Shown piece after piece: positions 1 through 64,000 of a DNA stretch of 64,000 bases. Numbering within the stretch: the first letter of the stretch is position 1; each line of letters starts with the position of its first letter. The notes beneath the pieces were generated by a model. That model was not told the origin of the DNA. It saw only the letters and a program-made list of their open reading frames with translations, and ran no database searches. The stretch covers positions 1,271 to 65,270 of the forward strand of contig JASEGA010000006.1 in the NCBI GenBank assembly GCA_030018315.1, written 5' to 3'. The position numbers and the translations under genes were made by a program. The stretch comes from a bacterium. GTDB taxonomy: Bacteria; Hydrothermota; UBA3073; JACQXS01; JAGMCI01.

Positions 1-489
1 TTTTTCGTCAGGGAGTTCACCTTTCTCCTTACTATACATTTCTATCAGTTGACGCATATCTTCTATCTTTAAAATATATGTCTTATATTCACCAATTTTA
101 CCCATACCTTCATATTTAGGGTTAACAAGAGTTGCGAATTGTTCATATATCTGGTAAGGATTACGGCTTGCTTTCTTATTTTTGGGCTCCCCGGATACAG
201 AGTCAAGCCACCATTCATACACACCATCATAGATAGTGACAAATTTCTTACCCATTACCTCAGTCTCTGACCTTGTCTTGTATATTGGCTTACCAGCCAG
301 AATTGCACGCTTCTGATAAAGTGTATACATATCTGTGACAATAGTAATATCATTTACACCTTTCATTTGTTTCTCGTATGCAGTTATCGCATTCTGTATA
401 ATCTCACCCGCTGTATATTCTTTTGCTAATGCAAGGATAGGCAGTATGCCGACAACTGCTATTGTATAAAGTATCTTCTGTTTCATCTT
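1..489 (-). CDS. partial secreted protein (3' end beyond window edge), LolA-like lipoprotein-sorting fold suspected
   Basis: Not in the ORF track because no stop lies inside the window. The reverse complement from ATG 487-489 reads MKQKILYTIAVVGILPILALAKEY... (signal peptide) and stays open to position 1. A GGAGG-type RBS sits ~5 nt upstream. Confidence 0.4.
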
Positions 490-686
490 TACCTCCTATA
501 CTAATCGGTTAAATTCAACCTTCTTCTCATAAGGGATGAGAGAGGGGTTGTTTATCTCTTCATCCCCACTTTGCCACAATAAAATTGAGACAGCTCCAAT
601 TACTACCATAAGCCTCGCCTCCTTTAAAACTCATTTAACTGACTTTCTCTAAAATCTATTATTCCTCATTTTTATCCGAGAGTCTT

Positions 687-1244
687 CTACGAGTTTCCAT
701 ATTTGTCCCAATAAAGTATCTTTTCTATACCAAGCCTTTCTTTTTCATGTTCTTTTAATTCTTCCTCAGGATAGCCAAGAGTAATTAAAGCTACAACCTT
801 TGTACCTCTTGGTATTTTTAATATGTTTCTAACTGCACGCTCATTAAACCAACCAATCCAGCAAGTGCCTAACCCGAGCTCAGTTGCCATCAAAACCAGA
901 TGTTCTACCGCTATCCCCATATCAAGTAGATGATACTCAATCCCCTTTATACCAGCACCTACTCTGTGTGTAATAAAACTTAAATCAGCACACGCCACAA
1001 TTATAATAGGCGCAGTCTTTGCCCATGCATTTGAGACTACTATTCCACCTAATGCGTTTTTTGTAATTTGGTCTTTAATATCTTTATCCTTGACTACAAC
1101 AAACCGCCAGCATTGTGAATTGCAGGCAGATGGTGCAAGTCTTGCCGCCTCTATAATCTGCTCTATCTTATCATCTTCAACAGGCTTATCAAGATACGAT
1201 CTGACGCTACGCCTCTTCTTAATAATATCCATCAACACTGCCAT
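687..1244 (-). CDS. nitroreductase family protein
   Basis: 185 aa with KKRRSVRSY, LAPSACNSQCWRFVVV and GYPEE motifs, typical of the NADH/FMN nitroreductase fold. Confidence 0.85.
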   Translation of the reverse strand: MAVLMDIIKKRRSVRSYLDKPVEDDKIEQIIEAARLAPSACNSQCWRFVVVKDKDIKDQITKNALGGIVVSNAWAKTAPIIIVACADLSFITHRVGAGIKGIEYHLLDMGIAVEHLVLMATELGLGTCWIGWFNERAVRNILKIPRGTKVVALITLGYPEEELKEHEKERLGIEKILYWDKYGNS

Positions 1245-1246
1245 AA

Positions 1247-1284
1247 ACTTTTAGACTAATAACTCTTAGACTTTTAGACTATTT
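1247..1284 (-). promoter_or_regulatory. TTTTAGACT-type iterated motif (site F1) immediately upstream of nitroreductase 687-1244
   Basis: aacttttagactaataactcttagacttttagactattta: three TAGACT cores at ~10-11-nt phasing. Confidence 0.5.
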
Positions 1285-2064
1285 ACTCCACTTTGGCTTC
1301 CTTTTCTCAAGAAATGCTGCCATCCCCTCTTGTCCCTCTTCAGATACACGCAACGATGCAATAACTTTAGCTGTATATTTCTTGACTTCATCAAAACTCA
1401 TCCCCGGTACATTTCCAAGTAACTCCTTACATACAGCTATTGCATTTGGACCACTTGAAAGTAGTTGGCTTACCAAATCATCCACTGCCTTGTCAAGCCC
1501 TTCTAGCGACACTACCTGATTAACAAGCCCCGCCTCTAAAGTCCTATCTGCAGTCAGCCTCTCACCTGTAAGAAAGAACTCTCGTGTCCTGCCTTCACCG
1601 CATTTCCTGATTACATACGGTGATATACAAGCAGGGATGAGACCGAGCTTGACTTCACTGAAGCTAAACTTTGCATCACTTGATGCAATTGCAATATCAC
1701 ATACAGCTACAAAGCCAGTCCCTCCACCAATAGCTGCACCATTAACCCTTGCAATAACTGGCTTAGGTAAAGAGTAAATAAGATAAAATAGTTCTGCTAA
1801 CTCCAATGCTTCATTGAGGTTTTCATCAAACGAGTAATCTTTAACCCTTCTCATCCAGTTCAAGTCTGCACCCGCACAGAATGACTTACCTTCTCCTGTT
1901 AGCACCGCAACACGAACATCGTTTCTTGTCTTTATGTCTTTAAATACCTGTGTCAGTTCTTTAATCATCACCTCATTAAATGCATTATGGACTTCAGGCC
2001 GATTAAAAGTAACCCTTGCTACAAGCCCTTCTACTTTATAAGTTATAGTGTCAAATGTTCCCAT
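1279..2064 (-). CDS. enoyl-CoA hydratase/isomerase (crotonase family)
   Basis: 261 aa with FNRPEVHNAFN, GEGKSFCAGADL oxyanion-hole motifs and AAIGGG. Confidence 0.9.
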   Translation of the reverse strand: MGTFDTITYKVEGLVARVTFNRPEVHNAFNEVMIKELTQVFKDIKTRNDVRVAVLTGEGKSFCAGADLNWMRRVKDYSFDENLNEALELAELFYLIYSLPKPVIARVNGAAIGGGTGFVAVCDIAIASSDAKFSFSEVKLGLIPACISPYVIRKCGEGRTREFFLTGERLTADRTLEAGLVNQVVSLEGLDKAVDDLVSQLLSSGPNAIAVCKELLGNVPGMSFDEVKKYTAKVIASLRVSEEGQEGMAAFLEKRKPKWSK

Positions 2065-2067
2065 ACC

Positions 2068-2535
2068 TTATATAGTACTTTTTATCTTATTCAACCAATA
2101 TACATCTGCTTTATCCCTTTCTCTGTATGAATTCTTTTTGCTCTCTATAAGTTTATCAATACTTAACACCGGAATTTCAACACCTTCTACTTTTTCTATC
2201 ACTGTATCCTGGGTGGATGTTTCATAATTTATATTCCATAAAGTAGAGATAAGGTCTATCTCAGTCTTCCCTACAATCTTTACAGTTTGGCACTTTTTAA
2301 ACTCGTCTTCTTTTAGCTCTCTTACTCTTGGATAGATATCTTTCAGTGCTTCCTTTATCCGGCGAATGTTCTCAGCCGCAGGCTCTATAATGAAATCACA
2401 GTCATTTGTAAACCTTTCCTGCTTGGAAATTTCTTCAATCCCATGTAATTTACACGCATATGCACCACAAACTATGTATTTAACATCGTATTTGTTAAAT
2501 CTTTTGCATACCTCTAAGAAACTCTTATCTATCAT
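2068..2535 (-). CDS. Pol-beta-superfamily nucleotidyltransferase-fold protein (putative toxin/antitoxin-like)
   Basis: 155 aa carrying G-x-Y...DCDF (GS-x9-13-DxD-like) as in the CGAYACKLHG...NDCDFIIE segment. It overlaps the upstream small ORF by 4 bp (ATGA). Confidence 0.45.
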   Translation of the reverse strand: MIDKSFLEVCKRFNKYDVKYIVCGAYACKLHGIEEISKQERFTNDCDFIIEPAAENIRRIKEALKDIYPRVRELKEDEFKKCQTVKIVGKTEIDLISTLWNINYETSTQDTVIEKVEGVEIPVLSIDKLIESKKNSYRERDKADVYWLNKIKSTI

Positions 2536-2759
2536 TTCTTAGTAAGTTCTTCCCACGCTTTCATAACTCTACGGAATTCATCTTCCTGCTTTTCCTGTAA
2601 GTTCTTATACCGATAAATACCAGGGGGATAAGGTTTGACTTTTAATCGCATATATTCATATCTGTCAATTTCGTCTATTCTATTTTTTGTTATCCTATGG
2701 CTTAATTCCCATCTATTCTGTTCTTCTACTGTTTTAAATCTGTGAATTGAACTACTCAT
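2532..2759 (-). CDS. small hypothetical protein (75 aa), translationally coupled partner of the NTase-fold gene
   Basis: Charged 75-aa ORF with a 4-bp overlap onto the downstream gene; no recognisable motif. Confidence 0.35.
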   Translation of the reverse strand: MSSSIHRFKTVEEQNRWELSHRITKNRIDEIDRYEYMRLKVKPYPPGIYRYKNLQEKQEDEFRRVMKAWEELTKK

Positions 2760-2771
2760 TTTTCTGCTTTC

Positions 2772-3245
2772 CTAATCCCGCAACTTATTTCCGCACCAGT
2801 GACAATTCTTGAAATCAGAGGAGATGATAATTGGATTACCACATTTTAGACAACGCCATTTTTTATCCTGGTCCAAAAGCCATTCTTTAACTTTTCCTTC
2901 TTTAATCATCTGGAGATTTCTCCTCAGGTCCATACCTATCCCATCGCAAATCTTGGCAAATTTATCAAATATTTGACAAGTACCGTATTCAACACATTCA
3001 TAGCAAAAGTTTAGTTTTCTGGCATTCAAACATTTTAAAACCTTACAATTACTACCCCATTCCTTGTCATAAGACCATCCATAAACACCTATCGCCTGAC
3101 AGCCTTCGCATCTAACTTCTTCAGGAGAACAATTATGCCTTTTTGCTATTTCTTTTTGGAGTTCTTTTGAATCTTTATATGCCCGATAAATCTCACAGAT
3201 TCCACAGTAGAGACCGCATCTACCTATAAGATTTCCATTCACCAA
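2772..3245 (-). CDS. DUF3795-like Cys-rich zinc-binding protein
   Basis: 157 aa with CGLYCGIC near the N-terminus and many CxxC pairs. Confidence 0.55.
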   Translation of the reverse strand: MVNGNLIGRCGLYCGICEIYRAYKDSKELQKEIAKRHNCSPEEVRCEGCQAIGVYGWSYDKEWGSNCKVLKCLNARKLNFCYECVEYGTCQIFDKFAKICDGIGMDLRRNLQMIKEGKVKEWLLDQDKKWRCLKCGNPIIISSDFKNCHWCGNKLRD

Positions 3246-3379
3246 TTTTCACCTCCTTTATTTCTTGGCATTTCGCATAACTCAGTGATAAACGCATTGC
3301 GATTATCACTCTCCCGCTCAGTGGGATTATACACAATTAGGCTTATTTTTCACCTTCCCTGTGCAATCTGTATCTTCAT

Positions 3380-4730
3380 TCACATTCTAAATACTCCAAA
3401 CTTATGGTCCGGAATAGGTGCATTAAGGGACATTGAGATGCCTAACCCAAGCACTGTCCTTGTATCAACTGGGTCAATTATTCCATCATCCCATAGCCTG
3501 GCAGTTGAATAATAAGCACTGGATTGCTCCTCATACTCTCTTAATATAGGCTCACGCAGTTTTTCTCTCTCCTCATCAGTCAATTCCTTACCCTCTTTTT
3601 TAAGTGCTTCTATCTTCACATCTAAAAGAACATCAGCTGCCTGCTCACCACCCATCACACATATTTTAGCATTCGGCCACATCCATAATAACCTCGGTTC
3701 ATATGCTCTGCCACACATCCCATAGTTGCCTGCCCCATAAGAGCCACCTATAATAACTGTAAACTTGGGCACATCTGCATTAGCGACTGCATGCACCATC
3801 TTAGCACCATCTTTGGCTATACCTTGATGCTCATACTTTTTACCTACAATAAAGCCAGTTATATTTTGTAAGAAAACAATATGCTGGCTCGCCAGGCTCT
3901 AAGCGCTCAAGGTCAAACTTCTTTGGTAGAGGTAGATTCTGGACAATATTTCTTGTTATCTCCAAAGCATGCTCATCATTAACCGCATAGTGGTCAGTAA
4001 CACCCGAAATCCGACAGTGAACATCAGCACCACCAAGCTCCTCAACAGTTACTACCTCACCAGTAGCCGCCTTAACAAGCGGCGGCCCCCCAATATAAAT
4101 TGTGCCCTCCTCTTTTACAATAACTACTTCATCACTCATCGCCGGCTGATATGCACCGCCAGCAGTACAGAAGCCCATAACTGCTGAAATCTGTGGTATG
4201 TTCATTGCCGACATGCGTGCCTGATTGTAAAAGATACGTCCAAAGTGGTATTTATCAGGAAAAGTGCCTGCCTGTAATGGTAAAAATATTCCACCCGAAT
4301 CTACGAGATATATACAGGGGAGCCTATTCTCCATCGCAATCTCTTGCGCTCGTATATGTTTTTTAATAGTCTCAGGCACATAAGTGCCACCCTTAACAGT
4401 GGCATCGTGTGCAACTACCATAACTTCTCTGCCATGAACTACACCTATTCCTGTAACTATACCTGCACATGGGTGCTCGTTGTTATACATACCACAACTC
4501 GCAAGTGGTGATAATTCAAGGAATGGTGTATTTGGGTCAAAAAGTAGTTTCAGCCTATCCCTGACAAACAGCTTACCACGTGCCTTATGCTTCTCATGCA
4601 TCTTAGAGGGCCCACCTTTTTTAACCTCAGAAAGCCGTTCCTTTAACTCCTTAACAAGCGACTTCAGGTGCTCCTTGTTTTCATTAAACTCTGAACTATT
4701 TGAATTTATCTTTGACTCTATCTTATACAT
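3380..4730 (-). pseudogene. methylcrotonyl-CoA carboxylase beta / acyl-CoA carboxyltransferase, disrupted by an internal deletion plus frameshift
   Basis: The N-terminal piece (3840-4730) matches the carboxyltransferase N-domain up to ...[11 protein letters not shown]. The C-terminal piece is open from 3899 in another frame ([38 protein letters not shown]...GIFRM). About 65-75 residues of the conserved YGIV...RNIP segment are missing between the pieces, and the junction is not a homopolymer. An intact paralog lies at 25769-27319. Confidence 0.75.
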
Positions 4731-4868
4731 AGCAACTCCCTGTTAAATTACAACATTAAATAAGTTTTTACTCAACGAAGTAGTAATTTAACTTACTCTA
4801 AACCAATCTGCTAAACCCACTGTAGTCAATGGGACTAAAATATCCGCTATCATACTTAAACTAATACT

Positions 4869-4917
4869 ACCTTATACCCGTAGTATAAAATACCTGTTTT
4901 ACCTTCCTCTTGAATCT
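4869..4917. repeat. 49-bp direct repeat (left copy), a duplicated 3' end of the DUF35 gene
   Basis: 41/49 identical to 5687-5735 inside the DUF35 CDS. Reverse-complement translation gives KIQEEGKTGILYYGYKVVLV*, versus KIQEEGKTGILCYGYKAVLK* in the gene. Confidence 0.65.
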
Positions 4918-4947
4918 TCCCATTATATCACCTTAATCTCTCTGCTT

Positions 4948-5280
4948 TCATCTTTCATAAATTATCTCCCCCCCTTTAGCATATTGAGAAATGGGAGAAA
5001 CACCTTTTTTGAAATCTTCTGGCGACATAGTAATGATGTCGAGTGGAATTAAAAATTTATCCATTAACTTCCATTCTATATCTCCTAACATCCTTGCTCT
5101 TTCAAATATTCCTTTGCCACTAAAACTTTTGGAGATTATAACTATGTCAATATCGCTATCTCCTCTGTAATTCCCTCTCGCATAGGAACCGAATAAAATT
5201 ATCTTATCTATCTCAAACCCACTGTTTTCTAATAGATTTTTCAAATACCCTATTATTTTTTCAATCTTTTCTTTAGCCAT
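4948..5280 (-). CDS. minimal nucleotidyltransferase (MntA-like antitoxin)
   Basis: ILFGSYARGNYRGDSDIDIVIIS, a GSxxxG...DxD motif. Confidence 0.85.
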   Translation of the reverse strand: MAKEKIEKIIGYLKNLLENSGFEIDKIILFGSYARGNYRGDSDIDIVIISKSFSGKGIFERARMLGDIEWKLMDKFLIPLDIITMSPEDFKKGVSPISQYAKGGEIIYER

Positions 5281-5648
5281 TTTAATATCTCCTTAGTGTT
5301 TTTGAGAATATCGTTCACTTTTTGTTTATTATATTCTTTTAACAAAACTCTCAATTCTTCGGGATATCTTGTAGGAATGCTAACACGATTAAGTTCTGTG
5401 ACAAACTCTTTTAAGTTATCTGGAAGTGATAGTTCTATCTTTTTAACCAAATAAATAAGGTTATGAACTTTTGGTGGGAGCTCGTTTAATTTCTGAGTAT
5501 ACAATCCTTTCAACGCTTTCTCAATAGATAAATGGCACATAAAAACTGTATAAATATATCTGCCTGTCTTAAACATTGCTTCCGCTGTTTCTACATCATA
5601 CTCAGCCTGCTTAAACCACTCATTAGGCAGTTTTAATTTTTTACCCAT
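5253..5648 (-). CDS. HEPN domain protein (HepT-like toxin)
   Basis: 131 aa with helical HEPN architecture; it overlaps the MNT partner. Confidence 0.75.
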   Translation of the reverse strand: MGKKLKLPNEWFKQAEYDVETAEAMFKTGRYIYTVFMCHLSIEKALKGLYTQKLNELPPKVHNLIYLVKKIELSLPDNLKEFVTELNRVSIPTRYPEELRVLLKEYNKQKVNDILKNTKEILKWLKKRLKK

Positions 5649-5672
5649 TATTTTAGCTAACTCAATTAGAAC

Positions 5673-6062
5673 CTACTTCAATACCGCCTTATACCCATAG
5701 CACAGGATACCGGTCTTACCTTCCTCTTGAATTTTACGAAATACAAGTTTCACTTTCTTGCCAATTTCAACAGCTTCTGGCTTACAATCTACAACTTGTG
5801 TCGTCAATCGGACACCATCGTTTGTCTCAATTACTGCAATAACATAAGGTATCTGAGTTGCAAATTGCTCAGGTGCCACTCTGACTACTGTAAAAGTAAC
5901 TATTTTACCTTCATCACTTAACTGCACAGTTTCAAACTCTTTTGACCTACATTTAGGGCAAATAAGACGGGGTGGAAAAAGTATCTTACCGCATTTCTTG
6001 CATTTACCTGCCTCTAATCTATATCTTTGCGGTATCTCTCTTGTATATCTTGGTGATGGCAT
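5673..6062 (-). CDS. DUF35 Zn-ribbon/OB-fold protein, the third subunit of the archaeal-type thiolase/HMG-CoA synthase complex
   Basis: CKKCGKILFPPRLICPKCRS zinc ribbon followed by an OB fold. It sits directly downstream of the thiolase. Confidence 0.85.
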   Translation of the reverse strand: MPSPRYTREIPQRYRLEAGKCKKCGKILFPPRLICPKCRSKEFETVQLSDEGKIVTFTVVRVAPEQFATQIPYVIAVIETNDGVRLTTQVVDCKPEAVEIGKKVKLVFRKIQEEGKTGILCYGYKAVLK

Positions 6063-6063
6063 A

Positions 6064-7211
6064 TCAATAAACTCTAAATATATGGACTACAGACGATGCA
6101 CCTGAGCCACCCATATTCTGAGTAAGCCCTATTTTGGCACCTTTAACTTGCCGCTTGCCAGCTACACCACGTAGCTGTTCTACTATCTCAACTACTTGAG
6201 CTACACCAGTAGCACCTACAGGATGACCTTTAGCTTTTAAGCCACCAGATGGATTAACAGGAATTTTGCCGTCCAGTGCTGTATATCCCTTTTCTGTGAA
6301 CTCGCCACCCTTACCTTTTGGGACAAACCCTAACTCCTCAATAATACATATCTCAGCTATTGTGAAACAGTCGTGAACTTCAGCTCATCAATATCATCTG
6401 GCTTTAAGCCCGCCTGCTTAAAAGCTGTCTCACCCGCAACTCTAACTGCTTTCAATGAAGTTATATCCTCCCTTTGATGCAAAGCAATAGTATCAGTAGC
6501 TGCACCTGAAGCAAGTATCTTGACAGGTTTATTAGTGTATTTTTTTGCAACCTCAAGTGGACAGAGTATAACACAGGCAGCACCATCTGATACAGGTGAG
6601 CAATCCATCAATGTAAGCGGGTCTGATACCAGCGTAGACTTCACAACTGTATCTACTGTAATCTCACGCTGGAATTGTGCATTTGGGTTAAGTGCACCAT
6701 TCTTATGATTCTTAACTGCCACAAGGGCAAGCTGCTCCCTCGTCGTCCCATACTTATGCATATGAGCTCTCGCAATCATTGCATATAAAGCTGGAAAAGT
6801 CATACCTTCATAAACCTCATACTCCTGGTCAGCAGCCGTTGATAATGCATAAGTTACATCTGCACCATCAGTCATCTTCTCTACACCACCTACAAGAACT
6901 ATATCACTCATACCAGAAGCCACATCCATAAACCCATGCCTCAACACCATACCACCAGAAGCACAAGCAGACTCAATCCTTACGGCTGGAATAGGGGTAA
7001 CACCTAAATAATCAGCCATCAGTGCTCCTACATGCTCCTGACCTACAAATAAGCCAGCAGTCATATTACCAACATACATAGAATCTATATGGTCAACTCC
7101 TGCATCATTTATCGCTTTGAGTGCTGCCTCTACAAATATATCACGAATTGACTTAGTCCAGAGCTCACCAAACTTTGTCATCCCAACCCCTATAATTGCT
7201 ACTTCACACAT
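6064..7211 (-). CDS. acetyl-CoA C-acetyltransferase (thiolase, archaeal type), with an apparent 1-bp frameshift near 6383-6388
   Basis: The track ORF 6357-7211 carries the N-terminal 284 aa ([16 protein letters not shown]...). The missing C-terminus [18 protein letters not shown]...[17 protein letters not shown]...[15 protein letters not shown] is intact in the -1 frame at 6064-6390. The shift is consistent with a single missing G (GAGG to GAG). Confidence 0.8.
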
Positions 7212-7213
7212 AC

Positions 7214-7546
7214 TTACCTTCTTTCTACTCCGCTACCTTCAAAAAAGTATTCTGGGTATCTTAGTTCCGTAGCATAGATAGTGAGTTCGTGAACTCTAAA
7301 GTCTCGTAACTTATCGAAATCTATATCAATTTCTTTGCATAAATTAATTATTTCAGATAAGTCATGAGTTTTTCTAAAAATCTTTCGGTGAAACACAAGG
7401 TATGCTTTGAGATACTTCTCAATGCATTGTTGACAATGAAAACAGATTGTATCAGTAGCAGGTTCTTGAGTATTTATTTCGTCTCGGGCAACTTTTAAGT
7501 CATTTTCCGCCTTCTTTATCCATTTCTTAACATCCTCTTCTTTCAT
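7214..7546 (-). CDS. HEPN domain protein
   Basis: 110 aa with an R-x4-H signature (RKTHDL) and HEPN helices. Confidence 0.8.
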
Positions 7547-7731
7547 ATCTCTACCCCTTCTTTATGTGCGAAAAATGAAATACAACCAATACTGTTTTTA
7601 TTAAGGAAATCCCAATCACTGCCTTGGTTGTAATCGCCTCTTGCCATACTGCCGAAAAGAATGATTTTTACTATTTCTAAGCCGTTTGTTTCTATCACTT
7701 TCCTAATTACTTTTACAGCAGTTTCTAACAT
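7543..7731 (-). CDS. minimal nucleotidyltransferase (short, possibly degraded MntA)
   Basis: ILFGSMARGDYNQGSDWDFL; only 62 aa; 4-bp overlap with the HEPN gene. Confidence 0.55.
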   Translation of the reverse strand: MLETAVKVIRKVIETNGLEIVKIILFGSMARGDYNQGSDWDFLNKNSIGCISFFAHKEGVEI

Positions 7732-7752
7732 ATCTTTCGTCTTTCCCTTTAA

Positions 7753-8799
7753 CTACTCATTCATTATTATCTTTCCCCTAAATTTAGCATACTGACCATA
7801 ATCTAAGTATATACGGTTGGTCTCAAGCAGTTCCTTAACTTTGACTGCTTTATCCCTTACTTCATCAATTCTATCTGTAACTTTAAACACAAATGCATCA
7901 CTGCCAGCACCTGACCCAAATGAGACAAGTAAAATAAGGTTGCCCACTTTTGCTACATCAAGGATAGCTGAAAACCCAGTAGGTGAAGACCCAGAGTAAG
8001 TATTACCCATCAATGGCACTATCCAGCCAGGTTCAATCTGCTCCTCTGAGAAGCCAAGTCTCTTGCCAACCTCCCTCGGAAACCTACCGTTTGGCATATG
8101 GAATACAGCATAAGTAAAATCACTTGGCTTAAGACCCGTCTTTTTAAAAATGCCATTACCTGCCCCCAATATATGCTTGAAGTAAGCAGGCTCACCGGTA
8201 AATCTGCCACCATGGCGTGGATAGAATGCACCTTCTCTTCGCCAAAAGTCAGGTGTATCAGTAGCAAAAGAATAAGTATCTATAACTTCTGCAATTACTT
8301 TATCTTTACCAAAAATGAAAGCTGACCCACCAGCAGAAGCAGAATATTCAAGTGCATCACCAGGTGCACCCTGTGATGTATCAGCCCCTATTGCTAATGC
8401 ATACTTCATCTCATTTGCTTTAACAAGACTATATGCAACATACATTGCCTCAGTCCCCGCCTTACACGCAAACTCATAACTCGCTATGTGGACTTCAGGA
8501 GTTATACCAAGAGCCTCAGCCACCACTGTCCCCGATGGCTTCACTGCATAAGGATGAGATTCTGACCCTACATACACTGCACCTATTTCTTTTGGGTCAA
8601 TATCTGCACGCTTAATAGCATTCTTAGATGCCTCAACTGATATAGTGATTGTATCCTCATCAATGCCTGGAACAGTCTTCTCTTTTAATAAGAGCCCACG
8701 CTTTACAGCCTCAGGGTCCATCCCCCATTGTTTAGCAATATCATCTACCTTAATCCTATATCTCGGCAGATACGAGCCATAGCCTACAATTCCAACCAT
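7753..8799 (-). CDS. hydroxymethylglutaryl-CoA synthase (archaeal/PksG-like type)
   Basis: 348 aa starting MVGIVGYGSYLPRYRIKVDDIA..., with a thiolase-fold catalytic Cys region (ASYEFACKAG). Confidence 0.85.
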   Translation of the reverse strand: MVGIVGYGSYLPRYRIKVDDIAKQWGMDPEAVKRGLLLKEKTVPGIDEDTITISVEASKNAIKRADIDPKEIGAVYVGSESHPYAVKPSGTVVAEALGITPEVHIASYEFACKAGTEAMYVAYSLVKANEMKYALAIGADTSQGAPGDALEYSASAGGSAFIFGKDKVIAEVIDTYSFATDTPDFWRREGAFYPRHGGRFTGEPAYFKHILGAGNGIFKKTGLKPSDFTYAVFHMPNGRFPREVGKRLGFSEEQIEPGWIVPLMGNTYSGSSPTGFSAILDVAKVGNLILLVSFGSGAGSDAFVFKVTDRIDEVRDKAVKVKELLETNRIYLDYGQYAKFRGKIIMNE

Positions 8800-8809
8800 T
8801 TTATTTATT

Positions 8810-9195
8810 TTACTCTAATTTTATCATTTCAAGATAATTTTTCAACTTCTCAACAAAATTCTTTGCTGTTTCTAACAAATCTTTAGCTTTTTCTTTAGTA
8901 AATGTAAAACCTCCACTATAATCTCCAACAACTCTCTTATCATAGGCGTCATTAAGTGCTTTTCCCAAATCTTTTTCAAAAATTCCTGTTTTTACAAAAT
9001 GCTCACCAAACAAACTTATCACGCCTTTATGGGAGGAGGCACTCAAACCTTTAGGAAGAAGCACCGCTTCCGCCATAAAAACATTGCATAATAACACCTG
9101 GAAGCACAGGAATCATAATCCTCAATATTTGAAGTATGTTCGGCTGTGATTAGGAATTTCTCTGCTTTTTCTATAGGATCTCTTATTTCTTTCAA
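8810..9195 (-). CDS. HEPN domain protein, with an apparent 1-bp frameshift in a T5/A5 run (~9077-9081)
   Basis: The track ORF 8810-9097 is the C-terminal part. The N-terminal part (KEIRDPIEKAEKFLITAEHTSNIEDYDSCASRCYYAMF) is open in a neighbouring frame from a TTG at 9195. T6 instead of T5 would restore one ORF. Confidence 0.6.
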
Positions 9196-9521
9196 ACTCT
9201 TACACCTTCTTTCTTTACATTCAACATCAATGGGGAATTGTAATTTTCAAAGAAATATTCGGGAACTGCTATAACCGAAACAAATTTACCTTCTTCAAGA
9301 AGCATGTCAAACAAAAGGTCACTCAAGCCTCTTCTAACCTCAAAAGGATTAAGGGACTCATCAACCACTACAAGTATATCAACATCTGAATCACTTACAG
9401 CTTCCCCCCTTACATGAGAACCATACAGTATGATATGTTTGATCTTTCCTCCATACATCTTTAACAAGTGCCCTTTTATTCGATTCACTAAATCTTTTAC
9501 TCTCGCATCCATTTTCTTCAC
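9192..9521 (-). CDS. minimal nucleotidyltransferase (MntA-like)
   Basis: ILYGSHVRGEAVSDSDVDILVVV. Confidence 0.85.
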   Translation of the reverse strand: MKKMDARVKDLVNRIKGHLLKMYGGKIKHIILYGSHVRGEAVSDSDVDILVVVDESLNPFEVRRGLSDLLFDMLLEEGKFVSVIAVPEYFFENYNSPLMLNVKKEGVRV

Positions 9522-9582
9522 CTCTTAGCAGGGTTCAGTATACCATTTTATTCCAATTTTATCATTTGTCAAAAGAAAATTT

Positions 9583-9610
9583 CTTGACTTTTATAAAATA
9601 GTTAGTAAAG
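9583..9610 (+). promoter_or_regulatory. candidate sigma70 promoter (TTGACT / TAAAGT) for the Kelch-repeat gene
   Basis: TTGACT at 9583-9588; a TAAAGT-like -10 about 16-17 nt downstream. Confidence 0.35.
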
Positions 9611-9631
9611 TTATTTTAATAGGGGGAAGAA

Positions 9632-10870
9632 ATGAAAAGAGTATTTATAGGGATAATTTGTTATTTTATAACAAATGGATACGCTTTTACACAGGGTATG
9701 GATTGGGTATGTGCGACAGACAGTGCACCATGGCATGGAAGAGCATTCCATTCATCAGTTGTATTTGATAACAAGATGTGGATTATAGGCGGTGGGTGTG
9801 AAGAGGGTGGGATGGTATTAAATGATGTCTGGTATTCTTCTAATGGAGTCAAATGGGTATGTGCTACAGAGAATGCTGAATGGCTGCCAAGATGGGGACA
9901 TACATCAGTTGCATTTGATAATAAGATTTGGGTTATTGGAGGACTTGATGCTAATTTTGAGTTTAAAAATGATGTCTGGTATTCTTCTGATGGAACTAAA
10001 TGGGTATGTGCTACAGAGAATGCGGAATGGTCGCCAAGGATTGCACATACATCAGTTGTATTTGACGACAAGATTTGGGTTATTGGTGGATTTGGCTTTC
10101 CTTTTGAGTTTAAAAATGATGTCTGGTATTCTGCTACCGGAGATAGTTGGACACTTGCTACAGATAGTGCTGAATGGAATCCAAGAGCTGCACATTCATC
10201 AGTTATATTTGATGACAAAATTTGGGTTATTGGTGGATTTGACACCACTTTTATGGTTACAAACGATGTCTGGCATTCTACTAATGGAATTAAATGGGTA
10301 TGCGCAACAAATGACGCAGAATGGAGTGCAAGATATAGTCACTCATCAATCGTATGTGAGGATAAGATTTGGGTTATTGGGGGAATAGATGACTACGAGT
10401 ATATGAACGATGTTTGGTACTCAGATAATGGAAGCAATTGGTTATGTGCAACAGAAAGTGCACAGTGGTCACCAAGATATGCACATACATCATTAGTATT
10501 TGATAACAAAATGTGGGTCATTGGAGGTGAAGAAATAATAGGAGACAGTGTGAGTTATCCAACTGATGTATGGTATTCAGTTATTGCAGGAATTACAGAA
10601 AATAATGTCCAATCAGATAGACTCTATCTTAATGTTACACCAGTTATTGCAAGAGACTATGTAAAAATAAGATACAAAAATAACGGGGATGTAAAAATAT
10701 TTAATATATTAGGGAATACGGTAAGGAACTTTAAAACCGTAGACGACAGAGATGAAATAATTGTAGAATTAAAAGATAACAATGACAAAAGATTACCTCA
10801 AGGTGTATATTTTATTCAACTTAAAACCAAAGCTACCAGTGCAACTGCTAAATTCATAATCATGCAGTAG
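9632..10870 (+). CDS. Kelch/galactose-oxidase-type beta-propeller repeat protein with a T9SS C-terminal sorting domain
   Basis: Six or more repeats of NDVWYSS.G.KWVCATENAEW.PR..HTSVVFD.KIWVIGG. The C-terminal ~90 aa match the T9SS CTD pattern (LYLNVTPV...FIQLKT). Confidence 0.75.
   Translation: MKRVFIGIICYFITNGYAFTQGMDWVCATDSAPWHGRAFHSSVVFDNKMWIIGGGCEEGGMVLNDVWYSSNGVKWVCATENAEWLPRWGHTSVAFDNKIWVIGGLDANFEFKNDVWYSSDGTKWVCATENAEWSPRIAHTSVVFDDKIWVIGGFGFPFEFKNDVWYSATGDSWTLATDSAEWNPRAAHSSVIFDDKIWVIGGFDTTFMVTNDVWHSTNGIKWVCATNDAEWSARYSHSSIVCEDKIWVIGGIDDYEYMNDVWYSDNGSNWLCATESAQWSPRYAHTSLVFDNKMWVIGGEEIIGDSVSYPTDVWYSVIAGITENNVQSDRLYLNVTPVIARDYVKIRYKNNGDVKIFNILGNTVRNFKTVDDRDEIIVELKDNNDKRLPQGVYFIQLKTKATSATAKFIIMQ
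9700..10560 (+). repeat. intragenic tandem repeats of ~141 bp (Kelch blades)
   Basis: Near-identical nucleotide units repeat through the gene. They generate the spurious antisense/alternate-frame ORFs 9661-10248 and 9822-10388. Confidence 0.6.
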
Positions 10871-10975
10871 CGTAAGATATTGATAGCTCAATAAACTTAA
10901 CAACTCCCATTTATCAATTAAACTTTTTATTTAACTTTTTGTAATTTGGATTTTGTAATTTGGCATTTATCCGCC

Positions 10976-11563
10976 TTAGGCGGATTTACCGTATCTATCT
11001 TTATACACAAATGTAGATAGTTCCTTCCTCAGCGGTGGCTCCGGATATTCAGCCGGATAGCCGACTGGCATAAGCTCAACTACAGCAATACCATCTGGGA
11101 CACCAAGTATTTTAGCTGCCTCTTTTGCATCAAATGCACCTACATGGACTGTACCAAGTCCATATGAATATGCGGCAAGTGTCAGATTTTGCAGTGCTAA
11201 TGCGACATCAAACATAAACCAGTCCCCTTTATCTGTCCTCGGCTCACCTTTATAGAAGCCAGCCTTCTTAAGCTCGGCACAAGCTACAAGAACAACAGGT
11301 GCCTCAACAATACCGGGACGGGCAGGATTACGCTCAGATAAAGTAGTAACAAGCCTCTCCTTTACTGATTTATCTCTTACTACAATAAACTCCCAGCACT
11401 GAGTATTTGCCCATGAAGGTGCCCAACGAGCAGCTTCAAGTAACTCATTTAGTAAATTATCAGCAATATCATCAGGCTTATACTTCCTTATACTACGCCG
11501 CTTCTTAATTGCTTGCATTACATCTCCACAGGTCATACGACCCGTATGGAATCCTTCGGACAT
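10976..11563 (-). CDS. nitroreductase family protein; the N-terminal 14 codons derive from an inserted mini-element
   Basis: MSEGFHTGRMTCGDV then MQAIKKRRSIRKY, a paralog of 687-1244. The true start may be the internal ATG (MQAIKK), which has a GGAG RBS inside the element. Confidence 0.85.
   Translation of the reverse strand: MSEGFHTGRMTCGDVMQAIKKRRSIRKYKPDDIADNLLNELLEAARWAPSWANTQCWEFIVVRDKSVKERLVTTLSERNPARPGIVEAPVVLVACAELKKAGFYKGEPRTDKGDWFMFDVALALQNLTLAAYSYGLGTVHVGAFDAKEAAKILGVPDGIAVVELMPVGYPAEYPEPPLRKELSTFVYKDRYGKSA
11524..11560. repeat. family-A miniature palindromic element, long form (ctccacaggTCATACGACCCGTATGGaatccttcgga)
   Basis: Near-identical to 14253-14288. It contains the palindrome AGGATCC(T) split by a nested hairpin CATACG-ACC-CGTATG. 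Confidence 0.8.
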
Positions 11564-11575
11564 AATCCCTCCTTA

Positions 11576-11607
11576 AACTTTTAGACTTTTAGACTATTAG
11601 ACTTTTA
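11576..11607 (-). promoter_or_regulatory. TTTTAGACT motif site F2, upstream of nitroreductase 10976-11563
   Basis: aacttttagacttttagactattagacttttaa. Confidence 0.5.
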
Positions 11608-11609
11608 AT

Positions 11610-12017
11610 TTACTTCTCACATAGCTCAATAAGTACACCATGAACAGCACTCGGGTGCAAGAATGCCACCTTCTTAGTAAATGCACCCTTACTTGGTACT
11701 TCGTCTATTAATTTAATACCCTTAGATTTAAGCTCAGTTAATACTTTTTCAATATCTTTGACTTCAAAGCATAAATGATGTAACCCCTCCCCTTTCTTTT
11801 CTAAAAACTTCGCTATTGGACTATCCTCTCCTATAGGTTCAATAAGTTCAATCTTAACGCTACCTGCATCTCCACAGGATCCTTCGGAAAGCACAGCAAC
11901 CTTAACCTTCCGATAATCTACTTTAGCAAACTTCTCAACTTTAAGTCCAAAAGAAGCCCAAATCTTAATCCTATCCTCAATACTCCTCACCGCTATCCCA
12001 ATATGGTCAAGTTTCAT
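11610..12017 (-). CDS. methylmalonyl-CoA epimerase / VOC (glyoxalase-fold) protein
   Basis: 135 aa; MKLDHIGIAV...HHLCFEV...HGVLIELCE. It carries the short family-A insert (LSEGSCGDAG). Confidence 0.7.
   Translation of the reverse strand: MKLDHIGIAVRSIEDRIKIWASFGLKVEKFAKVDYRKVKVAVLSEGSCGDAGSVKIELIEPIGEDSPIAKFLEKKGEGLHHLCFEVKDIEKVLTELKSKGIKLIDEVPSKGAFTKKVAFLHPSAVHGVLIELCEK
11869..11889. repeat. family-A element, short form (ctccacaggatccttcggaa), in frame inside the epimerase CDS
   Basis: Same sequence as the arms of the long form but without the nested hairpin. Confidence 0.75.
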
Positions 12018-12029
12018 CTTTCACCTATC

Positions 12030-12086
12030 GTAGGGGTTTGATTTATCAAACCCAAACTTATTGGGCACGATAAATCGTACCCCTAC
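12030..12086. repeat. large imperfect inverted repeat (GTAGGGGTTTGATTTATC ... GATAAATCGTACCCCTAC)
   Basis: Arms of 18 nt with 2 mismatches. The core resembles the GGGGTTTGATTAATCAAACCCC palindrome found in the T9SS CTD copies. Confidence 0.5.
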
Positions 12087-12126
12087 ATTTAAAAACAAAA
12101 TGCCATGAATGTGCGAACTCAATTAA

Positions 12127-13437
12127 CTATAGCAATTTTCTTTTCTTTGCTTCCTCTTCAAGCCATGGCCTAAACTTTGGGTGTGCTACTTTAATTAAGG
12201 ACTCAGCACGCTCTCTTAAGTTTTTGCCATGTAAGTATGCGACTCCATACTCTGTAACCACATAATGGACATCCGCCCTTGTTGTTACCACTCCTGCACC
12301 TAACTTAAGTGATGATACAATCCTTGATACTTCACCCCCTTTAGCTGTTGATTGTAATGCAATTATAGGCTTACCACCTTTGGATTGAGCCGCACCACGA
12401 ATAAAATCTACTTGACCACCAAACCCAGAATATATCTTAACCCCAATTGAGTCTGCACAGACCTGACCCGTCAAGTCTACTTCAATAGCAGAGTTTATTG
12501 CAACCATCCTTTCATTTTGTGATATTATAAACGGATGGTTTGTATAATTTGCGGGATGTAGTTCAAATACAGGATTATTATGTGCATATCCATATGCTCG
12601 TTTTGACCCCAATATAAAAGTAGCAATTACTTTGTAAGGGTGTAAAGTCTTCTTTGCACCAGTTATTATTCCAGCTTCAATAGCCTCTATTATACTGTCA
12701 GATACCATCTCAGTATGTATACCGAGGTCTCTTTTATCTTTCATTGCCTTAAGGGCAGCATTTGGGATACCACCTATACCAAGCTGAAGTGTGGAACCAT
12801 CCTCTACAAGGTCTGCTATATGAGCGCCTATACTCTTCTCTGTATCAGTTAACTCTTTTACAACTAATTCGGGTAACTCCTCTGAGACTTCCACAATTTT
12901 ATCCACCTGAGACACATGAATAAACGAATCACCAAGTGTCCTCGGCATCTTATCATTAACCTGTGCTACCACAAGATTAGCAGTCTCAGCCGCCGCCTTA
13001 GATGCTAAACACTCAACTCCAAAACTCATAAATCCATGCTCGTCAGGAGGTGAAAGATGCAAAAGGGCAACATCAGGTTTCATAGCACCTGAGTAAAACA
13101 GGTCCGGTATCTCGTATAAGAATACAGGAATATAGTCAGCACGCCCCTCATTTACTACTTTCCTATCTGCAGGTCCGACAAAAAGTGAGTTGTGTCTAAA
13201 GTGACCTTCCATATCAGGCTTTGAAAGCGGGTCTTCACCAAGCAAAAGGACATGGGTTATCTCAACATCATATAGCTTATCTTTACGCTCGGCGAGTGCA
13301 TCCAGCAACTTTAATGGAGTAGCTGCATTCCCACTTATGTACACACAGTCGCCACTCTTTATCACAGAGACTGCCTCTTCAACAGAGACAAGCTTCTTCT
13401 TGTAATCGTCAAACCAGCTTGAGGTCGCACCTCTCAT
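12127..13437 (-). CDS. acetyl-CoA hydrolase/transferase family CoA-transferase (4-hydroxybutyrate / succinyl-CoA:acetate CoA-transferase-like)
   Basis: 436 aa with conserved N- and C-terminal CoA-transferase family I-like blocks (GDCVYISGNAATP...; ...SGFGGQVDFIRGA). Confidence 0.85.
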   Translation of the reverse strand: MRGATSSWFDDYKKKLVSVEEAVSVIKSGDCVYISGNAATPLKLLDALAERKDKLYDVEITHVLLLGEDPLSKPDMEGHFRHNSLFVGPADRKVVNEGRADYIPVFLYEIPDLFYSGAMKPDVALLHLSPPDEHGFMSFGVECLASKAAAETANLVVAQVNDKMPRTLGDSFIHVSQVDKIVEVSEELPELVVKELTDTEKSIGAHIADLVEDGSTLQLGIGGIPNAALKAMKDKRDLGIHTEMVSDSIIEAIEAGIITGAKKTLHPYKVIATFILGSKRAYGYAHNNPVFELHPANYTNHPFIISQNERMVAINSAIEVDLTGQVCADSIGVKIYSGFGGQVDFIRGAAQSKGGKPIIALQSTAKGGEVSRIVSSLKLGAGVVTTRADVHYVVTEYGVAYLHGKNLRERAESLIKVAHPKFRPWLEEEAKKRKLL

Positions 13438-14555
13438 TTTATGTACTCCTTCTTTATACTTCCTTTATAAATATAAACCCCTCTATTAAGAGCCGAATCC
13501 TCTTTTAACGCTTTATCTATTCCAAACTTAACTATATTCTTAAGGTATGGAAGAATTGCCCCGGTTAGCGCATGAGTTGAAGTCCTCGCTACAAGTGTTG
13601 GCGTATTAGGCATACAGAAGTGGATTACACCTTCCACTGTATACACAAATTTGCCAGCCGGTGCAAGCTTAGCTGTCTCAACACACCCACCTTGGTCTAT
13701 GTCAAAATCTATAATTACCGCTCCTTTCTTCATAGATTTGACCATATCTTTAGACACAAGGATAGGTGTCCTTTCACCGACCACAAAGACTGCACCTATC
13801 AAAACATTGGCAAATTTGACAAGTTTCTCTATGTTATACTTGGTAGCAAAAAGTGTAGTCACCTTGTGTTCCATATGACAAGCAATATCTTCCAACTTGT
13901 CACGACTTATGTCCATCACATATACATTAGCACCAAGACCGGCAAGACTCTTAGCTGCATTACAACCTAATGTGCCACCACCAAATATGACAACCTCAGC
14001 CGGTGGGACACCGGGTATGCCACCAAGCAAGATGCCACGCCCACCACTTGAGGACTCAAGAAGCCTTCCCGCTATCTGCGGTGCAAGCTTACCTGCTATC
14101 TCACTCATCGGGATAAGGACTGGAAGCTTACCATCATCCTTCTGAATTATCTCATAACCAATAATTGTAGTCTTTTTATTAATAAGCACATCTATCAGTG
14201 CTTTTGGGGCAGCTACAAGATTAAAAAAGCCCATTATAACTTTACCTTCATCTCCACAGGTCATACGACCCGTATGGGATCCTTCGGAAATAATTTTATA
14301 CTCCAACTCTTGCGGCTCCCTCACTTTAACGATTATTTCAGCCCTCTTATAGACCTCGTCTTTAGAATACACAATCTTAGCACCTACAGTCTCATAATCA
14401 ACATCTGTAAACCCAACACCAGAACCAGCACCACTCTCAACATAAACAGTTGTGCCAAGCTCAATAAGCTCCCTCACGCCCATGGGAGAGAGTCCTACCC
14501 GATACTCTGGTATATCCTTAAATATAGGCAACTCCTTCGGTACCCCTATAATCAT
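13434..14555 (-). CDS. alanine dehydrogenase, carrying an in-frame 14-17-aa insertion from a family-A element
   Basis: MIIGVPKE...VKVREP ... PMSEIAG ... GGGTLGCNAAK (Rossmann) ... IDQGG. The extra SEGSHTGRMTCGDEGKV lies between conserved blocks, compared with Bacillus Ald. Confidence 0.85.
   Translation of the reverse strand: MIIGVPKELPIFKDIPEYRVGLSPMGVRELIELGTTVYVESGAGSGVGFTDVDYETVGAKIVYSKDEVYKRAEIIVKVREPQELEYKIISEGSHTGRMTCGDEGKVIMGFFNLVAAPKALIDVLINKKTTIIGYEIIQKDDGKLPVLIPMSEIAGKLAPQIAGRLLESSSGGRGILLGGIPGVPPAEVVIFGGGTLGCNAAKSLAGLGANVYVMDISRDKLEDIACHMEHKVTTLFATKYNIEKLVKFANVLIGAVFVVGERTPILVSKDMVKSMKKGAVIIDFDIDQGGCVETAKLAPAGKFVYTVEGVIHFCMPNTPTLVARTSTHALTGAILPYLKNIVKFGIDKALKEDSALNRGVYIYKGSIKKEYIK
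14253..14288. repeat. family-A element, long form, in frame inside alanine dehydrogenase
   Basis: ctccacaggtcatacgacccgtatgggatccttcgga, identical at all but 1-2 positions to 11524-11560. Confidence 0.8.
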
Positions 14556-14577
14556 TTAAACCTCCTCACCACTTTAT

Positions 14578-14608
14578 GACTTTTAGTCTATTACACTTTT
14601 AGATTTCC
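14578..14608 (-). promoter_or_regulatory. TTTTAGACT motif site F3, upstream of alanine dehydrogenase
   Basis: gacttttagtctattacacttttagatttcc. Confidence 0.5.
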
Positions 14609-14647
14609 TTATTAAAAATCAAACCTGACACCAAAGATTCTCATTAA

Positions 14648-17620
14648 TCATGCCATCGCTTCTAACATCTTTTCAATGTTATCAAACCAATATTGTTTAT
14701 ACTCAGTAAGAGCTTTCGAAACGTCCTCTGGTCTTAGGAGCAATTTTATTCTGACTTTGAATCCGTTGTGATTAAAAACCCTTTCTTCTCCGTTTTCCTC
14801 GAATAATGCTTTATACCCATCAATTTTCCTGTAAGCACTTGTATGTTCTGTCCCCTTTGGATCAACAAAAACAATAAAGTAGTTATCTCCTTTCTTTAAC
14901 CAGAAAATAAAATCTGGGTAAAATCTGCTGATTTTATTCACATTAGGATTATAATACGGAATATAAATTTCGTCTAAACTTTCATCCAATTTGCTAAACA
15001 ACCACCAATCGAACATTTTAAATTTGTTAGCATTTTTAACTAAATAATTTTCCAAATCATTAATGAACTTTACCTCGCTTGAAGTCTTGATAACGTGCTT
15101 GATGTAATCTATCTTTTCGTCATCAGACAGTATAAGTGGAAGGTAGTAATGATTAGCAATGTACTTAATTCTCAGTTGTTTACTTTGATACTCTACTCTT
15201 TCCTCTCTGACCATCCGAGCAGATTCCTTGATACCTTCCGTGTATTGTTCTAAAGTAATTTCCCTACGCCCGTATTTCTCCTTCAACTCTCTTTCCAATA
15301 CAGAGGGGTCTTTGAATTGGCGGATAGCTTCAATTTTCTTTTGTATTTCGTTGATATCTTTCAAATACACCCTGATATTCTTAAAATGTTTTATCTCTTT
15401 CTCTAATTCTTTAAGCCCTTCAAATTCCTCTGGAACGACACTGAGGTAATCAAAAAATCTTTGAATAAGCAAATCTACATTTTTAAAACCTTTTTCACCA
15501 AACTTAAAATTGCTTTGATTATTCAATCTCCTTCTTAAAAGTTCTATTTTTATGGGTTCTGTGTTATATCTCATCAAGAATACTCTGTCATCTGGGACAA
15601 ACTCATTAAATTTATTAAGTACCTCAAAATCCTTAGTGGAAATCTCAAACTTTATTGGTTCTTCGGTCTTCAAAAGAGGATAATTTGCTGATTTGTATGT
15701 TGGCACCAGCAATTTATGTTTTCGAGCCTCATCATTCACAAAGAGAGAAAGTTGAGCCTCCCCCTCTCTTTTTCTTTCTCTCTCCAACTCCTGAACTACT
15801 TTAGCTAAAGCACTCCTGTTTGTTGCAAAAATAAATAGAGTTTCTATTGGTAAGACTTTATTTTTGATTTTGTTGAATAACTCCTCCCCATCTATCTCCT
15901 TTGCATTGTAAACTTGTAATAACCTCTTTCTTTTGTCCCTTATTGGTTCAATTCTTACTCCTCTCCCAACAGATTGTAAAATAAATTTTTTTGCATCCTC
16001 TCCCATTCCTATATTGATAAAATTGATTACATTGGGTCTATTAGAATCCCACCCTTCATAAAAACCACGAGAGCCCATCAAGATATTGATCTCAGAATTT
16101 TCTCTATTCAAATTTTCAAAATAACTTTCATCTTCAAATCTTTCTTGAACTTCGTATCCTGCAAGTTTTTCTTTTAGCCATCCTGATATATCACCTATTT
16201 TTATCAATGCAAAATGTTTATCGCTTGTCTTTAACTTAAACGCCAGCTCCTTCTTATTGGATGGTCTTCTTAAGATTTCAATTTCTCCACCTGATTTTGA
16301 GTTGTAAACATAGTTCAAAATATCTTCTTTTGTAATGTTTTTAAAAATTGTTTCGTCTATTTTTATTTTCCTGCCATCTTCAAATATAAACTCAGGCTCT
16401 TGCTTTAACTCATCCCATAGTTCGTTAAGAGCATTCTTAAAAACTTCTTGTTCAATCTCTTGTTTTCCAATTTTTTCAAGTTCTCTAAAAAACAGCTTTA
16501 GGTCAGCATCTTCCTTATTAACAGAGTTGACAAGGGTCAAAAGCAATGGCTTATGATATAAATCTGATCGGATATTCTTAATATCTTCATAAAATTTTTT
16601 CACATAAGTCAGAAGGATTAATGATTTTAAGACTATCTTCTGCTTCTCATCACCGCTATAATCTTCCTCATTTCTAAATGCCCTTATTTCTTGCTTTAAA
16701 ATAGTAATGTGCTTTCCGTATCCAGAATTTATAAAACTTGATAGGTTAAATTCAAAAGCACATGTGATAACATCTCTTGGGTCTATAAAGGTTGCTGAGG
16801 AATTAAATAGAAACCCCTGTCTTGATAGGATGGAATAAATATGCTGTCTTTTTGACTCTTCCTTATCTCCTTTATGTGCCTCATCGAGAAAAATATACCA
16901 TTTCCCATCGTTGTCGTAATTTTTGAAGTCTATAATTTTTTCTTTCTGCTCATCACTTAAGTTATCTGAGCGGTAATAAAATACGGTAATCCCGAATAAT
17001 GTTGGTTGTCTTTTAACCTCAGGATAATCTTTGAGCTCTTTTAGAATTATTCTGGGTTCGTTTACATAGTTGAATTCATCTACATGGTGTTTAAGTTGCC
17101 CTATTAAGTCGTCCCTGTGAGTTAAAATTAGAATATCGTATAGTGGAATTTCTTTTCTTTTAATTAACTCTGCTAAAATTTGGATAAGTTTAATGATAAC
17201 AAGGCTCTTTCCACTTCCTGTTGCCATCCAAAAACACATCCGATTGATAAGATGCTCATAAGGGATTTTCCCATCTTCTCGAGGATAATATCCTGTAAGA
17301 AGGTTATAGATGTTCCTTTTCCTCTTATCTAACTTAATATCTAAATTTTCATCTAATCCATTATCTTTATACCAGTTGAAAAACTTTTGTTTTCTTTCTT
17401 GATAGATTTCTAATCTTTCACCGTCTTGATAATCTACAAAATCTTCAAAATACTTCCAGATAACCTTTACAGCATTTTTAACTGCCTCTTGCTGATAATC
17501 CCAGAGTTTCTTGTTCTTGGAAAAACTCTCCAAATCAAAAGAATTCCAGTTAGCAGGTAAATCTTCAAATCTTAAATCTTCAATTATGTCCTGTAAGAAT
17601 ATTCTTACCATTTTTACCAC
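14648..17620 (-). CDS. Type III restriction enzyme Res subunit (SF2 helicase plus C-terminal PD-(D/E)xK nuclease)
   Basis: 990 aa with Walker A MATGSGKS, DEAH box FLDEAHKGD, a helicase C-domain, and a C-terminal VFVDPKG motif. The start overlaps the Mod stop. Confidence 0.8.
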   Translation of the reverse strand: MVKMVRIFLQDIIEDLRFEDLPANWNSFDLESFSKNKKLWDYQQEAVKNAVKVIWKYFEDFVDYQDGERLEIYQERKQKFFNWYKDNGLDENLDIKLDKRKRNIYNLLTGYYPREDGKIPYEHLINRMCFWMATGSGKSLVIIKLIQILAELIKRKEIPLYDILILTHRDDLIGQLKHHVDEFNYVNEPRIILKELKDYPEVKRQPTLFGITVFYYRSDNLSDEQKEKIIDFKNYDNDGKWYIFLDEAHKGDKEESKRQHIYSILSRQGFLFNSSATFIDPRDVITCAFEFNLSSFINSGYGKHITILKQEIRAFRNEEDYSGDEKQKIVLKSLILLTYVKKFYEDIKNIRSDLYHKPLLLTLVNSVNKEDADLKLFFRELEKIGKQEIEQEVFKNALNELWDELKQEPEFIFEDGRKIKIDETIFKNITKEDILNYVYNSKSGGEIEILRRPSNKKELAFKLKTSDKHFALIKIGDISGWLKEKLAGYEVQERFEDESYFENLNRENSEINILMGSRGFYEGWDSNRPNVINFINIGMGEDAKKFILQSVGRGVRIEPIRDKRKRLLQVYNAKEIDGEELFNKIKNKVLPIETLFIFATNRSALAKVVQELERERKREGEAQLSLFVNDEARKHKLLVPTYKSANYPLLKTEEPIKFEISTKDFEVLNKFNEFVPDDRVFLMRYNTEPIKIELLRRRLNNQSNFKFGEKGFKNVDLLIQRFFDYLSVVPEEFEGLKELEKEIKHFKNIRVYLKDINEIQKKIEAIRQFKDPSVLERELKEKYGRREITLEQYTEGIKESARMVREERVEYQSKQLRIKYIANHYYLPLILSDDEKIDYIKHVIKTSSEVKFINDLENYLVKNANKFKMFDWWLFSKLDESLDEIYIPYYNPNVNKISRFYPDFIFWLKKGDNYFIVFVDPKGTEHTSAYRKIDGYKALFEENGEERVFNHNGFKVRIKLLLRPEDVSKALTEYKQYWFDNIEKMLEAMA

Positions 17621-20210
17621 CAGATTAAAGGTTTAATGAGTTTGTAATCTAAATTTTTAAGGTCTATTTTTTCTCCATCCTCAAATTCCACTTCATCAGC
17701 AGATATTCTCTTTATCCACTTTCCTAAAATGTTAGAAAGTGTCTCTGGAACGTCTATGTTTGGATAAAGTTTTGATAAATCCACCTTTACTTTATTATTC
17801 TCATAATCTATTTCTAACGCAGAAAGCATTTTCAAATCCCGCATAAAAACATATTGATTGTATGGGTCTTCATAAGGATTTTCAAATAAATCTGAATCCT
17901 CATATTTCGCTCTCCTTAAAGTATCCTCGTATTGCTCAAGTTCGTAGTATTTGAAAAATCCTCCACCTTGCCAGTTTACTTCTTTGGAGATACCACAAGG
18001 TTCATGATTGCCTTTACCTGCCAACACTTCTTTCATTCTCGGAAGAATAGTATCATAAAAATAGTTGCCCATTTCAATCCCAAGCCATTTCCCCCTAACT
18101 TTTGCATTACTGCGGTGGTCGTTCCAGAACCCAGGAAAAAGTCCAATATTAAATTTCGTTTTTCGTAATTCGATAGCTCCATTACTTTATTAATAAATGC
18201 TTCGGGTTTTTTACCGCTTCCAAAATAAGCAGGACCTTCATATCCAGTTCTATTGAATTCATTAACCATATCAAAATAGTTTGGATAAGGTATCTCTTTG
18301 ATTTCACGTTTATTTACTGGAATCCCTTGAAAATAATCACCATTGTTCCTTTTTGATGACTTATCAGGGATACAAAAATAACGGTAACCTAATCCATCAT
18401 TTCCCATCTCATGAACTTTAAATAAGTAACCTCTATAATTTTCAAAATTCGGTTCGAGATACTTTACATAAAATCTCCCACTAGAATTCCCTTGTCGAAT
18501 AGACCCTCGTATATTGATTCTTTTTAGCTGTTTTTCGCCTGGATTTAGCTGTACAAATTCATATGAACCAGGTTTAAATACCTCCACTTTTTTACTGCTG
18601 AAATTCAGAACTAAATCTGCTCTCTTTTGTTCTTTTACTTGCCAAATGTATTCATTTATTGATGTATTCTCCTTTTTTATTTTTTTAATCATATGATTTT
18701 TACTTTTTCTATAATATAAAAGATTCTCTACAACTTCATGGACTTCCTTGTCACCTTTCAGTATTCTTTCTTCATGTCTAACTTTAATAACAAAATTTGC
18801 CAGGTAATTAGCGTCAGTAAATACCATATCTGTAATATGCTTTAAGTTATAAAGTTCATTTTCATTAATACTTACACAGATATTTCCTGTATCTCTTAGA
18901 AATTCTTTTGCCATTTGTAGCCTATTTAATATCATTGTTAGCCAAGTAGAATGTTGAAACTTGTCTTTATAAATAAATTCATCACTGCCAGTATTATAAG
19001 GCGGGTCAATGTAAATCGTCTGCACCTTTTCTTTAAACTTCGGCAAGATCGTTTGCAATGCTTGATAGTTTTCGCTTTTTATCAGCCAGCCATCTAAGGC
19101 GTTATCTAAATCGTCAAACAAGCCTAAAATTTCAAGTTCTAAATCCTTAAAGTATTTTGTATCAATTGGCAGATGCTGGTATTTAGAATTTAGAGATTCT
19201 TCGCTATCGCTCAGAATGTCAGAAGAGGCGAAGTTATCAGCCACAATCCCTAATTCTTTCCAATCTTTTACCTGTTCATTAAAGTTCTTGTGATTTAATA
19301 TTTTCTCTACAACTTCAATGCTTTTATCTGCTATCTTATCCAGAGTTATCACATAGTTTGAGTTTAAAGCAAACTTTGGCTTATTCCAGATTTTTACAAG
19401 CTCGTCTTCAAATTGAGAAATAAAATTAATTATCTTAAATGCTATATCTTTTAAGGTTTGTAATTGTTTTATCCTTTCTTCTGTCCAATCGCTTTCACCA
19501 GAGAAAACATACTGATAAAGCCAGATATTAAATTGCTCTTTTAAAAATTCTTTTGCATTTTTGTTGATGAAAAAATCTACCTCGCTCTGCTTCTCAAAAA
19601 CTCTAAAAGCATTCTCTAATATATCATCCGTTATTCTTATCCCTTCTTTCTTTAATGTCTTCAAAATCTCATCAATTTTTGTTATCTTACCTCGCTCAGA
19701 ATAAGAAACATTGAAAACAATTATCCCATCATTCCTTTTCTTTTTAAATTCAAAAATTATCTCTTTTTTCTCAAAGGCTTTCTTATGCTCTAATCGTGAG
19801 ACATCAAAGAAGAATTTGAAACCGTCTATTTCTACTTCCAGATTTTTAAACAACCTATCAGTTTTGACATAATAAAGCATATGCGTTTTCCAGAAGAGCA
19901 TCGTATCTTTATCATCGGTATATACATTCTCATAGACATTTTGATGAATTGGGGTATATCTAAAATAAATAGAACCGCTTTCTGAAAAATAACGATTGAA
20001 GAAGGTGTAGAGTTTATCAAAAAGCTCTTCTCTAAATCCTGGAAACGGATTTAATGCCTCTTCTAAGTCCTTTTGAAGTTTTGGAAAGATACCTTTTTCA
20101 TAGTATCTTGATTTAATCCTCATCAAATTGATGTATCCAGATTCTCCTTCTACCTTTGCACCTACAAAGATGTCTTTTAATGCGTTATAGAATTTTTCTT
20201 CCTTAGTCAT
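17614..20210 (-). CDS. Type III R-M Mod N6-adenine DNA methyltransferase, with an apparent 1-bp frameshift in a G5/C5 run (18091-18095)
   Basis: DPPY motif IV (YIDPPYNTGSDEF) precedes the FFLGSGTT AdoMet motif, i.e. beta-class order. The track splits it into 18033-20210 and 17614-18072; G6 instead of G5 would read ...KLGGKWLGIEMGNYFYD... continuously. Confidence 0.8.
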
Positions 20211-20741
20211 TTTTACCTCCTTTTATCATTGCGCCGGGCATTTCATAAACGGATTGCGGATAAGGGAAGTTCAGATTTTCCGAATTTGGCGGAGCGAGGC
20301 ATAGTCGTATGTCCGCTGTTGTCCGAGTGCGATGGCATCGAGCAATCCAAAGGATTGCGAGAGTTCCGAACCCTGCTCATATTTTCCCCTCTTTTTCAAT
20401 GAGAGAGAATATCATTTTAGTTGAAATTCCCTTAATATCTCCTATCTCTTTCAACCTCATATCCATTTTTATATTTTTATCGCCCCTCTCGTCCAATCAC
20501 TCCATTATTTTAATATAATCACTAAAATCCCCTTGTCAAGTTAGAAATTCTTAATACTCCAATTTTTCTCATTCCTTAAAAATCAGCATATACAAGGAGC
20601 AAACTCCATAATCTCCTGCACCTCCAGTATTTAGATTTTAGGAGATACCTCATAAATTTCAACTAAAATTAGCACACCTTCTGGTTTCTATGTCAACTAC
20701 TTCAAAATTGTCCGCCTCTTTTTCTTCTTCAGCATGGCGTG

Positions 20742-20993
20742 TCAACTCATAGTGACCGCCTCGTATTTTCTCTCTTTAAGACTCCGTGCCTGCACCTCAA
20801 GATGCTTATACCGCTCAAAATCTGCAATATCCTCAACTACTCCTTCTTTCCATTTATACCTCCTTTTACTCAAACATATTAACAAAATTTCGTGAAGAGA
20901 AAACTTAGAGGTCTCACCTTTAATCCACACATCACTATCATTTTCTTGCTTCGTCATTCGACATTCGCCCTGAATCAAGTTCAGGGTCGTCAT
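20742..20993 (-). CDS. small hypothetical ORF coupled to the MCM stop (TAATG); doubtful
   Basis: 83 aa with no motif. Its 5' region overlaps a hairpin/heptamer-repeat element (20949-20986), so it may be non-coding. Confidence 0.25.
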   Translation of the reverse strand: MTTLNLIQGECRMTKQENDSDVWIKGETSKFSLHEILLICLSKRRYKWKEGVVEDIADFERYKHLEVQARSLKERKYEAVTMS

Positions 20994-22576
20994 TAAAACA
21001 CAAACTTCTCTTTGTATTCACCAAACACTTCCCTTAATACACTACAGATCTCACCCAATGTAGCGTAGCACTTGACACAGTCAATGATTGGTTCCATAAG
21101 GTTGCCATTATCTTCTGTTGAACCTCTGCCCTGAGCAGAGCGAAGGGAAAGTGAAGCATCTCGAAGAGTCTTTAAAGATGCATTCACTTTACGATTATCC
21201 CTTGTTGACTTCAACTTTTTTAGTCTTACTATCTGCTCTTCTCTTACCTTTGGGTCTACTTTCAGTATATTTTTAGTGTAGTCCTCTTCACCTTCTACAA
21301 ATCTGTTAACCCCAACAACTACTTTTTTACCACTCTCAATTGCTTTCTGGTATTCATACGCACTATTATGAATTTCATGCTGAAAGTAACCAATCTCAAC
21401 TGCCTTTAAGGCGCCACCAATTGAGTCTATCTTGTTTATATACTCCATAGCTTTTGCTTCAATATCTTTAGTAAGCGATTCTATATAATAAGAACCACCA
21501 AGTGGGTCAATAGTGTTAGGGACACCGCTCTCATATGCAATTAGCTGCTGTGTCCTCAATGCAAGCCTAACCGCTTCTTCACTTGGCAATGCGAGTGCCT
21601 CATCCATTGAATTAGTATGTAAACTCTGTGTGCCACCAAGAACAGCAGCAAGTGATTGGAATGCAACTCTTACAGCATTGTTTTCGGGCTGCTGAGCAGT
21701 CAATGTACAGCCGGCAGTCTGGGCATGAAATCTCAGCATCCATGACTTTGGGTCTTTAGCATTAAATCTTTCCTTCATTATCTTTGCCCATAGCCGCCTG
21801 GCAGCACGAAATTTAGCTATCTCTTCAAAGAAATCGTTGTGTGCATTAAAGAAGAATGATAGCCTTGGTGCAAATGAGTCTACGGTAAGCCCACGCGCAA
21901 TAGCTGCCTCTACATAAGCTATAGCATTAGCAAGTGTAAATGCAAGCTCCTGTACTGCAGTTGCACCTGCCTCTCTTATATGATAACCGGAGATTGAGAT
22001 TGTATTCCATTTAGGTAAATATTTACTACAATACTCAAATATATCTATTGTAAGCCGCATTGATGGGACAGGTGGAAATATATATGTGCCACGTGCAATG
22101 TATTCCTTTAATATATCATTTTGAACAGTGCCCGAAAGTAGCTCCCTTGATACACCTTGCTTATTAGCGACTGCTATATACATTGCAAGTAGTATAGGAG
22201 CAGTTGAATTTATTGTCATTGAAGTGCTTACTTTATCAAGAGGGATGCCATCAAATAAAGCCTCCATATCCAAAAGTGAATCAATAGCGACACCAGTTTT
22301 ACCAACTTCTCCCTCAGAAAGTGGATGGTCTGAGTCGTAACCCATCTGAGTCGGTAAATCAAATGCTACTGATAGCCCTGTCTGTCCCTGTGCAAGTAAA
22401 TATTTATATCGCTTATTAGACTCCTTTGCACTCGCATAGCCAGCATACTGACGTATAGTCCATAGTCTACCACGATACATATTAGGATAAATACCACGTG
22501 TAAATGGATACTCACCAGGAAACCCAATGTCCCTTAAGTAATCTAAATCTTTTATATGTTTAGGAGTGTATAACAT
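20993..22576 (-). CDS. methylmalonyl-CoA mutase-family large subunit (catalytic TIM-barrel domain, split type), with an in-frame family-B element insertion near the C-terminus
   Basis: 527 aa with [23 protein letters not shown] and [14 protein letters not shown]. The extra ~15-17 aa [15 protein letters not shown](NG) near the C-terminus are absent from the paralog at 30172-31785. Confidence 0.9.
21124..21168. repeat. family-B palindromic element (reverse orientation), in frame within the MCM CDS
   Basis: ctctgccctgagcagagcgaagggaaagtgaagcatctcgaagag. It shares GAGATGCTTCAC and GCCCTGAGC modules with 31797-31875 and 40361-40415. Confidence 0.75.
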
Positions 22577-22577
22577 T

Positions 22578-22605
22578 GAAAGTCTAAAAGTTCTTAACTT
22601 TTGAG
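22578..22605 (-). promoter_or_regulatory. AGTCTAAAAG motif site F4 (inverted orientation), between the four-helix gene and the MCM start
   Basis: gaaagtctaaaagttcttaacttttgag. Confidence 0.4.
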
Positions 22606-22946
22606 ATTAACACATTTAACATTTTTATTATTTCATTTAACAAAGCTATCTGGTCTCTCACTATACTCTTATCAAGAAAACTAACCTCCCTACATTTAAT
22701 ATACCAATCTCGACTCTCGGTAGCTTCCCCTTTTGCCACTCCTAAGTGATAACTAAATTCTTTACGACTTTTTCTACCAAACTCCTCTGCTATGTTAGCA
22801 CTGATAGAACCGACAGCTGATATAAGTTGATTAGCAATTATCTTTGCCGCAACAGTTGCTGGAAACTTCTCAACATCTTTAACAGCAAGGGCAAACAGTT
22901 CCACAGCCTTCTGCTAGACAACTAAGTCCTGAAACTTTCTCACCCT
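22584..22946 (-). CDS. four-helix-bundle protein (PF05635 / 23S rRNA-IVS family), with an in-frame TAG at the conserved Trp codon
   Basis: The upstream extension reads [23 protein letters not shown]...; the family consensus is LxVWQKA, so TGG appears changed to TAG. The track ORF restarts at a CTG at 22904. Confidence 0.55.
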
Positions 22947-22952
22947 CTCCAT

Positions 22953-22980
22953 ACTTTTAGACTCTTAGACTCTTATTCTA
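22953..22980 (-). promoter_or_regulatory. TTTTAGACT motif site F5, upstream of the four-helix-bundle gene
   Basis: acttttagactcttagactcttattcta. Confidence 0.5.
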
Positions 22981-23467
22981 TTATTACTAATGTATCGCCC
23001 CCATTTACCGTCATCCCCTGTTTGACAAGTACCTGCTTAACAAGCCCATCTCTTGGTGCCTTCATCTCATTTTGCATCTTCATCGCCTCAACTATCAAAA
23101 GACCACTACCCGCTTTTACTGTATCACCTGGCTTTACCCCTACTTCTATAACTAACCCTGGCATGGGAGCAGTGACCTTAACTTCACCAACATGAGTAAT
23201 CTCAGGCTTGAGTTTAGTGAGTGCTTGTACTTGCTCATCCTCAACACTTACCTTGAATCTCTCACCATCTACCGAAATAGTATTCTCATCCTCAATAATA
23301 ACATCATACGACTTGTTATCAACTATCAGTGATAAATGTGAATTACTGCCAACCTCCACAACAGTAGCTTTCATAGGCTTGTTATCTATATAAACTTTGA
23401 ATCCATTACCTTCTTTTTCTAACTCAACTTTGAACTCCTTATCATCAACTTTAGCAATATATGCCAT
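22973..23467 (-). CDS. biotin carboxyl carrier / biotinyl-domain subunit
   Basis: C-terminal EAMKM biotinylation motif (VEAMKMQNEM) plus a ~90-aa N-terminal extension. Confidence 0.85.
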   Translation of the reverse strand: MAYIAKVDDKEFKVELEKEGNGFKVYIDNKPMKATVVEVGSNSHLSLIVDNKSYDVIIEDENTISVDGERFKVSVEDEQVQALTKLKPEITHVGEVKVTAPMPGLVIEVGVKPGDTVKAGSGLLIVEAMKMQNEMKAPRDGLVKQVLVKQGMTVNGGDTLVIIE

Positions 23468-23480
23468 TTATACTGTCTTA

Positions 23481-23511
23481 CTTTTAGACTATTAGACTTT
23501 TAGTCTATTAT
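23481..23511 (-). promoter_or_regulatory. TTTTAGACT motif site F6, upstream of the biotin carrier gene
   Basis: acttttagactattagacttttagtctatta. Confidence 0.5.
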
Positions 23512-25010
23512 CACATCTTTCTCAATTCTGCCTGCCTCGCTGCAAACTTCCATGCACTGTAACGGGATTCGGATACTTTTGGGATAACTGAAACTTTCTT
23601 CTCTTTTAATGTCATCGCAATGGTTGCCCCTATAGCGGCAATGGGCTGGTTTGTCTTCTTTAATTCTGTGCTACCAAGCATCTTATCTACAAATGTTGTA
23701 TTATACTCACCACTTATAAAATATTGATTATTCATTACAAGCTGATGAAATGGTATACTTGTCTTAATCCCTATTATCTTATATTCAGAGAGTGCTCTCC
23801 TCATCCTTGATATAGATTCATCTCTCGTAGGTGCCCATACAAGTAACTTTGCAATCAACGGGTCATAAAACATAGGAACTTCAAATCCAGCAAATACTCC
23901 ACTATCTACTCTAACACCAGGTCCATTAGGCTCTATTAACTCAACTATTTTACCAGTTGATGGCATAAAGTTATTATCCGGGTCCTCAGCAGTTATCCTG
24001 CACTCTATAGCTGCACCTGATAATTTTACATCCTCTTGCTTAATTGATAGACGCTCACCTGCTGCTATCTTAAGCTGCTCCTTTACAATATCTATTCCGG
24101 TGACAAGCTCAGTTACAGGATGCTCAACCTGTAGCCTTGTATTCATCTCAAGGAAGTAGAAGTTCCTGTCTTTGTCTACCATAAACTCAACTGTCCCCGC
24201 ATTTGTATAACCTGACGCCTTAACTGCCTTGACTGCAGCAGCACCCATCTTAGCTCTAAGCTCTTTAGTCATCAAAGGTGAAGGCGACTCCTCTACTAAC
24301 TTCTGATACCTACGCTGAATAGAACACTCACGCTCACATAGATGGACTGCATTCCCATAGTTATCGGCAAGTATTTGAAACTCTATATGACGAGGAGAGT
24401 CAAGATACTTCTCAATATATATTGTTGGATTACCAAATGCAGACTTGGCTTCTGACATCGCTTGCTTCATAGCTGGCTTAAGCTCAGACTCAGACTTCAC
24501 TACCCTCATCCCTTTGCCACCACCACCAGCAGCCGCTTTTATAAGAACAGGAAAACCTACTTCATTCACAACCTTAATGGCTTCAGCTTCACTTGTAAGC
24601 CCTTTACTGGAACCGGGAGTCACAGGCACTTTAGCTTTAGTTATCGTCTTCCTTGCTTCAATTTTATCACCAAGTAGCCTTATAGCTTTGGAGTTGGGAC
24701 CAATGAATATTATATTATGAGACTCACAAGCCTCTGCAAAATATTCGTTTTCAGCTAGAAAACCATAACCTGGATGAATAGCGTCAGCATCCGTCTTCTT
24801 AGCTACTTCTATAATCTTGTCTATCTTAAGGTAGCTCTCAGCTGCAGGTGCCGGCCCTATCTCATATGCCTCATCTGCATACCTTGTATGCAATGCACTC
24901 CTGTCAGCTTCTGAATAAACTGTAGCTGTAAGTATACCAAGCTCCTTACACGCCCTAAGTACCCTTATTGCAATCTCACCACGATTCGCTACTAAAACCT
25001 TCCTAATCAT
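23511..25010 (-). CDS. biotin carboxylase subunit (acetyl/propionyl-CoA carboxylase or pyruvate carboxylase A-type)
   Basis: 499 aa; MIRKVLVANRGEIAIRV..., an ATP-grasp fold, GGGGKGMR. Confidence 0.92.
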   Translation of the reverse strand: MIRKVLVANRGEIAIRVLRACKELGILTATVYSEADRSALHTRYADEAYEIGPAPAAESYLKIDKIIEVAKKTDADAIHPGYGFLAENEYFAEACESHNIIFIGPNSKAIRLLGDKIEARKTITKAKVPVTPGSSKGLTSEAEAIKVVNEVGFPVLIKAAAGGGGKGMRVVKSESELKPAMKQAMSEAKSAFGNPTIYIEKYLDSPRHIEFQILADNYGNAVHLCERECSIQRRYQKLVEESPSPLMTKELRAKMGAAAVKAVKASGYTNAGTVEFMVDKDRNFYFLEMNTRLQVEHPVTELVTGIDIVKEQLKIAAGERLSIKQEDVKLSGAAIECRITAEDPDNNFMPSTGKIVELIEPNGPGVRVDSGVFAGFEVPMFYDPLIAKLLVWAPTRDESISRMRRALSEYKIIGIKTSIPFHQLVMNNQYFISGEYNTTFVDKMLGSTELKKTNQPIAAIGATIAMTLKEKKVSVIPKVSESRYSAWKFAARQAELRKM

Positions 25011-25020
25011 TTTTCTTCGT

Positions 25021-25059
25021 TTCCTAATTTCTAATTCCTATTTTCCAATTTCTATTTCC
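25021..25059. repeat. iterated TTTCTAATTCC-like motif upstream of the biotin carboxylase start
   Basis: tcctaatttctaattcctattttccaatttctatttccc: four imperfect ~10-nt iterations. Confidence 0.4.
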
Positions 25060-25130
25060 CAAACTATACACTCACTACTCCTCAAATGTCAAGCTTTTTC
25101 CACCCTTCTTTAATCACAAGATGACAACAA

Positions 25131-25226
25131 AATTGTCATTGTGAGCCCCAACAACGGCGGGGCGTGGCAATCTCATCAGTTAGAGAAAAATGAGATTGCT
25201 TCGTTTCACTCGCAATGACATTTCTG
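25131..25226. repeat. MITE-like element with ~12-bp terminal inverted repeats (TTGTCATTGTGAGC ... GCTCGCAATGACA); family C
   Basis: The arms GTCATTGTGAG / CTCGCAATGAC match at 10 of 11 positions. The internal GAGATTGCTTCG...CTCGCAATGACATTT module recurs at 53868-53900 and, diverged, at 31995-32025. Confidence 0.5.
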
Positions 25227-25388
25227 GTGAAATCCCGTGGTTCACCACGACCTTCACGGTTCGACTGAGCTCACCGAAGTTCGGTTAGTTTTACAGAGAG
25301 GCGCTTGGGCCATGTGCTGTCAGTTTCGGCATCAGGTTTGATTCAGGAAGTGGCGAGGTCTATTTTGCGAAAGGCACAGTTATAGGAA

Positions 25389-25670
25389 TTGAAGAAAGCA
25401 AATCCCAAATCCAAAATATCCGCAGGATCCTGTGGATTGGAGGCATATCCTAATCCATTTAGGGATAAAACAGTGATTAGGGTTCAGGGATTAGGTAGGG
25501 GTTTGATTAATCAAACCCCTACACTACAAATTTATGATTTAGCTGGCAGAATAGTTAAGTCGTTCCCACTAATCACTAGCCACTTATCACTATCCACTGC
25601 TGTTTACTGGGACGGAAGTGATAACGATGGCAAGAAGCTCGGTACCGGAAAAATGCTAATTTTGAGATAG
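25389..25670 (+). pseudogene. orphan T9SS C-terminal sorting-domain fragment, a duplicate of the CTD of 27570-28121
   Basis: AYPNPFRDKTVIRVQGLGRGLINQTPTLQIYDLAGRIVKSFPLI... is ~85-90% identical at the nucleotide level to the reverse complement of 27640-27850. It has no cargo domain and starts at a TTG. Confidence 0.45.
25496..25521. repeat. perfect 26-bp palindrome TAGGGGTTTGATTAATCAAACCCCTA inside T9SS CTD coding sequence
   Basis: Self-complementary; a second exact copy lies at 27764-27789. It encodes GLINQTP. Confidence 0.8.
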
Positions 25671-25768
25671 ACCTCTGGTTAGCTGTCTATAAAAGTTTTT
25701 TCAGTTCACACAGTTGAACTCTAAGAACTTAATATAATCTTACATTTTGATACTTTATTTTTGAATTT

Positions 25769-27319
25769 TCATAACGGTATATTACCGTGCTTTCTTGCCG
25801 GATTTGTATCACGCTTGTTATCAGTTAACTCAAGTGCCTCAATTAGACGTGGCCTTGTATCCCTTGGCCTTATGACTTCGTCTATGTAGCCCTTACTCGC
25901 AGTTATGTATGGGTTAGCAAACTTCTCAGTATAATCAGATACAAGTTTACTCTCTAATGCTTTTGGGTCTTTAGCTTCTTTCAGCTCTTTTCTATAAAGT
26001 ATCTTAACTGCACCCTCGGGTCCCATAACTGCTATCTCACCAGTTGGCCATGCAAAGTTGACATCTGCCCTTGTATGCTTTGAACTCATAACACAGTATG
26101 CACCACCATAAGCTTTACGCGTTATCACAGTCATCCTTGGTACAGTTGCTTCACAGAATGCATAAAGGAGCTTAGCACCATTCTTTATTACACCACCCCA
26201 CTCCTGAGCAGTTCCTGGAAGGAAACCTGGCACATCTACAAATGTAACAATTGGTATATTAAAGCAGTCACAAAATCTGACAAACCTTGCCCCTTTTATT
26301 GCCGAATTTATATCAAGCACACCTGCAAGTACTGATGGCTGGTTTGCTACTATTCCTACAGACCTACCACCAAGTCTTGCAAACCCAATAATAATATTTT
26401 TAGCAAAGTGCGGTTGGACTTCAAAGAAGTCACCATCATCTACTACCTTTCTTATTATCTCGCTCATATCATAAGGCTTTATAGGACTATCTGGTACAAT
26501 ATTATCAAGTGCATCATCTATACGGTTCGGATCATCTCTACACTCAACTAAAGGTGGGTCTTCAAGATTATTTTGTGGTATATAGCTGAACAGCTTTTTA
26601 ATTAACTCTATACACTCCACTTCACTCTCTGCTGCAAAGTGCGCAACACCAGATTTCTCATTGTGGACCATAGCACCACCAAGCTCCTGAAATGTCACAT
26701 CCTCATGTGTAGCTGCCTTCACAACATCAGGGCCTGTCAAAAACATATAAGAAGTCTCCTTTACCATAAATACAAAGTCAGTTATAGCAGGTGAATAAAC
26801 TGCACCACCCGCACACGGTCCCATAATAGCAGAAATCTGTGGCACTACACCTGATGCAAGCACATTGCGTAAGAATACATCTGTGTAGCCTGCAAGACTA
26901 TCTACACCTTCCTGAATACGAGCACCACCTGAATCCTTTATCCCAATAATTGGACAGCCATTTTTCATCGCCATATCCTGTAGCTTACATATCTTTTCAG
27001 CATAAGCCTTAGAAAGTGAGCCACCAAATACAGTGAAGTCTTCCGAGAATATATACACTAACCTACCATTTATTTTGCCATAGCCAGTAACAACACCATC
27101 CCCGGGTATCTTTTTCTTGTCCATATCAAAGTCAGTACAGCGATGAGTGACAAACATATCAGTTTCTCTAAAACTGCCTTTATCAAGCAATAGGTCTATC
27201 CGCTCCCTTGCAGTAAGTTTACCAGCGGAATGTTGTTTATCTATTCTCTCTTTGCCACCACCAAGTAGAGCCTGCTTCTTAAACTCATCAAGCTCTTTAA
27301 GTTTATCATTTTCTTTCAT
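25769..27319 (-). CDS. acyl-CoA carboxyltransferase (propionyl-CoA carboxylase beta / methylmalonyl-CoA decarboxylase alpha type)
   Basis: 516 aa; the carboxyltransferase N- and C-domains are intact (GGARIQEG...; ...GGAYCVM...). Confidence 0.9.
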
Positions 27320-27569
27320 AATCCCCCCTTAATATAACCACATTTAATATCATTGGATTATTTGCATAGTTCAAAATACAGCTCCTGATTTTTAGTACAT
27401 ATAGTCACAAAATATGCACCAGCTTGAGAATAGTCATACTCCTTTAGCCTAATGGACCGCCGTTTGTATTTTGTAGAATTCACTATATTTTTGCCTCCAT
27501 TATTACAGAGTCAAATAGAAAGCAATTTAAGTTTACCTTCCTCTTTATGCCAACTTTTGAGTTTTAGTA

Positions 27570-28121
27570 TTATCTCACAACAATTATTTTCTTTGTTATA
27601 CTTTTATTACCAGTAGTAAGCTTGCAAAAGTATACACCTGAGTCAACAAATTTTCCAGCTTCATCCTTACCATCCCAAGAAACAGCAGTGATTAGTAAGA
27701 AGTGATCAGTGATAAGTGGAAAAGACTTAACTAATCTACCAGCCAGATCATAGATTTGTAGTGTAGGGGTTTGATTAATCAAACCCCTACCTAATCCCTG
27801 AATCCTAATCACTGTTTTCCCACTGAATGGATTAGGATATACTTCTAACAATTCGTCATTCGTCATTCGGATTTCGGATTTTACCGTCTCTTCTACTCCA
27901 TAAGCATCAACCTTTATAAGATATACATCAGACTCTCCTGCCCCATATGACCAAGTAGATCCAGCTATAATATAGCCACCGTCTCTCGTCTGTGCCACTG
28001 AGTAACCGAAGTCCCAATGAGTTCCGCCATATGTCTTTTCCCAGCCAGCAGATACTACATTAGCCAAACCTGGTAACCCCAATATAGTCACTATTACAGC
28101 CTTAGCAATCAACCTTAACAT
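27570..28121 (-). CDS. small secreted repeat protein with a T9SS C-terminal sorting domain
   Basis: Signal peptide; YGGT.WDFGYSVAQTRDGGYIIAG repeat; C-terminal CTD VYPNPFSGKTVIRIQGLGRG... Confidence 0.7.
   Translation of the reverse strand: MLRLIAKAVIVTILGLPGLANVVSAGWEKTYGGTHWDFGYSVAQTRDGGYIIAGSTWSYGAGESDVYLIKVDAYGVEETVKSEIRMTNDELLEVYPNPFSGKTVIRIQGLGRGLINQTPTLQIYDLAGRLVKSFPLITDHFLLITAVSWDGKDEAGKFVDSGVYFCKLTTGNKSITKKIIVVR
27764..27789. repeat. second copy of the 26-bp perfect palindrome TAGGGGTTTGATTAATCAAACCCCTA
   Basis: Exact match to 25496-25521. Confidence 0.8.
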
Positions 28122-28170
28122 ACTGCACCCCTTCTCATTGATTTAGACTGAAAAATGAACTCTGTCTACC

Positions 28171-29022
28171 TCAATGAATAGGATTCAATTTAAGCTTGCC
28201 TTCATCTTCACTTAAATACCCCATCCCAATTTTTGGGTCATGCTCAAATATAAGTAGCCAGTGTTCTTTAACTGCTATATTTAATAACTCTCTCTTCTTT
28301 TTCATTGTCTCTAATGGATACAAGTCATAACCCATCACATAGGGTAGTTTGATATGTGATGTTGTTGGAATCAAGTCAGCAAGATATAAAGCTTTTCCAC
28401 AGGATCCTTCGGAATTACCATGTGACTCAATTAACACAACTTGATGTCCTGCTGTATGCCCACCAGTCACAATAGTTTTAACACCCGGCACAATTTCTGT
28501 ATCCCCATCTATTAGATTAAGTAAACCAGCCTCTTCAATAGGGACCAAATTCTCTTTTAAATAGCTGGCACGAGTACGCTCATTTGGGTTGATGGCAGCA
28601 TCCCACTCACCACGTTGTATTACATATTTAGCATTCGGAAATGATGGAACAAGCTTGCCATTTTCAATCCTTGTGTTACCGCCACAGTGGTCAAAGTGGA
28701 GGTGTGTATTTATAACAACACCTATAGAGTCGTGGCTAAGTCCAAGCTTTTGTAAAGAGTCATTTAAATTACAAGTCTTATCTACCCTATACATACCCTT
28801 AAATTTTTCATCCATTTTTTCGCCAATCCCTGTATCTACAAGTATATTTTTATCACCTACTTGTATCAATAAGCAATTAAGACCAAGCTCAATCCTGTTT
28901 TCACTATCTGCAGGATTAAGTCTGTTCCAGATGACCTTAGGCACTATACCAAACATAGCACCACCATCAAGCCAAAACTTGCCATCTGAAAGGAGTTCTA
29001 AATTAGACTCGCCAAATCTCAT
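28171..29022 (-). CDS. MBL-fold metallo-hydrolase, with an in-frame short family-A insert
   Basis: [10 protein letters not shown] (HxHxDH) motif. The likely start is ATG 29020-29022, in an ATGA overlap with the upstream B12 subunit stop. [13 protein letters not shown] contains the family-A short form. Confidence 0.8.
28396..28414. repeat. family-A element, short form (tccacaggatccttcggaa), in frame inside the MBL hydrolase
   Basis: Same 19-mer core as 11869-11889. Confidence 0.75.
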
Positions 29023-29414
29023 TTCTTTACCACCCCCTTTATCCACTTCACTATTTCAGTAGTTGGAGTCCCGGGTCCAAATAGCTTTTTAACGCCTTGT
29101 TTCTCAAGTGCCTCCATATCTTCTTTTGGAATTATGCCACCACCACAAACAACTATATCAGCTGCACCTTTAGACTTAAGTAGTTTAACAATCTTTGGGA
29201 ATATAGTCATATGGGCACCGGATAGGATTGATACCCCTATCACATCTACATCCTCCTGAATCGCAGCCTCTACAATTTGCTCAGGTGTCTGGTGCAGTCC
29301 AGTATATATGACCTCCATCCCCGCATCTCTTAAGGCAGCAGCTACTACTTTTGCCCCCCTATCGTGACCGTCAAGCCCCGGCTTCGCTACTAATACTCTT
29401 ATCTTCTTTGCCAT
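29019..29414 (-). CDS. methylmalonyl-CoA mutase small subunit (cobalamin-binding domain)
   Basis: 131 aa; [19 protein letters not shown]... carries the DxHxxG B12-binding motif. Confidence 0.9.
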
Positions 29415-29470
29415 AATACCCCCTATACATTACATGCTTAATATTTTATCTTAATCATTACAGCCTTCTT

Positions 29471-29764
29471 TTATACAGTAATTATTTGACCATCCCTCCC
29501 TATATTCAAATCAGGCTTGCCACCAAAAGTTTTAGCAAATGCATTTGTTAGTTTAACATTATCACCTTCCTTTACCAAATCAATCTGCTGTCTCCAGAGG
29601 CTGAGACTAATTGAACCTGTCTCATCCTCTAATGTAGCTGTAACTACATCAGCAGGCCCAAATCTTGTTTGAACCTGCCTCCGCCCACTTATCTTAACTA
29701 TCCGACCCATTACCTCAATATTACTCATCCCGGGTTGAATATCGCAAATTTTTACCTGTGGCAT
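29471..29764 (-). CDS. small OB-fold protein (RPA/SSB-like nucleic-acid-binding fold suspected)
   Basis: 97 aa with a beta-rich pattern resembling stand-alone OB-fold proteins; weak. Confidence 0.4.
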   Translation of the reverse strand: MPQVKICDIQPGMSNIEVMGRIVKISGRRQVQTRFGPADVVTATLEDETGSISLSLWRQQIDLVKEGDNVKLTNAFAKTFGGKPDLNIGRDGQIITV

Positions 29765-29808
29765 AATTCACCTCCAACTTTATCCTGTTATCTAAAACCC
29801 AACCCCAA

Positions 29809-30123
29809 TTAGTGCGATGGAAAGTATATTTTTGCTTTCTCTTTAATATTTTTTTCTAAATTTAGGTATTTTTCGAGCATTGCTGCAAATTCAGGCTCTA
29901 TTTCAATTTCTTTGGTCTTTTTGGATTGCCTTGGCTCTTTTAATTTGAATACATTCAATCTATCGTTAACCAGATTAAATCCAATTCCATAGTGTGGAAT
30001 AAATATTTCTTCAATTTCATGAGAAAAGCCGTGACTCCACGCCAGCGCTCCATCATAAACATCGGTCTTATATTTTAAAGCTTTCATAGTTATACCTCCA
30101 ATTGTGAGCTTAGGGTGAGCCAC
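29809..30123 (-). CDS. hypothetical protein
   Basis: 104 aa, no motif; non-ATG start in the track, likely start at the internal MKALKYK. Confidence 0.3.
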   Translation of the reverse strand: MAHPKLTIGGITMKALKYKTDVYDGALAWSHGFSHEIEEIFIPHYGIGFNLVNDRLNVFKLKEPRQSKKTKEIEIEPEFAAMLEKYLNLEKNIKEKAKIYFPSH

Positions 30124-30171
30124 CTTTACCTAAAAATCAAACCTGACACCGATTACCACATAATTCCAATA

Positions 30172-31785
30172 TTACCAGAATATCGGTGGCTCTTCGTATT
30201 CACCAAATTCTTCACGCAAGACATCACACATCTCACCAAGTGTAGCATAGACTCTGACAGCATCCAATATCTTAGGCATCAGATTATCACCACCCTTAGC
30301 TGCATCCCGTAATTCACGGAGTGTCTCCTTTACTTTAGTTGTGTTCCTTTCCTTCTTTAATTGCTTAAGACTTTCTATTTGTTGCTTTTCTACTTCGGGT
30401 GGTATCTTAAGTAGCTCTATCTTAGCTGGCTCTTCTTCTACGAACTCGTTTACACCTACAATTATTCGCTCTTTTTTTTCTATCTCTTTTTGGTACCTAT
30501 GTGCAGCTTTTGCTATCTCAAGCTGGAAGAAGCCTTTCTCAATTGCTGGAATCACTCCGCCAAGGGCAGAAATCTTATCAAAGTATTCATAGGCTTGGTG
30601 TTCTAATTTATTTGTTAATGCCTCAACATAATAAGAGCCACCAACTGGGTCTATAGTATTGGCAACACCTGTCTCGTATGCTATGAGTTGCTGTGTCCTC
30701 AGTGCTATTCTCACTGCCTTCTCTGTCGGTAAAGCATAAGTCTCATCCATTGAATTTGTATGCAAAGATTGAGTTCCACCTAAGACTGCAGAAAGTGCCT
30801 CAAATGCTGTCCTTATAATATTATTTTCAGGCTGTTGTGCAGTTAAAGTGCAGCCAGCTGTCTGTGTATGGAATCGCATAAGTAATGACCTTGTGTCTTT
30901 AGCCCCATATTTATTACGCATCTCCCTCGCCCATATACGACGGGCAGCTCTATACTTAGCAATCTCTTCAAAGAAGTCAATATGTGAATTGAAAAAGAAT
31001 GAAAGCCGAGGTGCAAACTTATCCACTGGAAGACCAGCCTTCATCCCATACTCTACATATGTAAACCCATTTGCTAAAGTAAAAGCAAGCTCTTGAGTAG
31101 CAGTTGAGCCTGCCTCCCTTATGTGATAACCGGAGATAGAAATAGTATTCCACTTTGGGACATAGTCTGAACAGTATGCGAGTATATCTGTAATAATACG
31201 CATAGAAGGCTCAGGTGGATATATCCATGACTTTTGTGCCTGATACTCTTTAAGGATGTCATTTTGGATAGTGCCTGTCAGGACTTCGGATGGTACACCT
31301 TGTTTCTCACCTACTACTATATACATAGCAAGTAGCATAGCAGCAGGTGCGTTTATAGTCATTGATGTAGAGATACGGTCAAGTGGTATACCATCAAATA
31401 TTATCTCCATATCACGAAGTGAGTCTACTGCTACACCACAACGGCCAACTTCACCCTGTGAGAGTGGGTGGTCTGAATCCCTGCCATAAAGGGTAGGAAA
31501 GTGAAATGCAACAGAGAGACCAGTCTGCCCCTTGCTTAATAAGTATTTGTATCTCTTATTTGTATCACGAGGAGTGCCGAAGCCAGAAAACTGACGCATC
31601 GTCCAAAGTCTGCCACAATACATTGTAGAATAGACACCTCTTGTAAACGGATACTCACCAGGGAAACCGAGTGCCTCCGTATAATCAAGGTCCTTAATAT
31701 CCTCTGGAGTATACAAAATTTTTACTGGCTCACCTGACACTGACTTAAATTGAGACCTCTTATCTTTTAGATTCTGTGTATCCAT
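30172..31785 (-). CDS. methylmalonyl-CoA mutase-family large subunit paralog (catalytic domain; MCM or ICM-like acyl-CoA mutase)
   Basis: 537 aa, ~65% identical to 20993-22576 over conserved blocks; it lacks the family-B insertion. Confidence 0.9.
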
Positions 31786-31796
31786 CTTTTCCTCCC

Positions 31797-31875
31797 GAGG
31801 AGATGCTTCACTACGCTTGCCCTGAGCCTGTTGAGATTCTTTCCTTCGCTACGCTCAGGATCAGAGTGACAGGCG
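31797..31875. repeat. family-B element (two tandem modules) in the 5' leader of the MCM paralog
   Basis: gaggagatgcttcactacgcttgccctgagcctgttgagattctttccttcgctacgctcaggatcagag, with CCTGAGC / GCTCAGG inverted arms. Confidence 0.7.
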
Positions 31876-32120
31876 AAAAGTTCAGCATGACATACATCAT
31901 TTTTACACCAAAAAACTCAAAAGTCAAGAAAAAGCTGCTTTGTTGAATAATTCACTTTACAAAACTTGCAACACCTTGATTGACACCGATTTATGAGATT
32001 CTTCACTTCGTTCAGAATGACAAGGTCAAAATTGTCTAAAACCGAGTCAAAGGTTGAAAATCAAAGGTGCCAAAAATATTTATTCAACAAAGCAAGAAAA
32101 AGCAAAAATTATCAAATTTA

Positions 32121-32148
32121 TTGACTTTTTGTAATGAGGTATTAAAAT
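32121..32148 (+). promoter_or_regulatory. sigma70-type promoter (TTGACT-16-TAAAAT) for the sensor kinase, possibly leaderless
   Basis: TTGACT at 32121-32126 and TAAAAT at 32143-32148. The ATG at 32156 lies ~8 nt past the -10, with no SD. Confidence 0.5.
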
Positions 32149-32155
32149 TAAGTTT

Positions 32156-33403
32156 ATGCCATATTTTATCGTTGCAGTTGGACTTGCTGTAGTAATTACT
32201 CTCCTATATCTTTTGCTCCGAAGATATACTCCAAAATTTAGGTCAAAATTGATACTCATTTTTATTTGTTTTTTGCTTATACCAACTATACCACTTACTT
32301 TCCTGACCTTAAATCTGCTTACGAGGAACATAGATGTGTGGTCAAACAAGAGAATAGTAAGTGCACTTGAAGACTCATTTACTATATCAGAAAAGCTTAA
32401 GGAGACACAAGGAGAGGAAGGATTAGATTTAAAGACAAGGAATAAAATACAAAACATAGTAGGGGTGCTTCAAATTGTAAAGCAGTTACAGTTGTTTAAA
32501 AAGTCGATTAAAGTAATACTATGGCTTTTATTTTCTGTCGGTGTGATTATGTTGGTTGTTGCAGGTGTAGTTATTGCTTCAAGACTGAGTAAAGGGATTG
32601 AAAGACCTATTCATAACTTAGTTCAGGGGACACAGAAAATTACACAAGGTGACTTTGGTTATCAAATTCCTGTAGAATCAAAAGACGAAATTGGGAATCT
32701 AACCGACTCCTTTAATAAGATGAGTAAGGACCTCGAGACACAGCGAGAAGCTCTTAAAACTACAGAGCGATTAAAAGCGTGGCAAGAGATAGCAAGAAGA
32801 GTATCACATGAGATAAAAAACCCACTCACTTCTATTGGAATTTCTATTGATAGGTTGACTCCAAATTTAAAAGAAGAAAGAGATAAGGAATGTTTAACTA
32901 CAATAAAAGAAGAGTTAGAAAATTTACGGCATCTTGCAACCGAATTCTCAGAATTTGCAAGAATGCCAGAGCCAAACTTTGTGCGATGTGATTTAAATGA
33001 GATTGTAAAGAGTGTAGTTGAGCTTTATAGTGGAGAGCAAAAAATAAAAGTGAATTACTTTAAAGATATTCCTGATATTTTTATTGATAAGAACGGTATT
33101 AGAAGGGTGCTTACAAATTTGATAAAAAATAGTATAGAAGCAGCTGGCCAGATATCTGTATCCACATCAGTGGATAACGAGTGGGCAATAGTTACAGTAG
33201 CCGATACCGGGAGTGGAATCTCAAAAGATGTTTTAGCTAAAATATTTGACCCCTATGTAACTACAAAATATAAAGGGACTGGACTTGGCTTCACTATAGC
33301 AAAAAAGATAATAGTAGACCATCAAGGAGAGATAACTATAAATTCAGAAGAAGGAAGAGGCACAATAGCAGTAGTTAAGTTACCAATAAAGAAGAAGGTC
33401 TAA
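32156..33403 (+). CDS. sensor histidine kinase (TM - HAMP - HisKA - HATPase)
   Basis: Two TM segments; H-box SHEIKNPLTSI; G1/G2 boxes (DTGSGI, GTGLGF). Confidence 0.85.
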   Translation: MPYFIVAVGLAVVITLLYLLLRRYTPKFRSKLILIFICFLLIPTIPLTFLTLNLLTRNIDVWSNKRIVSALEDSFTISEKLKETQGEEGLDLKTRNKIQNIVGVLQIVKQLQLFKKSIKVILWLLFSVGVIMLVVAGVVIASRLSKGIERPIHNLVQGTQKITQGDFGYQIPVESKDEIGNLTDSFNKMSKDLETQREALKTTERLKAWQEIARRVSHEIKNPLTSIGISIDRLTPNLKEERDKECLTTIKEELENLRHLATEFSEFARMPEPNFVRCDLNEIVKSVVELYSGEQKIKVNYFKDIPDIFIDKNGIRRVLTNLIKNSIEAAGQISVSTSVDNEWAIVTVADTGSGISKDVLAKIFDPYVTTKYKGTGLGFTIAKKIIVDHQGEITINSEEGRGTIAVVKLPIKKKV

Positions 33404-33407
33404 AAAC

Positions 33408-34781
33408 ATGGCAGTCCGTATTTTAGTTGTAGACGATGAACCTAATATCAGAAAATCTATAAAAGGATTACTTGAAGATAAAGGCTACGAACTCGAGACA
33501 GTTGCTACTGGTGAGGATGCACTTTTTTGTATAGAGAAAAACAACTTTGATATCGTCTTACTTGATATTGTCTTACCCGGAATTGATGGGATTCAGGTAC
33601 TTGAAAAGATTAAACAAAACAAACCTTATCTTCCTGTAGTTATGATTTCAGGTCAGGCTACAATTGATAATGCAGTAAAAGCGACTAAACTTGGTGCTTA
33701 CGATTTCTTAGAGAAACCAATAATAGGCGAAAAACTGCTACTCCTCATAACACATCTTCTTGAGCATGAAGGGCTTAAAAGACAGGTTGCCAAGCGATAC
33801 ACAATGGTTGGGTCAAGCAATGCCATAAAAAAACTTTACGAAGAGCTTAAAAGAGCTGCCCAATCCAATAGCCGTGTCCTTATTCATGGTGAGAGTGGCA
33901 CAGGCAAAGAACTTGTAGCTCGTGCTATACATGACTACAGTCCTCGAAAAACACAGCCTTTCATAACAGTAAATTGTGCTGCTCTCCCTAAAGAACTTAT
34001 AGAAAGCGAGCTTTTTGGCTACGAGAAGGGTGCATTTACAGGCGCTATTACAAAGAAAGAGGGTAAATTCATTTTAGCAAATACTGGCACTCTATTTTTG
34101 GATGAGGTAGGTGATATGAGTCTTGAGACACAAGCTAAGTTGTTGCGAGTGCTGGAAGAGGGTGAAATAGAGCCATTGGGTGGCAAAACGCCGATAAAAG
34201 TGGATGTAAGAGTTATCTCTGCTACTAACAAGAATCTGGAGTATGAGACTCAAAAAGGAAATTTCAGACAAGATCTACTCTTCAGAATAAATGTAATCCC
34301 TATTTTTGTGCCTCCGCTACGGGAGCGAATTGAGGATATAGGGATTCTATCTAAATATTTTATTAAGTTATTTTGTGAAGAAAACGGTAAACGGTCAAAA
34401 GATATAGAGTCAAGTGCTATAAAAGAACTTGAAAAATATAACTGGCCAGGTAATGTAAGGGAGTTAAAGAATCTTATGGAGCGTCTTGTAATTATGGTAC
34501 CCAGAGATACGATTACTGTAAACGATGTAGTCTCACTATCCCGACCTGTCGGGATAGGAAGCAAGGAAATGATTGTAGGGCAAGGCTTTAGCCTTGCAAA
34601 AAATGAAGAGTTGTCACTTCGGCAGAGAGTAGATAACTTTGAGCGCACACTTATCCAGCAAGCACTTATAGCAGCTGACTGGAATATTAAGAAGGCAGCA
34701 GCCATACTTAAAACTGACCGTGCTAACCTTTATCGTAAGATTAGAGAGTATGGTCTAACTGATTGTAGGGGTAATTCATGA
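33408..34781 (+). CDS. sigma54-dependent response regulator (NtrC family: REC - AAA+ - Fis HTH)
   Basis: ILVVDDE...D receiver; GESGTGKE Walker A; GAFTGA sigma54-contact motif; ELKNLMER; C-terminal HTH. Confidence 0.9.
   Translation: MAVRILVVDDEPNIRKSIKGLLEDKGYELETVATGEDALFCIEKNNFDIVLLDIVLPGIDGIQVLEKIKQNKPYLPVVMISGQATIDNAVKATKLGAYDFLEKPIIGEKLLLLITHLLEHEGLKRQVAKRYTMVGSSNAIKKLYEELKRAAQSNSRVLIHGESGTGKELVARAIHDYSPRKTQPFITVNCAALPKELIESELFGYEKGAFTGAITKKEGKFILANTGTLFLDEVGDMSLETQAKLLRVLEEGEIEPLGGKTPIKVDVRVISATNKNLEYETQKGNFRQDLLFRINVIPIFVPPLRERIEDIGILSKYFIKLFCEENGKRSKDIESSAIKELEKYNWPGNVRELKNLMERLVIMVPRDTITVNDVVSLSRPVGIGSKEMIVGQGFSLAKNEELSLRQRVDNFERTLIQQALIAADWNIKKAAAILKTDRANLYRKIREYGLTDCRGNS
34576..34598. 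repeat. family-D palindromic 23-mer (TAGGGCAAGGCTTTAGCCTTGCA), in frame within the NtrC linker
   Basis: An exact 23-nt match lies at 44431-44453 (intergenic). It encodes VGQGFSLA between the AAA+ and HTH domains. Confidence 0.75.
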
Positions 34782-35095
34782 ATTACCCCTATAACATTAG
34801 TGTCAGACTACAACACCTTTGTGTCAAATTGCTACACAAATAAAAGTTTTAGATACTCTTAAATATTTTACATAAAACACTAAAAACCCATCCCCACAAT
34901 AATTCAGGGAAATAGCTACCAAATTATTGCCCAAATGTCACAGAAGTTGCTATGTTAAGAAAGAGGGTGATTGTAATGAAGAAGAAGTTAGAAGTAGCGG
35001 CAGTTGGGATTGGAGGGTTAGTTCTTTATACCCTCGCTATGGGGATAATGCTTTTTATTAACGCACTAATATTGGTGCGTTAAAGGAGGTGAACT

Positions 35096-35386
35096 ATGTT
35101 TATATTAAAGAGATTTTGGTGGCTACCCGTTATCCTATTCCTATCAACTGGATTGGAGGGTCGTGCAATTAATCAGGATGTAGTTACTCAATCTATAAGG
35201 AATTGTGAGCTAAAGGATACAGGTGTTAGTGATAATGTAGATGGATGGGTTGGCTGTTCTATTGATAAGATAGAGTTTGACAAAAATAGACTCACTCTGA
35301 AGCAGAAGGTTGAACCAACAAAAGTAAGCTTAATGAAGTTTCTCTCTTACACTTTAAGTGGGGTAGTAATTTTTTTACTAATGTAG
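35096..35386 (+). CDS. small secreted protein; a paralogous duplication of the 5' end (RBS plus signal peptide) of the following Omp85 gene
   Basis: aaaggaggtgaac-ATGTTT and MF..KRFWWLPVILFLS mirror 35408-35470. Confidence 0.4.
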   Translation: MFILKRFWWLPVILFLSTGLEGRAINQDVVTQSIRNCELKDTGVSDNVDGWVGCSIDKIEFDKNRLTLKQKVEPTKVSLMKFLSYTLSGVVIFLLM

Positions 35387-35420
35387 AGGAGCAAAAGCAT
35401 CGTTTTAAAGGAGGTGAACA

Positions 35421-37613
35421 ATGTTTAGCTCAAATAAATTTTGGTGTCTAACCATTATCTTGCTTCTATCTAATACATTAAATGCAAAGGTTAGACAAGG
35501 GATAGCACAGTCTACAGGCAATGTTTATGTTGCCACTGAGGATACAATCAAAGGAGATGTTAGGTGTGAGGTAGGTAACATAGTTATCGATGGTGTGGTT
35601 GATGGTGATGTTGAATGTGAGATTGGTGAAGTGAAAGTCAATGGGATTGTGACTGGTGATGTAAGAGTTAAGGTTGGCGAGATTTATAATTATGGAGAAA
35701 TAATGGGTAATACTACAGTGTCTATTGGTGAGGTCTACGGAGCTGAAATCGAGGAAAAAGGAGATGTAAAAGCTGCTAAAAAAGTTTTAGAAGGTATAGC
35801 ATTCAATTTCCCGATAGTTAGCATAAAAGTGTCGGGTATGGTAAATGTTCCTGGGCAAGTAATTCGTGATACAATGGCTATACATATAGGTGATACCGTT
35901 GATATTGATAAACTGATAAGAACTAAAAAGAACATAGAGGCACTACAGTATTTCAAAACTGTAGCTCTTAATGTAGTCAGAGAAGACAAAGGTGTTAGAC
36001 TTGAGGTTAAAGTTGAAGAAAATCCTAAGATTGAGGAAGTAAAAATAGAGGGAAAGTCAGTATTTTCAACTGATGAGCTACTTAAAGAATTAGCAATCCC
36101 TATTGGGGAAGTGTTGAAAGGGAGTGTTGATGAGAAAAAGAGGGTCATTGAGTCAATGTATCACAAGCAAGGATATAAGTTAGCCAAGGTAACAACAGCT
36201 TGTGAAGGCGGGGTACTCACTTTTAAGATTGACGAAGGCTACATTGATAAGATAGAAATCACAGGGAATAAAAGGATATCTACCAAAGCCATTTTTGAGA
36301 CACTTGCTATAAAAGAGGGTGATTTATACAATGAGGATAAAGTCAAAGAAGCTGTGAAAAGATTAGAGGAACAATTTCCAGTAAAAGTGAGAGAAAAGCA
36401 TAAAGTGAAAGCATTAATTGAAGGAGGTAAAGAAGGAGAGGCTGTTGAGAGACATAAAGTAAAGGTATTTAAATTAGGGACTGGTGAAGAGGGAGAAGAG
36501 TCAATTGAGGAAGCTCTTAAATGTGTAAAGCATGAGAAAGGAGTAGAGAAGGCGTATACAATTTATGAGGAAAAAGGTAAAAATGTGCTAAGAATCCCTA
36601 TCGAAGAGAAAGACTTTGCAAAAACTGACTTTTTTGATTTAAGATACAACCGAGTTGAAGGCTTATGGTGGGCTGCTAATTTTGAGACAAGAACTTTTAT
36701 GCCTAATGATTGGAAGCTTAAAATTATGGGTGGCTATGCCTTCACTCCTAAGCTATGGGAATACAGAGGTAGCATAGAGAAGCCATTTTTCTATCCGCAT
36801 ACCTTTACTATCGGGGGTGAATATCGCAATATTGTAGATACACAGGATAGCTGGATTATCAGTGAGGGTGAAGAGACAGCATCATCATTTTTCTTAAACA
36901 GAGATTATTATGATTATTACACTAGACAAGGTGCTGGTATTTGGCTGTCACAGGTGGTGATTCCCAAGCACAAAGTAAAGATTGAATACAATGCAGACAA
37001 ATACGGAAACATTGAGGCAAGTGATGTATGGACTATGTTCAATAAGGACAGGCCTACACGCGAAAATCCACAAATTGATGAGGGCTATCTTAAAAGTATC
37101 GCTGTAGCTTATAGTTGTGAGATTGGTAATAAAACGCACAGTATAAAATCATGGATTGGAGTTGAAAAAGCAGGAGACCAGTTAGGTGGTGACTTTGAGT
37201 TCACTCGCTACATACTGGACTTACGAAGCTATAATGAATTATTTGCTTCTAATTTTCTTGACTTCCGAGTTAGAATAGGGTATTCTAATAATACATTACC
37301 TATGCAAAGGAGATTTTACCTTGGAGATGTTGGCACTTTACATGGCTACTACTATAAAGAGTTCTCTGGCAATACTATGTTTCTTGGTAACATAGAGTAT
37401 AGACTTGGGAGCAAGACACCTCAACTCGCCATTTTGGCTGATGCCGGTAATGCATGGGAGAGAGGGGGTGACTTTAGTTTATCCGAGTTAAAGCCAAGCA
37501 TTGGATTAGGGATTCAGAGTTATGGCGGCGGATTTAGAATCAGTGTACATAGACGACTGGATAAGGAAAATGCTCCTTTAATAACATATGTTAGGTTTAG
37601 TAAAACTTTTTAG
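35421..37613 (+). CDS. Omp85-family outer-membrane protein with an N-terminal bactofilin-like beta-helical repeat region and POTRA domains
   Basis: N-terminal GDVRCEVGNIVIDGVVDGDVECEIGEVKVNGIVTGDVRVKVGEI (G-x-V repeats); two or more POTRA-like segments; a C-terminal beta-barrel ending ...VRFSKTF (aromatic beta-signal). Confidence 0.6.
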   Translation: MFSSNKFWCLTIILLLSNTLNAKVRQGIAQSTGNVYVATEDTIKGDVRCEVGNIVIDGVVDGDVECEIGEVKVNGIVTGDVRVKVGEIYNYGEIMGNTTVSIGEVYGAEIEEKGDVKAAKKVLEGIAFNFPIVSIKVSGMVNVPGQVIRDTMAIHIGDTVDIDKLIRTKKNIEALQYFKTVALNVVREDKGVRLEVKVEENPKIEEVKIEGKSVFSTDELLKELAIPIGEVLKGSVDEKKRVIESMYHKQGYKLAKVTTACEGGVLTFKIDEGYIDKIEITGNKRISTKAIFETLAIKEGDLYNEDKVKEAVKRLEEQFPVKVREKHKVKALIEGGKEGEAVERHKVKVFKLGTGEEGEESIEEALKCVKHEKGVEKAYTIYEEKGKNVLRIPIEEKDFAKTDFFDLRYNRVEGLWWAANFETRTFMPNDWKLKIMGGYAFTPKLWEYRGSIEKPFFYPHTFTIGGEYRNIVDTQDSWIISEGEETASSFFLNRDYYDYYTRQGAGIWLSQVVIPKHKVKIEYNADKYGNIEASDVWTMFNKDRPTRENPQIDEGYLKSIAVAYSCEIGNKTHSIKSWIGVEKAGDQLGGDFEFTRYILDLRSYNELFASNFLDFRVRIGYSNNTLPMQRRFYLGDVGTLHGYYYKEFSGNTMFLGNIEYRLGSKTPQLAILADAGNAWERGGDFSLSELKPSIGLGIQSYGGGFRISVHRRLDKENAPLITYVRFSKTF

Positions 37614-37624
37614 AGGAGGGTAAG

Positions 37625-39391
37625 ATGAAAAGAGTGTATATTTTTATTCGCAGAATCCTGTGGATAAGTTTGCTTCTTATTTCTAACGTGATAGAGGCAA
37701 ACTCGAAAGGATTAGGTGATCCCAGCAAAGGGTTTGGTATGCTTAACCTTCAATTGAGGCAAATTTTTCAATCCGATAGGTTAGGATATGAGCCTGCCCC
37801 GACTTGTCGGGATTTGGCAATCTCACAGTATAAGGATGGCGATTATACTTTTAGCAAGAACATTCAGGTAAACGATGATCCAGCAGGTACAGCAGAGCAT
37901 TTCACAAAGATTGGAGGAGCTAATATCATTGTAGCACGTGGTGACACGCTATATATTGTGTGGTCAGATGCTCGTGAGGGTACAACTGGGTCACAGATTT
38001 ACTTTGCTAAAAGTATAAATGGTGGACAAAGTTTTCTACCAAATGTTAAAGTAGGCGATATGCCGCCAAATACAGCGATTATGTTTTTTCCTTCTATAGC
38101 AGTAGATGCTATTGGGAGAATCTATGTAGCATGGTCAGATTCAAGAAACTCATCAGGAGATACGGCTACTTTTGATATATATTTTGCAAAGAGTGATGAT
38201 GGTGGTTTGACTTTCAGCCAAAATAGATGTGTAACTGACACGAGTAGCAGAGAAATTCAGTATGGGGTGAGCATAGGAGTGGCTGGTGATAATGTTTACA
38301 TTGTATGGGCTGACGCGAGACACTGGGATGGTTCTGGTGACCCTAAATTTCATATCTATTCTGATAGAAGTAGAGATGGTGGACTCACATTTAGTAAAGA
38401 TATAAAAGTTGACGACTTTCCTGTTGACGTTCCGCCATACGGTGAGATTTTTCCATGTATTAATGTATTAGATGATACTGTATATGTTATATGGTCTCAC
38501 TTGAATTTAGATGCGTTGGAGTGCGACATTAGGCTTGACAAGAGCGTTGATGGTGGTGTGACATTTGGAACTGACATTAAGGTTACGGTATCTGGATTAG
38601 CGCAGATTTTCCCCTCTCTTACAATTGATAAGAATAGAGCCATCCACATAGCCTTTTATAATGTGAATCTTACAGGTCGCTGGCAGATTCTGTACGCAAA
38701 GAGTACAGATGGTGGTGCTTCATTTAGTCAAATTACGGAAGTTACAGATACAACATTTACTTATAATGGTATGAGTATAAATATAACTACTGATACAGAC
38801 TGCAACCCATATTGTGTGTGGGAAGACTTAAGAGAGTCACTGAACATTTCTCATCCATACTTTAGCTATAGCGATGATGGCGGTAATTCATTTAGCAAGA
38901 ATGTGCGAGTAGTGGATAAACCGGGTACAATAGGTGATGTTGACCAGTTTGGAGTTGGATTAGCAGTAGATGATAACAAAAATGTCTATGCAGTGTGGAG
39001 TGATAGACGCAACCATGCACAATGGTACGATATATATTTTGCTAAAGGAACACAAGCAGGAATAGAAGAGAGCCAAAGCTCAAAGCTCAACCCCGACCTT
39101 GTCGGGACAAAACTGGAAATCTATCCTACCCCATTTAGACAGACAACAAGTATCAGCTATCAATTGCCAGCAAGAGGTCGTATTTCACTAAAGGCTTACA
39201 ATTTAGCGGGTGGGTTAATTGAAGTACTGATAGATGATATAAGAGATTGTGGGACTCATACATTAGGATGGACTCCTGAAGGATTCTCAACTGGAGTATA
39301 TTTCTTGAGACTTGAGTTCTCTCCATTTTCACAAAAGGATGAGTTAGTCAATGACTTTGTAACCACAAAAAGGGTAGTGATACTGAAGTAA
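37625..39391 (+). CDS. BNR/Asp-box repeat (sialidase-like beta-propeller) protein with a T9SS C-terminal sorting domain
   Basis: Six or more S-x-D-G-G-x-T/S-F boxes (SINGGQSF, SDDGGLTF, SRDGGLTF, SVDGGVTF, STDGGASF, SDDGGNSF); C-terminal LEIYPTPFRQTTSISYQL... Confidence 0.75.
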   Translation: MKRVYIFIRRILWISLLLISNVIEANSKGLGDPSKGFGMLNLQLRQIFQSDRLGYEPAPTCRDLAISQYKDGDYTFSKNIQVNDDPAGTAEHFTKIGGANIIVARGDTLYIVWSDAREGTTGSQIYFAKSINGGQSFLPNVKVGDMPPNTAIMFFPSIAVDAIGRIYVAWSDSRNSSGDTATFDIYFAKSDDGGLTFSQNRCVTDTSSREIQYGVSIGVAGDNVYIVWADARHWDGSGDPKFHIYSDRSRDGGLTFSKDIKVDDFPVDVPPYGEIFPCINVLDDTVYVIWSHLNLDALECDIRLDKSVDGGVTFGTDIKVTVSGLAQIFPSLTIDKNRAIHIAFYNVNLTGRWQILYAKSTDGGASFSQITEVTDTTFTYNGMSINITTDTDCNPYCVWEDLRESLNISHPYFSYSDDGGNSFSKNVRVVDKPGTIGDVDQFGVGLAVDDNKNVYAVWSDRRNHAQWYDIYFAKGTQAGIEESQSSKLNPDLVGTKLEIYPTPFRQTTSISYQLPARGRISLKAYNLAGGLIEVLIDDIRDCGTHTLGWTPEGFSTGVYFLRLEFSPFSQKDELVNDFVTTKRVVILK

Positions 39392-39475
39392 AAGATACTT
39401 GAGGAGTAGCGAAAGTTTTTTAAACTCAATTTTTGTTATAAAGTTTACACAATCAAAAGTTTAGAAATTTAATAG

Positions 39476-40111
39476 GTGAGTAGTATACTATTTACAGTTT
39501 CCTTTATTATTTTACAAAGTGGTGCACAAAATCCAAATATATCCATCGTTATTACACAATCTAAAAAGGAAGTATTTGTTAATCTTGAAATAGATAATTT
39601 ATTCACTTATGAGATACTTGAGGGTATAAACAGAGGGTTTACTTCCTGCATTGAGTATACAGTGGATTTGTGGTGGGATAGAGCCCTATGGCTTGACCAG
39701 CTGATACAGCGAAAGGAGTTTGCTTTTTTTATAAATTATAACCTGTGGGATAAAGAATACAAGGTAACGGATATTTATGGAGCCATTAATAGGTTTACTA
39801 ATTTTACTGATGTATTGGATAAAGTATGTGTGCAACCCAATGTCAATATTTGTGCAACTAATATATTGGACATTAATAAGACTTATTATGTAGCAGCAAG
39901 AATTGTCCTAAAGCCTTTGGTGACCGAAGACTTAAATGAGATGCTTAGTTATGCGATGGGTGAAATACGGGAAGCAAGAAAAAAGGAGAAGACGAGTCTA
40001 TTTACATACCTTATAGGACAGGCGAGAAATTTTGTAGGCTTAGGAGATAAAGTAATTACGGGAAAAAGTGAACCAATCAAAGTAACTCAAGAAGAGAAAC
40101 ATAGTAACTAA
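39476..40111 (+). CDS. hypothetical secreted protein
   Basis: 211 aa with an N-terminal hydrophobic segment; no catalytic motif recognised. Confidence 0.35.
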   Translation: MSSILFTVSFIILQSGAQNPNISIVITQSKKEVFVNLEIDNLFTYEILEGINRGFTSCIEYTVDLWWDRALWLDQLIQRKEFAFFINYNLWDKEYKVTDIYGAINRFTNFTDVLDKVCVQPNVNICATNILDINKTYYVAARIVLKPLVTEDLNEMLSYAMGEIREARKKEKTSLFTYLIGQARNFVGLGDKVITGKSEPIKVTQEEKHSN

Positions 40112-40360
40112 AAGGCAGAGACAAACCCTGCCTCTACATTCCTGTCTGCCGACAGGCAGGGCGGAAATAAACGGTAACTGACTACTCCTTCGTAATCCAA
40201 TTTTAAAACAAGAAAGCTATTTCCAAATATAGACTTATGAGACTGTCCGATAATTTAAAGATTGCTACTAAAATGGTAGTTATCCCGATAAAATCGGGAA
40301 CCCGCATAAAATATGGTGGTCAGGAGACCACCATATTTGAAGGAGGAACTAAAACCTATT

Positions 40361-40415
40361 GAGATGCTTCACAGAGCCTGCCCTGAGCCAATCCGCCTGA
40401 GGCGGAGAAGGGTTC
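40361..40415. repeat. family-B element copy in a convergent intergenic region
   Basis: gagatgcttcacagagcctgccctgagccaatccgcctgaggcggagaagggttcag, including the CCGCC-TGA-GGCGG hairpin. Confidence 0.7.
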
Positions 40416-40419
40416 AGTA

Positions 40420-40650
40420 TTAAACTATTATAGAAGTAGTTGTAGAACGCACACCGTCTATCTCATGTATCTTTTCGGCAACTACTTCACCAAGTTTTAA
40501 TAGGTCATCAGCTTGCACGCGGACTATTACATCATAATATCCTGTAACTATATGAGCTTCTTTTACATCAGGAAGCTTCTTCACCTTTTCTAAAACCTTA
40601 TCAACTTTTCCTGCATCCGTGTTTATAAACACATAAGCTGATATTGCCAT
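40420..40650 (-). CDS. stand-alone Lrp/AsnC-type RAM (ligand-binding) domain protein
   Basis: 76 aa; beta-alpha-beta-beta-alpha-beta ACT-like pattern (VFINTDAGKVDKV...HIVTGYYDVIVRV). Confidence 0.65.
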   Translation of the reverse strand: MAISAYVFINTDAGKVDKVLEKVKKLPDVKEAHIVTGYYDVIVRVQADDLLKLGEVVAEKIHEIDGVRSTTTSIIV

Positions 40651-40718
40651 TTCTTACCTTTTTCTTGCTATGTATATTTACATTATAAAAAGAATAACTA
40701 TTTTGTCAAGGAAAAAGG

Positions 40719-40747
40719 TTGACAATGTTTAAAATCTTAATTAGAAT
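40719..40747 (+). promoter_or_regulatory. sigma70 promoter TTGACA-17-TAGAAT for the acyl-CoA dehydrogenase operon
   Basis: TTGACA at 40719-40724, TAGAAT at 40742-40747; AAGAGGA RBS; ATG at 40757. Confidence 0.6.
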
Positions 40748-40756
40748 AAGAGGACA

Positions 40757-41872
40757 ATGGAGCTAACTCAGGAACAAAAGCTTATCCAAGATATGGTAAG
40801 AAAATTTGCATCATCTGAACTACTCCCAGTAGTAGCAGAACTTGACAAAAGTGCTACTTATCCACATGAGATAATTAAAAAGCTTGCCGAACTCGGCTTC
40901 CTTGGAATAACTATACCTGAAAAGTACGGTGGTGCTAATCTTGATACGGTCAGTTACTGTATAATTATTGAGGAATTGTCAAGAATTTTTGGCTCAATTG
41001 GGACAATCCTTATAGTAAATAATGCACTTGTAGCTTATCCTATCCTTAAGTATGGCAATGAAGGACAAAAGAGTCAATGGCTTACTCCACTTGCAAAAGG
41101 TGATATTATAGGCGCATTTGCAATTACAGAGGGGACAGGTTTTAACTTCTCTGATATAGAAACTAAAGCAACTAAAATTAATAATGGATATGGAATTTCA
41201 GGCAAAAAGGATTTTATCCCAAATGCTGAGGCTGCAAAGCTATTTGTCATATTTGCGAATACTGAAAATGGGGTAACTGCTTTCCTTGTTGATAGGGAGA
41301 GTGCAGGACTTAAGGTAACTGAAAAAGAAGATACACTCGGTATAAGGTCAGCCGGTATATGTAATTTAGAATTCAATGAACTTAAAGTTAGTGCCAATGC
41401 TATACTTGGCAAGGAAGGCGATGGCTTAAAGATAAGCGAAGAAGCAATTAATCTTGCAAGTATTGGAACAGGGGCACAAGCAGTAGGAATTGGACAGGCA
41501 GCACTTGATGACTCTATAAAATATTCTAAAGAACGACACCAGTTTGGTCGTCCAATATGTGAGTTCCAACTCGTCCAGGATATGCTTATAGAGATGAAAA
41601 TAAAGGTAGAGGCTGCAAGGCTACTCGTATACGATACTGCTATTAAATGTGACTCAGGTAGTAGCTTTGGACAAGATGCCGCTATTGCAAAATTATTTGC
41701 TACAGATGCAGCTATGGTTGCAGGAATCAAGTCAATACAGGTATATGGTGGTTATGGATATACAAAGGATTACCCAGTAGAACGATACTTTAGGGATGCA
41801 AAGGTTATACAAGTATGGGGTGAGTCTTCAATAGCACAAAAGATTAAAATAGCAAAAGCATTGCTAGAATAA
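40757..41872 (+). CDS. acyl-CoA dehydrogenase family protein (divergent paralog)
   Basis: 371 aa; ACAD fold with atypical active-site-region motifs (FAITEGTGFNFSD in place of EPGAGSD; VWGESSIAQ). Confidence 0.8.
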   Translation: MELTQEQKLIQDMVRKFASSELLPVVAELDKSATYPHEIIKKLAELGFLGITIPEKYGGANLDTVSYCIIIEELSRIFGSIGTILIVNNALVAYPILKYGNEGQKSQWLTPLAKGDIIGAFAITEGTGFNFSDIETKATKINNGYGISGKKDFIPNAEAAKLFVIFANTENGVTAFLVDRESAGLKVTEKEDTLGIRSAGICNLEFNELKVSANAILGKEGDGLKISEEAINLASIGTGAQAVGIGQAALDDSIKYSKERHQFGRPICEFQLVQDMLIEMKIKVEAARLLVYDTAIKCDSGSSFGQDAAIAKLFATDAAMVAGIKSIQVYGGYGYTKDYPVERYFRDAKVIQVWGESSIAQKIKIAKALLE

Positions 41873-42049
41873 AAATCAAATTGATTTTTGATTTTGAGGG
41901 ACGGGTAGTCCTGTTATATTATCACGATACTCAGTAGACACCATAAAGAGTTCCAAGAAAAAGTAAGAAGATTTGCTCAAGAGGAATTAGCCCCAAGAGC
42001 ACAAGAAATTGATAAAAAAGGAGAATTTCAGTTTGATATTTTTAAGCGG

Positions 42050-43078
42050 ATGGCTGAATTAAACCTTTTAGGGATACCTATTCCTAAAAAGTATGGTGGT
42101 GCAGGGCTTGACACACTTTCTTATACTATTGCTGTAGAAGAGGTAGGACGTGTCTGTGGCTCTACAGGGATAACACTTGCTGCTCATACATCACTTGGCT
42201 GTTATCCAATTTATATTGCTGGAAATGAAGGCCAGAAGAAGAAATGGCTTATCCCATTAGCAAAGGGTGAAAAGATAGGCTCATTTGGACTTACTGAGCC
42301 AAATGCAGGCTCAGATGCTGCTGCTACTGAAACTACTGCAAAACTTGAGGGTAACAAATACATAATAAATGGGACTAAAAGATTCATAACATCGGGTGCG
42401 ATAGCAGATATAATAGTATTTACTGCTACACAGGACCGCTCAAAAGGAGTGCACGGTATATCTGCATTTGTAGTTGAGAAAGGGACACCCGGATTCTCAG
42501 CAGGTAAAGAAGAGGATAAACTTGGGCTACGTGGCTCAGTTACTTCTGAACTTATATTTGAAGATTGTGCAATTCCGTGTAAAAACTTGCTCGGTAAAGA
42601 GGGTGATGGCTTCAAAATATTTATGCAAACACTTGATGGCGGTAGAATATCAATAGGCGCACTTGGAATTGCACAGGGAGCGCTTGATGCCTGCATTGAA
42701 TATGTGAAAGAAAGTAAGCCCTCTAACCTGCCTAGCCAAGTCAAGGTGGGTAAACCACTGTATAAATCACAATTCGTTCGAGGTAGAATAGCTGATATGG
42801 TAACAGAGATTGAGGCGGCACGTGGTCTAATTTACAATGCAGCTATACTTAAAGACAGCGGGAAACCGTATACTAAAGAAGCGGCTATGTCGAAACTATA
42901 CGCATCAGAGGTTGGGATGAGAGCTACAACTATGGCAGTTGAGTTACATGGGATAATGGGACTTACAAAGAAATACGAAGTAGAGCGATTTATGCGAGAT
43001 GTTAAGCTTATGGAGATTGGAGAAGGGACATCTGAAATACAGCGTGTAGTCATTGCAAGAGAAATACTGGGTAAATGA
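42050..43078 (+). CDS. acyl-CoA dehydrogenase (the conserved N-terminus extends upstream to ~41909 without a canonical start codon)
   Basis: The frame is open and homologous from 41909 (…HHKEFQEKVRRFAQEELAPRAQEIDKKGEFQF…), with no ATG/GTG/TTG before 42050. EPNAGSD and YEGTSEIQ-like motifs are present. Confidence 0.85.
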   Translation: MAELNLLGIPIPKKYGGAGLDTLSYTIAVEEVGRVCGSTGITLAAHTSLGCYPIYIAGNEGQKKKWLIPLAKGEKIGSFGLTEPNAGSDAAATETTAKLEGNKYIINGTKRFITSGAIADIIVFTATQDRSKGVHGISAFVVEKGTPGFSAGKEEDKLGLRGSVTSELIFEDCAIPCKNLLGKEGDGFKIFMQTLDGGRISIGALGIAQGALDACIEYVKESKPSNLPSQVKVGKPLYKSQFVRGRIADMVTEIEAARGLIYNAAILKDSGKPYTKEAAMSKLYASEVGMRATTMAVELHGIMGLTKKYEVERFMRDVKLMEIGEGTSEIQRVVIAREILGK

Positions 43079-43090
43079 AAAGGGGGGAAG

Positions 43091-44233
43091 ATGAATTTTG
43101 ATTTAACTGCTGACCAGAAGATGCTACAGGAGACAGTGAGAAAGTTTGCTAAGACAGAACTTGAGCCTGTAGCAGCTGAACTGGACAAGACACAGGAGTT
43201 TCCGTGGCTGAATATTAAGAAGCTTGCTAAACTTGGGCTACTTGGTGTGATAGTGCCAGAAAAGTATGGGGGTGCAGGATTTGACTTTGTATCTCTTGCA
43301 ATAGCGATTGAAGAGATATCAAGAGTTTGTGCCACTACAGGCGTGATTGTAGCAGTCAATAACTCACTTACTGCGTATCCTATTTATCAATTTGGGAATG
43401 AAGAACAAAGAAATAAGTGGCTACCCCCACTATGCAAAGGTGAAAAACTTGGTGCTATCGGGATAACTGAGCCAAATGCAGGCTCTGATGTTGCGAGTAT
43501 GGAGTCAACTGCAAGACTTGACGGCAATTCCTATATACTTAATGGGACAAAGAGATTCATTACAAATGCAGGTGAGGCAGGTATATTTGTTGTCTTTGCG
43601 TATACTAATAAAGAAATGAAACACAAAGGAATAAGTGCATTTGTAGTTGAACGGGATACACCAGGATTTACACTCGGAAAGCACGAAGACCTTATGGGTA
43701 TACGAGCAACTGCTAACTGTGAACTTATCTTTGAAGATGCTAAGATACCAAAAGAAAACTTACTTGGTAAAGAAGGTAATGGCTTCAAGATATGTATGCA
43801 TACACTTGATGTGTCAAGAATAGACATAGGAGCGCAAGCAGTAGGCATAGCTCAAGGTGCGCTTGATTCAGCACTGAGCTATTCAAAAGAGCGTAGGGCT
43901 TTTGGTCAGCCAATATGTGAGTTTGAGATGGTCCAGTCAATGCTTGCTGATATGGCAACACAGATACAGGCGGCAAGGTTACTTGTGTATTATGCGGGCT
44001 TCTGTAAAGATAAAGGGATGCCAAGATTCTCAAAAGAAGCCTCTATGGCAAAATGGTTTGCATCTGAGGCTGCAGTGAATGTCACAAGAAAGGCAGTCCA
44101 AATCTATGGCGGCTATGGATATACTAAAGATTATCCGGTAGAGCGATACTATCGTGATGCTAAGATACTTGAGCTTTATGAAGGGACATCAGAGATACAA
44201 AAGATAGTGATTGCAAGAGACTTGTTAAAATAA
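43091..44233 (+). CDS. acyl-CoA dehydrogenase (short/branched-chain type)
   Basis: 380 aa; MNFDLTADQKMLQETVRKFA...; TEPNAGSDVASM; LYEGTSEIQKIVIARDLLK. Confidence 0.9.
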   Translation: MNFDLTADQKMLQETVRKFAKTELEPVAAELDKTQEFPWLNIKKLAKLGLLGVIVPEKYGGAGFDFVSLAIAIEEISRVCATTGVIVAVNNSLTAYPIYQFGNEEQRNKWLPPLCKGEKLGAIGITEPNAGSDVASMESTARLDGNSYILNGTKRFITNAGEAGIFVVFAYTNKEMKHKGISAFVVERDTPGFTLGKHEDLMGIRATANCELIFEDAKIPKENLLGKEGNGFKICMHTLDVSRIDIGAQAVGIAQGALDSALSYSKERRAFGQPICEFEMVQSMLADMATQIQAARLLVYYAGFCKDKGMPRFSKEASMAKWFASEAAVNVTRKAVQIYGGYGYTKDYPVERYYRDAKILELYEGTSEIQKIVIARDLLK

Positions 44234-44297
44234 AGCAGTTGTTAGAAGAGAGAGAAATTGAGCAGCTTAAATATCTTCTGAAATTTTAGAGAAGAAA

Positions 44298-44340
44298 CGT
44301 TTAGAGGCAGGTCTCCTGACCTGCCTCTAAACGAAAATTT
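44298..44340 (+). terminator. rho-independent terminator candidate (14-bp perfect stem)
   Basis: CGTTTAGAGGCAGG-TCTCCTGA-CCTGCCTCTAAACG followed by AAAATTTT. Confidence 0.55.
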
Positions 44341-44430
44341 TGGTTGGGAGACCAAAAACTACCCAAGTAGATTAAAGGAGGTGATGTGTATAATTGGATA
44401 ATAGAAGTTGCTGTGGCATAGAGGCAATGG

Positions 44431-44453
44431 TAGGGCAAGGCTTTAGCCTTGCA
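44431..44453. repeat. family-D palindromic 23-mer, intergenic copy
   Basis: Exact match to 34576-34598. Confidence 0.75.
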
Positions 44454-44479
44454 GGAGTAAGATAAGTACGAAAAGTGGA

Positions 44480-45774
44480 GTGTCCCACCGTAATGGGACA
44501 GAGAATAGACTTGATGCCCCGCACAAGATCAACTATCAAGGCTGGCTTGCAAATGCAGAGGATACTGCTGGGGTGACAGGTAGTTTTGATATGGTGTTTA
44601 GACTATATAATGTACCAACAGGAGGCAGCTCTTTATGGGAGGGAACACAAACCAGTGTTGTAGTGGATAAGGGGATATTCAATGTATATCTTGGAAATGT
44701 TAATCCTATACCTGCAACTCTATTCACTGGAGTACCCTTTATCTTCAGATTCAGGTGGGGAGTGAAGTTCTATCTCCAAGGAAGAAGTTAGTCTCTGTTG
44801 GCTATGCAATGAAAGCAAAGAATGCTAATAATGCTATCTATGCAGATACTGCTAATTATGCACAAAACTTGATTGGTAAAGTCTCATATGCTGATTCAGC
44901 TGGACACATTGTACCACCTGATTCTGTAATCGGAGTAGTATCCAATAATGCACTACTTTACATCAGAAATGACGGTATGGGAGGGTATGGACTCAAGATA
45001 CGTGCCTCATCGGAGGGCATCCATATAGATTCTACATATTATGGAGTTTATATTTACAGTCCAGTATTTGGGGTCAAGATTGATATGCCAATTTACGATG
45101 GTCTCTGTATTGACCAAGCAGGCAACAATGGAGTCTGGATTAATGGAGCGGGTGGAGATGGGGTTTATGCTGTGGCAACACAGCGTGGAGGATATTTTTA
45201 TAACAATAGCACTGGAACAAACTATCCTACTCTTTGGGTTAGAAATGCATACAATAGTACAAGCAGTGAAAGAATTGCTAACTTCTATGCAGGAGTACCA
45301 GAAAAACTAAGATTCTATTTCCAGGGAGATGGTAATGCTTATGCAGATGTTGGATGGAATACATTCAAGAAAAACTCTAAAGGGAGTTATGAATCATACT
45401 CAGCAGTTGAGTCGCAATATAAAGAACTTATAGCTCATAGGACTGGTAAACTTGTAAATGGTGAAGCTTATGTTAAATTTGATGCCTCATTTGCTGAATT
45501 TGTATCTGCTCAATTACCAATTGAGATTACACTGACTCCAGTTGGTTCTTATAGTGGACTATATGTTGTGGAGAAGGATAAATATGGCTTTACTGTCAAG
45601 TCAGGTGCAGGTGATAATAATTGTGAATTTTCATACCTTGCTATTGGGAGAGAGAAAGGCTGCGAACAAAGAGCAGTGGTTGGTAACATTGATGAAGAGG
45701 AGAGACAGGCTCAACTTATGGATGAAATGAAGAGAGCTGAGCATGAGAGGAGGATGGAGTCAAAGAAATATTAA
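44480..45774 (+). CDS. tail-fibre-like surface protein, with an apparent 1-bp frameshift in a C-run (44735-44737)
   Basis: The track splits it into 44480-44791 and 44755-45774. A CCCC in place of CCC gives ...TGVPLYLQIQVGSEVLSPRKKLVSVGYAMKA..., the motif (W)LEI.V...LSPR.KL.SVPYA typical of tail-fibre-domain proteins. Confidence 0.5.
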
Positions 45775-45825
45775 GACATCCTAAATCTATGTAATATTGA
45801 ACAAGCTGGCTTCTACTCGTATCCA

Positions 45826-46170
45826 ATGGGACCTGTTGTTAGTATAGAAGAAACTGAATTATTTAACCCAATCCCAAAGGTATTCAGCTTATCACAGAAC
45901 TGGCCTAATCCAACAACCGGGCTCACAACCATCAGATATGGACTTCCAAAAGAGGTATCACCTCAAGATAGCTATGTAGATATCAGAATATACGACATTA
46001 GTGGCAGAGTGGTAAGAAGATTAGTAAATGGTTTCCAGCCTGCCGGCTACTATACTATCAACTGGGATGGCAAGGATGATGAAGGTAAATCGCTACCGTC
46101 TGGCATGTATTTTTACCATCTTGAATCCGATGGTTATACGGCAGCTAGAGTACTCGTCCTGATGAGATAA
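45826..46170 (+). CDS. T9SS C-terminal sorting domain, in the same frame as the tail-fibre-like ORF and separated from it by a single TAA
   Basis: NWPNPTTGLTTIRYGLP...YDISGRVVRRLV...GMYFYHLESDGYTAARVLVLMR. Only 16 sense codons lie between the TAA at 45775 and this ATG. Confidence 0.5.
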   Translation: MGPVVSIEETELFNPIPKVFSLSQNWPNPTTGLTTIRYGLPKEVSPQDSYVDIRIYDISGRVVRRLVNGFQPAGYYTINWDGKDDEGKSLPSGMYFYHLESDGYTAARVLVLMR

Positions 46171-46195
46171 GATGTAATTCACACTAAATGTAGGA

Positions 46196-46217
46196 GCAAC
46201 CCTTGCGGTTGTTTTTT
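46196..46217 (+). terminator. rho-independent terminator candidate
   Basis: CAACC-TTGC-GGTTG followed by a T6 run. Confidence 0.55.
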
Positions 46218-46316
46218 GGAGTGCAAAATCGGTGATTTTGCAACAACACCGTTGTTGCATTCCATATTAAAAAATCATATTTTTGACAGTACTCATTTTA
46301 TATCTGGAGGTGAAAC

Positions 46317-46808
46317 ATGGGTGATAAATTTAAATCACGCACGTTTTGGCGAGAAAAATTAGAAAAAGAACTCCCAAGTCACGGTAAATTAGTTGATATT
46401 CCGCCAAAGATGCAAAAAAGATTTGGTATAGGTAAAATGCTTATCCCTAAGCCTCTTGATGTAGATGCTCTAATACGCAAGATTCCGGAAGGAAAGCTTG
46501 TCACAGTAGAGCAAATTAGAGAGCGGTTAGCTAAGGATTATCATGCTGATACTACTTGTCCACTGACAACTGGAATTTTTATCAGGATAGCAGCTGAGAC
46601 ATCGGAAGAAGACCTAATAAATGGAGAGAAAAAAATAACACCGTATTGGCGGGTAATCAAGAGAGATGGTAGCCTAAATGAAAAATTACCCGGTGGCATA
46701 GAGGCACAAGCGACGCGTTTAAGGCGGGAAGGACACTTAATTGAACCGGGAAGGGGAAAGAAGCCGCCTAAGGTGAGAGATTTTGAAAAATATTTGCAAA
46801 AGCTGTAA
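46317..46808 (+). CDS. hypothetical protein; the C-terminal half faintly resembles the MGMT/ATL DNA-binding domain but lacks the catalytic Cys
   Basis: ITPYWRVIKRDGSL is reminiscent of the P(C/W)HRV motif of alkyltransferase-like proteins; weak. Confidence 0.3.
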   Translation: MGDKFKSRTFWREKLEKELPSHGKLVDIPPKMQKRFGIGKMLIPKPLDVDALIRKIPEGKLVTVEQIRERLAKDYHADTTCPLTTGIFIRIAAETSEEDLINGEKKITPYWRVIKRDGSLNEKLPGGIEAQATRLRREGHLIEPGRGKKPPKVRDFEKYLQKL

Positions 46809-46840
46809 TTAGTAATCAGTCTATTTTCCTGTCCCCAATT

Positions 46841-47080
46841 TTATCTCTTCCCATAAATAAATATAAGCCATGATAGTGTAACCACACACCAAATAATGAA
46901 AATACTAAACATCCCTCCTCTTATTAAACCATCCAAAAACCCTACAAAGAAAATCATACCTAAAAGAATTACGACGCATACTGCCAAGAATACCCTCATT
47001 TCTACTATAAGTTTATTTAAGATATTTTTATAATCCATGCCCTTTGAAAAGTCAAGCAAAAAGTAGTTGTGTGGTGCCAA
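46841..47080 (-). CDS. small hydrophobic membrane protein (hypothetical)
   Basis: 79 aa with two predicted TM helices. Confidence 0.3.
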   Translation of the reverse strand: MAPHNYFLLDFSKGMDYKNILNKLIVEMRVFLAVCVVILLGMIFFVGFLDGLIRGGMFSIFIIWCVVTLSWLIFIYGKR

Positions 47081-47089
47081 AATTATTTA

Positions 47090-47118
47090 TTGACTTTTTA
47101 TTGGTATTTTGTTATAAT
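47090..47118 (+). promoter_or_regulatory. sigma70 promoter TTGACT-17-TATAAT for the etfBA operon
   Basis: TTGACT at 47090-47095; a perfect TATAAT at 47113-47118; ATG at 47139. Confidence 0.65.
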
Positions 47119-47138
47119 ACACACAATTGTTAGGGTGA

Positions 47139-47921
47139 ATGATGGACATAATTGTTTGTATAAAGAGAGTGCCAGAAACTGCAGAGTCAGAGATTAAAGT
47201 AGATGCCTCTGGTAAGGATATAATAAAGGAACGGCTTACTTTTGACATCAACGAATCCGATAACTACGGCCTTGAGGAGGCAATCCTACTAAAAGAAAAG
47301 TTTGGTGGCTCAGTTACATTAGTGTCAGTTGGGCCACCTGAGGTCGAAGATATACTCCGAATGGGGCTTGCTAAAGGTGCAGATACAGCAATAAGGGTGA
47401 CAGATGAAAAGTTTAAGGAGCTCGATGCATTTGCGACTGCAAAGCTACTTCAGTCTGTGGTCAAAGTGGCTTGCAGTAAGTTTGATATTATTTTTACTGG
47501 CTGTATGGCTAACGATGATGGATGCTCTCAAGTTGGACCTACACTTGCTGAATTACTCGGTATCCCACATGCTACATTAGTAACTAATATTGAGATAAAA
47601 GAGAGTATAGCTAAAGTACAGAGGGAACTTGAAGGTGGCTTACTTGAGGTTTTAGAAATAAAACTACCCGCCCTATTCACTATTCAGACAGGTATCAACG
47701 AGCCAAGATATGCTTCTCTCATTGCTATAAGAAGGGCAGCGGCTAAAGAAATCAAAGTGATTGATGCAAAAATGTTAGGAATTGATGAATTAGCGACAAA
47801 AACAAGAATTGATAGCTTGTTCCCACCCCCTATTGGGAAGCGGGCACAAATTATAGAAGGGACACCAGATGAAGTAGCAACTAAAGTTACAGGTATATTT
47901 AAAGAAAAGGGATTGGTGTGA
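47139..47921 (+). CDS. etfB: electron transfer flavoprotein beta subunit
   Basis: MMDIIVCIKRVPETAESEIKVD...; ETF-beta/FixA family. Confidence 0.9.
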   Translation: MMDIIVCIKRVPETAESEIKVDASGKDIIKERLTFDINESDNYGLEEAILLKEKFGGSVTLVSVGPPEVEDILRMGLAKGADTAIRVTDEKFKELDAFATAKLLQSVVKVACSKFDIIFTGCMANDDGCSQVGPTLAELLGIPHATLVTNIEIKESIAKVQRELEGGLLEVLEIKLPALFTIQTGINEPRYASLIAIRRAAAKEIKVIDAKMLGIDELATKTRIDSLFPPPIGKRAQIIEGTPDEVATKVTGIFKEKGLV

Positions 47922-47922
47922 A

Positions 47923-48918
47923 GTGACAAAAAGGGTATTTGTATTAGTTGAACATAGACGTGGTGAAATTAGAGATATAACTTATGAATTACTTACTAAA
48001 GGAAGAGAACTGGCCAGTAAATTAGGAGGTAGCACCTCAGGAGGTGAACTCGTTGCTTTACTATTGGGATACAATGTAGAAAAGTTTGCAGATAAGATTA
48101 AATCACAATCGCATAAGGTGTTTGTCATAGAGGATGAGAAGCTTAAAAACTTCAATGCTGAGTCATACCAAATTGTCCTTTCTAATATATTAAAAAAAGA
48201 AAAACCATCCCTTACACTTATTGGTCATACTGCATTTGGGATAGACCTTGCACCTGCTATTGGGACTGAACTTAATATACCAGTTGCTACAGATTGTATA
48301 GGAATAGATGTAGAGGACAATAACTTAATTACAATACGCCAGATGTATGGTGGCAAATTGAATGCAAGATTATGTTTCAGTAAGAGTGAACAATTTGTGA
48401 TAACAGTGCGACAAGGAGCTTTCGTACCACAAGAAGCGAATTTGAATGGAGAACTCGTAACTATACAATCACCACTCACACAAGAACCTGATTATAGAAA
48501 GTTTGTTGAATACCTTGAAGCAGTAGTTGGTGAAATAGATATAACAAAGGCAGATATTGTTGTAGCAGTAGGCAGAGGGATAAAAGAGCAAGGGAACCTA
48601 CATTTAGTTGATGAGCTTGCCAAGTCACTTGGTGGCGTCCTTGCCTGCTCACGGCCAATTGTAGATGCAGGCTGGCTCCCAAAGGATAGGCAAGTGGGTT
48701 CATCTGGTAAGACAGTGAAGCCAAAGCTCTACATAGCTGTCGGAATATCGGGTGCATTCCAGCATATTACAGGGATGAAAGGGGCAGATACTATTGTAGC
48801 TATAAACAAAGACCCAAATGCACCTATATTTAACGAGGCAGATTACGGGATAGTAGGTGACTTATTCAAAGTAGTACCTGCAATTAAAGAAAAAATAGCT
48901 GAATTAAAGCCAAGCTGA
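47923..48918 (+). CDS. etfA: electron transfer flavoprotein alpha subunit
   Basis: FAD-binding C-terminal domain (VAVGISGAFQHITGMKGADTIVAINKD); adjacent to etfB. Confidence 0.9.
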   Translation: MTKRVFVLVEHRRGEIRDITYELLTKGRELASKLGGSTSGGELVALLLGYNVEKFADKIKSQSHKVFVIEDEKLKNFNAESYQIVLSNILKKEKPSLTLIGHTAFGIDLAPAIGTELNIPVATDCIGIDVEDNNLITIRQMYGGKLNARLCFSKSEQFVITVRQGAFVPQEANLNGELVTIQSPLTQEPDYRKFVEYLEAVVGEIDITKADIVVAVGRGIKEQGNLHLVDELAKSLGGVLACSRPIVDAGWLPKDRQVGSSGKTVKPKLYIAVGISGAFQHITGMKGADTIVAINKDPNAPIFNEADYGIVGDLFKVVPAIKEKIAELKPS

Positions 48919-48965
48919 CCAAGGAGAAGACAAGTTACTACTTAAAGCCCTGGTGTTCCTAATTT

Positions 48966-50111
48966 TTAGTTTCCATTTAACATAACTAATTTCTTGAAGC
49001 TAATGGACTTCCCAGTCTCTAACTTACAGAAGTAAATGCCTGATGCAACTCTATTCCCAAAATCATCCTCTCTATTCCAAACAACCGTGTATACTTCCGT
49101 GTTCTCCTTCTTATCTATTAGAGTTTTTACCAATCTACCAGCCATATCATACACTCTTACACTAACTGGCATTTTAGGAGTCCCATTTAGGATTTGGAAT
49201 CTGATTTCTGTCATTTGAGCAAATGGATTAGGATAGACTTCAAGTTTTGGGTTTTCTTTCACTCCCACATAGGGGTCAGTATTAGTAAATTCATATATGC
49301 TGCCATTTCTATGTGTAGCATAGATTCGGTTTGTATCATCATTTCTACCTCTACCAACAGTCAAATCAGCAGACGCACCTGTAACAGCGTCAACAACAGT
49401 GTCAACCCATGCACTACCATCCCATGAGTGCTCACGGATATTACCAAATTGTGCTGTAGTGTATACTCGTATTTTACTGTTTTTACTGTCACTCTTTGTT
49501 CTACCAAGCCATAATCCGTAACGGCTGAGCATAGGCGCACTTGGGCATATGTCAACCTGTTGCCAATTCCCTGCAGAGTATGTGAGTTCATAAACATACC
49601 CCCCTCCACAAGAAACATAAACTCTGTTCACTAAATCATTCCTACCAGAGCCAACAGCTGCTTTACACAACCGATACGAGGGTAAAGTGATGACTGACTC
49701 CTCATAATAGGAGCTATTCCAACTGTACTCTCTGAGGTATGGAGAATGCCCATCAGGACAATAGACTCTATTCATATCATACCATCGTTTCGTCCATTCC
49801 CCAATTGCAACTGCTGCAAAAGCTGTATAGGGAGGACCCAAATTAGCCTTTAAATAAGTCCATTCGTATATATGACCATTGAACCCCGATACATACACCC
49901 TTTGTATACCATCATTTCTACCATCTCCCACCACTTGGTAAAGCCAACCAGGGCATGTCCCTATTCTTACTGCGTTCCAACCACACCATACGCAATTGAA
50001 GAGAGTAACAACTGATATCATCGCTATCAATATCAACATGAGCATCCTCCTTCCTGCCTTGACGCGAGGCAGACGAGACAGGAACTCACTCATTGTGCTA
50101 AACTTTTTCAT
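48966..50111 (-). CDS. repeat (VG.GRND...RVY...G.IYE.TY) beta-propeller-like secreted protein with a T9SS C-terminal sorting domain
   Basis: Four internal repeats; C-terminal LEVYPNPFAQMTEIRFQ...FCKLETGK. Confidence 0.65.
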   Translation of the reverse strand: MKKFSTMSEFLSRLPRVKAGRRMLMLILIAMISVVTLFNCVWCGWNAVRIGTCPGWLYQVVGDGRNDGIQRVYVSGFNGHIYEWTYLKANLGPPYTAFAAVAIGEWTKRWYDMNRVYCPDGHSPYLREYSWNSSYYEESVITLPSYRLCKAAVGSGRNDLVNRVYVSCGGGYVYELTYSAGNWQQVDICPSAPMLSRYGLWLGRTKSDSKNSKIRVYTTAQFGNIREHSWDGSAWVDTVVDAVTGASADLTVGRGRNDDTNRIYATHRNGSIYEFTNTDPYVGVKENPKLEVYPNPFAQMTEIRFQILNGTPKMPVSVRVYDMAGRLVKTLIDKKENTEVYTVVWNREDDFGNRVASGIYFCKLETGKSISFKKLVMLNGN

Positions 50112-50230
50112 TTTACCCCCTTTAAATTTGATTCACTTTATACTTAATGTCAAGAAAAATTACTTTGTTTTGATTCAACAAGCAGCATCTTTTACTTGAC
50201 CTAAACGAACCATAGGCTATACTTTACTAT

Positions 50231-52048
50231 ATGATTTTACTCATTTTGAGGTGCTACCTCCTTCTCCTTATTGGACAGGAATTTGATGCTCCTGCTGTGT
50301 CTGACCCTTTAATAGAGGAGCTACAAAGTTTGGAGTCCCATCCGATTGACATTAACAAAGCTAAAAAGGAAGATTTTCTTAAGATATACTGGGTTTCACC
50401 TGGGCTTGCAGAGTCCATTATTAAGACGAGAAAAGAAGTTGGCAGCTTTGATAAGATTGAGGATTTGAGAAAGGTACAGGGTGTGACAGATGAGCTTTTA
50501 GAGTGCATCCGTCCCTATATAACGGTTAAACTACAACGGCAACAAATTTTGGAGGTTAGACCTCAAATTGAACTCAGGTCAAGGGTTCAACAGACTTTTC
50601 CTAAAGTTAAAGGTAATTGGCCGGGTAGCCCAATAAAATCTTACCAGAGGCTTAAATTAAGTAGTAAAAATATTTCTGGATTTGCACTTCTTGAGAAAGA
50701 CCCCTACGAAGCATCGTATTCAGACTTTGCCACTTATGGAATAATGGTGCAGGCGCTCCCAATGGCTCAAAAGATTATACTTGGCGATTACAGGCTTGAA
50801 TTTGGTGAAGGTCTATTGTTTGGCTTTCCTCCTATTGTTACTTTCAAGCAGCAGGGTGTAATTAAAGGGAAAGAGCGGGGACTTCAACTATACACTATTA
50901 CTGGTGAAAATACATATTTACATGGTGTAGCAGTAGAGTCCAAATCCTATCGTGGGATTAAGAATTTCGTAATCCTATCAAATACAAAAATTGATAATGG
51001 TGGTGGCGTATCGCAATACGCCCCTACCATCTATGATTATGAAGGAGACCACTCAACTGAGTCAGGCGAAGCTAAAAAAGACAGAGTAAGAGAGTGGCTG
51101 ATTGGGACAAGATTTGAGTACCATGGTCCAATTAAACTTGGGCTTACATGGTATAAAAATACGCATTTCTTAAATCCAGAAGAGGTTAGACCTCAAGGCA
51201 CTAAAATAGGGACTCATAGCTTATGGAGTGTGAGTAGTTCAACCTCATTAGCTGGATTTGAGGTGTTACCTCTTAACTGGTTTAGTGAATTTGGCTGGTG
51301 TGATAAAAGTTGGGCAACAGTGCTTGGTACAGAATACGGGAAAGAAAAATTAAGACTTGGCACTCTATTTAGATATTATCCACCCGATTTCCCTGTGTTC
51401 CATTCGGCACCATTTTCTGACAGCTACAAGCTTGCTGAAAAAGGTAATTATCTATATGGAGCGTATCAGATTTCAAAATACACAAAATTAACAGGCTATA
51501 CAGATTATTGCACACGATATTCTACTGAGTTACCAACTTTGCATGCTGAACATTCTATTGAGTTACAGCATAAGTTTACACCGCATTTTTGGCTTACAAG
51601 TAGATACTCTTTTAAAAAGGTAGAGGTATCACCTCGAGGTGAGTCTGAATGCAAATGGTTTAGATTACAAGCAGATATTGAAGCCGCCAAACTTAATATG
51701 AGAGTCAGACTTGATAGAGGCTATGAGGCTGGGTCTCAAGAGGTTAGACCTCAAGGTGAGCTTTTGTACGGCGATATAGGAGTTAAGTTTTCAAAATACT
51801 TATCATTTACTACGAGGTTGATTTTATTTGATTCTGAACTCGACAAGTTTGGTCTTTATGAGTATGAGCAAGACTTACCAGGTCTTATGACAAACCAGTT
51901 TATAAGTGATAAAGGGACAAGACTATATTTGCTTTTGAAAAATAGAATTGCATCCAGCTACACGGTTACTGTGAAATATGCAATAACATCAAAGATAGCT
52001 AAGCCCGTGACACAAAAATACGGCATCCAATTTGATTTAGAGCACTAA
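50231..52048 (+). CDS. ComEA-like helix-hairpin-helix domain protein fused to a large beta-rich (outer-membrane-like) region
   Basis: The N-terminal INKAKKEDFLKIYWVSPGLAESIIKTRKEVGSFDKIEDLRKVQGVTDELLECI matches the HhH DNA-binding domain. The C-terminus has alternating beta-strand patterns. Confidence 0.45.
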   Translation: MILLILRCYLLLLIGQEFDAPAVSDPLIEELQSLESHPIDINKAKKEDFLKIYWVSPGLAESIIKTRKEVGSFDKIEDLRKVQGVTDELLECIRPYITVKLQRQQILEVRPQIELRSRVQQTFPKVKGNWPGSPIKSYQRLKLSSKNISGFALLEKDPYEASYSDFATYGIMVQALPMAQKIILGDYRLEFGEGLLFGFPPIVTFKQQGVIKGKERGLQLYTITGENTYLHGVAVESKSYRGIKNFVILSNTKIDNGGGVSQYAPTIYDYEGDHSTESGEAKKDRVREWLIGTRFEYHGPIKLGLTWYKNTHFLNPEEVRPQGTKIGTHSLWSVSSSTSLAGFEVLPLNWFSEFGWCDKSWATVLGTEYGKEKLRLGTLFRYYPPDFPVFHSAPFSDSYKLAEKGNYLYGAYQISKYTKLTGYTDYCTRYSTELPTLHAEHSIELQHKFTPHFWLTSRYSFKKVEVSPRGESECKWFRLQADIEAAKLNMRVRLDRGYEAGSQEVRPQGELLYGDIGVKFSKYLSFTTRLILFDSELDKFGLYEYEQDLPGLMTNQFISDKGTRLYLLLKNRIASSYTVTVKYAITSKIAKPVTQKYGIQFDLEH

Positions 52049-52146
52049 TCAATTTTGCTTGGTAGAGAGAATAACAACCAATAAAATAATTATAGTGGTG
52101 GCTTTTGCAAAATAAAAAGAACCGTCCCCATTATTTAGGGCAGTAA

Positions 52147-52659
52147 TCAGCTTCTCAAATGTTTTATAAGTTCAGTGATTTGCTCAGCAGTTCCCTGATT
52201 GGTTTCTTGAATGCCCACTGGAATGATGGGTACTTTTGCTGTATGAGTGAGAAAGAGGGCTCCTCGCTTAACTTCTTGCATCTCTTTTGTTAATCTAACA
52301 CCACCCTCAGGGAAAATTCCTATCACTTTTCCATTCTTTAACATACTTAATGCTTTTTTGAGCGCTTTTATTGCTTGTACAGAGTCAACTGGAATACAAC
52401 CTATTCTGGATAAGAATGCTCCGACTACGGGTTTTTCAAACAGGTAAGATGCAACTAAAAATGTAATTTTTTCTTTAAATGAAGCAATTAAAACAAGGCC
52501 ATCAATCACACTGATATGATTTGATACAATAATATAGGCGCCCTTTCCCAAGACATTCTCTACCCTTCTTATCTTAAGTGAGCAAAATATTATAAGGACT
52601 ATTCGAGTAGCCAGGCGAACTATGTAATAAAAAACTGGTTTGCTATTTTGGTGTTTCAT
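52147..52659 (-). CDS. plsC: 1-acyl-sn-glycerol-3-phosphate acyltransferase (LPLAT family)
   Basis: NHISVIDGLV (HX4D) and FPEGG motifs. Confidence 0.8.
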   Translation of the reverse strand: MKHQNSKPVFYYIVRLATRIVLIIFCSLKIRRVENVLGKGAYIIVSNHISVIDGLVLIASFKEKITFLVASYLFEKPVVGAFLSRIGCIPVDSVQAIKALKKALSMLKNGKVIGIFPEGGVRLTKEMQEVKRGALFLTHTAKVPIIPVGIQETNQGTAEQITELIKHLRS

Positions 52660-52867
52660 TTGGAAGATAATACTCCAACTTTGCTATTTTGCAAATAAAA
52701 TAATAGGCGCCTTGCCCTTGTATGATGCGTGGGATACCCCTCGCGCTGCAAAAATATCCCGGATATACACGGACAGTGACTGGATTTTATGGAAGAATAA
52801 AAAATGGGGAAACTCCAAAGGTTTATTTTACTTGACAAAGGCAGTGAATGTCCAATATAATGGATGA

Positions 52868-53836
52868 GTGCTTTTTTTATTAGTATTTTTTACTTTTACA
52901 GTTCAAGGCGATACCTCCCCTAAGCGGTTCCTTTATGGAGTAAATGTAGAACATGGTGAGAACTTGACACAGGTAGCAGAAAAACTTTATGCCCAAGGTA
53001 TAATAGAACACAAATTTTGGTTTAAGGTGTGGGCTAAAGTTACAAACCAAGACCGTAATATTAAGGCTGGTTACTACATTTTTAAAAAGCCTACCCCAAT
53101 TCGTGAAGCGTTAAGAACACTTGTTGAGGGCAGGAATGCAGGTATAAGAGTTACAATCCCTGAAGGTGCAACACTTCGTGAAATTGCGTGGCTATTCAGG
53201 AGATATGGGGGAGTCAATAAAGAAGAGTTTATTAGGCTTGCACATGACACTTCTTATATAAGAAGCTTTGGTATACAAGCGAGCTCCCTTGAGGGCTACC
53301 TTTTTCCGAAGACTTATTTTATTCCATATGGAACGAATCCAAGAGAAGTGATACCATTTATGATTGAGCAGTTTTTTCAAGTCTTTGGTGAAGATTTTTA
53401 CAATAGGTCAAAAGAAATAGGGTTTACACTTGAGGAGGTAGTAACTTTTGCCTCCCTTATTGAGAAAGAGGCTGTATGTGATTCTGAGAAGCCTATAATA
53501 TCAGGAGTCTACCATAAGCGGCTTAAGCATAAATGGCCACTCCAGTGTGATGCTACTATTCAATACATTTTACCTGAACGAAAGCCGCGTCTTACTTACT
53601 CTGACCTTTCCATCCATTCCTTATATAACACTTATATTTATCAAGGTTTACCTCCCGGTCCTATATGTTCACCTGGGGAGAGTTCTATCAGAGCTGCATT
53701 ATGGCCGGATGAGACTGATTATTTATACTTTGTTGCACGTGGTGATGGCACACATATATTTTCGAAAACCTTGAAAGAGCATCAAATTGCAAAAGAGAAA
53801 GTTAGAGAGAAACAAGAAATGACGAAATCCAAATGA
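52868..53836 (+). CDS. mltG: endolytic murein transglycosylase MltG (YceG family)
   Basis: N-terminal TM; YceG-like domain (…GYLFPKTY…; …YFVARGDGTHIFS…). Confidence 0.85.
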   Translation: MLFLLVFFTFTVQGDTSPKRFLYGVNVEHGENLTQVAEKLYAQGIIEHKFWFKVWAKVTNQDRNIKAGYYIFKKPTPIREALRTLVEGRNAGIRVTIPEGATLREIAWLFRRYGGVNKEEFIRLAHDTSYIRSFGIQASSLEGYLFPKTYFIPYGTNPREVIPFMIEQFFQVFGEDFYNRSKEIGFTLEEVVTFASLIEKEAVCDSEKPIISGVYHKRLKHKWPLQCDATIQYILPERKPRLTYSDLSIHSLYNTYIYQGLPPGPICSPGESSIRAALWPDETDYLYFVARGDGTHIFSKTLKEHQIAKEKVREKQEMTKSK

Positions 53837-53839
53837 CGA

Positions 53840-56176
53840 ATGACGAAAAATGACAGTCTCAAAGAGCGAGATTGCTTCGCTATCGCTCGCAATGACATTT
53901 ACGGAGTGAAGCATCTAATGTGTAGAACTTTAAGCTGGCTTGTAATTTTTACTTTCTATTTCATACTTCCCACTTTCATTTATGCTGAAATAATTGTAGA
54001 GCTTAAAGTAGAGGGGATAGAAAATGTAGCCCCTGGTCTTGTAATTTCAACATCAGGTTTAGAAATAGGGGATGAGTTAACTGTGGAGAGTGTAAGGAAT
54101 GCTGTCAAGCAAATTTATAGGACACAGTTGTTTAAAGATGTTGAGATACAGTACGAAAAAGAGGGTGGTGGGGTAAAGCTTACTATATTGGTCAAGGAAT
54201 ACCCACGTATATCTAAGATTGGGTTCAAATGGAATAAAAAATTTAAGGATAAGAAGCTACTTGAACTATGTGGCTTAAAAGAGGGTGACATTGGAGTTGA
54301 GACATCAATTTTTAATGGAGCAGTAAAGATACGCAAGGCTTATAAGAAGGATGGTTATTATTTGGCAGAAGTTAAACCTGTTACAGAAGAGGTCAATAAA
54401 GAGCTCAAGGTGGAATACCTAATTACAGAGGGTAAGCGTGTTAAGATTCGCTCAATTGAAATTATTGGTAATCGTGCTTTTAAAGATGACGAACTTGAAA
54501 AGAGGCTAAAAAATAGAGAAAAGAGATGGTACAGGTCAGGTAATTTTAGTGGAGAAGAATTTGAAAATGACCCAGATAAGATTGTTGAGTTTTATCGGAA
54601 TCATGGGTATCCGAACTGTAAAGTTGTGGATGTGAATATAGTGCCTGATGAAAATAAAGAATGGGTTAGAATATACATTAAGATTGATGAAGGTAGTAAG
54701 CTATTTTTGGGTAATGTAGGTTTTGATGGTAATAAAGTTATAGATACAAGAGATTTAATTAAAGAAGTGAAGTTTAAAAGGCTCTCCCTTTATTCAAGTA
54801 ATGCCTTATCAAAGACATTAGAAGGTATCTATAGTCTTTATGGGAATCGTGGCTACATATATGCAATCGTTGACCCTGTAGAAGAGTTAAGTGACAGTGT
54901 TGTAGATATAACTTATAAAATCAAAGAAGGCAAACCGGCAAGGATACATAAGATTATAATTGAAAATAATACAAAAACACACGAAAAAGTTATACGACGC
55001 GAACTCACAATATTTCCCGGTGATATACTGTCTCGTAAAGAATTAATAAATTCACAGCGTAAGGTGTTTAATTTAGGGTTCTTCAAGAACATAACCCTTG
55101 ATACAAAGCCTGCCTCGCCAAGTCAAGGTGGGCAAGCCAATGAGCAAGGGGATATAGACCTTATAATTAAAGTAGAAGAGAAACCAGCAGGCCAAGCCTC
55201 TCTTGGTGCCAGTTATTATCCGAAGCATGGCCTTGTGGGTAATCTTGGTTTATCTACTCCTAATTTTAGAGGTATGGGTGAGCTATTATACATCAACTTA
55301 CAGAAAGGTGAAAAGTTACAGACTCTTGAAGCAGGTTACAACAGGCCATGGCTATTTGATACACCTATGAGTGTAGGGTTAGACGCATTTCATACTTTTG
55401 AGAAGCGCCCGTTATATAAAACACAGAGAACAGGTGGCAATGTTAAGGTTGGTAGGCCTATACCAAGACTTACATTCACAAAAGGGTACATTTCGTATAA
55501 ACTTGAGCGTGTGAAAGCATCAGCTGATGATACTGCTTCGTTAAGTTCTTATATAAAAGAGAGCCTTGGCGACCGTATTAGGAGTGTAGCTACATTTGAA
55601 GTTGTAAGAGACTCGCGTGATAATTTCCTTAATCCGACAACAGGGACACGTAATGATGCAGAAATTGAACTCTCAGGCGGTCCTTTAGGTGGTAGTGTAG
55701 ATTACCATAAGGAGATATTTGAAACTTCTACTTATCACAAACTTTTTTGGCGTTTTGTGCTTGGCTTAAGGGGTAAGTTTGGCGCTATAGATGGATACAG
55801 AACACCGGCTGATGTCCCTTTATATGAGCGGTTTATACTTGGTGGTATAGGAGAATGGGGGCTAAGAGGGTACAGGGACTGGTCAATAGGACCTGAAAGG
55901 GATGGTGAAGTAATAGGTGGCAGATTTGCATCCTTGTTCACAATTGAGACTAAAATTTCTTTTGAAGAAAATCTTTATCCACTTGTATTTTTAGATGCCG
56001 GTAATACATGGGAATGTTTCAAAGAGGCTAATTTTCAGGACCTAAAGCGGGGGGTGGGGGTTGGGTTTAGGATAGAGATACCAATGATGGGACTGGTAGG
56101 GTTTGATTTTGGCTATGGTATAGATAAGAAACCAAGAGGATGGGAGTTCCATTTGCAGATGGGGAAGCTGTTTTAA
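53840..56176 (+). CDS. bamA: outer membrane protein assembly factor BamA
   Basis: 778 aa; five POTRA-like segments followed by an Omp85 beta-barrel; C-terminal GWEFHLQMGKLF. Confidence 0.9.
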   Translation: MTKNDSLKERDCFAIARNDIYGVKHLMCRTLSWLVIFTFYFILPTFIYAEIIVELKVEGIENVAPGLVISTSGLEIGDELTVESVRNAVKQIYRTQLFKDVEIQYEKEGGGVKLTILVKEYPRISKIGFKWNKKFKDKKLLELCGLKEGDIGVETSIFNGAVKIRKAYKKDGYYLAEVKPVTEEVNKELKVEYLITEGKRVKIRSIEIIGNRAFKDDELEKRLKNREKRWYRSGNFSGEEFENDPDKIVEFYRNHGYPNCKVVDVNIVPDENKEWVRIYIKIDEGSKLFLGNVGFDGNKVIDTRDLIKEVKFKRLSLYSSNALSKTLEGIYSLYGNRGYIYAIVDPVEELSDSVVDITYKIKEGKPARIHKIIIENNTKTHEKVIRRELTIFPGDILSRKELINSQRKVFNLGFFKNITLDTKPASPSQGGQANEQGDIDLIIKVEEKPAGQASLGASYYPKHGLVGNLGLSTPNFRGMGELLYINLQKGEKLQTLEAGYNRPWLFDTPMSVGLDAFHTFEKRPLYKTQRTGGNVKVGRPIPRLTFTKGYISYKLERVKASADDTASLSSYIKESLGDRIRSVATFEVVRDSRDNFLNPTTGTRNDAEIELSGGPLGGSVDYHKEIFETSTYHKLFWRFVLGLRGKFGAIDGYRTPADVPLYERFILGGIGEWGLRGYRDWSIGPERDGEVIGGRFASLFTIETKISFEENLYPLVFLDAGNTWECFKEANFQDLKRGVGVGFRIEIPMMGLVGFDFGYGIDKKPRGWEFHLQMGKLF

Positions 56177-56184
56177 AAACATTG

Positions 56185-57264
56185 ATGAATACAGATAATC
56201 CTAAACTAAATTTTTTCATTTTTCATTTTTTATTTTTCATTTTGTTATCCGGTTGTGGCAAGAAGGAGCCGATTGGGTATGAGATTGTGAAACCGAGGGA
56301 GGGTGAAATTAGACAAGCGCGGGGTTTCGTGGTTAGGTGGAATAATTATTCAGAGTTTGCATCTATGAGTAGAGCTACAGAGTTATTTGCGGGAGAGGAG
56401 TGTGACTTTAAGGCGATGGCTTTCATTTGCTTTGAATTTGATACTACTCTTTTACCTGATTCACTTTGGCTACTTGGAGTGAATTCTGGTAAAGTGAAAG
56501 TTTGTAAAGTCACAGGATTATGGAACCCGGACTCTATAAATTGGAGTCATATTCCGGATACAGGTGAGATATTTGATACTGTTGAAATTAAAGAAGGTGA
56601 TACCTGTTTGGTTTACATACAGGATTCAGTACCGGATTCAGTATTCTCTATTGGCTTCTTACCATATATTGGGATGGCAAGCTTTAAACCACTACGACTG
56701 TCAGTAAAGGAGGATACAAATTTCTATTCTCCAAGTAAGAAAGTGTACATTGATACAAGTTATTTTACACAAGATTTGCCAATGATTGAGACAGGTGCTT
56801 ATACTACACAATGTACACTTTGGTTTAGTTTGGAGATACCAGTGTTTCTCAAGGAGACCACTTATATTCCAATTGACTCTTTTTTAGGTGATACTGTGTT
56901 TCCATGCACTTTGGTTGTAGGTGATTCTTTTATTACTGATACTTCTGTGATTAATTACATCCTTAACTTTAAATCTGCTACCGTAAATGATGCGTCATTT
57001 TATATTCCTATAGATACAACTAATTCTTACAAATGGGATATAGGGATTTATGCTGGCTGTAGAGGTGTGTATTCATCAAGTTCTCACCCAAAAGGTGACA
57101 CACTTAGTTTATCAATTGAGAGAATAGTAGATAGGTGGTTTAAAGAAGGCGACTGCTGGCTTGTTTTGAAAGGTGATGCACAGAAGATTGGACGTGTTGT
57201 GTTTGATATAGAGGGTGCTCAGCTTTCTATAACTTATATACTACCACCTAAAAGAAGGGAATGA
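56185..57264 (+). CDS. hypothetical lipoprotein
   Basis: MNTDNPKLNFFIFHFLFFILLSGCGKK (lipobox LSGC). The start at 56185 is preferred over the track start at 56140, which overlaps bamA. Confidence 0.5.
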   Translation: MNTDNPKLNFFIFHFLFFILLSGCGKKEPIGYEIVKPREGEIRQARGFVVRWNNYSEFASMSRATELFAGEECDFKAMAFICFEFDTTLLPDSLWLLGVNSGKVKVCKVTGLWNPDSINWSHIPDTGEIFDTVEIKEGDTCLVYIQDSVPDSVFSIGFLPYIGMASFKPLRLSVKEDTNFYSPSKKVYIDTSYFTQDLPMIETGAYTTQCTLWFSLEIPVFLKETTYIPIDSFLGDTVFPCTLVVGDSFITDTSVINYILNFKSATVNDASFYIPIDTTNSYKWDIGIYAGCRGVYSSSSHPKGDTLSLSIERIVDRWFKEGDCWLVLKGDAQKIGRVVFDIEGAQLSITYILPPKRRE

Positions 57265-58355
57265 ATAAACTTAAAATGCAAAACTCAAACCTACAGCTCA
57301 AAATGCAAAATTATAAACCACAAGATTTACACGAGATTAACACCAGATTGATTTTTTCTCTTGTGAAAATTTGTGTAATCTGTGGTTTCTTATTGCTTGG
57401 TTCGGCTTATTGTTATTCACTCTTCTCTGGCGGTGGATTAGGTGAGCCAGTAGAGGTGCAGAATGCGGCTTACATTGGGATGGGAGGGATACAAAAGTTT
57501 AAACTGCCGAGTCAATTAACATTTGAGTTCTCTATGGTATTGGAAATTGTAGATGAGGATGGTAAGGCTACGAACTTTGATTTCACACTCCCATATGTGA
57601 GATATGTGCTACCCTTGCCTAAAGAGGTAGCACCTCAAGGTATGGGAATAGACATTGGTCTAAATGAAGTATTAAATTTAAATTTTGACATCCATAGTCC
57701 ATGGGAAGAGTTGTATGGTGACTCAGTTCAACGCCGTGTTAAAAGTAGAGGCAGTGCAAGTATAGGGAAGATAGGAATTGGCAAGAACTTCAGCTCTATC
57801 GCAGTTGAACTTGGTGGCTTTGTAGTTTTTGGGTCAGCTCAAGAGGAGTGGGTTACAGACTTTAAGACTATGCATGATGCATATGATACGCTGAGATTAA
57901 AATTTTTTGGTCCCGGGTATTTGGCATCTATAGGATTGGATTTTTGGAAATTTGGCTTAAGTGCAAGCTATCTATCACATGCTAAACTTACTTCTAATAC
58001 CAACCTTCCGTCAAGAGTTGTTGCATCGATAAGTTATACTCCTATTGAAAAAGCTACAGTCGAAATAGGGGTTACAAGTTGGCAGTGGAGTAGTCCATTT
58101 AAGCCAATGAATAGAGTATCAGTGGGGGGTAAGTATGAAATTAGTCCATTGATATTACGGTGTGGTTTTTACACTAACAACTGGTATTATGGAGATATAA
58201 AAGAACGGGTTGGTGCATTAGGCTTGGGTATTCCACTTAAATCACTTTGTACGATTGATTTGAGCTTTGAGTTTGGTAAAAGGTGGAACCCTATCCTTGA
58301 AGAGAGGATTTACAGGGCTTGTATAACCTTACAGGGAAAAGAATCATTGATGTAG
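57261..58355 (+). CDS. hypothetical outer-membrane beta-barrel-like protein; the C-terminal SLM* is supplied by the E-family repeat
   Basis: Signal/TM N-terminus and alternating beta patterns; ATGA overlap with the upstream gene. Confidence 0.4.
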   Translation: MNKLKMQNSNLQLKMQNYKPQDLHEINTRLIFSLVKICVICGFLLLGSAYCYSLFSGGGLGEPVEVQNAAYIGMGGIQKFKLPSQLTFEFSMVLEIVDEDGKATNFDFTLPYVRYVLPLPKEVAPQGMGIDIGLNEVLNLNFDIHSPWEELYGDSVQRRVKSRGSASIGKIGIGKNFSSIAVELGGFVVFGSAQEEWVTDFKTMHDAYDTLRLKFFGPGYLASIGLDFWKFGLSASYLSHAKLTSNTNLPSRVVASISYTPIEKATVEIGVTSWQWSSPFKPMNRVSVGGKYEISPLILRCGFYTNNWYYGDIKERVGALGLGIPLKSLCTIDLSFEFGKRWNPILEERIYRACITLQGKESLM

Positions 58356-58393
58356 ACAGAAATGTATGGGCGGGGTAACCCCGCCCCTACGAA
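58344..58393 (+). repeat. E-family REP-like element (TCATTGATGTAGACAGAAATGTA-GGGCGGGGTAACCCCGCCC-CTAC), copy 1
   Basis: GC hairpin GGGCGGGG-TAA-CCCCGCCC followed by a T6 run. Its first 12 nt encode S-L-M-stop of the preceding gene. A partial copy lies at 58436-58447. Confidence 0.8.
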
Positions 58394-58422
58394 GTGATTT
58401 TTTACCTTGACTTGGTAAATAA

Positions 58423-58877
58423 GTTGAGTATAATTTTATCATTGATGTAGCGCCCGATTTATCGGATTCAGTCTACCTCAATGATAAAGGGATAAAAGTA
58501 GCAGTTATAGAAAAACCTATAAAGCTCAGTGGTTCTGTAGGAGAGGAGGATGTTGTAGCAATCTTTGACTCTGGCTCCACATATTCTTGCATTAAGTTAG
58601 AATTGGCAAAGAGACTTGGGATAGTAGAACCTCTTCCTAAGCCTAAGGAGTTGGGCACAGATGGAAAAGGGAGAAAAGTAACCACAAAGAAGGCGGTAAG
58701 ACTTGATTTCGATCTCAACGGGTACACATTCAGTGATGAGTTTATGATTGTTCCAAAGCTTTCCGACCCTGTAATCATCTCGGAGCTAAGACACTGCAGG
58801 CGTGGAGAATGAAGCTCAATTTTGAGACAGAGGAGGTAATTATTGACCCAAGGGTGACAAAACTTAGGCTTTTGTAA
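58423..58877 (+). CDS. retropepsin-like (clan AA) aspartyl protease domain protein, frameshifted and without a canonical start
   Basis: …VAIFDSGSTYSCIKLELAKRLG… (D-S/T-G-S motif). The C-terminus ALQAWRMKLNFETEEVIIDP continues in another frame after ~58775. The track lists only 58603-58812. Confidence 0.45.
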
Positions 58878-58901
58878 ATGGGATAAGTTAGGGAGGATAA
58901 G

Positions 58902-59870
58902 ATGAAGAAGTATATTTTGGCTTTTATACTTTTGCTGTTAACTATTTTTGCACTTGCCTCGCCGAGTCAAGGCGGGGAGGCTAAAATTGGATACATTGAC
59001 TCTAAGCGTATTTTTGACGAATACAAAGGTAAGGATGAGCTTGCCCAAAAGATGCAAAAAGAACTTGATAGCTGGCAAAATGAAGCGATAAAGAGAAAGC
59101 AGGAAGTCCAAAACCTTATAAAGGAGTTTGATTCTCAGTTTCTTATGTTATCAGAAGAAGCAAGGGAGAGGAAGCGTAGAGTTATAGAACAAAAGCAAAG
59201 AGAGTATGAAGATTTTGTTCAAAGGATATGGGGACCTGATGGTGAGGCTCAAAAGCAGAACGAAAAGATTATGAAGCCATTTATTGACAAGGTGAACTCA
59301 ATATTACGAAAGATAGGTGAGGATGGTGATTATGCGATAATATTTGATGTTGCAAGTACTGGTGTTGTGTATGCAAAAGAAGGTATGGATTTATCGTCTC
59401 AGGTGATTGCTGAATTGAACCAAGAATATGCACCTACTGTGGCAGCAAAAGAGAAGGCTAATTTTTGCGTATTTAAGTTTAAAGAGCTAACAGCTGAAGC
59501 CAGAGATTATGGACACGGAACACAAGTGGCTCAGGTCTTGAAGGCAGGTTTAATTAAGACTGGTAAGTTTGAGGAGTCTAAGAAGCTACCCGATGCTTTG
59601 CGTGAAGCAAACATAGGTAAAAAGGAGGAAGATTTTACGCAGGAGGAGGCGGCAAGGGTTGGTAAATTAGCTATGGCAAAATTGGTAGTAATTGGTGAAG
59701 TGACGAGAGTAGGTGATAAAGTTGATATTACCTGTAAAGTTGTAAACCCAAACACAAGTGAAATAATAGCGCAAGAAATTGGGAGTAGTGTGAGTGGTGA
59801 GAGGGAAGATATTATAAATATGGTAGGTGAAGTACTGTCTAAGTTAGTTCCCAAAATATCATTGATGTAG
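58902..59870 (+). CDS. OmpH/Skp-like periplasmic chaperone with a ~150-aa C-terminal extension
   Basis: The N-terminal 170 aa are coiled-coil Skp-like (KIGYIDSKRIFDEYKG…). It lies between bamA and lpxD as in the canonical cluster. The extra C-terminal domain is of unknown function. Confidence 0.7.
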   Translation: MKKYILAFILLLLTIFALASPSQGGEAKIGYIDSKRIFDEYKGKDELAQKMQKELDSWQNEAIKRKQEVQNLIKEFDSQFLMLSEEARERKRRVIEQKQREYEDFVQRIWGPDGEAQKQNEKIMKPFIDKVNSILRKIGEDGDYAIIFDVASTGVVYAKEGMDLSSQVIAELNQEYAPTVAAKEKANFCVFKFKELTAEARDYGHGTQVAQVLKAGLIKTGKFEESKKLPDALREANIGKKEEDFTQEEAARVGKLAMAKLVVIGEVTRVGDKVDITCKVVNPNTSEIIAQEIGSSVSGEREDIINMVGEVLSKLVPKISLM

Positions 59871-59909
59871 ACAGAAATGTAGGGGCGGGGTAACCCCGCC
59901 CCTACAATG
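59859..59909 (+). repeat. E-family REP-like element, copy 2
   Basis: TCATTGATGTAGACAGAAATGTAGGGGCGGGGTAACCCCGCCCCTACAATG. It overlaps the skp-like stop (…ISLM*) and ends 2 nt before the lpxD ATG. Confidence 0.8.
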
Positions 59910-59911
59910 CT

Positions 59912-60910
59912 ATGAAATTAGCAGAGATTGCAAAACTTGTTACCGGTAAATTAAATGGTGACCCAGAGCTTGAAGTTAGTAGAATTGCAAGAATTGAGGA
60001 AGCTGAATCTGGTGATATAACTTGGTTCTCACATCCAAGGTATCGCAAATGGCTTAATAAAACACATGCCTCTTGTATAATTGTACCTAAAGGGATGAGT
60101 GGGGCATCAATTTCTACAATAGAACTAGAGAATCCATCTCTTGCAATTGCTAAGCTTTTACAAGAATTTTATCCTAAACCTATTCCACAAAAAGGTATAA
60201 GTAAACTTGTCCAAATTGATGCAACTGCTAAAATTGGTAAAGGAGTGAGTATAGGGGCATTTGTTTATATAGGTAAAGACTCTGTTGTTGGCAATAGGGT
60301 TACTATTTTCCCGCATGTATATATTGGTGACAATGTCGCAATTGGGGATGATACCCATATCTATCCAAATGTGACAATTGAGGACAATGTAGTTATTGGG
60401 AACAGGGTAATAATTTATTCAGGTGCTGTAATTGGGAGCGACGGTTTTGCTTATACGCGAGTGAAAGGGAAGCATGAGCGAATTCCTCATTGTGGTGGTG
60501 TTATCTTAGAGGATGATGTTGAGATAGGTGCATTATCAACTGTGGACAGGGCTGTTATTGGAAATACAATAATCAAAAAAGGGACAAAAATTGATAATTT
60601 AGTCCATATCGCACATAATGTTGTGATTGGTGAGCACTCTATAATTGTAGCACAAGTTGGGATTGCAGGTAGTACTCGGATTGGTAAAAATGTGACAATT
60701 GCGGGGCAGGCTGGTCTTACTGACCATTTAATAATTGGCGATAATGTAGTTATAGGAGCACAGGCAGGGGTGACAAAAGATGTCAGAAATGGGATGACTG
60801 TATCCGGCTATCCTGCCAGACCACATTTAGCGTCAAAAAAAGCGTACGGGTTATTGATAAAGCTACCGGAGTTATTTAAAAGAGTTAGAAGACTTGAACG
60901 AGGTCATTGA
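59912..60910 (+). CDS. lpxD: UDP-3-O-acylglucosamine N-acyltransferase
   Basis: N-terminal LpxD domain plus a left-handed beta-helix of hexapeptide repeats. Confidence 0.92.
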   Translation: MKLAEIAKLVTGKLNGDPELEVSRIARIEEAESGDITWFSHPRYRKWLNKTHASCIIVPKGMSGASISTIELENPSLAIAKLLQEFYPKPIPQKGISKLVQIDATAKIGKGVSIGAFVYIGKDSVVGNRVTIFPHVYIGDNVAIGDDTHIYPNVTIEDNVVIGNRVIIYSGAVIGSDGFAYTRVKGKHERIPHCGGVILEDDVEIGALSTVDRAVIGNTIIKKGTKIDNLVHIAHNVVIGEHSIIVAQVGIAGSTRIGKNVTIAGQAGLTDHLIIGDNVVIGAQAGVTKDVRNGMTVSGYPARPHLASKKAYGLLIKLPELFKRVRRLERGH

Positions 60911-60955
60911 TGTAAACAGAAATGTAGGGGCGGGGTTACCCTTGTCCCTACAATG
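60904..60955 (+). repeat. E-family REP-like element, copy 3 (diverged hairpin)
   Basis: TCATTGATGTAAACAGAAATGTAGGGGCGGGGTTACCCTTGTCCCTACAATG. It supplies the lpxD stop (GH*) and overlaps the lpxC start. Confidence 0.75.
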
Positions 60956-61786
60956 ATTATAATGCAGGCTACGATAAAAGAAACATTTTCAATAAAGGGG
61001 ATTGGGGTTCATACAGGTACTTATGCTAAAGTAACTATAAAACCGGCTCCTGTTGGAAATGGTATAACTTTTAATCACTCTAATGTGATTATACCGGCAA
61101 TAGTTGATAGAGTCAACAACACTGGGCATGGGGTGAGTTTAAAATTTGGGAGTTATGAGATAAGGACATGTGAGCATTTGTTATCTGCACTTTATGGGTC
61201 AGGTATAGACAATGCGATATGCGAGCTTGATGAGGTAGAACTGCCTGCACTTGATGGTAGTAGCTTAGAATTTGCGAAGCTTATAAGAGAAAAAGGAATA
61301 AAAAGCCAAAATGTGGAAGAGAAAAAGATCGAAATAAAGGAGCCTATATTACTAACTAAGGGAGACGCAGGTATATTTGCGATACCATACAAAGGATTTA
61401 GAGTCTCATTTATAATAGATTATCCGTATCAAGGGATTAGGACTCAGTATTGTAGTTTTGATATAACACCAGAAGTTTATTTTAATGAGATTGCACCTGC
61501 GCGTACTTATACATTTATGGGCTGGATAGGAGAGTTAAGAGAGAAAGGGCTTATTAAGGGCGGTAGTCTTGAGAATGCAATAGTGATTGATGAAAATGGG
61601 CCACTTAATCCGTTGAGGTTTAGTGACGAACCAGTTCGTCATAAGATACTTGACCTAATTGGGGACCTTGCCTTACTTGGTGCAAGACTAAAAGGCTGGG
61701 TTTTTGGGATAAAGTCAGGTCATGCTCTAAATATTGAACTTGTCCGCAGGATTCTGCGAATTAGGAGGCTCAAATATGGAATTTGA
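60953..61786 (+). CDS. lpxC: UDP-3-O-acyl-N-acetylglucosamine deacetylase
   Basis: GIGVHTG…, EHLLSAL, HAL motifs. Confidence 0.92.
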   Translation: MIIMQATIKETFSIKGIGVHTGTYAKVTIKPAPVGNGITFNHSNVIIPAIVDRVNNTGHGVSLKFGSYEIRTCEHLLSALYGSGIDNAICELDEVELPALDGSSLEFAKLIREKGIKSQNVEEKKIEIKEPILLTKGDAGIFAIPYKGFRVSFIIDYPYQGIRTQYCSFDITPEVYFNEIAPARTYTFMGWIGELREKGLIKGGSLENAIVIDENGPLNPLRFSDEPVRHKILDLIGDLALLGARLKGWVFGIKSGHALNIELVRRILRIRRLKYGI

Positions 61787-62207
61787 TATAAAGAAGATAC
61801 TTGAAATAATGCCGCATCGGTACCCAATGCTACTCGTTGATAGGATAGTTAAACTTGAGGATGACGAAGTTATAGGTGAGAAATGTGTTAGTATAAATGA
61901 GCCATTCTTTCAGGGCCATTTCCCTGGTCATCCAATTATGCCGGGTGTCCTGATTATTGAGGCTATGGGGCAGGTAGGCGGTTTTTTGCTACTAAAGAGG
62001 GTGAAAGATAAGAGTGATAAGGTAGTATATTTCTTAAAGATAGATAAAGTAAAATTCAGGAAGCCAGTTGTACCTGGGGATGTCTTGAGAAGTGAGCTTA
62101 AGTTGCTGAAATATAAAGGTGGTTTATGTGTGATGGCGGCTAAAGCCTATGTGGGTGATACACTTGTAGCAGAGGGTGAATTTACAGCTAAGGTAGTGGA
62201 GAAATGA
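61776..62207 (+). CDS. fabZ: 3-hydroxyacyl-ACP dehydratase FabZ
   Basis: MEFDIKKILEIMPHRYPMLLVDRI…GHFPGHPIMPGVLIIEAM. AGGAGG RBS upstream of the ATG at 61776 (the track start at 61734 is likely too long). Confidence 0.9.
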   Translation: MEFDIKKILEIMPHRYPMLLVDRIVKLEDDEVIGEKCVSINEPFFQGHFPGHPIMPGVLIIEAMGQVGGFLLLKRVKDKSDKVVYFLKIDKVKFRKPVVPGDVLRSELKLLKYKGGLCVMAAKAYVGDTLVAEGEFTAKVVEK

Positions 62208-62614
62208 CAAATAGCATTGATTCTGTAATCAGAGAATATCTCAAGAAGCGGAAAGAAGTAATTTTTGCTTACTTGTTTGGGTCATATGCTAAAGGCACCG
62301 TAAATAAGCTATCGGATATAGATATTGCCATTTTTGTAAACCCTAAACTTTGCAAAGAAATAAATTTTGGGTATAGAGCAAACTTGCTTGCAGAGCTGAT
62401 GACTTTGTTGCACACCAATAATTGTGACCTTGTAATTCTAAACTACGCCTCCCCTTTACTCTTGCATCAAGTAATAAGATATGGGAAGCGCATTTTCTCA
62501 AGGGATGAGAAAAAGAGAGTTGAGTTTGAAGTAAACTCTTTTAAGAAATATGTGGATACTAAAAAACTCCGTGATATACAAATGAAATATGTTTATGAAA
62601 GAATAGGTGTATGA
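62204..62614 (+). CDS. minimal nucleotidyltransferase (MntA-like antitoxin)
   Basis: YLFGSYAKGTVNKLSDIDIAIFV. Confidence 0.85.
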   Translation: MTNSIDSVIREYLKKRKEVIFAYLFGSYAKGTVNKLSDIDIAIFVNPKLCKEINFGYRANLLAELMTLLHTNNCDLVILNYASPLLLHQVIRYGKRIFSRDEKKRVEFEVNSFKKYVDTKKLRDIQMKYVYERIGV

Positions 62615-63026
62615 TTGACAAACCGTTAATAGAGAAGCATTTAAAAGAAATTGAAAAAAATGTATCTATTTTAAAGAGGTTTAGAAGGTATAAAAAGAAG
62701 AAATTATTGAGGATGAAGAACTGCTCTGGAAAATAAATTATGGACTTGTTATTACCATTCAGCATGTTTTAGATATAGGCAACCATATACTTGCAGCAGA
62801 AGGGAAAAATGAATTTGATGATTACATCACCCTTATAGATGTTCTTGGTAAATACGAGATAATACCTAAGGCTTTTGCTAAAAAGATACGAGGAATAGCT
62901 GGGTTTAGGAATATTTTAGTACACGAGTATCTTGAAGCAGATGTTAATGAAGTATACAAATGTTTGCAGAGCGGATTAGATGATTTTTTAGATTTTGTAA
63001 AGTATGTTAAACACTATCTGAAATAG
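62611..63026 (+). CDS. HepT/DUF86 HEPN toxin, with an apparent 1-bp frameshift in an A5 run (62692-62696)
   Basis: ATGA overlap with the MNT gene. N-terminal MIDKPLIEKHLKEIEKNVSILKRFRRYKK, then the +/-1 frame reads EEIIEDEELLWKINYGLVITIQHVLDIGNHILAAEG…IAGFRNILVHEY… (R-x4-HEY HepT motif). It is absent from the track because neither piece has an ATG-initiated ORF of 60 aa or more. Confidence 0.65.
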
Positions 63027-63045
63027 GGGGAGAAATGGCAGGTTT

Positions 63046-63328
63046 ATGGAGTCTTATATAGGTTGGGTGTATACTTATCGCACGGCAAAAAAGGAGGAGT
63101 ATCCCATTTGCTGTTCTCCCCGGTTTCTTCTTCGGAATATTTGCGCTTGTTTATTATTTAGCAGTGTCAGTAATTGTCCCACCACCTGTTCGTCCCTGGA
63201 TTGATGAAATTACAGGTAAGAAGAGCACAACTGAAAAACTTGAAGAACTTAAGAAATTATACGAAAAAGGGACACTGTCCGAAGAAGAATATAAAAAGGC
63301 AAAAGAAAAGGTTATTGAGCAAATGTGA
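63046..63328 (+). CDS. SHOCT-domain small membrane protein, with an apparent frameshift in an A6 run (63086-63091)
   Basis: ATG at 63046 (MESYIGWVYTYRTAKK) then a shift into …SIPFAVLPGFFFGIFALVYYLAVSVIVPPP (TM) …EKLEELKKLYEKGTLSEEEYKKAKEKVIEQM (SHOCT). Confidence 0.45.
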
Positions 63329-63404
63329 GTTGCTAAAATAGTAAGACACTGGTAGACACAAACTATAAGCTATAATAGAATGGAATAAAACTAAATGGGG
63401 ATAA

Positions 63405-63635
63405 ATGTTAGGAGCTATTCTTGGAGGTTTTACAATATTAGGAGTATTTCTTACACTTACTGCATGGATTAATGGAAGGAGTATTAAGAAATACATAGGG
63501 GAGAAACTGGACGAGGGATTTAAGAAGATAGACGAAGGATTTAAGAGGATTGATGATAGGACTGCAAAAATTGCTGAGCTTATAGTAGTAGAGGGGGAGA
63601 GGACAAAAGAACTTATAAAAGCTTTAAAAAGTTAA
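63405..63635 (+). CDS. small membrane protein with [16 protein letters not shown] internal repeats (hypothetical)
   Basis: 76 aa; an N-terminal TM helix and a charged repeat tail. Confidence 0.3.
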
Positions 63636-63666
63636 GAAAAAACAGCCTATGCAAGAGGGGATAAAA

Positions 63667-64000
63667 ATGGCAAAGTTAAATCCGTTTAAGATGGCGCAAG
63701 CGCAGTTTGATGAGGTTGCAGACCAGCTTAACCTATCAAATGATATTCGTGCCATCCTTAGAGAACCGTTAAGAGAATTTCACTTTAATATTCCCGTAAG
63801 AATGGATGATGGTTCTATTAAGGTTTTTCGTGGCTTTAGGGTTCAGCACAATGACGCCCGTGGTCCTTGTAAAGGAGGGATTAGATTCCATCCGGAAGAA
63901 ACAATTGATACAGTAAAAGCACTCGCTATGTGGATGACATGGAAGTGTGCAGTTGTTGACATACCGTTAGGTGGTGGTAAAGGTGGTGTAGTGGTTGACC
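63667..64000 (+). CDS. Glu/Leu/Phe/Val dehydrogenase (glutamate dehydrogenase), N-terminal part, continuing beyond the window
   Basis: [21 protein letters not shown]…[14 protein letters not shown]…[13 protein letters not shown]: GDH dimerisation-domain motifs including the catalytic Lys region. Confidence 0.85.

Follow-up and report, generated by a model that had tools for sequence, protein, structure and literature searches.

The DUF35 gene in the stretch of DNA analysed here (the window, 64,000 nucleotides) has its 3' end present twice, with a two-gene HEPN/MNT cassette between the two copies. We posit that the cassette came with the end of a foreign DUF35 gene, through recombination over a short homology and one illegitimate junction, and we hold this to be, on balance, the probable course of events. 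In our best reading, the event is a C-terminal displacement or additive integration, and neither a target-site duplication nor the capture of an integron cassette; the trace that it has left is genuine, but of a fairly ordinary sort for horizontal transfer, and it points to no new kind of system. Although toxin-antitoxin (TA) pairs have a name for mobility, one seldom sees how two such genes, lacking a recombinase and terminal repeats, come to lie between the genes of an operon that remains intact; in this case, the scar has been preserved.

A repeat search returned a direct repeat of 56 nt (4863-4918 and 5680-5735, spacing 817) in which 46 of the 56 positions are identical (82%). The earlier note on this DNA had reported 49 nt of it (4869-4917 and 5687-5735); the location stands, whilst the 84% identity given becomes 82% on recounting (40/49), and the translations given for both copies are confirmed on the minus strand. 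In frame, the similarity extends to 63 nt (4856-4918 and 5673-5735, minus strand), and both copies encode the last 20 codons of DUF35 plus a stop, which they share in position. The copy that forms the active end of the gene, U (5673-5735, containing the stretch AAGACCGGTATCCTGTGCTATGGGTATAAGGCGG), encodes KIQEEGKTGILCYGYKAVLK and a TAG stop at 5673-5675; the other, D (4856-4918), encodes KIQEEGKTGILYYGYKVVLV and a TAA stop at 4856-4858. Local alignment of the flanks scored 62, against 18.3±2.3 in shuffles (shuffle maximum 29-34), and the homology stops at 4918/5735 without further extension. Within it, a 17-nt block, ATTCAAGAGGAAGGTAA, is identical in U (5716-5732) and D (4899-4915). All but one of the differences between the copies lie 3' of this block, and a shift in GC3 begins there too; from the alignments of both copies, the block at 5716-5732 on the minus strand is the candidate crossover point.

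The DUF35 gene itself (5673-6062, minus strand; zinc-ribbon plus OB-fold, PF12172 and PF01796) is intact and encodes a protein of 129 aa ending in CYGYKAVLK; about 240 homologues share 60-83% identity with it. The next gene after DUF35 is the carboxyltransferase gene in about 160 related loci (including L002-L011 and L082-L110), mostly at gaps of 14-190 nt and with no HEPN/MNT genes in between, and we therefore conclude that the pair was inserted. This syntenic comparison supports the earlier proposal that the pair was inserted where the HMGCS-thiolase-DUF35 unit ends. To call that unit a mevalonate module is imprecise, as the neighbouring genes encode a carboxyltransferase, an enoyl-CoA hydratase, a biotin carboxylase and BCCP, and suggest a cluster of the HMG-CoA / methylcrotonyl-CoA type. 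None of the roughly 160 DUF35 loci contains a HEPN1-type pair or a duplicated DUF35 end; L018 and L111 have a different MNT/HEPN-like pair at the DUF35-carboxyltransferase junction, without a repeat. The ancestral downstream neighbour is still found in the window as a carboxyltransferase pseudogene (3380-4730, minus strand; PF01039) with an internal deletion of ~85 codons and a frameshift at 3879/3880; in tblastn with the L002 orthologue, residues 285-369 are absent and the frame changes. Between this pseudogene and D lies the native DUF35-to-carboxyltransferase spacer (4731-4855, minus strand), whose 125 nt fall inside the range of the relatives, and which has degenerate copies of the host genome's own octamer motif (TTTAGAC/GTCTAAA type).

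A direct join of the DUF35 body, …GTATTTCGT, to the D-type end, AAGATTCAAGAGGAAGGTAAAACAGG…, would give the hypothetical empty-site allele. Neither such a D-type allele nor a donor in which DUF35 with the AVLK end precedes HEPN and MNT was found close enough in the databases searched, which also counts against our best reading: a contig search for a close relative or donor returned the same contig only, scans for the empty-site allele or the donor gave best identities of 84% for HMGCS (genome contigs) and 81% for DUF35 (metagenomes), and in a search of 5.8 billion proteins with the reconstructed D-type DUF35 the next best was 83% identical.

The two gene ends differ in their codon use. Beyond the identical block, on its 3' side (5673-5715), U has a foreign composition: GC3 of U is 0.55, against 0.25 in the other 108 codons of DUF35, and its 10 G/C-ending codons are reached by only 0.44% of host 15-codon windows. 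Its sequence (AAG ACC GGT ATC CTG TGC ... AAG TAG) uses codons that are rare in the host (ACC 6%, ATC 8%, CTG 6%, GCG 11%, TTG 11%), which places U at the 4.7th percentile among host 20-codon windows; a GC3 scan inside DUF35 alone, however, gives a permutation p of only 0.07, which counts against our best reading. The codon use of D, on the other hand, is typical of the host (69th percentile), and its tail, LV followed by the stop, is the commonest among 120 homologues (V at the end in 52 of the 120). D has Tyr in place of a Cys that is conserved in 110 of these 120 homologues, none of which has Tyr there, and Val in place of an Ala that is found in 99; these two changes at conserved residues are consistent with decay after displacement. 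They are also the only non-synonymous differences between the copies, the remaining nine being synonymous. The two ends thus look like divergent alleles, each with a history as coding sequence, as is seen from the synonymous excess, the position of the stop and the contrast in codons. From these features we infer that D is the native end of the resident gene, now displaced and non-functional, and U an imported one. Polarisation of the differences by hand with two outgroups (L083 and L089) met with saturation of synonymous sites at that distance.

The earlier note had considered that the fragment could belong to a longer, degraded second DUF35 gene. This is not the case: homology ends at 4918, the reading frame of D is closed three codons upstream, and phmmer with DUF35 against all ORFs found the gene itself only.

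If our reading is correct, ~800 bp of foreign DNA would have been added, pushing the 63-nt original end of the resident DUF35 downstream. The incoming piece would have comprised ~40 nt from the very end of a diverged DUF35 gene, the HEPN-MNT pair and 29 nt of trailing sequence; one junction would have been formed by recombination within the 17-nt identity, and the other, at 4918/4919, would be illegitimate. If the fragment was linear, homology-facilitated illegitimate recombination could have given this product; if it had been circularised, Campbell-type single-crossover integration could. By either route, DUF35 would remain intact with a surrogate end (...AVLK and stop), and the old end and native spacer would still precede the carboxyltransferase gene. 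The fragment found downstream of the incoming module, with homology to the 3' end of the resident gene, is what C-terminal displacement predicts. Two further aspects count against this reading. The cassette is AT-rich (GC3 0.30) while U is GC3-rich, and this unlike composition calls for an extra assumption, namely that the cassette was recent in the donor; moreover, for RecA-dependent recombination, 17 nt is a short anchor.

The earlier note had offered two mechanisms, recombination with a homologous gene end and duplication of the target; the first is favoured over the second because of the synonymous excess, and because host-rare codons are found in the active end and host-typical ones in the fragment. 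In a target duplication, ~57 nt would have been copied in situ by a transposition-like, staggered-cut or template-switch event, after which the downstream copy decayed neutrally whilst the upstream one was kept by selection. We consider this unlikely, even though it fits several observations: the two copies border the insert exactly, the last codon and stop of U (AAG TAG) could come from the insert, the two conserved residues that are changed in D are what decay would leave, and 8 of the 10 core differences are G/C in U and A/T in D, the direction of AT-biased decay. However, 9 of the 11 differences are synonymous where neutral decay predicts about 25-30%; simulated neutral decay yielded a mean of 2.2-3.2 synonymous differences out of 10, with P≤0.0014 for at least 8. 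Were U also to have changed synonymously after an in-situ duplication, a rough binomial estimate would put the excess at only about p=0.007-0.03; this, and the fact that all of these statistics are based on just 57-63 nt, count against our best reading. The host-atypical codons, too, are in the selected copy and not in the decaying one. Furthermore, the insert has no transposase and, at 4919-4947 / 5649-5672, no terminal inverted repeats, so it fails as an insertion sequence or transposon; no such duplication occurs in nine other contexts of these cassette families. Finally, 57 nt is far in excess of the target duplications that are known for transposases.

A further possibility is a miniature site-specific element with a 17-nt att core, mobilised by a tyrosine or serine recombinase encoded elsewhere (CIME- or satellite-like), or else the stump of a larger island. 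In such a case, the hypothetical excised or circular form would have …GATATAATGGG joined to AAGATTC…GGTAAGACCGG, with a junction of …ATAATGGG to AAGATTC… closed on …GGTAA. The layout certainly resembles prophages, ICEs, islands and CIMEs at gene 3' ends, where an element-borne surrogate end restores the gene and the original is displaced to the far side. The direct repeats with their short identical core, immediately after which the differences start, are reminiscent of imperfect attL/attR sites, and intact target and displaced end are both present. Elsewhere, L047 has three copies of a gene end between successive inserts, which resembles tandem accretion, and in L193 a cassette of the HEPN3 family adjoins an integrase fragment. 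Unlike such integrative elements, however, the unit in the window measures ~0.8 kb, with no recombinase in it or in the 64 kb around it, and about 160 other DUF35 loci show no recurrence of it at this target. Where the cassette is found elsewhere, its copies have no common sequence beyond the two ORFs. In L075, the start of the downstream gene has been duplicated as well, which recombination of a flank-carrying fragment fits better than a fixed att site. Overall, we regard a site-specific element as a doubtful explanation.

The integron- or gene-cassette-like behaviour suggested earlier finds no support. TA pairs are common integron cargo, and the likeness is real in that this is a small, promoter-poor unit in the orientation of its neighbours with repeats at its borders; but the bordering repeat is the end of a coding gene and not an attC, and there is no IntI or attI. 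The regions 4845-4950 and 5650-5745, folded as single-stranded DNA on both strands, gave no significant attC-like hairpin (MFE -3.0 to -4.5 kcal/mol, z-scores -1.64 to +0.03), and a repeat search found no inverted repeats within either copy. Pfam searches of the 62 window ORFs of at least 90 aa returned no IntI/Phage_integrase, other recombinase or transposase. A diversity-generating retroelement was also rejected, with no RVT domain in the window and only 6 of the 11 differences at A in D. Rfam gave no match in the whole window at the gathering threshold, and just a spurious lncRNA match in L185 (700-2250) at E≤1.

Last and least, a chimeric contig, in which strains with and without the cassette were joined at their common DUF35 end, is very improbable: the source is a metagenome-assembled genome, the copies resemble two alleles and several neighbouring genes have frameshifts, but an independent Logan assembly (L001, SRR23186779) agrees with the window base for base across 9,984 nt, the longest common identity (17 nt) is below usual assembly k-mers, 4918/4919 joins cassette-side sequence to the middle of a codon series and not at a repeat boundary, and like structures occur in independent assemblies of other studies (L047, L049 and L075).

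Flanking duplication, which the earlier note suggested looking for around other HEPN-MNT pairs, is no general feature of these cassettes: it is found in none of nine other contexts, seven of the HEPN1 family (L162, L172, L175, L177, L179, L181 and L184) and two of the HEPN3 family (L185 and L193). In the window, flank alignment detected no duplication around pair 2 or the pair at 2068-2759. A second related footprint does exist there, where the 3' end of HEPN3 has a degenerate copy (9545-9590, minus strand; partner at 8807-8848) upstream of the MNT3-HEPN3 pair; its flank alignment scored 38 against 19±2.8 (z=6.7-7.8), and of the two copies it is the downstream one that encodes the native C-terminus of HEPN3 (...KLKNYLE...), common to homologues. 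Repeats of 44-46 nt flank this pair 3 and the second pair in L162; L163, taken as a candidate empty site for the latter, actually has an ISL3 insertion into that pair.

The architecture of a displaced end recurs in three unrelated loci, with largely synonymous divergence in two of the three: L075 has the ECH end three times and the BC start twice (14 synonymous : 6), L049 has the BCCP end twice (13 synonymous : 9), and L047 has the CT end three times around a Phd/ParE pair. The occurrence of this scar at three more loci, which belong to unrelated candidate phyla, suggests that the route has been used repeatedly. Could TA-type cassettes in uncultivated FCB-type lineages carry the end of a neighbouring gene as a portable attachment or homology site? 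Window pairs 1 and 3, L047, L075, L049 and the second pair of L162 would be the candidates, and we think the idea a long shot. If true, cassettes would enter between operon genes without harming them and accumulate in arrays split by gene-end copies, a general and previously undescribed route of TA mobility, possibly with a recombinase acting in trans.

Our preferred reading, homology-anchored integration, has precedents in rhs, CDI and T6SS effector-immunity loci; Kirchberger et al. (2017, PMC5361080, citing Jackson 2009, Poole 2011, and de Vries & Wackernagel 2002) explain the displaced 3' ends of such loci (C-terminal displacement, orphan arrays) by homology-facilitated illegitimate recombination. 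As in those loci, the module would enter through homology to the conserved part of a resident gene and provide a new 3' end, whilst the old one survives downstream as a fragment in which the homologous stretch can still be recognised, and repeated events would yield arrays such as those of L047 and L075. Unlike in those loci, the resident gene does not encode a polymorphic toxin but a housekeeping-type scaffold protein (DUF35), the peptide encoded by the new end is essentially unchanged and adds no toxin domain, a separate HEPN/MNT pair makes up the cargo, and the retained anchor is very short, at about 17 nt of identity. Taken together, the displaced native end, the codon-atypical surrogate end and the 17-nt block argue for homology-anchored additive integration from a diverged relative, as opposed to transposition or integron capture. 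With short in-frame duplicates of gene ends, insertions can be dated and oriented, and segments of metagenome-assembled genomes can be flagged as imported.

As for the cassette, the repeats do bracket exactly the HEPN and MNT pair, as had been claimed, and the interval has just two ORFs, overlapping by 28 nt. HEPN1 (5253-5648, minus strand; 131 aa, intact; PF05168, E=1.3e-25) is the presumed toxin, and MNT1 (4948-5280, minus strand; 110 aa; PF01909, E=4e-14, and PF18765), a minimal nucleotidyltransferase, the presumed antitoxin. COG2250/COG1708-type HEPN/MNT modules are TA systems predicted by Makarova et al. (2009, PMC2701414), who also note that such pairs have recently been inserted or deleted among close relatives; the pair in the window likewise has overlapping genes, a patchy distribution and near-identical copies in distant phyla. 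Proteins 73-82% identical to HEPN1 occur in Ratteibacteria, Nitrospirae and Nitrospinae MAGs, and the cassette is ~80% identical in nucleotides to copies in other phyla, with homology limited to the two ORFs. Judged by these sequence comparisons, it is horizontally mobile, and it may be a TA module with an addictive or defensive action, a property that would help to retain it.

The earlier label of MntA-HepT-like is loose. The HEPN and MNT domains are there, and MNT1 has the GS...DxD motif (GSx10DxD of the MntA family), GSYARGNYRGDSDIDI; against the NCBIfam MntA model (NF047752), however, it reaches 34.3 bits where the cutoff is 60, whereas a separate MNT at 62204-62614 passes with 98.7 bits. 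Unlike in type VII MntA-HepT (Yao et al. 2020, PMC7641770), HEPN1 is encoded upstream of MNT1 and its sequence lacks the Rx4-6H motif; we rejected an identity as type VII HepT (DUF86/HepT, Rx4-6H), as HEPN1 matches PF05168 only and no NCBIfam model. The cassette, for which no terminator is predicted, lies in the same orientation as the operon, 24 nt behind DUF35; the 24-nt spacer from the DUF35 stop to the HEPN1 start (5649-5672, minus strand) is part of the insert and is not conserved among other cassette copies. At the other side, the 29-nt spacer 3' of the MNT1 stop (4919-4947, minus strand), whose low end at 4918/4919 would be the novel junction, contains an outward-facing promoter-like site, ATGAAA-N18-TATAAT preceded by TG, which is a match to consensus only.

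The predicted toxin-antitoxin pair HEPN1-MNT1 stands between two copies of the DUF35 gene's 3′ end, as the earlier note had claimed: a direct-repeat search of the window returned 4863-4918 and 5680-5735 (56 nt, 82% identity, spacing 817), and local alignment of the flanks scored 62 against 18.3±2.3 for shuffles. The active 3′ end, U (5673-5735; KIQEEGKTGILCYGYKAVLK, stop TAG), and the fragment downstream of the cassette, D (4856-4918; KIQEEGKTGILYYGYKVVLV, stop TAA), both encode the DUF35 C-terminus in frame and share the position of the stop codon, and their alignment breaks off abruptly at 4918/5735. The interval is filled entirely by the two overlapping cassette ORFs and the spacers on either side of them, 24 nt next to U and 29 nt next to D. 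Since the frame of D is blocked three codons upstream, D is not a piece of the longer degraded DUF35 gene that the earlier note had allowed for.

The pair was inserted between DUF35 and the carboxyltransferase gene, as is supported by comparison with 80 genome loci (HMG-CoA synthase query) and 80 metagenome loci (DUF35 query). Throughout this set, DUF35 directly precedes the carboxyltransferase gene wherever the latter is present, mostly across gaps of 14-190 nt, none of which holds a HEPN or MNT gene; the 125 nt from the stop of D to the carboxyltransferase start match this native geometry. The same junctions host other small inserts in other lineages: a different MNT and HEPN-like pair in Cloacimonadota (L018, L111), four-helix-bundle genes of the 23S_rRNA_IVP type (L009, L018 and L083, the last being the closest relative), and a PIN-domain gene (L137). 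In the Zixibacteria locus L062, a 700-bp insert at this junction is bounded by a 54-nt self-complementary repeat (94%; 12660-12713 and 13360-13413).

Insertion could have duplicated the target, or the cassette could have come by recombination with a copy carrying a homologous gene end. Were D a duplicate of U, simulated neutral decay, run with and without AT bias and transition bias, would leave 2.2-3.2 of 10 differences synonymous (P(≥8)≤0.0014), whereas 9 of the 11 differing sites over 57 nt are synonymous and 2 non-synonymous; if U also gained synonymous changes of its own, the case is weaker, at a probability that we estimate as roughly 0.007-0.03. GC3 is 0.25 in the first 108 DUF35 codons, 0.30 in D and 0.55 in U, and the shift in GC3 and codon use starts directly 3′ of a 17-nt identical block (5716-5732 / 4899-4915). 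U uses ACC, ATC, CTG, GCG and TTG, each 6-11% of its codon family in 32 host genes; ranked against host windows of 20 codons, its codon use falls at the 4.7th percentile and that of D at the 69th, and the 10 G/C-ending codons of U are matched by only 0.44% of host 15-codon windows. Permutation of GC3 inside the DUF35 gene gives only p=0.07. Of 120 DUF35 homologues, 52 end in V and 3 in K; YGYK is preceded by Cys in 110 of them and by Tyr in none, and is followed by Ala in 99 and by Val in one. D retains the common LV tail before its stop, yet it is altered at two conserved positions, the pattern expected of a copy that no longer functions. Degenerate copies of the genome's own octamer motif lie in the spacer below D. 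Together, the synonymous excess and the codon data make two formerly functional alleles of a DUF35 end the simplest reading, in which U would have arrived with the cassette and D would be the resident end, since hit by two damaging changes.

Recombination with a homologous gene end is thus favoured over target duplication, on the 9:2 synonymous pattern and the codon contrast. The first junction would have formed at a short identity inside the DUF35 end, and the second, at 4918/4919, would be illegitimate; perhaps a linear fragment entered by homology-facilitated illegitimate recombination, or a circularised fragment integrated by a single crossover. The same logic has been put forward for rhs, CDI and T6SS effector-immunity loci, to account for their C-terminal displacement and orphan arrays (PMC5361080). 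Makarova et al. (PMC2701414) describe HEPN-MNT pairs as recently gained or lost between close relatives and offer no mechanism. The scar adds one more case to a known class of marks left by horizontal transfer; that it reflects a more general and undescribed route, in which a surrogate gene end travels with small cassettes as their entry site, we consider improbable. An assembly chimera is an unlikely source of the repeat, given that two assemblies are concordant and the shared identity is only 17 nt. The integron- or gene-cassette-like behaviour suggested earlier is rejected, as U and D do not fold like attC sites and the 64-kb window encodes no integrase, nor any transposase or reverse transcriptase; Rfam gave no matches, and the U/D differences are not adenine-specific, which discards a DGR origin.

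A short-range direct-repeat survey of 1.77 Mb of fetched loci found this architecture at three further loci, in phyla other than that of the window, where gene-end arrays part small inserts; these loci lend support to the proposed mechanism. In L075 (Coatesbacteria; 15314-17766), three enoyl-CoA hydratase ends and two biotin carboxylase starts surround a 244-aa ORF and an Mrr-like ORF, and one joint links a biotin carboxylase start to a hydratase end, as tandem or Campbell products typically do; copies 1 and 2 encode the same 35 residues despite 14 synonymous differences. L049 (11931-12664) has the BCCP end twice around a 116-aa ORF (13 synonymous : 9), and in L047 (6106-8694) three carboxyltransferase ends part a HicB-like-gene block from a Phd/YefM and ParE pair.

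Relatives of HEPN1, 73-82% identical, occur in MAGs labelled Ratteibacteria, Nitrospirae and Nitrospinae. Three such copies align with the window at about 80% DNA identity, and the homology runs only from near the HEPN start codon to the MNT stop codon, so that neither conserved ends nor inverted repeats nor att-like sequences accompany the cassette in this comparison. Other such pairs are also tightly wedged among co-oriented genes: 2 nt after chorismate synthase, between peptidase S55 and the next gene (gaps of 18 and 17 nt), or between oxoacid oxidoreductase ferredoxin and alpha subunits. The flanking duplication, which the earlier note had proposed seeking around other HEPN-MNT pairs, is absent from all nine other contexts, and is therefore an occasional outcome and not a cassette signature. 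HEPN1 and MNT1 overlap by 28 nt, both intact, in the orientation of DUF35 and 24 nt from it, with no minus-strand terminator predicted; a promoter-like sequence, TGATATAAT, lies at the outgoing end of the insert. The MntA-HepT-like label is loose: MNT1 has a GS…DxD motif but scores below the NCBIfam MntA cutoff, and HEPN1 (PF05168) lacks Rx4-6H, so that the two genes form a HEPN/MNT pair of the predicted-TA type and not a demonstrated MntA-HepT system.

By ORF calling and Pfam, all genes of the region lie on the minus strand: MNT3 (9521-9192), HEPN3 (9097-8810, frameshifted near 9090), HMG-CoA synthase (8799-7753), MNT2 (7731-7543, truncated to 62 aa), HEPN2 (7546-7214), thiolase (7211 to about 6063, 1-nt frameshift near 6385), DUF35 (6062-5673), HEPN1 (5648-5253), MNT1 (5280-4948), D, and the carboxyltransferase gene (4730-3380; internal loss of ~85 codons and a frameshift at 3879/3880). 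Judged from these lesions, the operon is in decay: thiolase, carboxyltransferase, MNT2 and HEPN3 are damaged and look like pseudogenes, and every lesion is reproduced in an independent Logan contig (L001, run SRR23186779), identical to the window across 9,984 nt. The window HMG-CoA synthase lacks the AAGGAGG ribosome-binding site present in all relatives.

Pair 3 (MNT3-HEPN3) is bounded by an imperfect direct repeat of 42-46 nt (8807-8848 / 9545-9590; score 38 versus 19±2.8, z about 7). Of its two copies, the downstream one is the native C-terminus of HEPN3 in an alignment of homologues, and the upstream one is a degenerate remnant that lies before MNT3 within sequence resembling a promoter (TTGACA-N16-TAAAAT). 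The second pair of L162 (MNT and HepT-like_2) has an analogous 44-nt repeat (86%; 3751-3794 / 4505-4548). Its core 18-mer, AAGTAGTTCGGTTATTTT, recurs exactly at L185 881-898, in an unrelated locus series (L185-L192). This series has an MNT-HEPN pair inserted into its oxoacid oxidoreductase operon, and the 18-mer stands at the border of the pair and an Mrr/FokI-like gene; it is a candidate for a conserved element of cassette borders, and has no Rfam match. Three further two-gene cassettes are wedged into window operons by tiny spacers: MNT2-HEPN2 (7214-7731) between HMG-CoA synthase and thiolase (21 and 2 nt); a 75-aa and 155-aa pair (2068-2759), the latter with a weak AbiEii match (E=7e-5), between DUF3795 and enoyl-CoA hydratase (12 and 3 nt); and, at 62204-62740, a bona fide MntA (98.7 bits) after fabZ, followed by a broken HepT-like ORF.

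Short spacers between co-oriented window genes hold 8-bp-periodic arrays, which read (A/T)AGTCTAA along the coding strand and lie immediately 5′ of ribosome-binding sites (1262-1294, 11573-11620, 14567-14614, 22949-22993, 23468-23523). Related genomes have arrays of equal period with lineage-specific octamers (L009 12382-12995, L018 12191-12995, L083 2360-2400 and the DUF35-carboxyltransferase spacers of L085/L091), often two and inverted, several flanking a 23S_rRNA_IVP/four-helix-bundle gene; the window carries a gene of this type at 22584-22904. A 46-nt segment containing a CATACG…CGTATG hairpin is present at two places (11521-11566, 14249-14294; 96% identical), one copy as an in-frame insert of ~15 residues in an alanine dehydrogenase-type gene (…SEGSHTGRMTCGD…), the other supplying codons 1-14 of a nitroreductase gene (MSEGFHTGRMTCGD…). 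Gene ends in the window also carry short hairpin repeats rich in G+C, which fall into two families, …GGGGCGGGGTAACCCCGCCCC… and GTAGGGGTTTGATTAATCAAACCCCTAC (58338-58390, 59853-59905, 60898-60950; 12030-12060, 25495-25525, 27763-27793), and are probably terminators or REP-like elements. Amid metabolic genes, a restriction-modification-like block (14648-20210) comprises a 990-aa ResIII/SNF2 helicase-type protein, a 152-aa ORF and a 725-aa N6/N4 DNA methylase.

Follow-up and report, generated by a model that had tools for sequence, protein, structure and literature searches.

How does a conserved metabolic operon come to hold several small two-gene modules of the HEPN/MNT type, and in what state are they? 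The question is raised by a stretch of 64,000 nucleotides (hereafter, the window) from a metagenome-assembled genome of an uncultivated, WOR-3/Stahlbacteria-like bacterium, in which three such modules are interleaved with genes for an archaeal-type HMG-CoA synthase (HMGCS), a thiolase and a DUF35 protein, and a fourth lies elsewhere. The explanation that we prefer, and to which we give a probability of about 70%, is that three unrelated class II modules were gained by separate horizontal events and are now decaying. All four pairs were found where the preliminary description had placed them, with Pfam matches to PF01909, PF05168 and PF01934 (for HEPN3 and HepT4 after frame repair), and its assignment of the HMGCS, thiolase and DUF35 genes was confirmed.

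Table 1. Features of the operon, the four HEPN/MNT pairs and the flank repeats (positions within the window).
Feature	Position	Strand	Remarks
ORF75 + ORF155, further lineage-specific two-gene insert	2068..2759	-	between DUF3795 and enoyl-CoA hydratase, same transcription unit as operon
Acyl-CoA carboxyltransferase pseudogene	3380..4730	-	out-of-frame deletion of ~257 nt near 3879, residues 285-369 lost
Pair 1 flank repeat copy B	4856..4918	-	56 nt, 82% identity to copy A; untranslated, putative second allele of DUF35 3' end (KIQEEGKTGILYYGYKVVLV, then stop)
MNT1	4948..5280	-	110 aa, GS-x10-DID, intact; PF01909, 4e-14
HEPN1 (class II HEPN)	5253..5648	-	131 aa, intact; PF05168, 1e-25
DUF35 scaffold protein	5673..6062	-	zf-ChsH2 + OB_ChsH2_C (Pfam), intact
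Pair 1 flank repeat copy A	5680-5735	-	last 56 nt of DUF35 gene
Thiolase pseudogene	6065..7211	-	1-nt deletion near 6385; in relatives 380 aa, single frame
HEPN2 (class II HEPN)	7214..7546	-	C-terminally truncated; PF05168, 1e-21, profile positions 1-95 of 117
MNT2 relic	7543..7731	-	62 aa, GS-x10-DWD kept; PF01909, 1e-7, profile positions 2-37 of 93 (N-terminal half only)
HMG-CoA synthase, archaeal type	7753..8799	-	348 aa, intact; Pfam; NCBI name hydroxymethylglutaryl-CoA synthase
Pair 3 flank repeat copy 2	8807..8848	-	overlaps last 13 HEPN3 codons, adjoins HMGCS start codon
HEPN3 (class II HEPN)	8810..9195	-	1-nt frameshift in T5 run (9077-9081); both halves match PF05168
MNT3	9192..9521	-	GS-x10-DVD, looks intact; PF01909, 8e-10; probable start ATG at 9512
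Pair 3 flank repeat copy 1	9545..9590	-	~45-46 nt, 36 matches to copy 2; contains best promoter-like site
MntA4, class I (type VII) adenylyltransferase antitoxin	62204..62614	+	intact; Polbeta/PF01909; overlaps fabZ stop by 4 nt
HepT4, class I HEPN RNase toxin (DUF86)	62611..63026	+	RNILVHEY; frameshift in A5 run (62692-62696)

The pairs had been described as type VII-like, which by curated thresholds holds for pair 4 alone. Pair 4 scores 98.7 and 96.1 bits against the curated NCBI models NF047752 and NF047751 (cut-off, 60 bits) and is the only pair with the RX4HXY motif; MntA4 matches 5YEP_A at 1e-8, and HepT4 matches 7AE9_A at 1e-12 and, after repair, PF01934 at 7e-26. MNT1-3 stay under the NF047752 cut-off at 25-34 bits (MNT3, 32), and HEPN1-3 lack RX4HXY, do not match the curated HepT model and find their closest solved structures in uncharacterised structural-genomics proteins (1UFB, 1WOL and 1O3U). 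Domains and motifs place pairs 1-3 in class II of the HEPN/MNT modules (PF05168/PF01909, without RX4HXY), and their toxicity is hypothetical; class II modules lack biochemical study and their toxin-antitoxin (TA) status is still to be validated (Yao et al. 2020, PMC7641770). If they work like class I, their MNT protein (GS-x10-DxD) would nucleotidylate the conserved HEPN tyrosine and render HEPN inactive, and silencing of this kind would make the pair addictive. Given that pairs 1-3 fail the type VII models, AMPylation serves for them as an analogy only.

In related genomes the usual gene order of the operon is HMGCS-thiolase-DUF35-carboxyltransferase-enoyl-CoA hydratase, and the spacers measure 10-20 nt. 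Over about 143 orthologous operons (from WOR-3, Stahlbacteria, TA06, Cloacimonadota, Ignavibacteria and others) the median spacers are 17-18 nt (HMGCS-thiolase), 10-12 and 124-164 nt, and because the junctions there are of ~10-20 nt, the inserts of the window are lineage-specific. The unusual density noticed in the preliminary description is borne out, as none of the 143 operons has more than two small inserts. A phmmer search returned 9 ORFs in 1.39 Mb (160 homologous neighbourhoods), compared with four pairs in 64 kb, a comparison biased toward the window's own sequences. At the same junctions the relatives carry co-directional 23S_rRNA_IVP, PDDEXK_3, MNT + HepT-like_2 and RAYT-like genes, and MNT/HEPN genes recur near the operon in several lineages, at five related loci. 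The ORF75/ORF155 insert has no homologues in 160 related loci; a search found 20 homologues, one with PF19502, and ORF155 is DUF6036-like with a nucleotidyltransferase-like motif.

Each cassette is barely more than its two ORFs, with no recombinase, no terminal repeats and no space for a promoter of its own. Pairs 1-3 run in the same direction as the HMGCS, thiolase and DUF35 genes at 2-24 nt from their neighbours, so the operon promoter presumably drives their transcription. Of the promoter-like sites in this region the best is TTGACA-16-TAAAAT (9572-9545, minus strand, 11/12 positions matching), and no intrinsic terminators were found between the genes. GC content is 0.30-0.36 in the cassettes versus 0.43 in the operon genes. 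In pair 1 HEPN1 lies upstream of MNT1 and overlaps it by 28 nt, an overlap identical in homologous cassettes. HEPN1 has 1711 homologues (top match 82%, Ratteibacteria), and the family keeps H39, E43, K44, H62 and R94-Y95-P96. The DNA of cassette 1 is 80.7% identical to a cassette in Ratteibacteria and 77.8% to one in a groundwater bacterium, with homology ending at the start and stop codons; there too the cassettes have a GC of ~0.31-0.33 against 0.42-0.43 in flanking genes, and homologous cassettes elsewhere are likewise embedded tightly and co-directionally. Taken with the low GC of the cassettes and with HMGCS, whose DNA is only 72% identical to its closest relative, these identities speak for a foreign origin by horizontal transfer.

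Pair 1 is the sole intact pair, and lesions affect MNT2, HEPN2, HEPN3, HepT4, the thiolase and the carboxyltransferase. The 62-aa MNT2 had been called truncated; it is indeed shortened, but by an in-frame internal deletion of ~40-45 aa that leaves the native C-terminus (KEGVEI) in place (the partner of one intact homologue has 106 aa). HEPN2 is short by ~24 C-terminal residues (homologues, 127-137 aa). In HEPN3 the broken frame leaves one ORF at 9043-9195 and another at 8810-9097; a one-base repair turns them into a protein of 128 aa with a full-length PF05168 match at 5.5e-22. The genes of what had been described as a core-metabolic operon are correctly named, but the operon itself is damaged. 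The thiolase deletion, between DID and AEVHDCF, has neither a restart codon nor a slippery site, and NCBI gives the gene no protein accession; tblastn with the 535-aa carboxyltransferases of two relatives recovers two segments in different frames. The HMGCS protein is 84% identical to that of a WOR-3 MAG, and its start lacks the Shine-Dalgarno sequence seen in relatives (AAGGAGG).

Behind each inserted cassette its upstream flank occurs a second time; the copy measures 56 nt in pair 1 and ~45 nt in pair 3, and in pair 2 it is an 8-nt microhomology. None of 300 shuffles reached the score of the pair 1 repeat, nor did any of 300 that of pair 3; the 8-nt scar of pair 2, GAGTAGAA, common to the HMGCS stop and spacer and enclosing the 3' joint of HEPN2, was non-significant in the shuffle test. 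Copies A and B of pair 1 differ by nine synonymous and two non-synonymous changes with the in-frame stop retained, where random decay would give ~22% synonymous (P = 3.7e-5), and the ending of copy B resembles the DUF35 genes of relatives. Copy B is untranslatable in place, since a TGA precedes it and it lacks a start codon. Given that the copies differ almost only synonymously, both would stem from a DUF35 3' end that evolved while coding, each in its own lineage, which points to two alleles joined by recombination rather than to a target-site duplication. In what we see as the most likely route, at somewhat less than even odds, DNA would have been imported from a diverged relative, with an anchor in the conserved upstream gene and an illegitimate joint downstream, by homology-facilitated illegitimate recombination or Campbell-type integration. 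Copy 2 of pair 3 overlaps sequence that Pfam places in the genuine C-terminal helix of HEPN3, and this repeat could have originated in the cassette instead of the target. Homologous cassettes in other genomes have no such repeats beside them, so these are not a general signature. Since no relative above 84% amino acid identity was found, empty and filled sites cannot be compared at strain level, nor donor and recipient separated.

It is possible to read the same scars as ordinary duplications made at insertion by a staggered break or template switching, followed by drift, with no donor allele. The geometry is the same at all three cassettes, microhomology-mediated events can generate duplications, and the copies of pair 3 differ by indels, as expected of drifting non-coding DNA. 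We consider this unlikely given the synonymous pattern in pair 1, and 45-56 nt far exceeds the target duplications of known transposases. The lesions, and perhaps some joints, might instead be assembly artefacts from mixed strains or error-prone reads, with modules and operon in truth intact. Three of the four 1-nt lesions lie in homopolymers (T5 in HEPN3, A5 in HepT4, G5 in a type III mod gene) and could be sequencing errors if a long-read platform was used, and the window comes from a MAG. However, the thiolase deletion is outside any homopolymer, the ~257-nt carboxyltransferase and in-frame MNT2 deletions are unlike such errors, and in other parts of the window long ORFs (500-990 aa) are uninterrupted. 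Of the 392 runs of at least 5 nt only 22 lie in toxin genes, yet two of the three homopolymer lesions are found there (chance ~0.009 by our own estimate). The only second assembly, a k-mer assembly (Logan, SRR23186779), is 100% identical over 9984 nt, a match that counts as independent support except that this single run may be the source of the same reads. Artefact is, on balance, a still less probable account.

Pairs 1-3 might not be TA systems at all but mobile, non-addictive two-subunit nucleotidyltransferases in which the HEPN subunit binds the substrate, on the pattern of kanamycin nucleotidyltransferase. Their role would then lie in stress response or small-molecule modification. The missing RX4HXY, the failed HepT model, the uncharacterised nearest structures and the HEPN-first order of pair 1, atypical beside antitoxin-first modules (PMC3710099), are all consistent with this, and both Makarova 2009 (PMC2701414) and Yao 2020 allow it. 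It is nevertheless doubtful, because the HEPN1 and HEPN2 families keep a set of polar residues of the kind usual in active sites (H, E-K, H, R-Y-P), the lesions favour the HEPN partner (HEPN2, HEPN3, HepT4) as expected of toxins, and patchy cross-phylum spread with decay suits selfish modules. Domestication as operon regulators, for example as HEPN RNases tuning the polycistronic mRNA under stress, would make the position functional, and the tight coupling to operon genes and the recurrence at five related loci could be taken that way. We find this highly improbable, as the occupants of the junctions vary by lineage (including differing HEPN/MNT subfamilies), most relatives are empty, no orthologous module is conserved among them and three of the four modules are broken. 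On the preferred reading, that of selfish modules, the operon would have acquired three unrelated class II modules in one horizontal event each, the class I module being separately located after fabZ, and the modules would be decaying at present in a host operon with two disabling lesions. The "actively turning-over" cassette population of the preliminary description thus survives as independent gain and decay and not as shuffling inside the genome, given that the pairs share 30-45% identity with one another and that no shared ends, attC-like repeats or recombinase were found.

Several known systems resemble parts of this locus. Pair 4 resembles the type VII HepT/MntA systems described from Shewanella oneidensis (5YEP, 6M6U) and from Aphanizomenon flos-aquae (7AE2, 7AE9), in that it scores above the cut-off of both NCBIfam equivalog models and has RNILVHEY, GS-x10-DID and MntA before HepT with a 4-nt overlap, but its HepT4 is frameshifted. 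TA cassettes of chromosomal integrons (the Vibrio superintegron) are similarly promoter-less, co-directional, served by an upstream promoter (presumed here) and mixed with other genes; in the window, however, there is no integrase, attC-like imperfect palindrome or shared boundary that we could find, and the cassettes are interleaved with operon genes rather than set in an array. Homology-facilitated illegitimate recombination is said to have been shown experimentally in Acinetobacter and Streptococcus, in work attributed to de Vries and Wackernagel in 2002 and to Prudhomme and colleagues in 2002. Its one-sided homologous anchor and short-microhomology joint would suit the allele copies of pair 1 and the pair 2 joint with its truncated cassette end, although those hosts are naturally transformable and the mechanism here is read from scars.

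Pairs 1-3 share with class II modules (TT1696, 1UFB; ST, 1WOL; TM0613, 1O3U) the domain pair, GS-x10-DxD, the R-Y-P tyrosine and the lack of RX4HXY, whereas those modules are reported mostly from archaea and thermophiles (PMC7641770), the host here is a bacterium of the FCB group, and pair 1 has its HEPN gene first. The closest parallel in position is the MNT-HEPN module within the lysine operon of Thermus thermophilus HB8, missing in HB27 and read as a sign of recent mobility, with another in a Deinococcus radiodurans cluster (Makarova, Wolf and Koonin 2009, PMC2701414). As in Thermus, a two-gene module sits in a conserved metabolic operon; unlike Thermus, where HB27 provides an empty sister strain, the window has three different modules in one operon with more small inserts, flank-duplication scars, and degradation of most modules and of two operon genes. 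Insertion of MNT-HEPN into a biosynthetic operon has thus been known since 2009, and the locus described here is an unusually dense yet otherwise ordinary settling of selfish modules in an operon.

The three HEPN/MNT pairs that lie within the HMG-CoA synthase operon are lineage-specific inserts gained by horizontal transfer. Every gene from about 9570 to at least as far as 1279 is encoded on the minus strand; spacers are very short, and no intrinsic terminator was found between the operon genes. Promoter-like sites within the operon number 31, a frequency similar to that in shuffled AT-rich sequence (19 ± 5), so we give internal promoters no weight. Scanned in full against Rfam and for tRNA genes, the window returned zero matches; it thus has neither a tRNA-type integration site nor, in the spacer downstream of MNT1, a riboswitch. 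The genes for archaeal-type HMG-CoA synthase (HMGCS; ~350 aa), thiolase (~380-390 aa) and DUF35 (zinc ribbon and OB fold) are adjacent here, with Pfam matches to PF12172 and PF01796 and to PF00108/PF22691. HMGCS matches the HMG_CoA_synt_N model only below the cut-off; NCBI names it HMG-CoA synthase (proteins of this genome are recorded as MDI68398xx, with locus tags QMD71_). The order HMGCS-thiolase-DUF35 is kept in 143 loci, and the archaeal homologues of the three proteins form a channelling complex. Divergent from the operon is a gene (9632-10870, +) whose product has Kelch repeats and a C-terminal T9SS sorting domain. The gene contains near-identical internal DNA repeats (86%, 9967-10131 versus the next unit), and the Logan contig breaks there.

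Layout of the HMG-CoA synthase operon, with the fourth HEPN/MNT pair (window coordinates)
Feature	Position	Strand	Remark
Promoter-like site TTGACA-16-TAAAAT	9572-9545	-	
MNT3	9521-9192	-	
HEPN3	9195-8810	-	two ORFs (split)
HMG-CoA synthase	8799-7753	-	
MNT2	7731-7543	-	62 aa
HEPN2	7546-7214	-	
Thiolase	7211-6065	-	split
DUF35	6062-5673	-	
HEPN1	5648-5253	-	
MNT1	5280-4948	-	
Spacer	between MNT1 and carboxyltransferase		217 nt
Carboxyltransferase	4730-3380	-	split
DUF3795	between carboxyltransferase and two-ORF insert	-	
Pair of unknown ORFs (two-ORF insert)	2759-2068	-	
Enoyl-CoA hydratase	2064-1279	-	
MntA4	62204-62614		
HepT4	62611-63026		DUF86; frameshifted

The preliminary description had proposed HEPN/MNT identities for these genes and a fourth pair, MntA/HepT, after fabZ; Pfam upheld every assignment, and the fourth pair exists, although its toxin gene is frameshifted. 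Membership of type VII was judged with the NCBI curated equivalog models NF047751 (HepT) and NF047752 (MntA), at a cut-off of 60 bits. Pair 4 alone exceeds both, with 98.7 bits for MntA4 (NF047752) and 96.1 bits for HepT4 (NF047751) once its reading frame is repaired by one base; the repaired protein also matches PF01934 at 7e-26, and the pair matches solved HEPN/MNT complexes from Aphanizomenon and Shewanella. In contrast, MNT1, MNT2 and MNT3 score 34, 25 and 32 bits with NF047752, below the cut-off, and HEPN1-3 have no match to NF047751. All four MNT proteins carry GS-x10-DxD (GS-x10-DID in MntA4). The RX4HXY motif of HepT4 (RNILVHEY) is absent from the HEPN proteins of pairs 1-3, where HEPN1 has PTRYPEE, HEPN2 LRYPEY and HEPN3 KRVVGDY; HEPN1 and HEPN2 thus carry R-Y-P, and HEPN3 carries R-x4-D-Y.

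On these motifs and domain matches, we assign pairs 1-3 to class II HEPN/MNT as defined by Yao et al. 2020 (PMC7641770), that is, a PF05168 gene beside a PF01909 gene with GS-x10-DxD and lacking RX4HXY. The PF05168 scores are 90 (HEPN1), 77.5 (HEPN2) and 78.6 bits (repaired HEPN3) against a cut-off of 22, and the PF01909 scores are 53 (MNT1), 32.5 (MNT2) and 39 bits (MNT3) against a cut-off of 21. Class II is without biochemical study, and its validation as toxin-antitoxin is still needed (Yao et al. 2020; see also PMC3710099). The nearest solved structures to HEPN1 (1UFB, 1WOL and 1O3U) are uncharacterized structural-genomics proteins. The polar residues H39, E43-K44, H62 and R94-Y95-P96 are kept in the HEPN1 and HEPN2 families, with R-Y-P conserved in at least 95% (120 homologues each), and this conservation suggests that the two families may be enzymes. 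The tyrosine of R-Y-P could be an AMP acceptor. HEPN1/MNT1, which is intact and has close relatives in many phyla, is a convenient candidate for a first functional test of class II.

By HMGCS, the host is nearest to WOR-3, Stahlbacteria and TA06 genomes (84-77% amino acid identity), and a search of genome and metagenome collections for a closer relative with empty sites gave none above 84%. Spacers were compared with those at 75 loci from genomes and 68 from metagenomes. Median lengths there are 17-18 nt for the HMGCS-thiolase spacer (541 nt in the window), 124-164 nt for the DUF35-carboxyltransferase spacer (942 nt) and 10-12 nt for the thiolase-DUF35 spacer (0 nt). No HEPN/MNT pair occurs in these junctions among the closest relatives. 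The cassettes (the pairs as inserts) are lower in GC (0.30-0.36) than the operon genes (0.43). At the DNA level, cassette 1 is 80.7% identical to a Ratteibacteria cassette located after chorismate synthase and 77.8% identical to one from a groundwater bacterium, located between genes for a peptidase and a Tricorn-like protein; HMGCS DNA, by comparison, is only 72% identical to that of the nearest relative. The GC content of cassette 1 stays at ~0.31-0.33 where the flanking host genes have 0.42-0.43. Given that the homology of cassette 1 across genomes starts at the HEPN start codon and stops a few bases past the MNT stop, the mobile unit is approximately just the two ORFs. In four Ratteibacteria contigs (L082, L086-L088; 4816-5530), a second module (Polbeta MNT and HepT-like_2) directly follows a HEPN1-like cassette and precedes a reverse transcriptase gene; in sibling contigs that place is occupied by an ISL3 transposase, and the junction varies among strains.

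Each of the three inserted pairs is followed by a repeat of its upstream flank, with a common geometry of flank allele, cassette (its 3' end sometimes truncated), partial second flank allele and downstream gene. At pair 1, the final 56 nt of DUF35 (5735-5680) are repeated at 4918-4863 with 82% identity, a score reached by 0 of 300 shuffles. The downstream copy is untranslatable in place and ends ...VLV* followed by TTAGTTTAAG, as in relatives. Across 19 codons, the two copies show 9 synonymous versus 2 non-synonymous differences (random change would be 22% synonymous; binomial P = 3.7e-5), and both have an in-frame stop. At pair 3, a stretch of ~45 nt from 5' of MNT3, promoter-like site included, is found again at the 3' terminus of HEPN3, where it adjoins the start codon of HMGCS; 36 of 42 aligned bases match, with two indels, and 0 of 300 shuffles reach this score. 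At pair 2, HEPN2 ends ~24 residues early, within an 8-nt microhomology (GAGTAGAA) to the HMGCS stop codon and native spacer, and the native HMGCS spacer is kept intact 5' of the thiolase gene. HMGCS has no Shine-Dalgarno sequence in the window (GAGTAAAATAAATAAAATG, 8797-8830); AAGGAGG is found 5-8 nt upstream in 12 of 12 inspected relatives (L002-L018). Its translation may be coupled to HEPN3, or the duplicated promoter-like copy may give rise to a leaderless transcript.

Several origins can be considered for this arrangement. A recent duplication of one cassette within the genome is ruled out by the mutual identity of pairs 1-3, which is only 30-45%, and for the same reason we regard the pairs as separate acquisitions. 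At pair 1, the synonymous excess, together with the retained in-frame stop, argues that the copies diverged as functional coding sequence in separate lineages and are two alleles joined by recombination rather than a target-site duplication that has since decayed. The repeat at pair 3 might instead be derived from the cassette, and the microhomology at pair 2, taken alone, is weak evidence of an insertion route. We suspect that a cassette would have been imported from a diverged relative already carrying it, by one-sided recombination, anchored by homology on the upstream side of the cassette and sealed by an illegitimate joint on the downstream side. Campbell-type integration of a circle bearing a flank fragment would have the same outcome, and we place the probability of arrival by one or other of these routes at about 0.4. 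The scars point to import through homology in conserved neighbor genes, a clue to the spread of recombinase-free modules. No significant flank repeats were found around the homologous HEPN1-MNT1 cassettes (L082, L083, L090 and L093) or around inserts in relatives (L009, L016, L018 and L065), and a literature search on toxin-antitoxin insertions flanked by direct repeats found nothing relevant. The best matches of the four operon genes of the window differ (L002, L011, L009 and L032), but all are at 75-84%, too distant for a mosaic origin of these genes to be called.

Other small, stand-alone genes occupy the same operon junctions in related loci. They include 23S_rRNA_IVP four-helix-bundle proteins (L009, L018, L095, L065, L146 and L167), a PDDEXK_3 protein (L016), MNT with HepT-like_2 (L018) and RAYT-like genes (L062 and L166), and MNT/HEPN genes follow the carboxyltransferase in L075 and L166. 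All are co-directional with the operon, and this uniform orientation, with a spacing of 2-24 nt, suggests either that cassettes rely on transcription by the host or that insertions persist only when non-polar. The sole flanked case among the relatives' inserts examined is in the DUF35-carboxyltransferase gap of L062 (Zixibacteria), where a RAYT-like (IS200-like Y1 transposase) gene lies between nearly identical 54-nt REP-like palindromes (8660-8713 and 9360-9413). In the window, the two-ORF insert between DUF3795 and enoyl-CoA hydratase consists of ORF75 and ORF155, which overlap by 4 nt, and none of 160 related loci has a homologue. For ORF155, only 20 homologues were found, one annotated as DUF6036, and the protein has a nucleotidyltransferase-like motif (G..A...HG..R.T.D.D); this module may be a further toxin-antitoxin-like insert. 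A 23S_rRNA_IVP gene (106 aa; 22584-22904, -) is likewise a small co-directional insert in a methylmalonyl-CoA mutase operon; its neighbors, 7 nt and 68 nt away, are methylmalonyl-CoA-mutase-like (20993-22576) and biotin-carrier-like (22973-23467) genes.

Homologous IVP genes sit exactly in the thiolase-DUF35 junction of L095 and of two Cloacimonadota loci, L009 and L018. In a test of whether DUF35 travels with inserted cassettes, that of L095 clustered with its WOR-3 relatives rather than with the Cloacimonadota that have the homologous insert. The thiolase-DUF35 spacer is 100-145 nt in WOR-3/Stahlbacteria relatives (L002-L010 and L095) versus ~5 nt in Ignavibacteria, and the long ones may be what remains of an IVP insert since lost. 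A broader reading draws on the class II HEPN/MNT pairs, the 23S-IVP four-helix-bundle genes, PDDEXK_3, the DUF6036 pair and the RAYT-like genes: the junctions of this operon would be shared landing pads for small cassettes with neither promoter nor recombinase, which occur across several FCB-group phyla and which diverged genomes would swap by recombination anchored in conserved flanking genes. We consider this improbable; if true, it would amount to an integrase-free exchange system whose footprint is the allele-duplication scars.

Both modules and host operon are decayed, and pair 1 is the only intact module among the four pairs. MNT2 has 62 aa versus 106 aa in an intact homologue, having lost ~40-45 internal residues while keeping GS-x10-DWD and the native C-terminus, and HEPN2 is truncated. 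HEPN3 and HepT4 are frameshifted at a T5 run (9077-9081) and an A5 run (62692-62696), respectively, and repair gives a full-length domain match in each case. The thiolase gene, which has no NCBI protein accession, has a 1-nt deletion near 6385, outside a homopolymer. A programmed -1 frameshift or restart was rejected here, as a slippery heptamer is lacking and no start codon precedes the final 20 codons. The carboxyltransferase, 535 aa long in relatives, is missing residues 285-369 because ~257 nt near 3879 are deleted out of frame. The Logan assembly of SRR23186779 is 100% identical over 9984 nt, although both assemblies may share the same reads; long ORFs elsewhere in the window are intact; and two of the three homopolymer frameshifts are in toxin genes, which contain 22 of the 392 runs of at least 5 nt. 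For these reasons we consider the lesions to be real. Annotators should be cautious, because the mevalonate/HMG-CoA-type operon of this genome is probably non-functional. The locus offers a compact natural series in a single transcription unit, with one module intact, one frameshifted and one truncated.

Two further genes of the window are irregular. In a type III restriction-modification locus (14648-20210, -), the Mod methylase is split into 725-aa and 152-aa ORFs by a frameshift at a G5 run (18091-18095; KLGG|KWLGIEMG), which could reflect phase variation, inactivation or homopolymer error; an intact 990-aa Res helicase follows Mod. The middle of three tandem acyl-CoA dehydrogenase genes (41873-43078, +) has no canonical start codon, and its homology runs for ~35 codons 5' of the first ATG/GTG/TTG before a stop codon is met, indicating either an N-terminal truncation or an unusual start.

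Integron gene cassettes have an integrase and attC sites, whereas the cassette ends in the window share no repeat family and no palindromic attC-like element, and no integrase is encoded between 1 and 14.6 kb. Because it has neither, the locus is not an integron. Insertion sequences, transposons and MITEs have terminal inverted repeats, short exact target-site duplications and a transposase; in contrast, the cassette ends here are without terminal inverted repeats, the flank repeats span 45-56 nt and are imperfect, and the cassettes carry no mobility genes. Given the lack of terminal inverted repeats and of a transposase, the locus is not a transposon either. The closest precedent is the MNT-HEPN module within the lysine operon of T. 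thermophilus HB8, which is missing in HB27 and was used as evidence of mobility (Makarova et al. 2009). The operon described here is a denser example of the same phenomenon, to which it adds recombination scars and the decay of both the modules and their host operon.

Follow-up and report, generated by a model that had tools for sequence, protein, structure and literature searches.

An 18-base hairpin repeat lying in frame in genes of a WOR-3 bacterium and nested with a second hairpin

Introduction

Rickettsia palindromic elements (RPEs) measure ∼100–150 bp and are not known outside Rickettsia; MITEs make target-site duplications. Members of the IS200/IS605 family recognise hairpins, act on single-stranded DNA, use a short target motif and leave no target duplication. 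The mobile, GC-rich clusters of palindromes in yeast and other fungal mitochondria and the cyanobacterial HIP1 are short palindromes, richer in G+C than their A+T-rich host genomes, that lie in coding sequences as well. MITEs are 70–300 bp long with terminal inverted repeats of 15–30 bp, and intragenic REPs have been described that lie within the genes of known proteins and are translated there (PMC3733652). RPEs, in the account of work cited there, are palindromic repeats that sit in frame in ORFs which stay functional and gain a peptide (cited in PMC3733652).

Here we describe family A, an 18-base near-palindromic repeat with five copies, all of them genic, in a 64-kb window (the whole stretch of DNA that was analysed, 64,000 nucleotides) from a WOR-3 bacterium.

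Results

Copies in the window

Two 36-nt forms (in genes for nitroreductase and alanine dehydrogenase) and three 18-nt forms (in genes for methylmalonyl-CoA epimerase and MBL hydrolase and in an ORF with a T9SS tail) make up family A in the window. The copies and the host genes are as follows.

11525..11560, minus strand: long form (A with B nested) in nitroreductase, directly 3' of the ATG; adds SEGFHTGRMTCG
11871..11888, minus strand: short form A (TCCGAAGGATCCTGTGGA) in methylmalonyl-CoA epimerase (MCE); SEGSCG added between VAVL and DAG
14253..14288, minus strand: long form (A with B nested) in alanine dehydrogenase (Ald); adds SEGSHTGRMTCG, residues 91–102
25419..25436, plus strand: short form A, GCA variant (TCCGCAGGATCCTGTGGA); reads SAGSCG in the 93-aa ORF 25389–25670
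28396..28413, minus strand: short form A in MBL-fold hydrolase; adds SEGSCG
10976..11563, minus strand: nitroreductase gene, 195 aa, host gene (Pfam Nitroreductase)
11610..12017, minus strand: methylmalonyl-CoA epimerase gene, 135 aa, host gene
13434..14555, minus strand: alanine dehydrogenase gene, 373 aa, host gene
28171..29046, minus strand: MBL-fold hydrolase gene, 291 aa, host gene (Pfam Lactamase_B)

Read on the gene strand, the long form is TCCGAAGGATYC-CATACGGGTCGTATGACC-TGTGGA, 36 nt with 35/36 identity between its two copies, and the short form is the 18-nt TCCGAAGGATCCTGTGGA at 11871–11888 and 28396–28413. The GAA variant accounts for four of the five copies, the fifth (25419–25436) being the GCA variant. 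Chance expectation was 0.00 for the long and for the short pattern (100 shuffles). The coordinates of the original prediction proved correct within 1–2 bases, and all five copies lie, as it had stated, inside an ORF, in sense orientation and in one common phase. The peptides are MSEGFHTGRMTCGD, SEGSCGD, SEGSHTGRMTCGD, SAGSCGL and SEGSCGK, with the consensus S-E/A-G-S/F-(HTGRMT)-C-G. Four of the hosts are indeed enzyme genes; the fifth is not an enzyme but a fragment of only 93 aa that matches FlgD_ig and a T9SS sorting domain weakly, below the cut-off. The copy in it lies directly outside a 197-nt inverted duplication (25437–25633 / 27652–27848). It is doubtful whether the look-alikes at 37647–37664 and 61743–61760 (TTCGCAGAATCCTGYGGA, read as RRILW/RRILR) belong to the family.

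Logan contig SRR23186779_6914 matches window positions 11520–14278 at 100% identity and ends exactly within both long copies, as expected of a repeat longer than the word size of the assembler. Since this independent assembly carries them base for base, the two long copies, of which that in nitroreductase stands at a contig end, and the short MCE copy (three of the five) are not an artefact of a single assembly. Multi-copy carriers of A are all MAGs, and isolate genomes gave only single, chance-level matches, as an assembly or sequencing artefact might predict; the probability of such an artefact is nevertheless negligible, given the Logan contig, the recurrence of the insertion context across MAGs of different studies and contig-naming styles (L036/L093; L022/L031/L079/L098), the existence of mutated copies and the non-random flank preference described below.

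Inserts in otherwise intact enzymes

The window enzymes are otherwise intact, and the family A inserts lie in loops. In Ald the original prediction had counted ∼14 extra residues; the actual number is 12, missing from all ten orthologues aligned residue by residue and from PDB 2eez. The 119 listed orthologues are 359–363 aa long versus 373 aa here, lengths that fit a missing insert. In the AF2 model of Ald (mean pLDDT 87), the sole segment below 50 is 93–102, between helix 83–86 and strand 106–109. MCE has a 6-aa gap versus PDB 3oa4 at the insert, and its closest relative, P0122, which aligns at 86% identity, has VAVL|DAG in place of VAVL[SEGSCG]DAG. With orthologues of both Ald and MCE lacking them, the extra residues are an insertion and not an ancestral loop. 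In the MBL hydrolase a 6-aa gap falls exactly at the insert versus PDB 3esh (E = 1.3e–45). The nitroreductase gains 12 aa after Met1: the L001 homologue begins M-ELYDAIKG without them, the Pfam Nitroreductase domain begins at residue 19, and a Shine–Dalgarno sequence (AAGGAGGG) lies 5 nt 5' of the first ATG.

The 18-nt core has no stop codon in any of the six frames and, being 18 nt long, is automatically inserted in frame. The common phase of the window copies follows from insertion just 5' of GATG. In the window genes this tetranucleotide stands mostly in codon phase 0 of the sense strand (267/376, 71%); CATC occurs only 119 times. These observations bear on the idea that S-E-G-S-(HTGRMT)-C-G is a functional module of the protein, for example a surface Cys loop for metal, redox or modification. 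All five copies do share one frame and each gives Cys-Gly. We consider this idea very improbable, however: the shared frame is accounted for by the GATG phasing, synonymous sites are identical across unrelated genes, the same DNA is found elsewhere between genes and, within them, in all six frames, disorder is predicted for the insert, and the closest orthologues do without it.

Mode of insertion

Insertion of A brings in exactly 18 nt and leaves no target-site duplication. Tandem units in L077 include an empty (...CCCTC|GAAGTT...) and a filled (...CCCTC[18 nt]GAAGTT...) site that differ by exactly the 18-mer, and MCE differs from P0122 by exactly 6 residues, the Asp (GAT) 3' of the element being native. 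Among the 122 copies listed, the flanks show T at –2 (61%), A at +2 (57%), a purine at +3 (82%) and G at +4 (58%), a clear preference of the form xTx|xAxG with the profile yTr[core]CARG, which is degenerate, two-sided and quasi-palindromic. In the window G stands at +4 in 5/5 copies, and T|GATG in 3/5; a GATG flank is also found at L089 and L136.

Copies of A often lie at the centre or in the loop of another hairpin. Of 121 copies, 24 are enclosed by an outer stem of 6 bp or more, versus 2.5% of random sites. In the CAZHRR MAG the hairpin CCCTCTCTT-ATGA-AGAGAGGG is empty and, 40 nt on, the same hairpin carries A in its loop. The reverse arrangement, with A as the outer hairpin, is seen in the two long window copies.

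11532..11549, minus strand: inner hairpin B (CCATACGGGTCGTATGAC) in the loop of A, nitroreductase copy (long form minus short form)
14260..14277, minus strand: inner hairpin B in the loop of A, Ald copy (long form minus short form)

Subtracting the short form from the long form leaves 18 nt, the boundaries of which are ambiguous by 2 nt (CC). The suggestion that the long form is the short form plus a nested hairpin is strongly supported: B was found in 63 metagenome stretches, almost all of them without the outer element A, and, B being an independent and widespread family, the long form is hairpin B nested in hairpin A.

The same observations are relevant to a mechanism without a dedicated enzyme, in which a hairpin stalls replication and the growing strand moves over to another copy through 2–4 nt of microhomology, copies the hairpin there and returns; the shared flanks would then be microhomology from the donor and not the target of an enzyme. 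Several features fit it: the missing target duplication, the T and GATG flanks of three window copies, the 46 nt that the two long copies have in common at 96% identity, and the nature of the indels of at least 3 aa in 11 window/L001 orthologue pairs, four out of five of which are palindromic and fall into separate sequence families, as though the lineage were generally prone to mutate by gaining hairpins. The flank motif is, however, already present at empty sites (L077; the native D-A codons of the MCE orthologues), which is compatible with either model, and switching within one genome offers no route by which one and the same 18-mer, G.T asymmetry included, could reach other phyla. On balance, template switching seems an unlikely source of family A.

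Distribution and folding

Multiple copies of the core TCCGMAGGATCCTGTGGA occur in MAGs labelled Thermodesulfovibrionia, Chitinophagaceae (also given as Bacteroidota), Ignavibacteria, Calditrichia, Neomarinimicrobiota, Zixibacteria and WOR-3, the names being labels as in the records. At least 122 exact copies were found versus ∼17–40 chance matches estimated for the whole collection, so the expected spread beyond the window loci is real. Among the matches listed, counted by record titles, one Thermodesulfovibrionia MAG has at least 16 loci and two others at least 10 each, and mutated extra copies stand in the same loci as exact ones. The core is also found inside HisC and IleRS of Thermodesulfovibrionia. 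The GCA variant TCCGCAGGATCCTGTGGA is the commonest form in the other phyla. In viral contigs the core is nearly missing (one match), and therefore no vector is evident. We also note that an identical core in at least six labelled phyla is not explained by a vertically inherited RAYT system.

Outside the window genome, copies are mainly intergenic and take every frame and orientation. Among the matches listed, only 34% lie in long ORFs versus 69% of random positions. Family A is thus not the ORF-specific coloniser that the window alone had suggested; it is depleted from genes yet tolerated there. Coding copies elsewhere are read preferentially as S(E/A/T)GS(C/F)G or P(K/Q)DP(V/S/A), and RRILW is rare.

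The structure of A is a 7-bp stem with a GATC loop, and its conserved G.T pair can wobble on one strand only. As RNA, the GCA variant has a good fold (–9.2 kcal/mol, z = –4.0), and as DNA it reaches –3.6 kcal/mol; the GAA variant folds weakly (RNA –2.7, DNA –0.2 kcal/mol), as RNA no better than shuffles (z = –0.09). The first of these figures, the one-sided wobble and the position of many copies ∼100–150 nt or less from ORF ends would suit a cis-acting RNA element selected in transcripts, be it a ribosome pause, an mRNA stabiliser or a terminator-like structure. Such a role is nonetheless improbable: orientation with respect to transcription is unbiased (intergenic 21 versus 19; coding 19 sense versus 31 antisense), the GAA variant of the window does not outfold its shuffles, no family in Rfam matches, the hosts are unrelated, and orthologues manage without A.

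Discussion

Family A is probably a REP-like, non-autonomous 18-bp hairpin repeat, whose long form is A with B in its loop and which is passively translated where it falls in genes. Its copying would take place on DNA, by an enzyme supplied in trans that recognises hairpins in single-stranded form, and an HUH/Y1 (IS200/RAYT-like) transposase appears the best candidate for this enzyme. In coding DNA a copy would then simply give the protein a flexible loop of Ser, Gly and Cys that has no function, and the uniform frame in the window may result incidentally from the GATG target together with codon structure. A search with transposase probes, covering ∼0.93 Mb of loci that carry A as well as the window, found no transposase beside any A copy. 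One Y1_Tnp ORF (PF01797, 27.6 bits, cut-off 23), in L178, lies ∼120 nt from a B copy and is flanked by composite nested hairpins other than A or B. Further points against the REP-type, hairpin-enzyme view are the weak fold of the GAA variant, to which four of the five window copies belong, the missing REP tag, the small size, the identical core across labelled phyla and its near-absence from viral contigs.

More tentatively, A and B might represent an undescribed class of minimal mobile DNA: stop-free hairpins of 18 nt that an enzyme specific for hairpins, itself spread horizontally, moves by cut-and-paste or by copying, placing them in the loops of hairpins and at quasi-palindromic sites with no duplication of the target. 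They would nest into composites, cross phyla and be a main source of in-frame loop insertions in the proteins of several uncultured lineages. If truly mobile, the 18-nt unit would be the smallest mobile DNA known to us, and its exact, duplication-free entry into the loops of hairpins would suggest an enzyme activity that merits a search. Hairpin-shaped indels between two related WOR-3 genomes offer a concrete mechanism for the gain of short surface loops. Repeats of this kind also break contigs and yield puzzling common peptides in unrelated proteins, which matters for assembly and annotation of uncultured genomes. The identical core across labelled phyla makes the horizontal spread of a repeat-and-enzyme pair testable.

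The original prediction compared the behaviour of the element with that of RPEs. The likeness holds for palindromic structure, in-frame insertion and intact host products; A is, however, a member neither of the RPEs nor of the REPs. By their description RPEs are set apart from A, which measures 18 bp (36 bp with B nested in it), is mostly intergenic elsewhere, is not restricted to one genus and hosted here by WOR-3. That such insertion is rarely reported elsewhere was an overstatement, because in-frame REPs had already been described (PMC3733652).

With REPs, A shares a short imperfect palindrome with a G.T pair, a multi-copy and predominantly extragenic distribution elsewhere with some genic copies, dimers, nested arrangements and the lack of target duplication; REP mobilisation is presumed to be carried out by Y1 (HUH) transposases. 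It differs in having neither a GTAG nor a CGTC tag (flank profile of the 122 copies listed), in its 18 bp, just under the REP range of 20–40 bp, in the identity of its core across labelled phyla, where REP families are mostly at species or genus level, and in that no cognate RAYT stands beside it in the ∼0.93 Mb of A loci. GTAG...CTAC palindromes are also present in the window. From MITEs A is distinguished by a whole unit of 18 bp and by the absence of target-site duplication, and we know of no REP or MITE as short as this. The mitochondrial GC clusters and HIP1 differ from A in sequence, host and size, and HIP1, an 8-mer, is not known to us to arise by insertion. While IS200/IS605 elements are far longer, with two different subterminal hairpins and guide sequences, and the target motif of A is two-sided and quasi-palindromic, A resembles them in the lack of target duplication and may do so in standing beside a short flank motif, and its preference for hairpin loops would follow from IS200/IS605-type action on single-stranded DNA.

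Copies in the window and their host ORFs

All five copies of the near-palindromic repeat A in the window lie within ORFs, in sense orientation and in one common phase, as the original prediction had held for every copy, and its repeat positions were off by 1-2 bases at most. The expected number of matches to the repeat patterns in shuffled sequence is 0.00, and the two long copies are identical at 35/36 positions.

Copies of A in the window
11525-11560: long form, 36 nt, in the nitroreductase gene, read as MSEGFHTGRMTCGD
14253-14288: long form, 36 nt, in the alanine dehydrogenase (Ald) gene, read as SEGSHTGRMTCGD
11871-11888: short form, 18 nt, TCCGAAGGATCCTGTGGA, in the methylmalonyl-CoA epimerase (MCE) gene, read as SEGSCGD
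28396-28413: short form, 18 nt, TCCGAAGGATCCTGTGGA, in the MBL-fold hydrolase gene, read as SEGSCGK
25419-25436: variant TCCGCAGGATCCTGTGGA, on the strand opposite to the other four, in a 93-aa T9SS-tail fragment, read as SAGSCGL

An assembly or sequencing artefact is a poorly supported explanation. Window 11520-14278 recurs with 100% identity in the independent Logan assembly SRR23186779_6914, so both long copies and the MCE short copy are present in reads, which supplies the read-level support sought for these three insertions. Both ends of this assembly sit within the long copies (11525-11560 and 14253-14288); a repeat exceeding the assembler's word size would cause such breaks. The copy at 25419-25436 abuts the boundary of an inverted duplication of the T9SS tail (197 nt, 83% identity; 25437-25633 and 27652-27848).

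Insertions in the host proteins

Compared with orthologues and structures, the extra residues prove to be clean insertions in all four enzymes. Ald has 373 aa versus 359-363 aa in the 119 other orthologues listed (all from WOR-3-type bacteria, best identity 72%). Alignment with ten of them places a single clean insertion at the element, matched by a gap against PDB 2eez; its size is 12 residues and not the ~14 first proposed. In an AlphaFold model built from 120 sequences (mean pLDDT 87) the only segment below 50, residues 93-102, is the insert, which lies between helix 83-86 and strand 106-109. Where the window's MCE reads KVAVL-SEGSCG-DAGS, its closest relative, P0122 (86% identity in the alignment), has KVAVL-DAGN; the inserted unit is therefore exactly 18 nt, with a native GAT after it, and the 6-residue gap is seen against PDB 3oa4 as well. 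The MBL hydrolase leaves a gap of 6 residues against 3esh, precisely at SEGSCG. The nitroreductase gains 12 residues directly after Met1, its Pfam domain begins at residue 19, and in the syntenic relative L001 the homologous protein begins M-ELYDAIKG. These copies are insertions into otherwise intact enzymes, tolerated in loops.

At the site of A in MCE, the MCE gene of L001 (12409-12834) carries a 30-nt GC-rich double hairpin, TCCGCCAAGGGCGGC plus TCCGCCTCCGGCGAA, that differs from A in sequence and is read as SAKGGSASGE, and P0126 has a 21-residue insert in that loop; this may be a hot spot, or else the loop is very permissive. The methylmalonyl-CoA mutase gene (20993-22576) has an in-frame 12-residue insertion at 21107-21142 (minus strand) that its L001 orthologue lacks. 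Its DNA contains a hairpin, CTCTGC-TCAGG-GCAGAG, of another sequence family, with a single occurrence in all sequences examined.

Reading frame

The A 18-mer is stop-free in all six frames, and on reading its sequence no stop can arise with neighbouring bases either, so insertion in any gene adds six (or twelve) residues; B, the inner hairpin of the long form, has a stop in a single frame only. The genes of the window have 376 GATG in their sense strand (267 in phase 0) and 119 CATC, so that about one insertion in two before GATG will have the orientation and frame seen here. The three copies at GATG can be explained without selection for the peptide; selection against awkward peptides probably contributes as well. 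A function of the insert at the peptide level is poorly supported.

Distribution in other genomes

The element is not unique to this genome. When one genome per species was scanned, its core, TCCGMAGGATCCTGTGGA, turned up in at least 122 copies in at least 120 stretches, with ~17-40 chance matches estimated from base composition for the whole collection. The matches listed are concentrated in certain MAGs: counted by record titles, with taxon labels as written in the records, they include at least 16 loci in one Thermodesulfovibrionia MAG and at least 6 in another, at least 10 in the unclassified MAG CAZHRR01, at least 10 in a Bacteroidetes MAG, and several more in Chitinophagaceae, Ignavibacteria, Calditrichia, Neomarinimicrobiota, Zixibacteria, Kryptoniota and WOR-3 MAGs; the core is present under several phylum labels. 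Additional mutated copies lie within those loci. Single matches, whether in isolates or in genomes of high GC, look like coincidence; those in high-GC genomes were discarded. In two Thermoleophilia MAGs the match represents an RRILW motif at a membrane protein N-terminus.

The proposal of an element colonising ORFs in frame holds for the window, where the insertions are in frame, but A is not restricted to genes: among the matches listed 34% of copies lie in long ORFs, versus 69% of random positions. All phases and orientations are represented in those genomes, and the preferred frames in coding copies are S(E/A/T)GS(C/F)G and P(K/Q)DP(V/S/A), RRILW being rare. HisC with A shows a 5-residue gap against 3euc, and an IleRS has a 15-residue insertion containing the element's PKDPVE. 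No orientation bias relative to transcription was found, and Rfam returned nothing relevant at gathering thresholds (window and 18 loci) or permissively (11480-11920); an RNA-level function of the hairpin is likewise poorly supported. The stem of A may resemble helix 45 of 16S rRNA, a likeness to which we attach no claim.

Viral contigs gave 1, 0 and 1 matches for A, B and the perfect palindrome, respectively, which is chance level, so no phage vector is indicated. A protein-level census with a fourfold SEGSHTGRMTCGD query, itself uninformative, gave 237 word-sharing candidates, none with E <= 10. No paper was found in a literature search with the repeat sequence itself, and a keyword search returned general REP, RPE and MITE work only.

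Insertion sites

Tandem units in locus L077 differ by precisely the 18-mer (CCCTC-GAAGTT versus CCCTC-18-mer-GAAGTT), hence A inserted without target duplication. Around the Ald insert a 5-nt repeat, GAAGG, could be taken for a target duplication, but this reading was rejected, as other copies lack it. Among the matches listed, flanks of 122 copies show T at -2 (61%), A at +2 (57%), a purine at +3 (82%) and G at +4 (58%), and the motif is already there at empty sites. In the window T precedes a GATG flank at 3/5 copies and G stands at +4 in 5/5; GATG also flanks A in L089 (WOR-3 UBA3073) and L136.

About 20% of copies sit at the apex of a longer hairpin, versus 2.5% of random sites. The idea that these outer stems are ordinary terminators struck by A was partly rejected, since many leave a loop of 0-2 nt without A; the counterpoint is one clear pair in the CAZHRR MAG, where the hairpin CCCTCTCTT-ATGA-AGAGAGGG is empty and, 40 nt away, filled with A in its loop. 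A has a conserved G.T pair, in one strand only, and the perfect palindrome was found in none of 146 A copies in the fetched loci, an outcome that the TGTGGA selection pattern favours.

The nested long form

The original prediction saw the long form as the short form plus a nested hairpin, and the independent occurrence of B bears this out. Metagenomes contain 63 stretches with B (CCATACGGGTCGTATGAC), in 53 distinct contexts and nearly all without surrounding A, which indicates that B inserted into the GATC loop of A and that the nested composite, the long form, spread afterwards as a unit. Other hairpins carry many of the B copies at their apex, and C stands directly before B in 50/53 contexts. 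Composites of A and B occur among these stretches only in L136, which has two, both in frame in one ORF.

Other repeats and features in the window

REP-type perfect palindromes GTAG...CTAC, GTAGGGGTTTGATTAATCAAACCCCTAC and GTAGGGGCGGGGTAACCCCGCCCCTAC, are present at 12030-12057, 25495-25522 and 27763-27790, and also near 58364, 59879 and 60918; two copies of GTAGGGGTTTGATTAATCAAACCCCTAC lie within T9SS sorting domains, read as GLGRGLINQTPTL. Another repeat, TTCGCAGAATCCTGYGGA, at 37647-37664 and 61743-61760, gives RRILW/RRILR, once within a signal peptide and once where the C-terminal end of LpxC overlaps the start of fabZ. Its two copies are in opposite orientation and 23/25 identical, with a near-identical variant in WOR-3 UBA3073 (L086:2366, L171:2377); the repeat may be a sub-family of A, or else a coincidence.

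TTAGACTn arrays of 8-nt period stand just 5' of start codons (1262-1294, 11573-11620, 14567-14614, 22949-22993, 23468-23523), and comparable 7-8 nt periodic arrays lie beside A in other WOR-3 and Thermodesulfovibrionia loci (L070, L027, L086, L025). A low-GC (0.32) island between Ald and the mutase gene (14648-20210) encodes a type III restriction-modification pair (ResIII, N6_N4_Mtase); L001 has a different island there, methylase/ResIII/TnsA-like. The ORF at 9632-10870 has a signal peptide, a T9SS-like tail and six 147-nt tandem repeats that by eye look Kelch-like (WYSS..G..W).

Possible mechanism

A enters as an exact 18-nt insertion with no duplication, at a quasi-palindromic target and with a preference for loops; it nests and reaches high copy number. 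We infer that it is moved by an enzyme that works in trans and acts specifically on single-stranded hairpins, the most plausible candidate being one of HUH/Y1 type. The GTAG...CTAC palindromes in the window and a Y1_Tnp ORF in locus L178 point indirectly to such an enzyme. This RAYT-like gene lies ~120 nt from a B copy and has a 55-nt composite hairpin on both sides, in direct orientation (3397-3455 and 4020-4078), in which the mini-hairpins CATCATC-CGT-GATGATG and CATTGAC-ACG-GTCAATG (3-nt loops) are set within an outer stem, a nested architecture common to A/B. With approximate IS200 and RAYT probes, tblastn found no transposase match in A loci and matches in four B loci only, one RAYT-like ORF being Pfam-checked.

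The main rival is template switching at hairpins via microhomology, which would agree with the common GATG flank as well as the palindromic, sequence-unrelated indels that make up 4/5 orthologue indels between the window and L001, but cannot account for an identical core in several phyla.

Comparison with known repeats

Intragenic REPs and RPEs are documented (PMC3733652), and A works like both. It does not belong to the REPs, RPEs or MITEs: unlike REPs it has no GTAG or CGTC tag, it is 18 bp long, it makes no target duplication, and it is found in several lineages rather than being confined to one.

Follow-up and report, generated by a model that had tools for sequence, protein, structure and literature searches.

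In Rickettsia, interspersed palindromic repeats known as RPEs lie in frame inside unrelated housekeeping genes, where they are translated, and the resulting peptides are thought to be compatible with the fold and function of their host proteins (Ogata et al. 2000, 2002, via PMC10969869). RPEs are whole elements of ~100-150 bp and are confined to Rickettsia, and bacterial MITEs with in-frame fusions are reviewed in the same article. A different architecture is found in REP sequences and REPINs, in which two inverted arms surround a short variable spacer and solo arms are apparent remnants; REPINs, which are mobilised by RAYT transposases, are described as being for the most part extragenic and passed on vertically (PMC3116915, PMC3337134).

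The locus described here lies in a 64-kb window (the whole stretch of 64,000 nucleotides that was analysed), in a mutase gene that we call MCM1. It has the features that mark the RPE type of event, namely an insertion that is in frame in a conserved gene, placed in a loop and missing from the orthologues. It differs from the RPEs in that MCM1 holds a 36-47-nt single arm with no significant fold, in a WOR-3 host, and in that the repeat has relatives in other phyla. Set against the published descriptions of RPEs, the insert is not a member of that family, since host, size and architecture all differ; functionally, it would be a case of the phenomenon that RPEs and in-frame MITEs represent. The insert is very probably a fragment of an interspersed hairpin repeat of MITE/REPIN-like type, lying in frame within MCM1 and corresponding to the 3' arm, which it covers from GAGATGCTTCAC at the loop-proximal end up to a point just short of the terminal TGACA. 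The features on which the analysis turns are collected in Table 1.

Table 1. Positions in the window of the two mutase genes, the insertion and the related repeat arms
Feature	Position	Strand	Description	Basis
MCM1	20993..22576	-	527 aa; acyl-CoA (methylmalonyl-CoA) mutase large-subunit family; host of the insert	ORF and translation, PF01642
Full repeat-arm similarity in MCM1	21115..21166	-	core 21116-21162: GAGATGCTTCACTTTCCCTTCGCTCTGCTCAGGGCAGAGGTTCAACA	nhmmer profile
Net in-frame insertion	21119..21154	-	36 nt, 12 codons S475-S486	codon comparison with MCM2 and L001
MCM2	30172..31785	-	537 aa; paralogous mutase large-subunit gene; canonical linker = empty site	
Composite solo arm, MCM2 5' leader	31794..31893	+	starts with GAGATGCTTCAC, holds TGCCCTGAGCC and nested GAGATTCTTTCCTTCGCTACGCTCAGG, ends with GTTCAGCATGACAT	
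Related shorter arm GAGATTCTTCACTTCGTTCAGAATGACA	31995..32025	+	same intergenic region as 31794-31893; one-mismatch match to the 12-mer	
Intergenic solo arm, 'B' layout	40361..40420	+	GAGATGCTTCAC-AGAGCC-TGCCCTGAGCC ... GAAGGGTTCAGTAT	

PF01642 is present in the database entry identical to MCM1 (P0001), which places the protein in the mutase large-subunit family, and the nearest solved structure is that of HcmA (4r3u_A, E 1e-175, aligned over residues 3-527). The paralogue MCM2 is 63% identical to MCM1 in a pairwise protein alignment. The nearest orthologue, P0002, belongs to a syntenic WOR-3 cluster that comprises MeaB, a mutase, a B12-binding subunit, a carboxyltransferase, a biotin carboxylase, a biotinyl carrier and a further mutase. 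The best named BamA matches come from WOR-3 (67%; the 374-kb contig that carries P0002) and from Ca. Stahlbacteria, and the host appears to be a relative of candidate division WOR-3.

The sole sizeable gap between the two paralogues falls in the C-terminal region, where MCM1 reads LRDA[[17 protein letters not shown]]NLM and MCM2 reads LRDA[AKGGD]NLM. The codons of MCM1 at this place are CGA GAT GCT / TCA CTT TCC CTT CGC TCT GCT CAG GGC AGA GGT TCA / ACA GAA GAT AAT GGC AAC CTT ATG, and the empty site in the nearest, syntenic orthologue (P0002, locus L001, 79% identity) reads AGA AAA GCC / GCC AAC GGC AAT TCA AAC CTT ATG. A preliminary description of this DNA had reported an insert in one mutase paralogue that was missing from the other, as the gap between LRDA and NLM in the pairwise alignment bears out; its size had been put at about 16 codons, and the codon comparison reduces the net gain to 12. 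The same description had held that orthologues sharing the linker would speak against an insertion. Orthologues do not share it: among the best 120 homologues from a collection of 5.8 billion proteins, a canonical linker of five residues (six in seven cases) is present in 117 of them, the syntenic orthologue included, and HcmA (4r3u) is also without the insert. The GC content of the insert is 0.56, as against 0.40 in the remainder of MCM1. These comparisons show the inserted segment to be foreign to the mutase gene family.

The source of the segment is suggested by its match to a repeat arm. Read on the minus strand from 21162 down to 21116, MCM1 is a copy of that arm, GAGATGCTTCAC...GCTCAGGGC..GGTTCAGCA. 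The coding strand shares 41 of 47 ungapped positions (87%) with the consensus of 10 complete copies from a Chloroflexota MAG, 21 of the 47 being matches imposed by the MCM1-derived pattern with which these copies were collected; of the 26 positions that the pattern left free, 20 match (binomial p ~4e-8). An nhmmer profile built solely from the Chloroflexota copies has its best match in the window at 21166-21115 (E 3.7e-12, 41 bits, profile positions 122-173 of 230), an E-value that is inflated because the copies were ascertained with the MCM1-derived pattern. The second match in the window is the leader of MCM2, 31794-31893 (E 6e-6).

The ends of the similarity are informative. Family similarity in MCM1 starts exactly at GAGATGCTTCAC, which forms a sharp conservation boundary in every copy, so that the first 7-8 nt of the arm fall on the codons for Arg472-Asp473-Ala474; the same Arg-Asp-Ala is encoded in MCM2 by CGG GAT GCA. 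The arm similarity thus overlaps the R472-D473-A474 codons at one side, and T487 at the other. At the far end the match fades past GGTTCA-ACA: in the frame of MCM1 the full arm would read GGT TCA GCA TGA, with a stop, where MCM1 has GGT TCA ACA GAA, the arm terminus having been lost or mutated. The tetranucleotide TTCA flanks the 36-nt insert (GCTTCAC...GGTTCAAC), but both copies of it belong to the consensus of the element; clear target duplications, of 5-8 bp, were seen in the Chloroflexota copies only. The terminal inverted repeats (TIRs) GAGAGTGTTGAAAA / TTTTTCAACACCCTC and the partner arm are absent from the MCM1 segment, which therefore lacks the TIRs of a MITE.

Outside the window, the GTDB (one genome per species) was scanned for the pattern GAGATGCTTCAC-N(4-16)-GCYCWGRGC. 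The scan returned 48 loci, against ~28 estimated by chance, and the majority seemed unrelated; among them were 11 copies in the Chloroflexota MAG-37 and one in an Anaerolineae MAG. All 12 of these Chloroflexota copies have the 14-nt spacing seen in MCM1, with the sequence GAGATGCTTCACTTCCCCTTCGCTTnGCTCAGGGC..GAAGGTTCAGCATGACA. In MAG-37 the arm makes up the 3' half of a longer element, 144-192 nt in size (nine copies with both TIRs located), bounded by terminal inverted repeats GAGAGTGTTGAAAA / TTTTTCAACACCCTC, and most of the elements have visible 5-8-bp TSDs, e.g. TATCTC, GCTTTA, ATGATT, ACCCGCA and GTGTTCTT. No long ORF lies within these elements, and they fold into one long hairpin (z -3.6 to -8.2) with GCCTGCCCTGAG in the left arm and its partner GCTCAGGGC in the right. 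The MAG-37 element is a bona fide MITE.

A further set of relatives came from a scan of JGI metagenomes for the layout labelled B in Table 1, which found 15 contigs, all of 50-64% GC, with the match GAGATGCTTCACGGAGCnTGCCCTGAGC-(3-5 nt)-CGAAGGGTTCAGCATGACA. In many of these contigs the match is preceded by a left-arm-like ...GAGCGCAGCGAAACATCTC and a variable spacer. The fold of one B-type metagenome copy was not significant (z +0.99), the folded segment being one without the left-arm start. The multiple dispersed non-coding copies that characterise MITEs are thus found in the window, in two Chloroflexota MAGs and at 15 metagenome loci. In all 22 of the other copies examined, no stop-free frame longer than 193 aa runs across the repeat, and the MCM1 copy lies in an ORF of 527 aa. 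The family is thus mosaic in make-up, its short modules being combined with conserved arm ends, and is common to very different bacteria. At the gathering threshold Rfam gave no match in the window or in four Chloroflexota loci, and a search of a viral collection with the arm terminus gave one match and no sign of phage carriage. Searches of a collection of papers with the diagnostic sequence strings of the family returned unrelated primer matches only, and those on WOR-3 repeats nothing relevant.

Within the window three copies of the arm are seen. The 12-mer GAGATGCTTCAC occurs exactly at 21151-21162 (minus strand), 31800-31811 (plus strand) and 40361-40372 (plus strand); with one mismatch allowed there are 5 matches against 0.24 expected, and none of 100 shuffles reaches 5. 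The 9-mer GCCCTGAGC likewise has exact occurrences at 21128, 31819 and 40380, where 0.18 would be expected. A 29-nt pattern of the copy at 40361 is common only to the copy at 31800. The arm in the MCM2 leader has no significant RNA structure (z 0.08), and the shorter arm at 31995-32025 matches the profile weakly in nhmmer, on its opposite arm (E 0.086).

Elsewhere in the window the 36-nt insert aligns best with 31838-31870, in the MCM2 leader (CTTTCCCTTCGCTCTGCTCAGG-GCAGAG vs CTTT-CCTTCGCTACGCTCAGGATCAGAG). The Smith-Waterman score of this pair is 29, against 22.4 +/- 1.9 for shuffles, of which none of 150 reaches 29. Random real 36-mers from the window score at least 29 in 34 of 148 cases, but they are unusable as a null because the window is full of paralogous genes, and shuffles were taken instead. 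The within-window similarity of the insert is accordingly of moderate strength, significant but not overwhelming. A match of 22 nt between 50572-50594 and the 3' portion of the insert region was set aside as probably due to chance. A 10-mer recurrence map of the window, drawn for modules inside ORFs, was swamped by AT-rich noise, and no Y1 transposase was found among the 12 window ORFs scanned against Pfam.

These results redraw several elements of the preliminary description. Its central proposal, that a short interspersed repeat has entered a coding sequence in frame, is upheld: 12 codons were gained, and the inserted DNA shares 87% identity with a repeat that an unrelated phylum has in multiple copies outside long ORFs. 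The insert had also been said to be encoded by a palindromic element. The MCM1 region folds no better than shuffles (z = -0.82), and the insert is rather a single arm of a palindromic family, not itself a palindrome; a role in RNA structure for the coding copy was rejected on the same ground. The modules reported at 31800 and 40361 do recur exactly, but not in the same relative orientation in MCM1, because the GCCCTGAGC read there on the plus strand comes from a copy on the minus strand, whose right arm supplies it as GCTCAGGGC; the two intergenic copies have GAGATGCTTCAC followed, on one and the same strand, by an GCCCTGAGC module of left-arm type. The insert does have an intergenic partner, but its collinear best match is the TTCGCTnnGCTCAGG arm at 31838-31870 and not the GAGATGCTTCAC-N6-TGCCCTGAGCC layout. 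The module on which a separate family 'B' was founded (31800, 40361) is a recurring one, but it represents a variant of the same arm. Finally, the term 'mobile' is borne out for the full-length relatives in another genome, with their TIRs and TSDs, and not for the MCM1 fragment.

At the protein level, the mutase linker is the most length-variable spot of the C-terminal region in the homologue comparison. In an AlphaFold2 model of MCM1 (61-sequence alignment, mean pLDDT 79.5) the helix formed by residues 461-482 runs into the insert and the next helix spans 494-502, with a pLDDT below 50 at residues 484-488, so that the insert is predicted to lengthen one helix and to add a floppy loop near the C-terminus. 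Since MCM1 has an unbroken reading frame and has lost none of the family-invariant residues, we infer that the insert is probably a tolerated passenger that is translated in an enzyme that still works. In the orthologues P0006 and P0008 the same loop holds a different insert of 10 residues, encoded by tandem oligomers (CAGAACA repeats; ACACCGCTCACCGA twice), and both proteins have further in-frame inserts elsewhere (GGTTCAAR repeats; GGGGTAGATGAGAGCCCC twice). A search for these inserts at other places on the short contigs of P0006 and P0008, and in the window, found none. They argue mainly, it would seem, for a permissive site in an insertion-prone lineage.

The repeat-derived peptide might instead have been retained because it is useful, for example by altering the contact that the C-terminal helical region makes with the MeaB chaperone or with the B12-binding subunit (29019-29414 in the window), or by setting MCM1 apart in function from MCM2. 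The lengthened helix with its flexible charged loop in the AlphaFold2 model, the repeated modification of this loop (as in P0006 and P0008) and the otherwise full conservation of MCM1 would all suit such an exaptation. However, only a single genome shows the insert, the pLDDT at the insert is low, and the orthologue inserts have no sequence relation to it, a pattern more in keeping with a permissive loop than with a selected function; we regard exaptation as improbable.

Given the paralogue, MCM1 could be relaxed or dying, and the two genes do lie within one cluster. If MCM2 does the work, an insertion into a decaying duplicate would be tolerated as long as the ORF has not yet been broken, and repeats usually avoid essential coding DNA. 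Against this reading, which we hold to be quite unlikely, both paralogues are kept in the same syntenic arrangement in the WOR-3 relative, and MCM1 retains all the residues that are invariant across a 61-sequence homologue alignment, in an intact ORF with neither a frameshift nor a stop. Still harder to sustain is the view that the loop grew by ordinary expansion or slippage inside the gene and resembles the repeat by chance. It would account for a short insert in a length-variable linker, and the modest similarity within the window agrees with it, but it would leave to coincidence the agreement at 20 of 26 unforced positions with a repeat consensus from another phylum (p ~4e-8), the three exact 12-mers in the window, the higher GC content of the insert and a match that begins exactly at the arm boundary conserved in every copy. 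An assembly artefact can be put aside almost entirely: the source is metagenome-assembled and repeats can mis-join contigs into chimeras, but both flanks belong to the same gene in frame, a precise gain of 36 nt is not expected from a mis-join, and the whole of MCM1, insert included, is identical in an independently assembled Logan contig (run SRR23186779).

How a tolerated repeat fragment came to lie in MCM1 can be modelled in two ways. A clean cut-and-paste insertion of a full element is probably not what took place, given that neither the TIRs nor the partner arm is there. Our leading guess, for which and against which there is about equally much to be said, is that part of an element was copied in by template switching or illegitimate recombination. 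The junctions would then have formed at short identities with the native codons, GAGATGC with those for Arg-Asp-Ala on one side and GCA/ACA on the other; the closest relative available for defining the junctions is 79% identical, and the microhomology argument rests on 7 + 3 nt. Alternatively, and with somewhat less probability, a longer insertion might have been trimmed later. By either route, only products that preserve the frame and are free of stops would survive selection.

The MAG-37 relatives resemble MITEs in their length of 144-192 nt, their TIRs, their 5-8-bp TSDs, the lack of a long ORF and their many copies; the MCM1 segment differs in having no TIR, convincing TSD or partner arm, and the window copies are solo arms. 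The likeness to REP sequences and REPINs lies in the two-armed full elements, the solo arms and the sharp boundary at the loop-proximal end of the arm, and the difference in that the present family spans phyla of 38-64% GC and includes a coding copy. The bacterial interspersed mosaic elements (BIMEs) of enterobacteria are extragenic. Copies of the present family resemble BIMEs in being mosaics of modules (GAGATGCTTCAC, GCCCTGAGC/GCTCAGGGC, TTCGCTnnGCTCAGG, GTTCAGCATGACA) with varying order and nesting; no sequence relation between the two is expected.

The insert is a real, though not unprecedented, case of selfish repeat DNA that would be translated within an enzyme surface loop. The mutases provide a natural with/without pair, with the repeat-derived peptide in MCM1 and none in the paralogue from the same operon region or in the syntenic orthologue. 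The case would extend the range of translated selfish repeats, known from Rickettsia and from a few MITEs, to an uncultured WOR-3 lineage, and it exposes a short cross-phylum repeat family that has no Rfam entry. For annotation, modules of this kind may account for unusual lineage-specific loops and for many of the small ORFs that are spuriously called in metagenome-assembled genomes; as to protein evolution, the case points to an acyl-CoA mutase loop in which insertions of 10-12 residues are tolerated.

More tentatively, the arm could come from an undescribed superfamily of mosaic hairpin repeats with the ends TGTCATGCTGAAC ... ATCTC / GAGAT ... GTTCAGCATGACA, 80-90% identical across WOR-3 (38% GC), Chloroflexota and high-GC soil bacteria, and its modules might routinely colonise permissive protein loops in WOR-3. 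This is a speculative extension that we think somewhat doubtful; if true, it would mean that an RPE-like process operates at scale outside Rickettsia. Candidate loop modules were noted in MCM1, in a T9SS-tail protein (27570-28121), in ORF 50231-52048, where an EVRPQ 15-mer occurs three times, and in P0006 and P0008, with two inserts each.

The two MCM1 orthologues P0006 and P0008, which are 74-75% identical to MCM1 and are encoded on the short contigs L004 and L005, contain in-frame inserts composed of tandem oligomers. At the loop that carries the MCM1 insert, the oligomers are CAGAACA repeats and two copies of ACACCGCTCACCGA; at two further sites they are GGTTCAAR octamers followed by CCCCTAC, and two copies of GGGGTAGATGAGAGCCCC. 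Further copies of these insert sequences were sought on the orthologues' own short contigs, and none were found.

Another candidate for in-frame insertion lies in the window within the ORF that begins with an HHH_3 domain. The 15-mer GAGGTTAGACCTCAA occurs there three times, always in the same frame and with the product EVRPQ, and the neighbouring sequence is dissimilar between copies. The expected number is 0.10, even when up to two mismatches are allowed, versus the three exact copies seen. The identity of the copies at the nucleotide level suggests that GAGGTTAGACCTCAA is a DNA-level module sitting in frame. The gene for the secreted T9SS-tail protein includes two modules that may be insertions, namely AAATCCGAAATCCGAATGACGAATGACGAA, which is translated as KSEIRMTNDE, and the palindrome GTAGGGGTTTGATTAATCAAACCCCTAC, which is translated as GLGRGLINQTPT; these modules recur between genes at 53808-53847 and 12030-12057. 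Its tail-coding region also has a truncated second copy, seen as an inverted repeat of 197 nt (83%) between 25437-25633 and 27652-27848. In the 412-aa ORF, the tandem unit is about 147 nt (49 aa) and the units are 64-82% identical to each other.

Features in the window, at the orthologue loci and in Chloroflexota MAG-37 (window positions unless a locus is named)
Feature	Position	Strand	Details
Orthologue insert sites	L004 about 977-1048, 2024-2068; L005 about 7358-7417, 7556-7600		
HHH_3 ORF	50231-52048	+	605 aa; domain at N-terminus
Exact palindromic 15-mer GAGGTTAGACCTCAA	50552-50566, 51182-51196, 51740-51754	+	GAGGT-tag-ACCTC; within HHH_3 ORF
T9SS-tail gene	27570-28121	-	183 aa, secreted; C-terminal sorting domain (PF18962)
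Candidate modules in T9SS-tail gene	27852-27881, 27762-27797		
Duplicate of T9SS-tail region	25389-25670	+	
ORF of six tandem repeats	9632-10870	+	412 aa; families D1 + D2
Tandem octamers, TTAGACTN type	1262-1294, 11573-11620, 14567-14614, 22949-22988, 23468-23523		TTAGACTTTTAGACTATTAGAC; families D3 + D8
53-nt repeat	58338-58390, 59853-59905, 60898-60950		family D6
Other modules directly 3' of MCM1 stop codon	20940-20990		TTCGTCATTCGACATTCG + hairpin CCCTGAA-cttgat-TTCAGGG
23S-rRNA-intervening-sequence-protein gene (PF05635)	22584-22904; L005 5490-5795	- (window)	
DNA methylase (PF01555) + ResIII/SNF2 helicase	14648-20210; L001 11853-17104	- (window)	
Hairpin MITE	L008, L023, L025, L033, L034, L037, L041, L043, L045, L050		Chloroflexota MAG-37 (JACIWX01)

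The tandem octamers are located at gene boundaries, and they are present on both sides of the biotinyl-carrier gene that adjoins MCM1. The D6 repeat lies 3' of three consecutive + strand genes and ends in a perfect hairpin, GTAGGGGCGGGGTAACCCCGCCCCTAC; it resembles an element of the REP or terminator type. The hairpin 3' of MCM1 is a weak match (nhmmer, E 4) to the arm profile built from the MAG-37 hairpin repeats. The MAG-37 element itself is a hairpin MITE of 144-192 nt, present in at least 11 copies in that genome, with TIRs GAGAGTGTTGAAAA / TTTTTCAACACCCTC and target-site duplications of 5-8 bp; part of the copies have an additional internal CGCTCAGGGCAAG unit.

The PF05635 gene is immediately upstream of MCM1 in the window and has the same placement in L005; at this position L001, the syntenic WOR-3 locus, has just a 40-aa ORF. 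Downstream of MCM1, the methylase and helicase genes constitute a type III-like restriction-modification pair, and their order is identical in the window and in L001.
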